A stretch of 32,724 nt of DNA from Acidobacteriota bacterium (GCA_046732075.1 JBKPMI010000004.1:1-32724); one strand, 5' to 3'; numbered from the stretch's first letter, positions 1 through 32,724 are shown. A program made the numbers and translations. The notes: generated by a model from the letters alone, not told the origin.

Positions 1-1
1 G

Positions 2-574
2 GTGCCGTTCATCTCGCGTCCGGTCCCGCAGTCGAGCTACGACCAGGGCAAGAGCTGGCGCGAGTGGCTCGTCTCCGATCAACGCGAGGCGTCGGGACGG
101 CCGGACGTCGCGGTGTTCACGTCGGACGTCCTCACGGCGCCCGTGAAGATCAGCGGCCAGCCGGTGGTCAATCTCGTCGCCTCGACGAGCGGCACCGACT
201 CCGATTGGGTCGTCAAGGTGATCGACGTCTATCCGGACGAGGTCGCCGCGCAGCCCGCGATGGGCGGCTACCAGCTGATGGTCTCGGCCGACATCTTCCG
301 CGGGCGCTACCGCGAAAGCCTGGAAACGCCGAAGCCGATCGCCGCGGGACAGCCCCTCCCGTACAAGTGGATGCTCCCGACCGCGAACCACGTCTTCCTG
401 CCGGGCCACCGGATCATGGTGCAGGTGCAGTCGAGCTGGTTCCCGCTGTACGACCGCAACCCGCAGACGTTCGTGCCCAACATCTTCTTTGCGAAGCCCG
501 CGGACTATCGGAAGGCGGTGCAGCGCGTCTACTCGACCAGCTTCATCGAGCTGCCGATCGTCACGTCGCCATGA
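2..574 (+). CDS. CocE/NonD-family hydrolase (X-Pro dipeptidyl-peptidase-like), C-terminal fragment; the 5' end lies outside the window
   Basis: The ORF is open to the window edge. The tail (GRPDVAVFTSDVL...ISGQPVVNLVASTSGTDSDWVVKVIDVYPD...FRGRYRES...SSWFPLYDRNPQTF) resembles the PepX_C/CocE C-terminal beta-sandwich domain. Its TGA overlaps the next start (ATGA at 571-574). Confidence 0.7.
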   Translation: MPFISRPVPQSSYDQGKSWREWLVSDQREASGRPDVAVFTSDVLTAPVKISGQPVVNLVASTSGTDSDWVVKVIDVYPDEVAAQPAMGGYQLMVSADIFRGRYRESLETPKPIAAGQPLPYKWMLPTANHVFLPGHRIMVQVQSSWFPLYDRNPQTFVPNIFFAKPADYRKAVQRVYSTSFIELPIVTSP

Positions 575-1851
575 GAGTCCGCATCGCTCTTGCACTCGCG
601 CTCGCGGCCGGAGTCGCGGCCGCCGACGTCCGGGTCGTCTCCAGGTCCGAAGAGGTCCGGGCCTGCCGGCTCCTGGCGGACCTCTCGCCCTCCGAGCCCG
701 AAGAGGTCGGCATCATGGCGATGAACGACCTGAAGAAACGGGCGCAGACGGCGGGAGGCGACACGCTCCTCGTCGCGGTGAAGCAGGGCCGGCTCGACGC
801 TGCGAAGGCGTACCTCTGCGCAACGCGCGGGGCGGCAGAGTCGGCGCCGGCGCCCGCAACCGCGCCTGCCGCGACGCCTGCTCCGGCAACCGCGCGCGGC
901 TCCCGTCCCGTCCTGCGTTACGTGCCGAAGCACGAGGACCTGAAGTACACGTTCGGTGGCGTCCCGCCCGCCGCCCACGTCGCGCCGGGCACCCGGATCG
1001 TTTCGTGGACCGAGGACTGCTACGACGGCGCGGTGACGAAGACCGGACAGCTGCCCACGAAGGTCCAGCTCCCGGGTCACGACAACCCGCAGACCGGACC
1101 GTTCTTCGTGGACGGAGCGGAGCCCGGCGACACGCTGGCGATCCGCATCGAGAAGCTCGAGCCGGCGCGCGACCACGGCATCTCCTCGTCGTTCCCGGGC
1201 TTCGGCGCGCTGAACGCCACCGACCGGACCGCGCTCCTGCACGCGGACCTGCCCGAGACCGTCTGGTTCTACCAGGTCGACCGCGCGAAGAACGTCCTGC
1301 GCACCCGGTCGACGGACGGCCGGCACTCCTGGGAGGTCCCGCTCGCTCCGTTTCTCGGATGCCTCGGCGTCTCGCCCGCGAACGGCGAGGCGCGTTCGAC
1401 GGTCGTGCCCGACTCTTTCGGCGGAAACATGGACTGCCCCGAGGTGCGCGCCGGCAACACGATCTATCTCGGCGTCCGGGTCCCCGGGGCGCTGCTCTCG
1501 TTCGGCGACGGGCACTTCGGGATGGGCGACGGCGAGATCATCGGCACCGCGGTCGAAGGCGCCATGAACGTCGAGCTCACCGTAGAGCTCATCAAGGGGC
1601 GCGAGACGCCGTGGCCGCGGATCGAGAACGACGACTGGATGATGTCCGTCGGCGCCGGGCGCCCGCTCGAAGACGCCGCCCGCGTCGCCTTCAAGGACAT
1701 GATCCAGTGGGTGCGCGAAAAGACCGGCGTCTCCGAGATGGACGCCTACCAGTTCGTCTCGCAGGCCGCGCGCGCCCCGGTCGTCCAAATCGTGGACCCG
1801 AACTACACCGTGCTGGTGAAGGTCGAGAAGAGCCGGCTGCCCGCCCGCTAG
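571..1851 (+). CDS. Acetamidase/formamidase (FmdA/AmdA) family protein with signal peptide and an extra N-terminal Cys-bracketed module
   Basis: ATG at 571 overlaps the upstream stop. The N-terminus MRVRIALALALAAGVAAADV looks like a signal peptide. An Ala/Pro/Thr linker spans aa 86-110. The C-terminal ~315 aa carry FmdA_AmdA-like motifs (GPFFVDGAEPGDTLAIRIEKL, GGNMDCPEVRAGNTIYL, SFGDGHFGMGDGEI). The longer 64..1851 ORF overlaps the peptidase gene out of frame and is rejected. Confidence 0.85.
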   Translation: MRVRIALALALAAGVAAADVRVVSRSEEVRACRLLADLSPSEPEEVGIMAMNDLKKRAQTAGGDTLLVAVKQGRLDAAKAYLCATRGAAESAPAPATAPAATPAPATARGSRPVLRYVPKHEDLKYTFGGVPPAAHVAPGTRIVSWTEDCYDGAVTKTGQLPTKVQLPGHDNPQTGPFFVDGAEPGDTLAIRIEKLEPARDHGISSSFPGFGALNATDRTALLHADLPETVWFYQVDRAKNVLRTRSTDGRHSWEVPLAPFLGCLGVSPANGEARSTVVPDSFGGNMDCPEVRAGNTIYLGVRVPGALLSFGDGHFGMGDGEIIGTAVEGAMNVELTVELIKGRETPWPRIENDDWMMSVGAGRPLEDAARVAFKDMIQWVREKTGVSEMDAYQFVSQAARAPVVQIVDPNYTVLVKVEKSRLPAR

Positions 1852-1897
1852 CGCTTTTCCGGCACGGAATCCGCAAAAGCCGGCGTCGGAGGTTCCG

Positions 1898-2101
1898 ATG
1901 AACCGAGACGAAGTTACAGGCAAGGCGGAAAACGTGAAGGGTCGGATCAAAGAGGCCGCCGGCGTGATCACCGGCAACCGCGACCTCGAGTCCGAGGGCG
2001 CGGGCGAGCGGGCCGAAGGCGCGGTCCGCGATCAGGTCGGGAAGGCGCGCCGAAAGGTCGGCGAGGCGATCGAGGACATCGGGGAAGAGCTCAAGAAATA
2101 G
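1898..2101 (+). CDS. csbD: CsbD-family general stress protein
   Basis: 67 aa with the typical CsbD pattern (GKAENVKGRIKEAAG...TGNRDLESEGAGERAEG...GKARRKVGEAIEDIG). GGAGG lies 6 nt upstream of the ATG. Confidence 0.85.
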   Translation: MNRDEVTGKAENVKGRIKEAAGVITGNRDLESEGAGERAEGAVRDQVGKARRKVGEAIEDIGEELKK

Positions 2102-2123
2102 CCCTCACGCATCCGCGCCGACG

Positions 2124-2180
2124 AAGGGGACAGACGCCTATTGCGAAAATAGATCTGTCCCCTTTTCCTTTTTCCCCTTT
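2124..2180 (+). terminator. Rho-independent terminator after csbD, lying between convergent csbD and osmC
   Basis: Stem AAGGGGACAGA (2124-2134) pairs with TCTGTCCCCTT (2154-2164). A T-rich tract follows (TTCCTTTTTCCCCTTTTCT). The loop is long, about 19 nt. Confidence 0.6.
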
Positions 2181-2182
2181 TC

Positions 2183-2641
2183 TCACGCGATCCGCGTCCG
2201 GATACTGACCTCGGACTTCAGCGTCCGGTGGACCGGACATTTCTCGGCGATCTCGACGAGGCGTCTCCGTTGTTCCTCGCTCAGGTCGCCCGTGACCTCG
2301 ATCGCAACGTCGATCCGGTCGATGTGACCATCCTTCGTCTCGCACTCCTCGCAGTCGATCGCGTGGACGCGGGAGTGTCGCAGGCGGACGGTGACCGACT
2401 CGAGCGGCCACCTCTTCCGCCGGGCATAGAGCGAGACCGTCATGGACGTGCAGCTCCCGAGCGCCGCGAGAAGGAGATCGTAGGGAGTCGGCCCCGAATT
2501 CGTGCCGCCGGCCGCGACGGGCTCGTCGGAAGCCAGCCGGTGCCGGCCCACCGCGATTTCCTGCGCGAAACCGGCCGCGTATCCGCGGACGGTGACTTCA
2601 CCCTCGCCCGAGTCGTGCGACGGGATTCTCTCCGAGCTCAC
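2183..2641 (-). CDS. osmC: OsmC/Ohr-family protein (peroxiredoxin-like)
   Basis: The GTG start at 2641 forms a GTGA overlap with the upstream stop. The translation carries the OsmC hallmarks GPTPYDLLLAALGSCTSMTV and EKCPVHRTL. The upstream part of the 408-aa ORF overlaps the deacylase gene out of frame. Confidence 0.85.
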   Translation of the reverse strand: MSSERIPSHDSGEGEVTVRGYAAGFAQEIAVGRHRLASDEPVAAGGTNSGPTPYDLLLAALGSCTSMTVSLYARRKRWPLESVTVRLRHSRVHAIDCEECETKDGHIDRIDVAIEVTGDLSEEQRRRLVEIAEKCPVHRTLKSEVSIRTRIA

Positions 2642-4308
2642 GGTCGACCTCCCTTTCGATAACCGGGTCCCAGAAGCGGCCGCCCCGCCCGTTCCTCCGT
2701 GATGCGGCCGCCGTCCACGACGAGCCGCCCGTTGACCATCACGAACGGGATTCCTTCGCTGTAGTGCAGCGGGTCGGCGTACGTCGAGCGGTCGCGCACG
2801 GTCGCCGGGTCGAACGCCACCACGTCCGCGGCCATTCCGGGTCGGAGGATTCCCCGGTCCGGGAGGCCCATCCGCGACGCCGGGAGCGACGTCATCTTGC
2901 GGATTGCCTCCTCGAGCGGCAGGAGTTTCTCGTCCCGCACGTAGTGCCCGAGAATCCTCGACGCGGAGCCCCAAGCGCGCGGGTGCGACTTCTCCTTCGA
3001 GAGGATGCCGTCCTCGGCCTTGGCGCCGGAGTCGGTGCCCATCGAGACGAGCGGGTGGGCGAGCGCGGCGCGGACGTCCTCCTCGCTCATCGAGAACGTG
3101 ACGCGGCCGATGTTGCCGCGGTCGGCGATTACGAGGTCGAGCAGCGCGTCGAGCGGGTCCTTGTTCTCTTCGCGCGAGATCTCCGCGATCGTCTTCCCCT
3201 CGAGGTGCTTCAGCGACGGGTCGAGCGTGCGGGTGATCAGAATCCGGGATCCCGGCTGATCGCTCCAGTCCGGGTTGTCCTTCGGGAAATCCGCGCGCAC
3301 CCGGGCGCGCGTCGCGGCGTCCTGCAGCCGCGCGACCATCTTCTCGCGTCCCCCCTCGCGCACCCACAGGGGAAGGCTCGCGTCGAGAGCGTTGGAGCTC
3401 GCGGCCCACGGATAAATGTCCGCGGAGACGTCGAGTCCCTCCTGACGCGCCCGCTCGATCCGGCGCAGGACCGCCGGCATCCTTCCCCAGTTGCGCTTCC
3501 CGGCGGTCTTCAAGTGGTAGATCTGCGCCGGAATTCGCGCCTCGCGCGCGATCGAAAACACCTCGTCCAGGCTGGCGTCGATTCCGTCCCCCTCGTCGCG
3601 CTGGTGGGTGATGTACGTCCCGCCGTACCGCGCGGCCACCTTCGCGAGCGCGATGATTTCCCCGGTCGTCGCGAATCGATCGGGGACGTAGGCGAGCGAC
3701 GTCGAGAGGCCAAACGCGCCCTCCTCCATCGCCTGCGCGACCGCAGCCTCCATGGCCCGAAGCTCCTCCGGCGTCGCGGCGCGCTCCCCCTCGCCGATCA
3801 CGAGGTTCCGCACGCCTCCGGCGCCCACGAACGTCCCGAGATTGATGGCCGGCCGCGCGCGCGCGAACGCCTTCCAGTAGCCGGCGAGCGTGGTCCAGTC
3901 CGGCGTCACCCCGTAATGCGCCCAGGTCTCCTTTCCGTCAGCGATCATCCGGGCGTTCAACGGTGCGATCGACTGCCCTTCGCCGGTGATCTCGGTCGTG
4001 ATCCCCTGCGTGATCTTGCTCGCCGCGCGGTTGTCGACGAGAACGTCGTATTCGGACTGGCCGAGCATGTCGATGAAGCCCGGAGCGACGACGAGCGCAG
4101 AGGCATCGATCCGCCGCTTCGCCCGCGCCTTCGACAGCTCGCCGATCGCCGCGACGCGGTCTCCGACGATGCCGACGTCGGCCCGGAACCACGGCGCTCC
4201 GGTGCCGTCGACCACGCGGCCGCCCGCGAAAACAACGTCGTAGGCGGCGGGCGGAAAGGAGTTCAGGGCCGCGATCACGAGCCCGATCCGGAGGAGACCG
4301 GCTGTCAC
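2638..4308 (-). CDS. N-acyl-D-amino-acid deacylase (D-aminoacylase) family amidohydrolase, probably exported
   Basis: 556 aa. The hydrophobic N-terminus is MTAGLLRIGLVIAALNSF. COG3653-like layout: DVVFAGGRVVDGTGAP...ADVGIVGDRVAAIG...VAPGFID, then THQRDEG, IYHLKTAG and MGTDSG. The usual HxH after PGFID is replaced by MLGQ (see findings). Confidence 0.8.
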   Translation of the reverse strand: MTAGLLRIGLVIAALNSFPPAAYDVVFAGGRVVDGTGAPWFRADVGIVGDRVAAIGELSKARAKRRIDASALVVAPGFIDMLGQSEYDVLVDNRAASKITQGITTEITGEGQSIAPLNARMIADGKETWAHYGVTPDWTTLAGYWKAFARARPAINLGTFVGAGGVRNLVIGEGERAATPEELRAMEAAVAQAMEEGAFGLSTSLAYVPDRFATTGEIIALAKVAARYGGTYITHQRDEGDGIDASLDEVFSIAREARIPAQIYHLKTAGKRNWGRMPAVLRRIERARQEGLDVSADIYPWAASSNALDASLPLWVREGGREKMVARLQDAATRARVRADFPKDNPDWSDQPGSRILITRTLDPSLKHLEGKTIAEISREENKDPLDALLDLVIADRGNIGRVTFSMSEEDVRAALAHPLVSMGTDSGAKAEDGILSKEKSHPRAWGSASRILGHYVRDEKLLPLEEAIRKMTSLPASRMGLPDRGILRPGMAADVVAFDPATVRDRSTYADPLHYSEGIPFVMVNGRLVVDGGRITEERAGRPLLGPGYRKGGRP

Positions 4309-5630
4309 TTCGCGCCGGTCGAGAAGACCAGGCCGTCCTTCATCACGAACGCAACGTGCTCGAGCGCCGATACGTCCCGGAGCGGATCGGCCTCCACCGC
4401 GACGACGTCCGCGTACGCGCCGGGCGCGATCACCCCGATCTCACCGGACATGTCCAGCATCTCGGCGGCTTTCGACGTGGCCGACTGGATCGCGGCCATC
4501 GGCGTCATCCCGAACTCCACCATCCGAGCGAACTCCCGCGCGATCGGCTCCGTCCACGAAAACCCGCCGACGTCCGTTCCGAACGCGATTTTGACCCCCG
4601 CCCGAATCGCCTTCCGGAGCGACGGCCCGTGCAGCTCCACGCGCTTCCGGTCGCGCTTCCCCGCGGGAGTGTCGGCCGGCGCCCAGTGGTCGTAGTAGAC
4701 GCTCATCGTGGGACAGAGCCACGTGCCCTGCTTGACCATCTGCGCGACCGCCGCGTCGTCGAGCTCCAGGCCGTGCTCGATCGAGTCGCAGCCTCCGTCG
4801 AGCGCGCGATGCAGGCCGACGCCGTTGTAGGCGTGACACGCGACCTTCTTCCCCCAGCCGTGCGCCTCGTCCACGATCGCGCGGATCTCCTCGAGCGAGA
4901 GCGTCGGCTGCGAGAAGAGATTCCCCCGCTTGTCCAGCCACGACCGGTGCGTCATGTAGACCTTGATCCAGTCCGCTCCGTGATCGAGCTGCTCGCGGGC
5001 CGCCTTCCGCGCCTCGACCGGACCGTCCACGATCTGCGCTCCCTTCGGCACGTCGACCTCGGGCGCGTATCCCTCGAGGTTGTAGCCGCCGGTCGTCGAG
5101 ATGGCGCGCGTGACGACGAACATCCGCGGCCCCGGGATGTAGCCGGCCTCGATCGCCTCCTTGATTCCGACGTCGCCGTATCCCGCGCCCTCCGTCTCGA
5201 CGTCGCGGATCGTCGTGAACCCCTGCTCCAGCGCGCGCCTCGCCGACACGGCCGCGCGGGCCGCGCGAAACGCGAGCCCGTGCTTCAGGAGCTGCGCGTC
5301 ATAGCCGCCCTCGGCGGGATCCTCTCCCTGGAGAAAGATGTGGGTGTGGCCGTCGATCAGGCCGGGCAACACGGTCGAGCGGGAGAGGTCGATGGCCTGA
5401 GCCCCAGCCGGGATCCTGGTGGACGCGGCGTCGCCCACCGCTTCGATCCGGTTGCCGCGGATCACGATCACCTGGTCCCGCCGCGGCGTCGCCGACCGGC
5501 CGTCGATCAACGTGCCCGCCCGGATGACGGTGACGGCCCCGGGCCGTGGCGCCGTCTGTGCCGAGGCGGACGTCGAGAGGACGACGGACAACCCCAGGGT
5601 GAGCGTCGCGGCACGGGTCGAAGAGAGCAT
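4305..5630 (-). CDS. Amidohydrolase-superfamily metallohydrolase (COG1228-like, imidazolonepropionase/Xaa-Pro dipeptidase-related), exported
   Basis: 441 aa. Signal peptide MLSSTRAATLTLGLSVVLSTSASAQ. Motifs LPGLIDGHTHIF (HxH), ACHAYN, IEHG and AFGTDVG. AAGGAGGA lies upstream of the ATG. There is a 4-nt overlap with the downstream deacylase gene. Confidence 0.8.
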   Translation of the reverse strand: MLSSTRAATLTLGLSVVLSTSASAQTAPRPGAVTVIRAGTLIDGRSATPRRDQVIVIRGNRIEAVGDAASTRIPAGAQAIDLSRSTVLPGLIDGHTHIFLQGEDPAEGGYDAQLLKHGLAFRAARAAVSARRALEQGFTTIRDVETEGAGYGDVGIKEAIEAGYIPGPRMFVVTRAISTTGGYNLEGYAPEVDVPKGAQIVDGPVEARKAAREQLDHGADWIKVYMTHRSWLDKRGNLFSQPTLSLEEIRAIVDEAHGWGKKVACHAYNGVGLHRALDGGCDSIEHGLELDDAAVAQMVKQGTWLCPTMSVYYDHWAPADTPAGKRDRKRVELHGPSLRKAIRAGVKIAFGTDVGGFSWTEPIAREFARMVEFGMTPMAAIQSATSKAAEMLDMSGEIGVIAPGAYADVVAVEADPLRDVSALEHVAFVMKDGLVFSTGAK

Positions 5631-5798
5631 CGGGATCCTCCTTTCGGTGCGGAAAGCGGATGCGACAGTCTCTCCCAGAAGCCCGTGATCCCGCGCAAAT
5701 CGCGCGCCAGCCGGGTGATAGAGTCAACGCTTCCAATGGCGGTTTTCCTACGCTTGGATCAGCGGCCGCTCCTCCGCAGAGTCCCAGGAGAAACTCCC

Positions 5799-6110
5799 AT
5801 GCAGTACGCACGGAACGTTCACTTCAAGGTCAAATCGGGAAGGGAGCGGGAGTTCACCGCTCTTTTCGAGAGCGAAGTGATGCCTCTCCTCCGGAAGCAA
5901 CCGGGGTTCCGGGAGTCCTTCACGCTTTCCACCCCGCATTACGTGCTCGGCATCAACATCTGGGAGGATCAGAAGAGCGCGGACCGGTTTGACACGACGG
6001 TCTACCCGACGATCCTGGCCAAGCTGAACGGCGTGCTCGAAGGTACGCCAAAAGTCGATACGTACGACGTCACCTCCAGCAAACACTTCGCCTCGGTTCG
6101 GGCCTGGTAG
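5799..6110 (+). CDS. Small ABM/Dabb-like (ferredoxin-fold monooxygenase-like) protein
   Basis: 103 aa, MQYARNVHFKVKSGREREFTALFESEVMPLLRKQPGF...INIWEDQKSADRF, which fits the ABM-domain pattern. AGGAG at 5786-5790 sits 8 nt before the ATG. The rest of the 4356..6110 ORF is antisense to the amidohydrolase gene. Confidence 0.55.
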   Translation: MQYARNVHFKVKSGREREFTALFESEVMPLLRKQPGFRESFTLSTPHYVLGINIWEDQKSADRFDTTVYPTILAKLNGVLEGTPKVDTYDVTSSKHFASVRAW

Positions 6111-6230
6111 AACCCGAATTCCAGCGCGTGCGCGCCACCTCCGCGGCTCCCCGCCGCGGCTTCCTCCCGGGAGCGCGACGCTGATACTCTCCGGCACTCT
6201 CCGACCGTTCCGGACAGTCGGGGCGAACTG

Positions 6231-9200
6231 ATGCTCACCACGAAACTTGGCAACCGCTATGAGGTCGCGTCCGAGCTCGGACGCGGCGGCATGGGCGTCG
6301 TCTACCGCGCCCGCGATCCTCTTCTCAACCGCGAGGTGGCCGTCAAGGTCCTCGCGACCACCGAGCTCACGACGGAAATCGAGGAACGGTTTCAGCGTGA
6401 GGCGCAGATCGTCGCTCAGATGGATCACCCCGGCATCGTCCCCATCTACGACGTCGGGCGCCACGACGGCTCGCTCTACTTCGTCATGCCCCTCGTCGAG
6501 GGGACGAACCTCCGGCGCATCCTCTGGGAAGGGTCGCTGAAGCTCGGGGAAGTGCTCGACATTGCGATCCAGGTGGCGGACGCGCTCGAGTACAGCCACT
6601 CGCGCAACGTCGTCCACCGGGACATCAAGCCCGAGAACATCATGGTCCTCCGCGAGCCGGGGAGCTCGCCGCGGATCCGGGTCATGGACTTCGGTCTCGC
6701 GCACACGTCGACCGAGAATCGGCTCACCAAGACGGGAACTCTCGTCGGGACCGTTACGTATCTGTCGCCGGAGCAGGTTACTTCGCACGCCTTCGACGGC
6801 CGATCCGACATTTACTCGGTCGGGACCGTCCTCTACGAGTGCCTGACGGGCGAGGCGCCCTTCACGGGAGAGGTGCAGTCGGTCCTCTACCGGATCGTCC
6901 ACGAGATTCCGCAGCCGCCGCGCGCGCTGGGCGCCGAGATCCGGGAAGAGCTGCAGGACATCATCCAGCAGTGCCTCGAAAAGGACCCGGCTCGCCGGCC
7001 TCAGAAGGCGGGTCAGCTCGCCGAGGCGCTTCGCCGCCACCGCTCGACCCTCCACAGCGACGAGTTCGCGGCGTCGGTCATCGGCACCGCGAGCCGGACT
7101 CTCCAGCGGCCTTCGGCCTCCGCGTTCATCGGACGCGAGAAGGAATTCGCGGAGCTTCAGCGCCGTCTGAACTCCGCAGTCTCGGGAGACTGCCAGTTCG
7201 CGGTGGTGGCGGGCGAGCCCGGCATCGGAAAGACGCGCCTCCTCGAGGAGCTGAAGAAGCTCGTCTTGATGCGGAAGATCCGGGTCCTCTACGGCCGTTT
7301 CGTCGAGCAAGACCAGGCGTTCTCGTACCAGGGGTTCTGCGAGCTCATCCAGGACTACTTCCGCTCCCGCGACCCCGGCAGCTCGGCGGCCGAGCGCCCC
7401 GACTTCTCCGACCTCGCGCCGGACCTGCTGTCGCTCTTCCCGCTCCTGACCGAGATCCCCGAGCTGCGCGCGGCGGCGAGCGGAGACTCCCGGATCTCGT
7501 CGCCCGCGACGGAGCGGAAGGCGGAAGACCGGATCCAGATCTTCGAGCTGCTCGCGCGGACGCTCACCCGGATGGCGGCGGGCAAGCCGCTGGTGCTCGT
7601 CCTGGAGAACCTGCACGCCGCGGAGGTGTCGATCGAAGGGCTGCAGTACGTGGTCCGGCGCCTCGGTCCGACGCCCACGCTCTTCGTGGGGAGCTACCGC
7701 CAGACGGAGGTCGACAAGCGCCACCCGCTCGCACGGATGCTCGACTCCTTCGCGGACGATCCCCGCTTCGTGTCGATCACGCTCGGGCCGCTCTCACCCA
7801 CCGAGCATCGCGCGCTCGTGGAGTCGGTCGTGGGCGCGCCGAACCTCTCGGGCGAACTCGCGAAGCGGGTCTACGAGGCAACCGAAGGAAATCCCTTCTT
7901 CACCAAGGAGCTCCTGCGCTCCCTCATCGACTCCGGCGGGATCGCCCGCGACAACACGGGTGAGTGGTCGTTTTCGCAGGGGACGGGCATCTCTTCGGAT
8001 GCGCTGCCGGCGACCATCCAGCAGGCCGTCGAGAAGAGAATCGAGCGGCTCCCCGAAGACCTTCGCGACCTCCTGTCGATCGCCTCGGTGCTCGGCAGGA
8101 GCTTCGAGTTCCGGGATCTCGAGGTTCTCGCGGAGGGCCAGAAAGTCGAGGACTCGATCGACCGGCTCGTCCGCGAGGGTGTCTTCGAGGAGGAGCGCGA
8201 GTCCCGCGGCGACCGCCTCGCGTTCTCGAGCGGCATCGTTCGCGACGTCCTCTACGGCGCGCTCTCACGCCGCAAGCGCCGGTCGCTCCACCGCAAGTAC
8301 GCGGAGCTTCTCGAGCAGCGATATGCCGGGCGCCTCGAGCGGATCTACCCCGAGCTGCTCCATCACTTCTCTCAGGCCGACGTCCCCGAGAAAACCGTCG
8401 AGTACGGGCTGAAACTCGCGCGGCGATCGCTGGACGCGTTCAGCGGGGACGACGCCACCCGCGCCGCAAAGACGGCTCTCGAGTACCTCGAGGACGAGGA
8501 GTGGAGCGGCGACCGATCCCTCGAGGGGGACGCGCGCCTCCTCCTCGCGGAAGCGCAGAGGATCGCGGGCAACCCGGACGGAGCCCTGCGCGAGGCGGAG
8601 GGCGCCGTGCGTCTCTTCGAGAAGGAGCGGCAGCCGGCAAAGGCCGTCGCCGGAATCCTCTTCGCCGCCGAGACCGCCTGGCAGGCGAGGCGCACGGAGG
8701 AGACACGCCGGTGGGCCGAGCGCGGCGTGGAAGTCGCCCGCGCCGCCGAGGACACCGAGCCGCTCCCGAAGCTCCTCTCGCTCGCGGCGACGGTCGCCAA
8801 CCTCCGCGGCGAATACGCGAAGGCCGCGGCGTACATGGCCGAGATCGAGCGGCTGACGCCGCGCGAAAAAACGGCCGAGGAGGTCGTCCCGAGCGGCGGC
8901 AACCTCGTCGTCGCGCTGTCCAATCCGATCGCCTCGATCGAGCCGGGCGACTACGAGACGACCGAGGAGCACGAGGTCGTCGCCAACGTCTTCGAGACCC
9001 TCGTCACCACGGATCCGCAGGGGGGCCTCATCCCGCTGCTGGCCGAGAGCTGGTCTCTCGAGGATGGAGGTCGGACCTTCCGCTTGCGCCTCCGCAAGCA
9101 GGCCGCGTTCTCCGACGGCGTGCCGCTGACCGCACCCTCCGTGAAACGGTCCTTCGAGCGCTCGATCCGGCTCTCGCGGCAGGCGACGCCCGCGGCGTTC

Positions 9201-11903
9201 GCCGCGATCGCGGGGGTCGACGAATTCCTCGACGGGCGCGCGGACTCCGTCGCGGGCATCACGGTCGTTTCGGATTCGGAGGTCGAGATCCGGCTGCACG
9301 ACGCGCTGCCGGTCTATCCCGCGTTCCTGACGGACGGCCGCACGTCGATCGCCGCGGCGACCCCGGGCGACGGCGGTAAAGAAGCCATCCGCGGAACCGG
9401 GCCCTTCGTCGTCACCTCGCACGCGGCGGACCGAGCGGTGCTCGACAAGAACCCGACCTACTGGAAGGACGCGCCGGCCCGCCTCGATCGGATCGAGTTC
9501 CGCGCGTCGCTGCCGGCCGCCGCCATCGCGGCCGGGCTCAAGTCCGGCGAGTACGACGTGGCGCGAGACCTTCTTCCCCAGGACCGCGAGGCGATCCTCC
9601 GCGATCCGCGCTTCCGGTCGGGTCTCGTCGAGACGCCCAAGAAAAACACCTATTTCGCGGTTTTCAGCCGCTCCGGCGCCGCCGCGGAGAACCCGACTCT
9701 TCGTCGCGCGCTCTCCGACGCAGCGCGCGCCCGCGACTTCGTCTGGGGGACGCTCGGACGGTTTGCCCTTCCGGCGACCGGGATCATCCCGCCCGGGATC
9801 CTCGGCCACGACCCGGGACGCCGGCTGCCGCACGCGTCCCGCGAGAAGGCCGCGGAGCTCGTGCGCTCCGCGGGCCTGCCGCTGCCGGTCCGCCTCCGCG
9901 CGTCGGTGCATCCCATCCTGCGGGACCAGTACGGCGCGCTCACGACGTCGCTCCTCTCGAGCTGGGCCGAGCTCGGCGTGGAGGTCACCGTCGGCACGAG
10001 GAACATGTCCGAGTACCTGGACTCCTGGAACGAGCCGGAGGGTTTCGACTTCTTCCTCGGCCGCTGGATCGCGGACTACGAAGATCCGGACAACTTCACG
10101 TTCACGCTCTTCCACTCGGGCAACGGCCGGCTGCGGCGCTACTTCTCGTCTCCGGAGTCGGACGCGATCCTGGAAGAGGCCCGTCGCGAGAGCCGTCCCG
10201 GCGCGAGAGAGAGCCTCTACCGCAAGTTCGAGAACTCCCTCCTCGACTCCGCGTTCCTGATCCCGCTCTTCCACGACGTGGACTACCGCATCGCCGCCCC
10301 GACCGTCCGCGGCATCGTTCTCCGGAGCACCGCCCCGTTCATCAACTACAACGAGGTGGGGAAAGCGGCGACGGCTTCGGCCACCCCGGCGCCGGCGCGC
10401 GCGGCCGGCGGCATCGTGCAGGTTCCCATCGCGGGCGTAGTACGGAGCCTCGACGTATCCCTGACCGAGACCGTCGAGCAGGGCGAGGTCCTGCCCAGCA
10501 TTTTCGAGGGACTCCTCCGCGAGACCGAGGGAGCGCAGGTCGTCCCGTGGCTGGCGTCGGAGGTCACCGTCGAAAACGACGGTCTCCGATATCGCTTCCG
10601 GCTTCGGCCAGGCATCCGCTTTCACGACGGCCGCCGGCTCACGGCGCGCGACGTGCGCTACACGTTCGAACGGCTCCTCTTGAACCGGGACAGCGGGCGG
10701 CGCTGGGCGCTCGCTCCGATCCGGGGGGCCAAGGCACTTCTCGACGGCGAGGCCGCCACTCTCGACGGATTCCACATCGTCTCGCCGACGGAGTTCACGA
10801 TCGAGCTCGAGAGACCCATCTCCTTTTTCCCGGTTCTGATCTCGGACCACGTTGCGTCGATCGTTCCGGAAGGGACGACGCACTTCGGCAGCAGCTGGCG
10901 GGACGGCGCCGTCGGGACGGGGCCGTTCCGCGTGGTCAACTTCGAGCCGAGCCGCCGCCTCGAGCTCGAGCGGAACCCCCACTACTGGCGAGAGGGCTAC
11001 CCCAGGAGCGAGGGCATCGTGTTCCGTTTCGGTGTTCAGCCCGAAGAGATGCGGTCCGAGTTCCTGGCCGGCCGTTTCTCGGTGGCTTCCGATCTCCTGC
11101 CGCGGGACGCGGAAGCTCTGCGGCAGGACCGCCGCTACGCCTCGGGCTACAAGGAGTCCCCCCGACTCTCGACGTACTTCGTGGCGTTTAACATTCACCG
11201 GCCGGCGTTCGCCGACCGCGAGGTCCGCCTGAGCTTCCGACGGGCCGTGGACGTCGCGGCTCTCGTCCGCCGGACGCTCGGCCGCCTCGCGATCCCCGCG
11301 AGCGGCCTCATCCCGCCAGGTCTGCTGGGGTACGCGCAGGCCGCGGAGCGGTCGACCGACAGCATTCCGCTGCGTCCGGCGGAGCAGAAGTCGTCGGACA
11401 AGACCATTTCCCGCGAGACGCTCGAGGTCACGGCCCTCATCCACCCGTCCTTCGAGGGGGAATACGTCGCGCTTTTCAAGGAGCTGAACGAGATCTTCCG
11501 CGAGATGGGCTTCCTGATTCGTCCCGTGAACAGGACGATGGCCGAGTACGTCGAGATCCGGAAGAACCACGACACGGACCTCGTCATCGGCCGCTGGGCT
11601 TCGGACTACCCGGACGCGGACACGTTCGTGTACGGCGTCATGCAGACCGAAGAGGGATTCATGGGTCGGTACTGCGGCCTGCGTGAGATCGATCAGCTAG
11701 CCGAGCGCGGGCGGGCGGAGATGGACCCGCGGATCCGGCACTCCATTTACCGCCAGGTCGAAGAGGTGATCGCGCGCGAAGCTCTCCTCGTGACGCTCTT
11801 CCACGAACAGGTCTACCGCTTCGTGCAGCCCGACGTCGAAGGGCTATCGCTCGGGTTTTCCCTCCCTACCGTCGCCTACGACAAGCTCTCGGTCCGGCGA
11901 TAG
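6231..11903 (+). CDS. Multidomain Ser/Thr protein kinase - STAND/AAA_16 NTPase - helical/TPR region - 2x family-5 solute-binding-protein (SBP_bac_5) domains; predicted cytoplasmic
   Basis: Uninterrupted 1,890-codon ORF. Kinase (aa 9-266, nt 6255-7028): GRGGMGVVY, VAVK (K39, nt 6345), HRDIKPEN (nt 6615-6638), DFG (nt 6687), GTVTYLSPE. NTPase: FIGREKEFAEL...GEPGIGKT Walker A (nt 7212-7235) and LVLVLENLH Walker-B-like. Helical region: aa ~500-880. SBP5 copy 1: aa ~890-1372 (nt 8898-10346). Ala/Pro/Thr linker: nt 10356-10409. SBP5 copy 2: aa 1394-1890 (nt 10410-11900). Both SBP5 copies carry GTGPF, NP.YW and GRW..DY.D.D.F motifs. I saw no hydrophobic segment of TM length. Confidence 0.9.
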   Translation: MLTTKLGNRYEVASELGRGGMGVVYRARDPLLNREVAVKVLATTELTTEIEERFQREAQIVAQMDHPGIVPIYDVGRHDGSLYFVMPLVEGTNLRRILWEGSLKLGEVLDIAIQVADALEYSHSRNVVHRDIKPENIMVLREPGSSPRIRVMDFGLAHTSTENRLTKTGTLVGTVTYLSPEQVTSHAFDGRSDIYSVGTVLYECLTGEAPFTGEVQSVLYRIVHEIPQPPRALGAEIREELQDIIQQCLEKDPARRPQKAGQLAEALRRHRSTLHSDEFAASVIGTASRTLQRPSASAFIGREKEFAELQRRLNSAVSGDCQFAVVAGEPGIGKTRLLEELKKLVLMRKIRVLYGRFVEQDQAFSYQGFCELIQDYFRSRDPGSSAAERPDFSDLAPDLLSLFPLLTEIPELRAAASGDSRISSPATERKAEDRIQIFELLARTLTRMAAGKPLVLVLENLHAAEVSIEGLQYVVRRLGPTPTLFVGSYRQTEVDKRHPLARMLDSFADDPRFVSITLGPLSPTEHRALVESVVGAPNLSGELAKRVYEATEGNPFFTKELLRSLIDSGGIARDNTGEWSFSQGTGISSDALPATIQQAVEKRIERLPEDLRDLLSIASVLGRSFEFRDLEVLAEGQKVEDSIDRLVREGVFEEERESRGDRLAFSSGIVRDVLYGALSRRKRRSLHRKYAELLEQRYAGRLERIYPELLHHFSQADVPEKTVEYGLKLARRSLDAFSGDDATRAAKTALEYLEDEEWSGDRSLEGDARLLLAEAQRIAGNPDGALREAEGAVRLFEKERQPAKAVAGILFAAETAWQARRTEETRRWAERGVEVARAAEDTEPLPKLLSLAATVANLRGEYAKAAAYMAEIERLTPREKTAEEVVPSGGNLVVALSNPIASIEPGDYETTEEHEVVANVFETLVTTDPQGGLIPLLAESWSLEDGGRTFRLRLRKQAAFSDGVPLTAPSVKRSFERSIRLSRQATPAAFAAIAGVDEFLDGRADSVAGITVVSDSEVEIRLHDALPVYPAFLTDGRTSIAAATPGDGGKEAIRGTGPFVVTSHAADRAVLDKNPTYWKDAPARLDRIEFRASLPAAAIAAGLKSGEYDVARDLLPQDREAILRDPRFRSGLVETPKKNTYFAVFSRSGAAAENPTLRRALSDAARARDFVWGTLGRFALPATGIIPPGILGHDPGRRLPHASREKAAELVRSAGLPLPVRLRASVHPILRDQYGALTTSLLSSWAELGVEVTVGTRNMSEYLDSWNEPEGFDFFLGRWIADYEDPDNFTFTLFHSGNGRLRRYFSSPESDAILEEARRESRPGARESLYRKFENSLLDSAFLIPLFHDVDYRIAAPTVRGIVLRSTAPFINYNEVGKAATASATPAPARAAGGIVQVPIAGVVRSLDVSLTETVEQGEVLPSIFEGLLRETEGAQVVPWLASEVTVENDGLRYRFRLRPGIRFHDGRRLTARDVRYTFERLLLNRDSGRRWALAPIRGAKALLDGEAATLDGFHIVSPTEFTIELERPISFFPVLISDHVASIVPEGTTHFGSSWRDGAVGTGPFRVVNFEPSRRLELERNPHYWREGYPRSEGIVFRFGVQPEEMRSEFLAGRFSVASDLLPRDAEALRQDRRYASGYKESPRLSTYFVAFNIHRPAFADREVRLSFRRAVDVAALVRRTLGRLAIPASGLIPPGLLGYAQAAERSTDSIPLRPAEQKSSDKTISRETLEVTALIHPSFEGEYVALFKELNEIFREMGFLIRPVNRTMAEYVEIRKNHDTDLVIGRWASDYPDADTFVYGVMQTEEGFMGRYCGLREIDQLAERGRAEMDPRIRHSIYRQVEEVIAREALLVTLFHEQVYRFVQPDVEGLSLGFSLPTVAYDKLSVRR

Positions 11904-11920
11904 GCACCGGCGCCCCGGTT

Positions 11921-12829
11921 TCACTTCCGTTCGAAAAGTTCGCCCTGCAAGGCCAGCTGACCGGAGCGACCCGGCACTTCTCCCTGGACGACGTCGTGCT
12001 CCGGCAGGCCGCCGGTCGGCAGCGAGCGCCAGAGGTCTTCGATGGAAACGAGGTCGTAGCCCTGCCGTTGCCAGCCCGACAGAAGTCGCTCGAAAGTCGG
12101 CAGCCACATCATCCCTTCGAGCTCGGCGTGCAGAGTGTAGACGTGGTGCCCGGAAAGAGACGCGGTCCGCGAGAGAACTTCTTGGTGCACATTGGTCGGC
12201 GCGAGATTGTCGCGCCCGACCAGCTCGTCCAGGGTCGGTAACGAGGTCGGCAGCTGCGGCACCCGACCCACCTGCCCGCCGATCACGGGCAGAAACGGGC
12301 AGCTTCCGCGCACGTCCGAAGCGTGGGTGAACCCGAACTCCTCCTCCAGCCTGTAGGCGTGGACATTCATCTGCCAGCCGGCGGCACCGTGGGTCCTCGG
12401 CGGCACCCCGAAGATCTCGGTGAACCGCCGGATCGCCTTGCTCAGTTCAGCGCGCGTCCACGCCTGGTCCCGGGCGGAGACATTGTCCTGCCACCGGACG
12501 TGGTCGTAACTATGGATCCCGACCTCGAACCCGGCATCGCGGACGCTCCGCAGGGTGTCTGCGCACGAACGGCCGATGTCCGGCCCCGGCAGGAGCGTGC
12601 CGTATAGAAGAGTGCGAATGCCGTAGTGCTCGACCGCCGACGTGCGGGTAACTTTGCTCACGAAACCCGGCCGGAACAGGCGGCGGATGGCGCGACCGGT
12701 GTGATCCGCTCCCAACGAAAAGAGAAACGTCGCGCCCGCGGCGTGACCCTTCAGAACGTCACGAAGACGGGGCACACCTTCGCGCGTGCCGCGGTAGGTA
12801 TCGACGTCAACCTTCAGCGCGAGCTTCAC
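11921..12829 (-). CDS. arnD: 4-deoxy-4-formamido-L-arabinose-phosphoundecaprenol deformylase (polysaccharide deacetylase family)
   Basis: 302 aa. [26 protein letters not shown]...[14 protein letters not shown]...[10 protein letters not shown] is colinear with my recollection of E. coli ArnD ([21 protein letters not shown]...VGLHAWDHHAWQ...VYTIHAEVEG). It is the last gene of the arn operon. Confidence 0.85.
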   Translation of the reverse strand: [302 protein letters not shown]

Positions 12830-12842
12830 GCCCGGGCGCTAC

Positions 12843-13889
12843 TCAACCGGCGACGAGCTCGCGGGCCTCGGCGACGCGTGTGCGGTAGGCGTCGAAGATG
12901 CACCGCAGCGCGTCCTCCATGTTCACGTGCGGATTCCAATCGAGATCCCGCATCGTGTTGTCGATCTTCGGCACGCGGTTCTGGACGTCCTGGTAACCGG
13001 CGCCGTAGTACTCGCGCGAGGTCATCTCCACGAGTTCGACCGAGGCCGCGTTTTCGCTGTACTCGGGATACCTGGCGGCGAGCTTCAGCATCATCCCGGC
13101 CACCTGGCGGACCGAGACGTTGTTGGCCGGATTCCCGATGTTGTAGATCTGCCCCCTCGTTCTGTTGTCCCTGTTTTCGACGATCCTCATGAGAGCGTCG
13201 ATGCCGTCGGAGATGTAGGTGAAAGTGCGCTTCTGGTGACCCCCGTCCACCAGCGTGATCGGCTCCCCGCGCACGATGTGACCCAGGAACTGCGTGATCA
13301 CGCGCGAGCTGCCTTCCTTCGCGGTCGAGATGTTGTCGAGGCCCGCACCGATCCAGTTGAAAGGCCGGAACAGCGTGTAGTCGAGATCCTCCATCTGGCC
13401 ATAGGCGTGGATGACACGATCCATGAGCTGCTTGGAGCAGGCGTAGATCCAGCGCGGTTTGTTGATCGGCCCGTAGATCATCTCGGAGGCGTACGGATCG
13501 AACTCGGCCTCCCGGCACATGCCATAGACCTCGGAGCTCGACGGAAACAACAGGCGTTTCTTGTGCTTCACGCAGGCGCGCACGATCGGAAGATTGGCCT
13601 CGAAGTCGAGCTCGAAGACGCGCAAGGGCTGCTGAACGTAGCTGACGGGCGTGGCGATGGCCACCAACGGCATCACCACGTCGCACTTACGGATGTGGTA
13701 CTCCATCCATTCCTTGTTGATGGTGATGTCGCCTTCGAAGAAGTGGAACCGGGGGCTACCGAGCAGGTCGGCCACGCGGTCGGAAGCGACGTCCATCCCG
13801 AAGACGTGCCAGTCGGTCGTGTCCATGATGCGCTTGGACAGGTGATTGCCAATGAAACCGTTGACCCCGAGGATCAGTACCTTTTTCAT
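12843..13889 (-). CDS. arnA: UDP-glucuronic acid oxidative decarboxylase (stand-alone ArnA C-terminal dehydrogenase domain)
   Basis: 348 aa. KKVLILGVNGFIGNHL...HFFEGDITINKEWMEYHIRKCDVVMPLVAIATP...PLRVFELDFEANL...FPSSSEVYGMC closely matches the remembered E. coli ArnA residues ~315-660. The ATG forms an ATGA overlap with the upstream formyltransferase stop. Confidence 0.9.
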   Translation of the reverse strand: MKKVLILGVNGFIGNHLSKRIMDTTDWHVFGMDVASDRVADLLGSPRFHFFEGDITINKEWMEYHIRKCDVVMPLVAIATPVSYVQQPLRVFELDFEANLPIVRACVKHKKRLLFPSSSEVYGMCREAEFDPYASEMIYGPINKPRWIYACSKQLMDRVIHAYGQMEDLDYTLFRPFNWIGAGLDNISTAKEGSSRVITQFLGHIVRGEPITLVDGGHQKRTFTYISDGIDALMRIVENRDNRTRGQIYNIGNPANNVSVRQVAGMMLKLAARYPEYSENAASVELVEMTSREYYGAGYQDVQNRVPKIDNTMRDLDWNPHVNMEDALRCIFDAYRTRVAEARELVAG

Positions 13890-14812
13890 GGAAGCCCTTC
13901 CACGAGCGCCAGAAGACCACCGTGCTCGGCGCTCAGAGTTTTCGCGTCGAGAGCTCTGCCGTTCAGTTCCGCGTCGAGGACCCTCAGAAGACCGCCATCA
14001 CCGCAGCGCGCGACCAGGCCGTCGTCCGCGACCATGAGCGCCGGCGTGCCGGGCTCGCTCATGTTCCGCATGCGAGTGCGCCAGACCACCAGCATCCCCG
14101 CCGAGGTATTGCAAAACGCGCCGGGATACGGCCGTGTCACCGCACGGACCAGGTTGTGGATCTCCCGGGCGGATCGCTTCCAGGCGATGGCCCCGTCTGC
14201 AGGTCTGCGGCCCCCGAAATAGGAACCCTTCGAGAGGTCCTGCGGGCGGAGCTTCGCTGTGCCGGCCACGAGCGCCGGTAGACTGCGGTGAAGCGTCAGC
14301 TCCGCCGCCACGGTGACCTTCTCGAACACTTCTCGCGCGGTGTCGTCGGGAAGGATCGGAACCGCGATCTGGTCGACGATGTCGCCGGCGTCCGGCTTTT
14401 CGGTCATCGCGTGAAGCGTCGCGCCGGTCTCGGCCTCGCCGTTGATGATTGCCCAGTTGATCGGGACCCGGCCGCGATACTTCGGCAGCAGAGAGCCGTG
14501 CATGTTGTAGGCGCCGCGGCGCGCCGACTTCAGGAGCGGCGTTCTCAACATCTGCCGGTAATAGAACGAGAACAGAAAGTCGGGCTCGCAGGCGCGCACG
14601 AGCGCGAGCACCTCCTCCGAGTTCGGGTCTGCCGGGGTCACCGTCGGCACGCCGAACTCGAGCGCGCGATTTCGAACACTTTCGAACCACACGTTCTCGC
14701 CGGGGCTGTCCTCGTGGGTCAGCACCAGCTTCACGTCGACATCCTGCGCCAGCAGAACGGAGAGGCAGCGCACGCCGACGTTGTGGTACGCGAAGACCAC
14801 GGCGCTCGTCAC
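13886..14812 (-). CDS. arnA: UDP-4-amino-4-deoxy-L-arabinose formyltransferase (stand-alone ArnA N-terminal domain)
   Basis: The GTG start at 14812 forms a GTGA overlap with the arnC stop. 308 aa with formyltransferase motifs (AVVFAYHNVG, PDFLFSFYYRQML, YNMHGSLLPKYRGRVPINWAIINGE, TLHAMTEKPDAGDI). The upstream part of the 492-aa ORF overlaps arnC out of frame. Confidence 0.85.
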   Translation of the reverse strand: MTSAVVFAYHNVGVRCLSVLLAQDVDVKLVLTHEDSPGENVWFESVRNRALEFGVPTVTPADPNSEEVLALVRACEPDFLFSFYYRQMLRTPLLKSARRGAYNMHGSLLPKYRGRVPINWAIINGEAETGATLHAMTEKPDAGDIVDQIAVPILPDDTAREVFEKVTVAAELTLHRSLPALVAGTAKLRPQDLSKGSYFGGRRPADGAIAWKRSAREIHNLVRAVTRPYPGAFCNTSAGMLVVWRTRMRNMSEPGTPALMVADDGLVARCGDGGLLRVLDAELNGRALDAKTLSAEHGGLLALVEGLP

Positions 14813-15756
14813 TCCGGGCCGTCCTTCGTCTCCAGGATCGCGGCGATCACGTAACGCGGGCGCTGACGGACTTCCTGGTAGATACGGCCGATGTACTCGC
14901 CGAGCAAGCCGATGCCGAACAGGGCCACGCCGATGAAGAAGAAGGCCACACCGAACAACGTGAACAGTCCGCCCTCTTCCGGACCGACGATCAGGCGCCG
15001 GGCGGCGAGGATCACGACCAGCAGGGCGGACGCCAGCGACACCACCATCCCCAGCATCGAGAACAGTTGCAGAGGCACAACGGAGAATCCGGTCATCAGG
15101 TCGAAGTTCAGACGGATCAACCCATAGGGCGAATACTTGGATTTGCCGGCAGCGCGCTCTTCGTGCCTCACGACAACTTCGGTCGGACGCTGAGCAAAGG
15201 AATACGCCAGCGCTGGAATGAACGTGTTCATTTCGTGGCACTGGTTGACGGTATTCACCACGCGGCGACTGTAAGCACGCAACATGCTGCCCTGATCGGT
15301 CATCCGGATGCGGGTAAGGCGTTCGCGAAGCCAGTTGGTCGCGCGCGAGGCGGCGCGCCGCCACAACCTGTCGCCTCGCTTCTCGCGAATGGAGCCGACG
15401 TAGTCGTAGCCCTCGTCCATCTTGGCGAGCAGTTTGCCCGCTTCTTCCGGCGGGTTCTGCAGATCCGCGTCCAGCGTCACCACGCGCTGACCGCGCACAT
15501 GAGCGAATCCGGCCAGGATTGCCCGGTGCTGACCGAAGTTGCCGCTGAGAACGATCACGCGCGTCGCGTCGGGCCGTTTCGCATGCTGGTCGGCGAGCAT
15601 CGCCGCGGAGCGGTCGCCCGAGCCGTCGTCGACGAAGACGACTTCGTAGGGTGTCTTCAGGGCATCGAGCGCGGGGTACAGACGAGCAAACAGCGTCGGG
15701 AGCGAGGCTTCCTCGTTGTAGACCGGAATGACGACGGAGACGTCGGGCTTCGTCAT
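14809..15756 (-). CDS. arnC: Undecaprenyl-phosphate 4-deoxy-4-formamido-L-arabinose transferase (GT2)
   Basis: ATG at 15756 forms an ATGA overlap with the arnB stop. 315 aa. VSVVIPVYNEE...EVVFVDDGSGD...LDADLQNPPEE is followed by two C-terminal TM helices and EYIGRIY, as in ArnC/PmrF. Confidence 0.9.
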   Translation of the reverse strand: MTKPDVSVVIPVYNEEASLPTLFARLYPALDALKTPYEVVFVDDGSGDRSAAMLADQHAKRPDATRVIVLSGNFGQHRAILAGFAHVRGQRVVTLDADLQNPPEEAGKLLAKMDEGYDYVGSIREKRGDRLWRRAASRATNWLRERLTRIRMTDQGSMLRAYSRRVVNTVNQCHEMNTFIPALAYSFAQRPTEVVVRHEERAAGKSKYSPYGLIRLNFDLMTGFSVVPLQLFSMLGMVVSLASALLVVILAARRLIVGPEEGGLFTLFGVAFFFIGVALFGIGLLGEYIGRIYQEVRQRPRYVIAAILETKDGPE

Positions 15757-16880
15757 GGAGCGAGCACGGGTGCGAGAACCTTCGAAGACACGGCGCAGAC
15801 GCGCTCGACGTCCGCGGTCGTCATCGCGGGGAACAGCGGTAGCGTCACGGTCGACCGACCGATCTCTTCTGCCACCGGATACTGGCCCTTCCGAAGACCG
15901 AGCGAGCGGTAGAGCGCGAACAGGTGCATGGCCGGGTAGTGCACCCCGACTCCGACCCCCTCTGCTTTCATGCGCTCGATGAATTCGCCACGCGTGATCT
16001 TCATGCGGTCCAGCGGAAGCAGAGGCTGGAACATGTGCCAGTTCGTCTGTTCGAAGTCCGCCGGGGGAAGCTCGCATCCGAGATCGCGGTTCCAATGCTC
16101 GAAGTAATGCTTCGCCAGAGCGCGGCGCCTGGCGTTGAATCCGCCCAGCTTCGGCAGCTGATGCAGTCCGATCACGGCAGCGATGTCGGTCAGATTGAAC
16201 TTCCCTCCCCGCACGTCGACGTCCATGCCGCCGTCGGGGAAGCGGGTGATCCCCTGCAGGCGCAGCTTCTCGAGCAGCCGAGCCTCTTCCCCGGTGTTCA
16301 TGACGAGACAGCCGCCTTCGGCAGTGGTGAGGTTCTTGTTGGCCTGAAAGCTGATTGCCACGAGATCACCGAAGCTCCCGATCTCGCGACCCTTCCAGCT
16401 CGCTCCCATGGACTGCGCCGCGTCCTCGATCACGCGCAAGGCGTGCCTGCCGGCGAAGTCGTAGAGCCGATCTCGGTCCACGGGCAGTCCGGCGAGGTCC
16501 ACCGGAATGACAGCGCGGGTTCTCTTTGTAACCGCGGACTCGACCCGGTCGAGGTCGATGTTGCGCGTGGCGCGGTCGGCGTCCACGAAGACCGGTGTGG
16601 CGCCCACCTCGAGAATCGCGTTGGCGGTTCCGACCCAGGACATCGGTGTCGTGATGACTTCGTCGCCCGGCCCGACTCCGCACAGGCGCAGCGCCAGCTC
16701 CAGCGCCGCGGTGGCGGAGTTGAGCACCCGCACGGGCCGGCCGCCGTAGCGCTCCGACAACGCCGCTTCGAATTCCTTGACCCTGGGCCCGCTGGTGATC
16801 CAGCCCGAGCGAAGAACTTCGCCGACCGCCTGGATGGTGCCCTCGTCGATCGAGGGCCGGGTGAAGGGGAGAAAATCCAT
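15753..16880 (-). CDS. arnB: UDP-4-amino-4-deoxy-L-arabinose--oxoglutarate aminotransferase (DegT/DnrJ/EryC1 family)
   Basis: 375 aa. FLPFTRPSIDE...SGWITSGPRV...DEVITTPMSWVGTAN...IEDAAQSMGA...SFQANKNLTTAEGG is colinear with remembered E. coli ArnB, including the PLP-Lys context (ANKN). Confidence 0.9.
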   Translation of the reverse strand: MDFLPFTRPSIDEGTIQAVGEVLRSGWITSGPRVKEFEAALSERYGGRPVRVLNSATAALELALRLCGVGPGDEVITTPMSWVGTANAILEVGATPVFVDADRATRNIDLDRVESAVTKRTRAVIPVDLAGLPVDRDRLYDFAGRHALRVIEDAAQSMGASWKGREIGSFGDLVAISFQANKNLTTAEGGCLVMNTGEEARLLEKLRLQGITRFPDGGMDVDVRGGKFNLTDIAAVIGLHQLPKLGGFNARRRALAKHYFEHWNRDLGCELPPADFEQTNWHMFQPLLPLDRMKITRGEFIERMKAEGVGVGVHYPAMHLFALYRSLGLRKGQYPVAEEIGRSTVTLPLFPAMTTADVERVCAVSSKVLAPVLAP

Positions 16881-16932
16881 GTCAATCAGCGACGTCGAGA
16901 TATCCGCTCGGGCCCTCCGATATCGGTCGCGT

Positions 16933-18744
16933 TCATGGTTTCCGAACCACGATGCGACCCGTCGTCTCGTCGATGATCTGCATCGGCAGCCCGAGGTGCC
17001 GGAGGGAAACGAAACCCGCGGGATTCGTCACGGCAACCCCCTGCGGCAGCTCGCGCCAGAGACGCGCGAAGGCCGGCAGATCGTGTATCCACTTCTGCGG
17101 CTCGTCCCGCTCGCCCATATCGAACTCGTTCACGTAACCCACCAGCGTCACAGTGCGCTTCAGGTAGAAAGGCAGAGTCTGGTCGTAGTAACTGACCGCG
17201 AAGAGAGGCGTGTCGGGTCGGATCATCGGACGCAGCTTTCGGGCCAGCGCGGCGCTGGACAGGAGCGGCGAGTAGCTTTGATAGCCCAGAGTCGTGGCGT
17301 TCAGAAACAGCAACGAGCCGACTGCCAGCAGCAGGACGGATTGCAGCTTGCGATGGGCTGCCGCAGCGCGCGCGGCTGCCACACCCATCAGCCCGAAAAC
17401 CAGTGAGCCTGCGATGGCCCAGTTTGAAAACGTCCGATTCGTCAGCGGCGTGAGGCTCTCGCCGGTGCGGCCGAAGACGAAAAACCCGAGAGCGACGGCG
17501 CCCATGAAAACGGCGATGACGATGGCGTGGCGGCGCATCAGGTCGGGTTTCCCCGTGGCCAGCACCTGCGCCAGCAGAAGCGCGATCGCCGGGAATATCG
17601 GAAGGATGTAAGTGGGCAGTTTGGAGCCCGAAATGCTGAAGAAGGCGAAGATGAACGCCGACCAGATCAACAGAAAGCGGTTGGTCTGGAACTGCGTGGC
17701 GTCGGGACGCCAGCCGCGCTGGACGACCTGCGGCAGCAGCGTGGTCCAGGGCAGCAAACCCGCTACCAGCAGCGGAAGGAAGTAGTACCAGGCCCCGGCG
17801 CGATGATGCTGGGTGGTCAGGAAGCGGTCGAGATGCTCGTGGATGAAATAGAAGTCTGCCCATTCGGGATTCCGGCGCGCCACGAGCACGTGCCAGGGCA
17901 CCGCCAGCATCGCGAAGATCGGCAGGCCGGAATACCACCTCAGGCGCGCCCACGGGCGCCAATCCCGACAGATCGCGCTGTAGAGGATCAGTGCCGCTCC
18001 GGGCAAGACCACCCCCATGAGCCCCTTGGTGAGCACTGCACCGGCCAACGCCCCCCACATGATCCAGATCCAGAGGCGTGTTTCGCCGTCGGTGGCGCCA
18101 TCCTGCTGGGCACGCAGAAATCCGCAGAGCGCCAGGGTCATGAAGAAGGTCACACCCATGTCGAGCGTCACGAGGTGGCTCATGCCGAGGATCCACACCA
18201 TGCTGGCGCACGTGATGCCGGCATAGTCCGCGGTTCGGGCGCCCCAGAGGCGGAGCGCCGTGAGGTAAATCAGGATCACGGTCGCAAAACCGCATAACCC
18301 GACCCAGAGACGGGCGACGAATGCCGACTGGCCAAAAGCTGTGAATGCCACCGCGGTGGCCCAGTACTGGAGCGGCGGCTTCTCGAAATACTTGATGCCG
18401 TTCAAGCGCGGTGTCACCCAGTCGCCGGTCGAGGCCATTTCGCGCGAGATTTCGGAGTAACGGCCTTCGTCCGGATGCGTGAGGTCGCGGTAGCCCAGGC
18501 CCCCGAACCAGAGGGAAGCCGCCAGGACGAGCCAGAGAAGCCGGTGCCTGGAGCGGACGCTTGCCGGCCAGGTTGCAGCTGGCGCCCCGTCTTCGGAGTT
18601 CGGTGGGATTCGAGAGGAATAGGTCGCCGGTCGATTTGATCCCCGGACCCCCGGGCTCGGCGCTCCGAGCGCCTGGCGATCGAATCGAACGGAGCGGCAC
18701 GGTTGCGGACTCGCGGGAAGGGTCGCCACTGACGCCGACGGCAT
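16933..18744 (-). CDS. arnT: Undecaprenyl-phosphate-alpha-L-Ara4N:lipid A arabinosyltransferase (GT83/PMT_2 family)
   Basis: Multi-TM protein with the ArnT signature PDEGRYSEISREMASTGDWVTPRLNGIKYFEKPPLQYW (compare E. coli [33 protein letters not shown]). The start is uncertain. Candidates are ATG 18744, ATG 18786, GTG 18729 and GTG 18906. There is no ATG/GTG/TTG in the ~60 codons directly before TM1. Confidence 0.8.
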   Translation of the reverse strand: MPSASVATLPASPQPCRSVRFDRQALGAPSPGVRGSNRPATYSSRIPPNSEDGAPAATWPASVRSRHRLLWLVLAASLWFGGLGYRDLTHPDEGRYSEISREMASTGDWVTPRLNGIKYFEKPPLQYWATAVAFTAFGQSAFVARLWVGLCGFATVILIYLTALRLWGARTADYAGITCASMVWILGMSHLVTLDMGVTFFMTLALCGFLRAQQDGATDGETRLWIWIMWGALAGAVLTKGLMGVVLPGAALILYSAICRDWRPWARLRWYSGLPIFAMLAVPWHVLVARRNPEWADFYFIHEHLDRFLTTQHHRAGAWYYFLPLLVAGLLPWTTLLPQVVQRGWRPDATQFQTNRFLLIWSAFIFAFFSISGSKLPTYILPIFPAIALLLAQVLATGKPDLMRRHAIVIAVFMGAVALGFFVFGRTGESLTPLTNRTFSNWAIAGSLVFGLMGVAAARAAAAHRKLQSVLLLAVGSLLFLNATTLGYQSYSPLLSSAALARKLRPMIRPDTPLFAVSYYDQTLPFYLKRTVTLVGYVNEFDMGERDEPQKWIHDLPAFARLWRELPQGVAVTNPAGFVSLRHLGLPMQIIDETTGRIVVRKP

Positions 18745-18900
18745 GCTCTCTTGCTTGGATACCGCCGGACGAGAAATCCTTCGCATCCACTCGCCTTCGC
18801 TGCGCAGCTCCCCGCCCGTACGGAACGCGCACCCGAAAGCGGTTCCTTCCTGCGATGGCCCTACTCCGGTGTCGATTCGGAGCGCACCGAAGCCGGCGCT

Positions 18901-18944
18901 CTTCACCCCGATTTAACGCTCGCTTCAAGGCCAGTTTTCGCCCG
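18901..18944 (+). promoter_or_regulatory. Putative Pho-box array (four direct repeats in exact 11-bp phase) upstream of the porin gene
   Basis: CTTCACCCCGA / TTTAACGCTCG / CTTCAAGGCCA / GTTTTCGCCCG, with the TT dinucleotide at 18902, 18913, 18924 and 18935. The array ends 36 bp before the porin ATG and lies in the intergenic region shared with divergent arnT. Confidence 0.45.
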
Positions 18945-18979
18945 GCGGGTGAAGTGCTCCGCGAAACAAGGAGGACCCC

Positions 18980-20098
18980 ATGCAGTCGAGTCGGATTCAC
19001 TCGAGAACCATCCGGCGAGCGCTCGCCGCGGCGGCGATCGCGCTCCTCGCGGTCGCACGGTCGGGTCGGGCGCAGATCACTCCCGCGGAGGGCTACACGC
19101 CACCGAACGACGACCCCTCGGTCAAGGTCGGAGGCACGGTCTTCGCGGATTACACCTACCTGGACAAGCCGGAGGCAAAGGACGCCGAAGGAAACTCGAT
19201 CCACTCGAACGCGTTCAACCTCGGCCGCGCTTACTTGAACATCACGGGTCAGCTCCACCACCTCTTCGCGTTCCGCATCACTCCGGACGTCACGCGGGAA
19301 ACGGGCACCGGCAGCTCGCTGAACGGCAGCTACACCTACCGGCTCAAGTACGCCTACGGACAGCTCAACCTGGATGACTGGCTCCCGCACGGGACGTGGC
19401 TGCGCTTCGGCGTACAGCAGACGCCGTACGTCGACTTCCACGAGGGCATCTACCGCTACCGGTTCCAGGGCCAGATCTTCGTGGAGCGCGAGGGGTTCCT
19501 CGTCTCCTCCGACCTGGGCCTCTCGACCCGTTTCGCGTTCCCGTCGAACTATGGCGACATCCACGTCGGCGTCTACAACGGCGAGGGCTACAACCGTTCC
19601 GAGGCGAACGACCAGAAGGCGTTCCAGATCCGGGGTACCGTCCGGCCGGCGCCGGGCGTTCCGGTGCTCCGGGGCCTGCGTCTCTCGGCCTTCTGGGACG
19701 GTGACCACTACATCCGCGACGCGAAGAAGGACCGCTTCGTCGGCTCGCTGTTCTTCGAGCACCCGTTCGTCAACGTCGGAGTCGACTACATCCAGGCCAA
19801 GGACCAGACGCTGACGACGACGACCGAGATCGAGGCGAAGGGGTGGTCGGCGTGGATCACCCCCCGGACCCCGATCGGCATCGAAGGTCTCTTCCGCTAC
19901 GACCAGCTGGAGCCGGATGACCGGAACGACTCGAAGAAGAAGCGGTTCATCGGCGGAGTCTCCTACTGGTTCAACTTCTTCAAGCCCGGGGTCACGGCGG
20001 CCGTCCTGGCCGACTACGAGAACGTGAAGTACGACCGATTCACGCCGGCCCGCGCGACCGAAAAGCGCTACGCGCTCCACATGCTGGTGAACTTCTAG
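18980..20098 (+). CDS. Outer-membrane beta-barrel porin, probably phosphate-selective (OprO/OprP-like)
   Basis: 372 aa. Signal peptide ...AAAIALLAVARSGRAQ. Alternating amphipathic beta-strand pattern, Tyr/Gly-rich, with C-terminal ...YALHMLVNF (terminal Phe). AAGGAGGA lies upstream of the ATG. It sits directly upstream of pstS and has Pho-box-like repeats in front. Confidence 0.6.
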   Translation: MQSSRIHSRTIRRALAAAAIALLAVARSGRAQITPAEGYTPPNDDPSVKVGGTVFADYTYLDKPEAKDAEGNSIHSNAFNLGRAYLNITGQLHHLFAFRITPDVTRETGTGSSLNGSYTYRLKYAYGQLNLDDWLPHGTWLRFGVQQTPYVDFHEGIYRYRFQGQIFVEREGFLVSSDLGLSTRFAFPSNYGDIHVGVYNGEGYNRSEANDQKAFQIRGTVRPAPGVPVLRGLRLSAFWDGDHYIRDAKKDRFVGSLFFEHPFVNVGVDYIQAKDQTLTTTTEIEAKGWSAWITPRTPIGIEGLFRYDQLEPDDRNDSKKKRFIGGVSYWFNFFKPGVTAAVLADYENVKYDRFTPARATEKRYALHMLVNF

Positions 20099-20118
20099 CC
20101 GCTGCCGCACGGACAAGT

Positions 20119-20160
20119 TTCACAGCAACTTCACAGGGTTCTTACACGCGGACTTAACAC
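20119..20160 (+). promoter_or_regulatory. Putative Pho box upstream of pstS
   Basis: Perfect 7-bp direct repeat with a 4-bp spacer, TTCACAG-caac-TTCACAG (20119-20136). This is the same 7+4+7 geometry as the E. coli Pho box. Two degenerate copies follow: CTTACAC (20141-20147) and CTTAACAC (20153-20160). Confidence 0.55.
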
Positions 20161-20180
20161 TCGAACACGAGGTGAAGACG

Positions 20181-21203
20181 ATGAAGATCTCGAGATTGCT
20201 GCTGACGGCGGGCCTGCTCGCCGCGATCGCTTTGCCCGCCTCCGCGCAGGCCGTCCGGATCAATGGCGCCGGCGCGACGTTCCCCTATCCCATCTACTCG
20301 AAGTGGTTTTCGGAGTACAACAAGCTCCACCCCGACGTGCAGATCAACTACCAGTCGATCGGGTCGGGCGGCGGCATCCGGCAGCTCTCGAACCAGACCG
20401 TCTTCTTCGGCGCCACCGACGGCCCGATGACTAAGGACCAGATGCTCGCGGCGGCCGGCAAAGTCCTCCACCTCCCGACGGTCCTCGGTGCGGTAGTCCC
20501 CGTTTACAACATCCCGGGTGTCGACGCCGAACTGAAATTCACGGGGCCCGTCCTCGCCGACATCTTCATGGGCAAGGTGACGAAGTGGAACGATCCGGCG
20601 ATCGCGGGTCTGAATCCGGGCGTCAAGCTCCCCGGCAGCGAGATCACGGTCGTGCACCGCTCCGACGGCTCCGGCACCACGTACATATTCGCGGACTACC
20701 TGGGGAAGGTCTCGGCCGACTGGAAGAAGACGGTTGGAATCGCGACTTCGCTCAACTGGCCGACGGGCGTCGGCGCCAAGGGCAACGAGGGCGTCGCCGG
20801 TCTCGTCAAGCAGACGCCGGCGGCGATCGGATACGTCGAGCTCATCTACGCCCTTCAGAACAAGATCGACTTCGGGTCGGTCCAGAACGCGGCGAACGAG
20901 TTCGTCCGGGCGTCGCTCGACTCCGTCACGAAGGCGGCCGCCGCGACGAAGGGCAGGATGCCGCCGGATTTCCGGGTCTCCATCACCAACGCGCCGGGCG
21001 CGGGGGTTTATCCCATCTCGTCATTCACCTGGCTGCTCTTCTACGAGAGCCCGAAGGACAAGCGCGCCGCGCGGACCATGACCGACTTCATGCGGTGGGC
21101 GCTCCAGGACGGGCAGAAGTACTGCGCCGCTCTTGGATACGCGCCGCTTCCGGCGGAGGTCGTCGCCCTGGAGATGGAGGCTTTGAAGAAGATCCGGATC
21201 TAG
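20181..21203 (+). CDS. pstS: Phosphate ABC transporter substrate-binding protein
   Basis: MKISRLLLTAGLLAAIALPASAQ signal peptide, then INGAGATFPYPIYSKW...YQSIGSGGG...HRSDGSGTT, the classic PstS motifs. ATG 20181 is preferred (GAGGTG 7 nt upstream) over in-frame GTG 20172. Confidence 0.9.
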   Translation: MKISRLLLTAGLLAAIALPASAQAVRINGAGATFPYPIYSKWFSEYNKLHPDVQINYQSIGSGGGIRQLSNQTVFFGATDGPMTKDQMLAAAGKVLHLPTVLGAVVPVYNIPGVDAELKFTGPVLADIFMGKVTKWNDPAIAGLNPGVKLPGSEITVVHRSDGSGTTYIFADYLGKVSADWKKTVGIATSLNWPTGVGAKGNEGVAGLVKQTPAAIGYVELIYALQNKIDFGSVQNAANEFVRASLDSVTKAAAATKGRMPPDFRVSITNAPGAGVYPISSFTWLLFYESPKDKRAARTMTDFMRWALQDGQKYCAALGYAPLPAEVVALEMEALKKIRI

Positions 21204-21221
21204 TTGCGTTTCGAGAACACG

Positions 21222-22223
21222 ATGATTCAGGGCCCTGGTTTTAAAAATTCTGTCCGCCGGTCGCGCAGCGACCGCCGCGGACCAGACGCCCTTTTTCGCC
21301 GGGCGACCGGCGCGGTCGCGACCGTGGTCATCCTGCTCGCGGCGGCAATCGCGTTCGAGCTCCTTCGCCTCTCCCGGCTTTCGATCGAGAAGTTCGGGCT
21401 CAAGTTCTGGACCGGGAAGATCTGGGACCCGGTCTCCGGAGAGTTCGGAGCGTCTCCCTTCCTCTGGGGAACGCTCTACTCGTCGATCCTGGCTCTCCTC
21501 GTGGCGGGCCCGATCGCGATCGGCATTGCCGTGTTCCTCTCGGAGCTGGCCCCGGGCGGGTGGCGGCGGCCGCTCTCGTTCCTGACCGAGCTCCTCGCGG
21601 CGATTCCCTCCATCGTCTACGGTTTGTGGGGGGTCTTCGTGCTGGTCCCGCTGATCCGGAAGCTCGAGACCGGGATGCCGGAGTCGCTCCGGAAGCTGCC
21701 GATCTTCTCGGGCCCTCCGGTCGGGGTGGGCATGCTCGCCGCCGCGGCGATCCTCGCGATCATGGTCATTCCCTTCTCCTCCGCGGTCGCCCGCGAGGTG
21801 CTGCGCGCCGTCCCCGCCTCGCAGCGGGAAGCCGCGTACGCCCTGGGCGCCACCCGGTTCGAGGCGATCCGCGCCGTGCTCTTCCACGGGCGGACCGGCG
21901 TCATCGGCGCGCTGCTCTTGGGATTCGGGCGCGCGCTCGGCGAGACCATGGCCGTGACGATGGTCATCGGGAACAACCCGAAGGCATCGCTCTCGCTCTT
22001 CGCGCCGCAGCACACGATGGCCGCGGTCCTCGCCAACGAGTTCACCGAGGCCGCCGACGACCTCTACCTCGCGGCGCTCGTCGAGATCGGCCTCGTGCTC
22101 TTCGTCGTGACGCTCGTCGTGAACGCCCTTTCCCGACTTCTCATCTGGAGCCTCGAGCGCGGATCGCGGCGGATTCCGCCGGTCGCGGCGCCGGAAGCGG
22201 TAAGCGGAGCGGAAGCCGCGTGA
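21222..22223 (+). CDS. pstC: Phosphate ABC transporter permease PstC
   Basis: PstC-like TM protein (FLSELAP...LTELLAAIPSIVYGLWG..., EAAYALGATRFE). The start is either ATG 21222 or TTG 21204, which lies immediately after the pstS stop. Confidence 0.88.
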   Translation: MIQGPGFKNSVRRSRSDRRGPDALFRRATGAVATVVILLAAAIAFELLRLSRLSIEKFGLKFWTGKIWDPVSGEFGASPFLWGTLYSSILALLVAGPIAIGIAVFLSELAPGGWRRPLSFLTELLAAIPSIVYGLWGVFVLVPLIRKLETGMPESLRKLPIFSGPPVGVGMLAAAAILAIMVIPFSSAVAREVLRAVPASQREAAYALGATRFEAIRAVLFHGRTGVIGALLLGFGRALGETMAVTMVIGNNPKASLSLFAPQHTMAAVLANEFTEAADDLYLAALVEIGLVLFVVTLVVNALSRLLIWSLERGSRRIPPVAAPEAVSGAEAA

Positions 22224-23065
22224 GCCGCAGTACCCGCCGTCGCGCCGTGTCCGCCCTGTTCTCGGCGGCGTGCGCCGCGTCCGTCATCTTCGCGCTGGTC
22301 CCGCTCGCGTTGATCCTCTTCTACCTGCTCCAGAAGGGCATCGGAGCCCTCGAGTGGGGCTTCCTCTTCCACAATCCGAAGCCGGTCGGAGAGACGGGCG
22401 GCGGTTTCGCAAACGCCATCGTCGGGACGCTCGTGCTGATCGGACTCGCGTCCCTCTTCGCCGTCCCGATCGGCGTAATCGCCGGACTCTACGTCGCCGA
22501 GTACCGCGGCTCGCGGTTCGCGACGCTCGTACGCTTCGCGGCGGATGCGCTGAACGGCGTTCCGTCGATCGTGGTCGGCATCTTCGCCTATAGCGTCGCC
22601 GTGATGCCGGTCCGCCGTTTCTCGGCGATCGCGGGCGGATTCGCTCTCGGCGTCATGATGATCCCGATCATCGCGCGGACGACCGAGGAGCTGCTGCGCC
22701 TCGTTCCGGAGTCGCTGCGCGACGGGGCGCTCGCGCTCGGCGCGACCCGGTCGCGGGCGGCGTGGAGCGTCGTTCTGCCGGCGGCGCTGCCGGGGATTCT
22801 GACCGGAATCCTGGTGGCGGTGGCGCGTATCGCCGGCGAGACCGCCCCGCTCCTCTTTACCGCGTTCGGAAACCGGTTCTTCTCCACGCGGCTGGACCAG
22901 CCGATCGCCGCGCTGACCGTGCAGATCTACACTTACGCCGTCTCGCCCTACGAGGACTGGCACCGGCAGGCCTGGGCGGGCGCGTTTCTTCTCGTGGTGG
23001 TGGTGTTCGTGCTCTCCGTCGCGGCGCGACTGGCGACCCGGCGCCTCGAGAGGATGCACGGATGA
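22220..23065 (+). CDS. pstA: Phosphate ABC transporter permease PstA
   Basis: The GTG start at 22220 forms a GTGA overlap with the pstC stop. The 281-aa protein carries PstA-like motifs (GLYVAEY...[32 protein letters not shown]). The upstream part of the 501-aa ORF is out of frame over pstC. Confidence 0.88.
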
Positions 23066-23916
23066 CGACGGAGACGATGACCATGCCCGAGACGATGAAC
23101 ATCGCGGCGCCCCGGCCGACTCCCCCGGTTCGGGCAACGGGGCCGGCGTCCGTCGGGTCGGAGGTCGTTCGCGTCCAGACCGTGGGCCTCGACTTCTTCT
23201 ACGGGAAGACCCAGGCGCTCTTCGACGTCTCGCTCGCGGTGCCCGAGAAGTCGGTCACCGCGCTCATCGGGCCCTCCGGTTGCGGAAAGTCGACCTTCCT
23301 GCGATGCCTGAACCGGATGAACGACCTCATCCCGGACACGCGCGTGGAAGGAGAAGTTCTCCTGGACGGCGAGGACATCTACTCGTCCGGCATGGACGTC
23401 GTCGCACTGCGCCGGCGGATCGGGCTCGTGTTCCAGAAGTCGAACCCGTTTCCCAAGTCGATCTTCGAGAACGTGGCGTACGGCATCCGGATCAACGGGA
23501 TCGGGCGCCGGTCGGAGCTGCCGGAACGCGTCGAGCACGCGCTCCAGCGGGCAGCGCTCTGGGACGAGGTCAAGGACCGCCTTCGCTCTCCGGCCCTCGC
23601 GCTCTCAGGCGGCCAGCAGCAGCGTCTCTGCATCGCGCGCGCGCTGGCGGTCGAACCCGAGGTCCTGCTGATGGACGAGCCCGCCTCGGCGCTCGACCCC
23701 ATCGCAACGCAGAAGATCGAGGAGCTCATCTGGCAGCTCAAGATCAACTACACGATCGTGATCGTCACGCACAACATGCAGCAGGCAGCGCGCGTCTCGG
23801 AGAGGACCGCGTTCTTCATGCTCGGACGGCTCGTCGAGTACGACCGGACCGACAAGATCTTCACGAACCCGGGCCAGCAGGTGACGGAGGACTACATTAC
23901 CGGGCGGTTCGGATAG
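23062..23916 (+). CDS. pstB: Phosphate import ATP-binding protein PstB
   Basis: ATG at 23062 forms an ATGA overlap with pstA. Motifs: Walker [19 protein letters not shown] (PstB-typical), [15 protein letters not shown], Walker [12 protein letters not shown], and [12 protein letters not shown]. Confidence 0.95.
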
Positions 23917-24623
23917 TGGCGAACTCCAGCGTCGCGCGACGGATCGCCCTGGTCGAGGACGACGCCGACATCGCGTACACGATCCGTCTGAACCTGCGGA
24001 AGCACGGCTGGCAGGTGGATCACTTCATCTCGGGCCTGCGAGCGATCGAGGCAATCGAGGAGAAGCCGTACGACCTCGTCATCCTGGACTTGAACCTGCC
24101 CGACATCGACGGGCTGGCCGTCGCCCGGGAGCTCCGCCAGCACGACGACACGAAGAAGGTCTCGATCCTGATGCTCACCGCCCGCGTCGAAGAGCGCGAC
24201 AAGCTGCTGGGCTTCGACGTCGGCGCCGACGACTACCTGACCAAACCGTTTTCGATGAAGGAACTGGTCGCGCGGGTTACGGCGCACCTCCGGCGGGTCG
24301 CCTCCTTCGACGAGGCCGACGGCGACGTCTTCGAAACCGACGGCCTGCGGATCGACCGGCCGCGATTCGAGGTCTCGGTGAACGGCCAGCCCGTGCGGCT
24401 GACCAAGAAGGAGTTCGATCTCCTCTGGTACCTGGTCAAGAACCGCAGCCGCGTCGTGACGCGCGACGCGATCCTCGCCCGCCTCTGGGACCACGGCGCC
24501 GACGTCGAGACGCGCACCGTGGACGTCCACATCCGGTCACTGCGCCGCAAGCTCGGGGAGCGCTGGATCGACACGGTCGTCGGCGTCGGCTACCGCTTTC
24601 TCGAGCGGCCCGAGGAAAAATGA
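23916..24623 (+). CDS. phoB: OmpR/PhoB-family response regulator, probably the phosphate regulon regulator
   Basis: The GTG at 23916 shares one nucleotide with the pstB TAG (TAGTG). Receiver motifs: LVEDD, DLVILDLNLPDIDG, LMLTA and DDYLTKPF. The C-terminal winged helix carries LTKKEFDLLWYL...TVDVHIRSLRRKL...GVGYRF. The phoB assignment comes from its position between pstB and phoR/phoU. Confidence 0.8.
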   Translation: MANSSVARRIALVEDDADIAYTIRLNLRKHGWQVDHFISGLRAIEAIEEKPYDLVILDLNLPDIDGLAVARELRQHDDTKKVSILMLTARVEERDKLLGFDVGADDYLTKPFSMKELVARVTAHLRRVASFDEADGDVFETDGLRIDRPRFEVSVNGQPVRLTKKEFDLLWYLVKNRSRVVTRDAILARLWDHGADVETRTVDVHIRSLRRKLGERWIDTVVGVGYRFLERPEEK

Positions 24624-24638
24624 AGCCCCGGTGAGCCC

Positions 24639-26408
24639 ATGCGATTCGCTTTCCGACTCAACCTCCTGCTCGGACTCCTCGCCCTGGCTCTCGCGGTGGG
24701 ACTGTCCGTCGTCGCGGCCCGCATCACGGATCGCGCCGTCGAGGACCGCGCGCGTGACCGCCTCCGCCGCGAGATCGACCTCCTCGCCGACGACGTCGAG
24801 CCACGGCTCGCGGATGCCGGGCAGCTGGACGAGCTCGTACGCCGGGCATCGCGGCTCCTGGGAGTTCGGGTCACCGTCATCGGCGGCGACGGGCACGTGC
24901 TCGACGATTCCGACGTCCCGTTTTCCGAGGTGCCCGCAATGGAGAACCATGCCGGGCGCCCGGAGGTGGCCGCCGCGCGCACCGCGGGATACGGCACGTC
25001 GGTCCGACACTCCGCGACGCTCGAGACCGACCTCCTCTACCTGGCCCGGGCTCTCGGAACGGATCGCGCGCACGGAACGGTTCTCCGGCTCGCCATTCCG
25101 CTCGCCGACCTGCGCCAGATCGAGTCGCGCTACGAGTGGCTGCTCACCGGCGCGATCTTCGCGGCCTGCGCGTTGCTCGTCTTCGTGGGCGCGGTTGCGA
25201 TCGCGCGCCTCGCGCACCCGATCCGGGAAGTCACCGACGCCGCGCTGGCCGTCGCGCAGGGCGACCTCGCCCGCGAGGCCCCGGAACGCGGTCCCGCCGA
25301 GATCCTCGAGCTTTCGTCGGCGCTCACCCGCATGAAGAGCTCTCTTCTCGACTCGGTGGCCCGCGTCGAACGGGAGCGCCGGCTGGCGGATGCCGTCTTC
25401 GAGACGCTTCCGGACGGCGTCGTGGTCATCGACGCGCAATACCGCGTGATCGACGCGAACCGGGGTTTCCGCACGATGACCGGCGCGCCCGAGCCGGCCG
25501 GGAGGCCGCTCGTCGAGATCCTGCGGGAGCGCGCCCTGTTTGCCCCGTTCGAGGACGCGATCGTGCGCGGGACGCCGACCGACACCATCGTCAAGCGGGA
25601 GCGCGAAGTGACGTGGCACCTCGCAGTCCGGCCCCTTCCTCCGGGCTCGCGCGCCGCCGCAGTCGGAATCCTCCGCGACGTGACGGCGTTCGAACGCAAC
25701 GAAGCCATGCGCCGCCGGTTCGTGGCCGACGTCTCCCACGAGCTGCGGACGCCCGTGGCCTCGATCGCAGCTGCCGCGGAAACGCTCGCGGAGACCGAGC
25801 CGGACGACCCCGAGGCACCGCGCCTCGTCGACCTCGTGCGGCGCCAGGCGCAGCGGATGCGGGAACTGATAGACGACCTCACCGATCTGTCGTTGATCGA
25901 GAGTGGCTCCGTCGTCCTGGCCCGCGAGACGGTAGACCTGCGGGCGCTCGCGGTGGAGACCGCCGAGGAGCTACGGGTCGCGGCGGACGCGCGGGACGTG
26001 TCCATCCGCATCGAGAGCGCCGAAGGAATTGCGGTCGAGGGGGATCGCCGCCGGCTCGGCCAGATCCTGCGCAACCTGCTCGACAACGCGGTGAAGTTCT
26101 CGCCACCCGGAGGGGCCGTCCGCATCCGGGTGGATTCGACGGAGGGCCGTCCCTCGATGGTCGTGGAGGATTCGGGCCCGGGCATTCCGGCCGCGGAGCA
26201 GGACCGGATCTTCCAGCGCTTCTACCAGGTGGATCGATCGCGCTCCAAGGTCCGTCCCGGGACGGGACTCGGGCTCGCCATCGTGAAGCATCTCGCGCAG
26301 CTGCATGACGCCGAGGTCACGGTGCAGAGCGAGCCCGGCAGCGGGAGCGCATTCCGGGTGACATTTCGAGGCGCCGCCCTGCCGGCGGTCGCCGGGAGAC
26401 AGGCATGA
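24639..26408 (+). CDS. phoR: Sensor histidine kinase (two TM helices, extracytoplasmic loop, HAMP, PAS, HisKA, HATPase_c), PhoR-like
   Basis: 589 aa. TM1 LLLGLLALALAVGLSVVAA and TM2 LLTGAIFAACALLVFVGAVAIA. H-box FVADVSHELRTP, N-box LRNLLDNAVKF, and G-boxes EDSGPGI and GTGLGLAIVKH. ATGA overlap with phoU. Confidence 0.8.
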   Translation: MRFAFRLNLLLGLLALALAVGLSVVAARITDRAVEDRARDRLRREIDLLADDVEPRLADAGQLDELVRRASRLLGVRVTVIGGDGHVLDDSDVPFSEVPAMENHAGRPEVAAARTAGYGTSVRHSATLETDLLYLARALGTDRAHGTVLRLAIPLADLRQIESRYEWLLTGAIFAACALLVFVGAVAIARLAHPIREVTDAALAVAQGDLAREAPERGPAEILELSSALTRMKSSLLDSVARVERERRLADAVFETLPDGVVVIDAQYRVIDANRGFRTMTGAPEPAGRPLVEILRERALFAPFEDAIVRGTPTDTIVKREREVTWHLAVRPLPPGSRAAAVGILRDVTAFERNEAMRRRFVADVSHELRTPVASIAAAAETLAETEPDDPEAPRLVDLVRRQAQRMRELIDDLTDLSLIESGSVVLARETVDLRALAVETAEELRVAADARDVSIRIESAEGIAVEGDRRRLGQILRNLLDNAVKFSPPGGAVRIRVDSTEGRPSMVVEDSGPGIPAAEQDRIFQRFYQVDRSRSKVRPGTGLGLAIVKHLAQLHDAEVTVQSEPGSGSAFRVTFRGAALPAVAGRQA

Positions 26409-27076
26409 AAGAACACTTTGCGGAGCGGCTCGAAAATCTTCGGCGGCGGCTCATCCTGATGGGCTCCGAGGTGGAGAAGCAGATCCGCGCGTCCATCGAG
26501 GCCCTGACCGAAGGCTCCGCCGAGAAGGCGCGCGCGGTGATCGCCCGCGACGAGGAGATCGACCAGCTGGAGAACCAGATCGAGGAGGAGACGATCCAAC
26601 TGCTGGCGCTGGAGCAGCCCGTGGCGATCGATCTGCGGTTCCTGGTCGCGGTCCTCAAAATCAACAACGACCTCGAGCGAATCGGCGATCACGCCGTCAA
26701 CATCGCGGAGGGCGCCGAACGGCTCGTCGGAAAGCCCCCATTCCAGCCGGCGATCGGGATCCGCTCGATGTCCGAGCTGGTCCAGAGGATGTTGCGGGAG
26801 TCCCTGGACGCTTTCATCGCCCGGGACGCGGGGCTCGCGAAGAAGGTGATCCAGGAGGACGACGTCCTGGACGCGAAGAACGAAGGGGTGATCCGACAGC
26901 TCCTGACCTACATGGCGGAGACGCCGGCCCTCATCTCCCACTCACTGGAGCTGATCTCGGTGTCGAAGAACCTCGAACGGGTCGGGGATCTCGCCACGAA
27001 CATCGCCGAGGACACGATCTTCATCGCCGAGGCGAAGCTCGTGAAACACCACGGGGTGGAGCTGACGGGGACCTAG
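26405..27076 (+). CDS. phoU: Phosphate signalling complex protein PhoU
   Basis: 223 aa with the two PhoU repeats (ARDEEIDQLENQIEEE...INNDLERIGDHAVNIAE and EDDVLDAKNE...VSKNLERVGDLATNIAE). Confidence 0.93.
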   Translation: MKEHFAERLENLRRRLILMGSEVEKQIRASIEALTEGSAEKARAVIARDEEIDQLENQIEEETIQLLALEQPVAIDLRFLVAVLKINNDLERIGDHAVNIAEGAERLVGKPPFQPAIGIRSMSELVQRMLRESLDAFIARDAGLAKKVIQEDDVLDAKNEGVIRQLLTYMAETPALISHSLELISVSKNLERVGDLATNIAEDTIFIAEAKLVKHHGVELTGT

Positions 27077-27081
27077 GAAAC

Positions 27082-27129
27082 CTCAGAGGCGGCAGCCCTC
27101 AGCAAATCGCTGAGAACTGCGCCGCTGAG
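27082..27129. terminator. Nested GC-rich hairpin between convergent phoU and the small exported-protein gene; possible terminator
   Basis: Outer stem: CTCAG(ag)GCGGC (27082-27093) pairs with GCCGCTGAG (27121-27129). Inner stem: CTCAGC (27098-27103) pairs with GCTGAG (27109-27114). There is no clear U-tract on either strand. Confidence 0.3.
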
Positions 27130-27142
27130 TCCGTGACAGTTG

Positions 27143-27499
27143 CTAGGGCGTGGCCGCGCCCACGGCGATGATCGAGGCGCGCTTCTTTCCGTTCACTTCC
27201 GTGTAGGTCACGGTGACCGGCTGGCCGACCACGATCGTTCCGTTGATCTGCACGTTGTCTTCCAGATCGAAGTCATGCATGTTGCCGTCCGCCGGCCGGA
27301 TCTCGAGCTCGTTGCCCGGTTCGTACTTCGTCACGACCCCCGTCACGACGGTCGTTTTGACGTTCGGACCCGGCCCCGTCTCTTTCATCGTGGTCGCCGA
27401 GCCCTCCTGCTCCACCTTCACCTCTTTGTGAGTGGCGCAGTTGACTCCGACCAGTAGCGACGCCGCGGCCAGCGCCGCCAGGAAATTCCGTTTCGGCAT
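27143..27499 (-). CDS. Small exported protein of unknown function (signal peptide, possible lipoprotein)
   Basis: ATG at 27499 is preceded by AAGGAGGAATAC. 118 aa: MPKRNFLAALAAASLLVGVNC..., then a beta-rich Val/Thr/Gly body. The lipobox is non-canonical (VNC). I recognise no family. Confidence 0.6.
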   Translation of the reverse strand: MPKRNFLAALAAASLLVGVNCATHKEVKVEQEGSATTMKETGPGPNVKTTVVTGVVTKYEPGNELEIRPADGNMHDFDLEDNVQINGTIVVGQPVTVTYTEVNGKKRASIIAVGAATP

Positions 27500-27555
27500 G
27501 TATTCCTCCTTCGGCAGAGAAAAAACTCTCTCCCGTAAGGAGAGAATCAAGATCC

Positions 27556-29559
27556 ATGCCGGAATCGGGTCGAAAATCGGGCGATAACGCGCGGGTGCTC
27601 TGGACGCCTCCGAAGGACGTCCGCGAGACCACGGTGGTCGGCCGCTATCTCGAGGAGCTTCGCCGCACGCGCGGCCTCGACTTCGAGGACTACGACGCAT
27701 TGTGGACCTGGTCCGTGACCGACCTTGAGGATTTCTGGAGCTCGGTCTGGGACTGGCTGGAGGTCGAGGCCCGGACTCCGCCCCACGCGGTCCTCTCCGA
27801 CCGGCGGATGCCCGGCGCGAAGTGGTTTCCGGGCGCGACGCTCAACTACGCCGAGCACGCGCTCCGCGGCGCGGCGACAGAGTCCGACCGCCCCGCGATT
27901 CTCGCGCGCTCGCAGACCCGGATCGCCGACGTCGCGTGGAGCGGGGCCCAGCTCGCGGACCGCGTGACGCGCGCCGCCGCGGGCCTTCGCCGGCTCGGGG
28001 TCGTCAAGGGGGACCGCGTCGTCGCCTGGATGCCCAACGTACCGGAGACCGTCGCGCTCCTTCTCGCCACGGCGAGCATCGGCGCGGTCTTTTCCTCCTG
28101 CGCGCCGGAGTTCGGACCCCGCGCGGTCGCCGACCGCGTGCGGCAGATCGAGCCGAAGGTCCTCGTCGCGGTGGACGGATACCGCTACGGCGCCCGCGCG
28201 ATCGACCGGACCTCCGAGGTGGCGCAGCTGCGGGAGGAGCTGCCCTCGCTCGAAGCGACTGTCGTGCTCCCCTATCTCGGCAGCGCTCTCGATCCGGCCC
28301 GCTTCCCGGGCGCGATCTCGTGGGACGACTTCGAATCGCGGACCGAACCGCTCGCTTTCGAGGCCGTGCCGTTCGACCACCCGCTCTACATCCTCTACTC
28401 GTCCGGAACCACCGGCCTTCCCAAGGCGATCGTGCACGGCCACGGAGGGATGCTGCTCGAGCACGGAAAGATGCTCGCGCTCCACCATGACCTCGGCCCC
28501 GCCGACCGCTTCTTCTGGTTCACCACGACCGGCTGGATGATGTGGAATTACCTCGTCTCCGGACTGGTCGTCGGATCGACGATCGTCCTCTTCGACGGCG
28601 ACCCCGGATTCCCGGATCTCTCCGCGCTCTGGAAGATGGCCGCGGAGATGGGCATCACGTACTTTGGAACGAGCGCGCCGTTTCTGCACGCGTGCCTGAG
28701 GGCGGGACTCGAACCGGGCAGATCGTTCGACCTGTCGCGGCTCCGCGGAGTCGGCTCGACCGGCTCTCCGCTCCTGCCCGAGGGGTTCGAGTGGGTCTAC
28801 GAGAACGTAGGGCGTCAACTGCTCCTCGGCTCGGTGTCCGGCGGCACCGACGTCTGCACCGCATTCGTGGGCGCGTCGCCGCTCGTCCCGGTCCGGGCAG
28901 GCGAGATCTCCTGCCGCTGCCTGGGCGCGAAGGTCGAGAGTTTCAACGCCGACGGCCGGCCGGTCATCGGGGAGCTGGGCGAGCTGGTCCTGACCGAGCC
29001 GATGCCGTGCATGCCGGTCGCCTTCTGGAACGACCCGTCGGGAGAGCGCTACCGCGCGAGCTACTTCGACCGTTTTCCCGGGGTCTGGCGACACGGCGAC
29101 TGGATCGAGATCACGCCGCGGGGGAGCTGCATCATCACGGGCCGGTCCGACGCGACGCTGAAGCGCGGCGGCGTGCGCCTCGGAACGAGCGAGTTCTACG
29201 GGGTCGTCGAGGCGATCCCCGAGGTCGCCGAGAGTCTCGTCGTGCACCTCGCCGACGACTCCGGAGGACCCGGTGAGCTCCTCCTCTTCGTGGCGCTCGC
29301 GAAGGGCGCCGAGCTCGACGACGCGTTGAAGGCGCGCATCGGCCAGGCGCTACGCGAGGGGCTCTCGCCTCGGCACGTGCCCGACCGGATCTTTGCGATC
29401 CCCTCGGTCCCGCGGACGCTGAACGGCAAGAAGTTGGAAGTCCCGGTCCGGCGGATTCTCTCGGGCGCCGCAGCGGATGCGGTCGCCCACGCCGGGGCGA
29501 TGGCGAACCCCGAGAGCCTGGACTGGTTCGTGAAGCTGGCGGCGGCGCGAAAAGGCTGA
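27556..29559 (+). CDS. Acetoacetate-CoA ligase (acetoacetyl-CoA synthetase)
   Basis: 667 aa. N-terminal LWTPPKDVRETTVVGRYL...YDALWTWSVTDLEDFWSSVWDW is typical of acetoacetyl-CoA synthetases. AMP-binding motifs: YILYSSGTTGLPKAIVH, GSTGSPL, GDWIEITPRGSCIITGRSDATLKRGGVRLG, and the terminal NGKKLEVPVR. Confidence 0.9.
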   Translation: MPESGRKSGDNARVLWTPPKDVRETTVVGRYLEELRRTRGLDFEDYDALWTWSVTDLEDFWSSVWDWLEVEARTPPHAVLSDRRMPGAKWFPGATLNYAEHALRGAATESDRPAILARSQTRIADVAWSGAQLADRVTRAAAGLRRLGVVKGDRVVAWMPNVPETVALLLATASIGAVFSSCAPEFGPRAVADRVRQIEPKVLVAVDGYRYGARAIDRTSEVAQLREELPSLEATVVLPYLGSALDPARFPGAISWDDFESRTEPLAFEAVPFDHPLYILYSSGTTGLPKAIVHGHGGMLLEHGKMLALHHDLGPADRFFWFTTTGWMMWNYLVSGLVVGSTIVLFDGDPGFPDLSALWKMAAEMGITYFGTSAPFLHACLRAGLEPGRSFDLSRLRGVGSTGSPLLPEGFEWVYENVGRQLLLGSVSGGTDVCTAFVGASPLVPVRAGEISCRCLGAKVESFNADGRPVIGELGELVLTEPMPCMPVAFWNDPSGERYRASYFDRFPGVWRHGDWIEITPRGSCIITGRSDATLKRGGVRLGTSEFYGVVEAIPEVAESLVVHLADDSGGPGELLLFVALAKGAELDDALKARIGQALREGLSPRHVPDRIFAIPSVPRTLNGKKLEVPVRRILSGAAADAVAHAGAMANPESLDWFVKLAAARKG

Positions 29560-29569
29560 CCGCGGCGCG

Positions 29570-29932
29570 TCAGCTCGCGAGCCGCTCCTTCTTCTTCGCC
29601 CGGAAGCGGAGCCCGAAGAGCCGCGCGAGCAGCAGAAAGTACTCCTCGGGCGCGGCGATCAGGCGAACGCCGAAGCCGCTCGCGATGTAGAGCCGCAGGT
29701 TCTGCGGCACGCGGTAGGTCCGCACGACGGTGGCGCGCATCCGGAGTTTCGGTCCGCCCGGAAGGAGGAGCTGAAAGGCGATTGTTGCGCCGACGTCGGG
29801 GATGTGTGTCGAGCGAACGAAAATCCCGGTCGGCGAGATGTCCTGGGTAAAACCGGTGCAGACGTAGTCGCCCTTCTGCCACTCCACGAGATAGCGCCGC
29901 TTCCGGCGATTCGACGGGGGATATTCGGGCAT
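29570..29932 (-). CDS. PilZ-domain protein (putative c-di-GMP receptor)
   Basis: 120 aa from ATG 29932. RxxxR motif RRKRR (aa 9-13) and D-x-S-x-x-G motif DISPTG (aa 31-36). The ORF can extend to GTG 30049, but that extension is Arg/Ser-rich and of low complexity, so the start is uncertain. Confidence 0.6.
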   Translation of the reverse strand: MPEYPPSNRRKRRYLVEWQKGDYVCTGFTQDISPTGIFVRSTHIPDVGATIAFQLLLPGGPKLRMRATVVRTYRVPQNLRLYIASGFGVRLIAAPEEYFLLLARLFGLRFRAKKKERLAS

Positions 29933-30078
29933 CGGGACCTTGCCGGAGAGGAGAGCGAACGCCGTGCCCGGAGGCCTTTTCCGGGAAGACGCTGATCGGA
30001 GGGGACTTGCCCGGGACGACAACGCGTGTCGACCGCCGCGAAACGTCACTTCTCGTGACGGGAATCACCGCTCCCGCG

Positions 30079-30440
30079 TCAGGTCGCCGCGACCTCCTCG
30101 ACCGGGGTGACGGCGGCCTGGTCCTCTTCGCCGGTGCGGATCCGGTAGACCTTTTCGACCGGCAGCACGAAGACTTTCCCGTCGCCGACCTCGCCGGTCC
30201 GCGCGGCGGAGAGGATCGCGTTGACCGTGGGCTCGACGAAGTGATCCGACACGCCGATTTCGAGGCGAACCTTGTCGGAAAGTTCCATCTTTACCGTGGT
30301 ACCCCGGTACGTTTCTACCTGTTCGGTCTCCCCTCCATGGCCCTGGACCCGCTGCAGCGTGAGGCCGCGCACCTCGGCGCGGAAGAGCGACTCGAGGACG
30401 TCGCCCAGCTTTTCGGGGCGAACGATGGCGACGACGAGCT

Positions 30441-30444
<4 letters not shown>
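30079..30444 (-). CDS. glnK: P-II nitrogen regulatory protein (GlnK type, linked to amtB)
   Basis: 121 aa. MKLVVAIVRPEKLGDV..., T-loop QGHGGETEQVETYRGTTV, B/C-loop TGEVGDGKVFVLPVE. ATGA overlap with the amtB stop. Confidence 0.9.
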
Positions 30445-31736
<1,292 letters not shown>

Positions 31737-31787
31737 CTTGGGAAAACAGAATAGCAGAAAGATCGAGAGGGAGACTCCGAAAAATTT

Positions 31788-32612
31788 CTAGACACGCTCG
31801 AGCCGCACCGCGCTCTCCGGATAGTCGAGAGTGACGCGGAAGTTCCGGAGAAAGTTGTGGCCGAGCGCGCCGTCGAGCTGCGCCCCGGCTGCCTCCGAGA
31901 GCATCGGGAAGAATGCGGGCACCGTGAGATCCACGCCGTTCACGATCGAGCCGCCGAGCGCGATCGAATCCGCGCGCGTGAAAGCGACCTGGAGCGCGCC
32001 GCCGGCCCCGAGGCCCCCTTCTTCCGCGCCGGTCGTCGTCATTCCGAGGTCCCGGGCGAGATCCGGCGAGATCGAAGACATCGAGCTTCCGGTATCGAGC
32101 GCGAACCGGTAGGGTCCGCGGCCGTTGATCGAGACGGGAAGGAGGAGGAGAGGCCGCGTCGGAGCGATCTGAAATGCGACGGAATCCCCTCGCGCCTGTC
32201 CCTCGTCACCCGGCGAGCTCAGCCGGACGACGAGCGCGGGATAGTCGACGGTCACCCGGTAGTGCCGGAAGAAATTGAAGCCGAGGACGCCAGAGATCTT
32301 CGCGCCGACGAACGCGCCGATCCGGTCGAGCTCGTCGGTGATTCCGACCCGCACGTCGGATTGGCTCGCCGCCCCGACCGTGAGCGTCCGGAGCGTCCCG
32401 ATTCCGAGCGTGATCTTCCCGCCGGCGCCGGTTCCCACGCGAGAGCCGGTGGCCTCGACCCCGAGACGTTCCGCGAGTTCGCGGGATATGAGGCAGGTTG
32501 TCGCGCCCGAGTCCAGGATGAACTCGAACGGCCCTGCTCCGTTGATCTCGCAGGGGACGAGGAGGAGCGGGTTGTCTCCGCCCGCCAGTCGGAACGGGAC
32601 CTCTGCGGTCAC
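31788..32612 (-). CDS. Tandem-duplicated retropepsin-like (clan AA) aspartic protease
   Basis: 274 aa from GTG 32612, with an in-frame TAG at 32685-32687. Two homologous halves each contain a D-[ST]-G active-site motif: FILDSGATTCLIS (D34, nt 32511-32513) and FALDTGSSMSSIS (D173, nt 32094-32096). Each half ends in GxNFxRxxRVTxDYP. Confidence 0.7.
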   Translation of the reverse strand: MTAEVPFRLAGGDNPLLLVPCEINGAGPFEFILDSGATTCLISRELAERLGVEATGSRVGTGAGGKITLGIGTLRTLTVGAASQSDVRVGITDELDRIGAFVGAKISGVLGFNFFRHYRVTVDYPALVVRLSSPGDEGQARGDSVAFQIAPTRPLLLLPVSINGRGPYRFALDTGSSMSSISPDLARDLGMTTTGAEEGGLGAGGALQVAFTRADSIALGGSIVNGVDLTVPAFFPMLSEAAGAQLDGALGHNFLRNFRVTLDYPESAVRLERV

Positions 32613-32724
32613 TTCGAGGTTAGCCCCTGGTCTTCCGCCCGCGCGGGCGCGTCGGGCGGAACGGGCGCGGGGCCGGCGTAGCCCCTAGCGCCACGAGCGC
32701 CGCCATCCCCAACGTCCGACGGAA

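Follow-up and report, generated by a model that had tools for sequence, protein, structure and literature searches.

The gene at positions 6231 to 11903 of the window, i.e., the whole stretch of 32,724 nucleotides of Acidobacteriota DNA that was analyzed, encodes a protein of 1,890 amino acids that is probably a soluble, cytoplasmic Ser/Thr kinase of the MalT/PknK branch of the STAND proteins, gated by the binding of a ligand to two clamshells of the family-5 solute-binding protein type (SBP5). Its parts are arranged as follows:

6231..11903, plus strand: whole gene for the predicted STAND Ser/Thr kinase with tandem SBP5 sensor modules, 1,890 amino acids, with the stop codon at 11901-11903
6231..7055, plus strand: Hanks-type Ser/Thr kinase domain (aa 1-275), the proposed output, recognized by a Pkinase match (3e-55) and its motifs
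7125..7700, plus strand: STAND nucleotide-binding domain (aa 299-490), recognized by an AAA_16 match (4e-21), Walker A and Walker B
7701..8330, plus strand: helical domain and winged-helix domain of the NOD (aa 491-700), from AlphaFold and Foldseek
8331..8870, plus strand: helical repeat arm or short TPR-like region (aa 701-880) that joins the NOD to the sensors, from AlphaFold
8883..10379, plus strand: SBP5 module 1 (aa 885-1383), an OppA/MppA-like clamshell, from PDB matches, AlphaFold and Foldseek
10380..10415, plus strand: flexible linker between the SBP5 modules (aa 1384-1395), from low pLDDT and low conservation
10416..11900, plus strand: SBP5 module 2 (aa 1396-1890), from PDB matches, AlphaFold and its likeness to module 1

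The sequence-only reading had proposed a single, uninterrupted open reading frame, and translation bears this out: the frame at 6231..11903 on the plus strand comprises 1,890 codons with zero internal stops, its GC3 is 0.89, and the N-terminus of the deduced protein agrees with that of its homologues. A Pfam search returned the expected domains (Pkinase, AAA_16 and two copies of SBP_bac_5), save that a match to TPR was absent. Pkinase (PF00069) covers aa 10-258 with 187.8 bits against a cut-off of 31.7, and all of the motifs quoted earlier for an apparently intact Hanks kinase were recovered. The domain contains the G-loop GRGGMGVV (aa 17-24), VAVK with K39 (aa 36-39), QREAQ at the position of the αC Glu (aa 55-59), HRDIKPEN (aa 129-136; HRD at aa 129-131), DFG (aa 153-155) and SPE (aa 179-181), while the activation loop (aa 166-181) has the form TKTGT...SPE and includes TxxYLSPE. 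Family alignments that reach down to relatives with 40% identity show conservation of at least 90% in the catalytic columns of the kinase and in the Walker columns. Judged by its signature motifs, the Hanks-type Ser/Thr kinase appears catalytically intact.

The next segment had been read as an AAA_16/STAND NTPase on account of GEPGIGKT and LVLVLENLH; an AAA_16 match at aa 299-485 (76.6 bits against a cut-off of 32.6) and the presence of both motifs, Walker A at aa 328-335 and Walker B at aa 454-462, corroborate this. The Walker B motif of the window protein carries E-N instead of the usual D-D; among the family sequences in which the motif was matched, 117 possess E-N and 75 possess E-D. Since E-N is the form present in the clade of the window protein, ATP hydrolysis may be atypical. 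In the AlphaFold model of the NOD and arm (aa 290-890; pLDDT 87), the nucleotide-binding domain adopts an α/β fold (pLDDT ~90), the highly conserved block of aa 491-700 (mean column identity 0.86) is composed of helices and short β-hairpins (pLDDT 83-95), and the arm (aa 701-880) consists of paired helices (pLDDT 91-97). The best matches of this model in a Foldseek search of the PDB were PH0952 (6mfv; E 6e-14, with 611 aligned columns) and MalT (8bob, 8bob_C), with Apaf-1, CED-4 and plant NLRs next in rank; global TM-scores of the NOD are only 0.25-0.40, presumably because the inter-domain poses differ. Queried against PDB sequences, the NOD and arm (aa 290-880) gave no match at E<0.01; the basis of the STAND assignment is therefore the Pfam match, together with AlphaFold and Foldseek. 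According to these models, aa 299-880 is a STAND NOD of the MalT/PH0952 type (NBD-HD-WHD) followed by an arm. Approximately 380 residues had previously been described as helical or TPR-like; their helical nature is upheld by AlphaFold and by sister proteins in which the homologous chassis runs on into TPR_MalT/TPR_12, but the window protein itself has no Pfam TPR match at E<0.01.

Pfam, end-to-end PDB matches and AlphaFold/Foldseek agree with the earlier claim that the C-terminal part of the protein contains two complete family-5 domains. SBP_bac_5 (PF00496) is found in two copies (381.8 bits against a cut-off of 32.4), and both modules align from end to end with full-length OppA/MppA chains at E-values of 1e-34 to 1e-38. 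Module 1 yields full-length PDB sequence matches to MppA/OppA (E 2e-36) and module 2 matches 8upi (E 7e-38) and MppA (E 3e-34); between the modules, identity is 31% (E 1e-77). The AlphaFold model of the tandem has a pLDDT of 88; block means in module 1 range from 74 to 97 and are mostly ~90, and values in module 2 are ~90 except for a disordered loop at ~aa 1705-1727 (model residues 826-848). Within the linker, the pLDDT drops below 50 at model residues 503-512, and conservation across the family is lowest at aa 1384-1395 (0.57). Module 1 superimposes in Foldseek on MppA (4toz; TMt 0.83) and on 5u4o (TMt 0.89), and the SBP5 models fit open, unliganded SBP structures best. Both modules are, as modelled, complete two-lobe clamshells of the OppA/MppA type, and with mean column identities of 0.76-0.77 in the alignments, both are under purifying selection. 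Comparison of the window protein with the NCBIfam models gave 28 partial matches, none of which came near its cut-off; the best was OppA (PRK15104; 187 bits against a cut-off of 947), and the curated equivalogs (OppA, DppA, NikA, GsiB, SapA and others) all scored far below theirs.

Independent assemblies contain >120 homologues that are collinear with the window protein over their full length (67-100% identity; 1,867-1,907 aa), and the domain order is unchanged in distant relatives with 30-55% identity; together they exclude the fusion or chimera for which a check had been advised. The family consists of hundreds of 90%-identity clusters, and more than 100 clusters at 50% identity have the same chassis. 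All members with an organism name are Acidobacteriota (Thermoanaerobaculia or Blastocatellia), and the best 80 of the 311 matches in a genome scan were without exception Thermoanaerobaculia/Acidobacteriota (80/80). The family is strongly conserved, nearly all of the sampled Thermoanaerobaculia MAGs possess it, and two to three paralogues often occur in one genome, some of which form conserved tandem pairs. The NOD-arm-SBP5 chassis carries a Trans_reg_C head in P0127 (from a Blastocatellia MAG), P0211 and P0224, a 2xHTH_3 head in P0169 (from an Acidobacteriota MAG), and an N-terminal SIR2_2 fusion (SIR2+kinase) in P0154 and P0254. Effectors found on the chassis are hence kinase, SIR2+kinase, Trans_reg_C, 2xHTH_3 or none, and its sensors are one SBP5, two SBP5 or TPR_MalT; the module of single-SBP relatives is nearer to module 2 in 22 of ~30 clusters. 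A sister lineage with the architecture kinase-AAA_16-TPR_MalT possesses a long MalT-type TPR sensor where SBP5 stands in the window protein, and SBP5 therefore takes the sensor position. The swapped heads, this sister lineage and the likeness of the NOD to PH0952/MalT all support the sensor/effector logic put forward by the sequence-only reading, and by its domain composition the family is a modular STAND design with a terminal effector and a C-terminal sensor.

SBP5 proteins are normally extracytoplasmic (PMC8050422). A cytoplasmic location had consequently been called odd, a judgement that holds with regard to this usual location, but for which SgrR/DsvR (HTH+SBP_bac_5) provide a precedent. 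As had been claimed, the hydropathy analysis detected neither a signal peptide nor a TM helix in the 1,890-aa protein: in 19-residue Kyte-Doolittle windows, the maximum over its whole length is 1.27, under the usual TM threshold of ~1.6, and the N-terminus passes straight into the G-loop of the kinase. DNA-binding heads function in the cytoplasm only. Because siblings with the same chassis bear such heads, the SBP5 modules appear to be cytoplasmic and in the position of a sensor. Of the features of the ABC substrate-binding protein class, an export signal or anchor, a permease and an equivalog match were all three absent.

The ligand pocket can be compared with that of OppA and MppA through a conserved motif in each module:

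aa 1277-1289, module 1: motif GRWIADYEDPDNF with Asp1282
aa 1787-1799, module 2: motif GRWASDYPDADTF with Asp1792

[quoted passage not shown] Both modules keep this Asp, by which the N-terminal amine of the peptide is anchored in OppA/MppA, as Asp1282 (aligned to MppA Asp-417/OppA Asp-419) and Asp1792, and 479 of the 509 motif matches have Asp at this position; since it is retained in both modules, the ligand is probably peptide-like. The position of MppA Ser-413, which contacts the ligand carboxylate, is occupied in both modules of the window protein by an Arg (within GRW), and this Arg is invariant in the 12 sequences of the SBP1 alignment A1. In module 1, MppA Arg-402 (OppA Arg-404) corresponds to W1266 and MppA Arg-411 (OppA Arg-413) to L1276; the equivalent of MppA Arg-411 in module 2 is I1786. 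Because these residues are replaced, the pocket is non-standard for OppA/MppA and the ligand class is uncertain. MppA Arg-402 is essential for the murein-tripeptide ligand (PMC3173086), and a specificity of module 1 for an MppA-type murein tripeptide was rejected, as this residue is Trp1266 here. OppA-type pockets bind the peptide backbone largely irrespective of its sequence and require a free N-terminal amine (PMC3173086).

The kinase gene is preceded by one small reading frame:

5799..6110, plus strand: small ORF of 103 aa, immediately upstream of the kinase gene and on the same strand

It is possibly a co-transcribed neighbour, and we do not claim its membership in the system; in the syntenic relative L004, the orthologous ORF (9595-9906) matches ABM weakly, and the small ORF is present beside close relatives only (7/79 loci). 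A promoter/terminator scan of 5500-6400 found no sigma-70-like site and a single weak minus-strand hairpin at chance level. The statement that cognate permease and ATPase genes are not adjacent proved correct: the annotated window has no Opp/Dpp permease or ATPase gene near 6231..11903, its sole ABC transporter, pstSCAB, lies ~8 kb from the kinase gene and belongs to another SBP family, and no cognate genes were seen beside the homologues at the loci L001-L004. The genes that surround the kinase gene in the window are of the housekeeping type (pst/pho, amtB-PII, acs, amidohydrolases) and form no defence island; synteny of the locus is preserved in a relative with 84% identity. Inspection of four loci by hand and clustering of the ORFs from 79 loci revealed no conserved neighbouring gene for a substrate, a phosphatase, an FHA protein or a transporter. 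The most frequent neighbour, found in only 16 of the 79 loci by ORF clustering and equated by eye, without a Pfam scan, with a PatA_N-annotated gene for an 853-aa protein in L003, reflects local synteny. Peptide-related neighbours recur (PepX and amidohydrolases in the window; OPT, AA permease and Peptidase_M2 in L001; DUF1611 and an MR_MLE epimerase in L003), but they are non-orthologous and we do not count them as evidence.

In MalT and PH0952, autoinhibition by the arm and sensor is relieved by the inducer, whereupon the NOD opens and the protein multimerizes (PMC4381067, PMC6468293). By analogy with MalT, PH0952 and Apaf-1, we infer ligand gating, oligomerization and kinase activation for the window protein. 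At rest, the NOD would be kept closed by the arm together with the open SBP5 clamshells. An intracellular small ligand, most likely a peptide or amino-acid-like compound whose free amine is bound by Asp1282 and Asp1792, would then shut one or both clamshells, and their closure would free autoinhibitory contacts and allow nucleotide exchange and multimerization of the NOD. The N-terminal kinases gathered in this way could trans-autophosphorylate on the TKTGT activation loop and would next phosphorylate target proteins. The two non-identical modules (31% identity) might provide two inputs or cooperative sensing. Possible, albeit distinctly tentative, is the wider proposal that the family represents an unrecognised class of ligand-gated STAND switches in which clamshells take the place of repeat solenoids as the sensor, and in which the two non-identical clamshells would together gate the response to two inputs, both of them peptide-type metabolites of the cytoplasm. 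Candidate inputs would be imported oligopeptides, glutathione-like thiols and cell-wall recycling peptides, and tandem A-B paralogue pairs might form mixed signalosomes like those of paired NLRs. Such a gate, if true, would link the peptide pools of peptide-scavenging Acidobacteria directly to Ser/Thr phosphorylation and, in the sibling proteins, to transcription.

Instead of sensing small molecules, the SBP5 modules might dock proteins or peptides, be it through the capture of substrate N-termini or unfolded segments, through a chaperone-like action or as an oligomerization scaffold, with the STAND switch driven by macromolecules or by nothing specific. The largely sequence-blind, amine-requiring pockets of the OppA type (PMC3173086), the anchoring Asp in both modules, the replacement of several carboxylate-binding Arg residues of OppA/MppA and the want of a metabolic operon partner indicating a particular metabolite would suit such a role. 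We nevertheless regard it as improbable, given that each module forms a complete clamshell of two lobes with a buried pocket that fits small ligands, that the same sensor block drives transcription-factor heads in the manner of one-component small-molecule sensing by MalT/SgrR, and that no precedent is known for SBP5 as a substrate-recruitment domain of a kinase. Quite unlikely is a role in Avs/NLR-like anti-phage defence, in which SBP5 would sense a molecule of phage origin and the kinase, or in some relatives SIR2, would serve as the toxic or abortive-infection effector. The STAND architecture, the several paralogues per genome with their tandem pairs, neighbourhoods that vary among distant members, the SIR2_2 fusions of P0154 and P0254, and scores of the kinase domain with the PADLOC models PD-T4-6 and Mad6 are compatible with it. 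However, the PADLOC matches cover only the generic kinase (aa 1-290) and leave the NOD and sensors unmatched, and we rejected them as evidence of a defence function; moreover, the neighbours in the window are of the housekeeping type, the locus is syntenic in the 84%-identical relative, the near-ubiquity of the family in the sampled Thermoanaerobaculia MAGs differs from the patchy distribution of defence genes, and the sibling outputs are transcription factors.

Finally, the SBP5 part could be exported or tethered as in receptor kinases, or a kinase gene and two SBP genes could have been joined into one reading frame by a frameshift or in the assembly. The database label of the family, 'ABC transporter substrate-binding protein', and the normally extracytoplasmic location of SBP5 proteins (PMC8050422) speak for export or fusion. 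Yet no segment in the 1,890 aa attains TM-level hydrophobicity, an N-terminal signal is absent, DNA-binding siblings share the sensor block, Opp/Dpp permease and ATPase genes are missing nearby, and the >120 independent collinear homologues, together with the distant ones, exclude a chimera. Hydropathy, siblings, neighbours and homologues thus effectively refute an exported SBP5 part or a chimeric ORF, to which we give almost no credence. We favour the cytoplasmic STAND kinase gated through its SBP5 clamshells. The label under which the family is filed is a misnomer and inflates transporter counts in Acidobacteriota MAGs.

The activating inputs of bacterial Hanks kinases are, to our knowledge, a long-standing gap, and very few of these enzymes have a known ligand. 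Ligands of SBP folds are routinely identified by thermal shift, ITC or co-purification; the presumed input of the window kinase has such a fold, and the question is hence directly testable. The modular chassis, in which one sensor feeds either a kinase or an HTH output, could also suit biosensor design. Literature searches for the combination of kinase/AAA_16 with SBP_bac_5, or for Thermoanaerobaculia kinases, found nothing relevant, consistent with the earlier statement that no characterized example exists. Per these searches, the window protein belongs to a large, unstudied Acidobacteriota family whose closest known counterparts are PknK/MalT and SgrR/DsvR.

With PknK of M. tuberculosis, which is listed beside MalT as a STAND kinase (PMC4381067) and described as a soluble kinase (PMC9045387), the window protein shares a soluble N-terminal Hanks kinase, a MalT-type NOD and helical repeats. 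The sisters P0203, P0240, P0263 and P0269 are 40-57% identical to it in the kinase-NOD-arm portion and then continue into TPR_MalT. In contrast to PknK, a sensor of one or two SBP5 modules replaces the long TPR or follows a short arm, and the Walker B motif of the window family is E-N or E-D, not D-D. MalT of E. coli and PH0952 of P. horikoshii have the same layout of NOD, arm, sensor and terminal effector, and the DNA-binding output of MalT recurs in some members of the window family. However, the window protein has no PDB match to MalT/PH0952 at the sequence level, its output is an N-terminal kinase whereas that of MalT is a C-terminal LuxR HTH, and its sensor is a Venus-flytrap fold where MalT has a TPR superhelix. 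STAND sensors are generally repeat solenoids (LRR, TPR, WD40, ankyrin; PMC4381067), a set of known sensor types that the clamshell would join if our reading is confirmed.

The modules resemble OppA, MppA and DppA (cluster C, SBP family 5) in their full-length homology, two-lobe fold and amine-anchoring Asp; they differ from these proteins in being part of a 1,890-aa cytoplasmic protein, without signal peptide, lipobox or partner permease, and from OppA/MppA in the replacement of the MppA Arg-402 and Arg-411 equivalents in module 1. SgrR and DsvR, cytoplasmic HTH+SBP_bac_5 regulators (PMC13060122, citing Vanderpool & Gottesman 2007), are the only described cytoplasmic SBP5 sensors fused to an output that the literature search found. 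SgrR is a one-component regulator with a single SBP5, devoid of an NTPase switch and a kinase; conversely, Pfam finds no SgrR_N or HTH domain in the window protein, and SgrR PRK13626 in NCBIfam matches module 2 weakly, over aa 1450-1483 only (32 bits against a cut-off of 476). Membership in the SgrR family was therefore rejected; taken together with SgrR/DsvR, the window family would, if confirmed, indicate that SBP5 has been recruited more than once as a cytoplasmic sensor. The GlnH-GlnX-PknG system of Actinobacteria, in which a solute-binding protein likewise governs a soluble Ser/Thr kinase, is described as the only characterized case of an SBP-stimulated Ser/Thr kinase (PMC8050422; PMC6069109). 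GlnH, however, is not joined to its kinase but is periplasmic, belongs to a different family and signals via the membrane protein GlnX, whereas the SBPs of the window protein are fused to the kinase, cytoplasmic and coupled to it through a STAND NTPase.

The open reading frame at 6231..11903 (+) runs for 1,890 codons with zero internal stops, as the sequence-only reading had claimed, and its GC3 of 0.89 agrees with that of the other genuine genes of the window (GC 66-70%). The proposed content of a kinase, an AAA_16 NTPase and two SBP_bac_5 domains exceeds the Pfam-A cut-offs throughout, and all motifs quoted in that reading were found, each at its expected position:

aa 10-258: Pkinase, 187.8 bits (cut-off 31.7)
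aa 299-485: AAA_16, 76.6 bits (cut-off 32.6)
two stretches: SBP_bac_5, 381.8 bits (cut-off 32.4)

Both SBP5 modules (module 1, aa 885-1383; module 2, aa 1396-1890) align end-to-end with complete OppA/MppA chains from the PDB (E 1e-34 to 1e-38). Their mutual identity of 31% (E 1e-77) points to an old internal duplication and not to two fragments. An AlphaFold2 model of aa 880-1890, built from a 48-sequence family alignment, has a mean pLDDT of 88, with poor prediction confined to the linker between the modules (aa ~1382-1391) and a loop (aa ~1705-1727). Foldseek matched this model to whole SBP5 proteins in the PDB, among them open-form MppA (4toz; E 1.6e-37, TMt 0.83), 5u4o (TMt 0.89), YliB (1uqw; TMt 0.87), OppA, DppA, HbpA/GbpA and DppE, with a better fit to open, unliganded forms than to closed ones. 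The AlphaFold2 model of aa 290-890 (pLDDT 87) contains an alpha/beta NBD and a helical domain, together with a winged-helix-like region and a series of paired helices. Foldseek ranked the STAND protein PH0952 (6mfv; E 6e-14 over 611 aligned columns) and MalT (8bob) first for it, ahead of Apaf-1, CED-4, plant NLR resistosomes and Cdc6/ORC; the global TM-scores are low (0.25-0.40), which we assume to reflect differing inter-domain poses. By the tests available, the protein belongs to the MalT/PknK-type STAND NTPases and to the Hanks kinases, and its SBP5 domains have the genuine family-5 fold.

So composite a gene might be an assembly chimera, a possibility for which read mapping had been proposed and which was addressed here by comparison. 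A homologue search covering 5.8 billion proteins gave over 120 cluster representatives, 1,867-1,907 aa long, with 67-100% identity, 95-100% coverage and an identical Pfam set, drawn from many independent assemblies, Mb-scale contigs included. An exhaustive HMMER search of 50%-identity representatives with aa 290-1400 added more than 100 clusters of 30-55% identity in which the domain order is unchanged. Because collinear homologues recur across independent assemblies and distant clusters, an artefact is excluded, and on this comparative evidence the gene is genuine. Members with an organism name are all Acidobacteriota (Thermoanaerobaculia, Blastocatellia or "Acidobacteriota bacterium"); the family is widespread but unstudied. 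The rival view that the SBP5 part is exported conflicts with the absence of a signal peptide or TM helix, which the sequence-only reading had asserted and which hydropathy bears out: none was seen in a Kyte-Doolittle scan, whose maximum over 19 residues (1.27) falls in the opening beta strand of module 2, or at the N-terminus, where the kinase glycine loop follows directly. Opp/Dpp permease or ATPase genes are likewise absent among the neighbours in the window, as had been stated, and the SBP5 part matched no equivalog model. Family members are almost always labelled "ABC transporter substrate-binding protein" in databases; lacking an export signal, a partner permease and an equivalog match, the protein nevertheless fails every functional criterion for such a role. 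Since sibling proteins join DNA-binding heads to the same NOD-arm-SBP5 block (Pfam), we regard its action in the cytoplasm as established.

Among the 150 best representatives, 46 clusters show the order kinase-NBD-HD/WHD-arm-SBP5-SBP5, and about 30 (1,350-1,400 aa) carry a single SBP5, usually closer to module 2. Other variants, including the following Pfam-defined forms of the NOD-arm-SBP5 chassis (P numbers are HMMER representatives), differ in the N-terminal head:

Trans_reg_C head: P0127, P0211, P0224
two HTH_3 domains as head: P0169
SIR2_2 plus kinase head: P0154, P0254
headless: P0131, P0182

There is an additional subfamily of ~2,150 aa, and in the nearest SBP5-less relatives (P0203, P0240, P0263, P0269) kinase-NOD-arm is followed by long TPR_MalT/TPR_12 arrays. 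Shuffling of effectors and sensors is typical of STAND proteins, and because heads and sensors are exchanged on one chassis in this manner, the domain comparison places SBP5 in the sensor slot. Two giants, P0243 (3,257 aa) and P0250 (3,225 aa), which matched the query via the NOD only, combine Pkinase and Guanylate_cyc with three consecutive AAA_16 NODs and resemble the TOMM kinase/cyclase fusion model TIGR03903, which also scored against the window protein.

Conservation is at least 90% in the catalytic columns of the kinase and in Walker A, and this holds in relatives of 40% identity. Walker B (LVLVLENLH; window 7590-7616, aa 454-462) has the acidic pair E-N in this clade (117 sequences) and E-D in 75 others, and almost never the D-D canonical for AAA_16/STAND proteins, which may mean slow or altered ATP hydrolysis. 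The ligand pockets were mapped by alignment to MppA, with contacts taken from PMC3173086 and module 2 positions read from the alignment of the two modules. MppA Asp-417 (OppA Asp-419), which salt-bridges the N-terminal ammonium group of the ligand (PMC3173086), corresponds to D1282 and D1792, and Asp occupies this position in 479/509 motif matches. MppA Arg-411 (OppA Arg-413) is replaced by L1276 and I1786. At Ser-413, which likewise contacts a ligand carboxylate (PMC3173086), stands the Arg of a 'GRW' motif (R1278, R1788), invariant in the module-1 alignment of 12 sequences. From the pocket residues we infer a peptide- or amino-acid-like ligand, bearing a free amine and, probably, a carboxylate too. 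Arg-402, essential for murein tripeptide binding by MppA (PMC3173086), is Trp1266 in module 1 (invariant in 116 close homologues of ≥67% identity) whereas module 2 has an Arg there that varies. With Arg-411 lost from both modules and Arg-402 from module 1, the specificity is not that of a standard OppA or MppA.

The kinase gene is surrounded by:

2-5630, upstream, divergent: PepX-type peptidase and two amidohydrolases
5799-6110, +: 103-aa ORF beginning MQYARNVHFKVKSG, 120 nt upstream on the same strand
~11904-18898 (genes 11921-18906), -, downstream, convergent: Arn-like LPS-modification cluster
beyond this cluster: porin-pstSCAB-phoR-phoU, acs, PilZ, glnB-amtB

The Arn-like cluster encodes a polysaccharide deacetylase, NAD epimerase, formyltransferase, DegT aminotransferase and ArnT-like glycosyltransferase. 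In the otherwise syntenic, 84%-identical relative L004, porin and pst follow the kinase directly; this ~7-kb indel, together with a GC dip to 0.605 at 13001-14000, suggests that the cluster may be a horizontally acquired island. The 103-aa ORF is enclosed by a longer spurious ORF (4356..6110), occurs beside close relatives only (7/79 loci), and has an L004 orthologue (9595-9906) with a weak ABM-domain match. No conserved neighbourhood was found among distant members in the loci compared, and ORF clustering over 79 loci gave no universal partner (commonest neighbour, 16/79). Many MAGs contain 2-3 paralogues, and a head-to-tail A-B pair is conserved in at least 10, as at L003 (10001-15694 and 15704-21367, both full-length kinase-STAND-SBP5), L030, L041, L045, L046, L050, L053, L059, L065 and L069. 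Upstream copies share 82% identity, downstream copies 84%, and upstream with downstream 75%; by these identities the pair is an old, maintained duplication and possibly a functional pair. Non-orthologous peptide/amino-acid metabolism genes recur beside different paralogues, namely PepX and the amidohydrolases here, an OPT transporter, AA permease and Peptidase_M2 at L001 (1-9463), and DUF1611 with an MR_MLE-type epimerase at L003 (5317-7451). This may hint at a peptide-sensing role.

Whereas parts list, location, conservation and modularity are established, the switching mechanism is proposed on the model of MalT and PH0952 (PMC4381067, PMC6468293). At rest, the arm and open SBP5 clamshells would keep the NOD closed; ligand would close a clamshell and release autoinhibition, nucleotide exchange and multimerisation would follow, and the kinase heads, once clustered, would phosphorylate one another on the TKTGT loop before acting on their targets. 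A less likely alternative is that SBP5 serves as a protein- or peptide-docking domain, and an Avs-like defence function is a still less likely rival. SIR2_2 stands N-terminal to the kinase in P0154 (2,184 aa) and P0254 (2,179 aa), and because defence STANDs commonly carry SIR2-like heads, part of the wider family could have a different (defence?) role.

The protein offers an unusually tractable way to learn which signal a bacterial Ser/Thr kinase responds to, widens the range of known STAND sensors and corrects a systematic misannotation. No published account of the kinase-STAND-SBP5 architecture was found in the literature searched. The only cytoplasmic SBP5 sensors found described there, SgrR/DsvR (PMC13060122), are regulators without NTPase or kinase, both of which are present here, and in the one characterised SBP-controlled Ser/Thr kinase system, GlnH-GlnX-PknG (PMC8050422, PMC6069109), the SBP is separate and periplasmic, whereas here it is fused. 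PBP-fold cytoplasmic sensors and STAND kinases are both known already, so that no new principle is involved; the protein, which by our comparison works like MalT/PknK-type STANDs, is a variant of the STAND signalling kinases that carries a new type of sensor.
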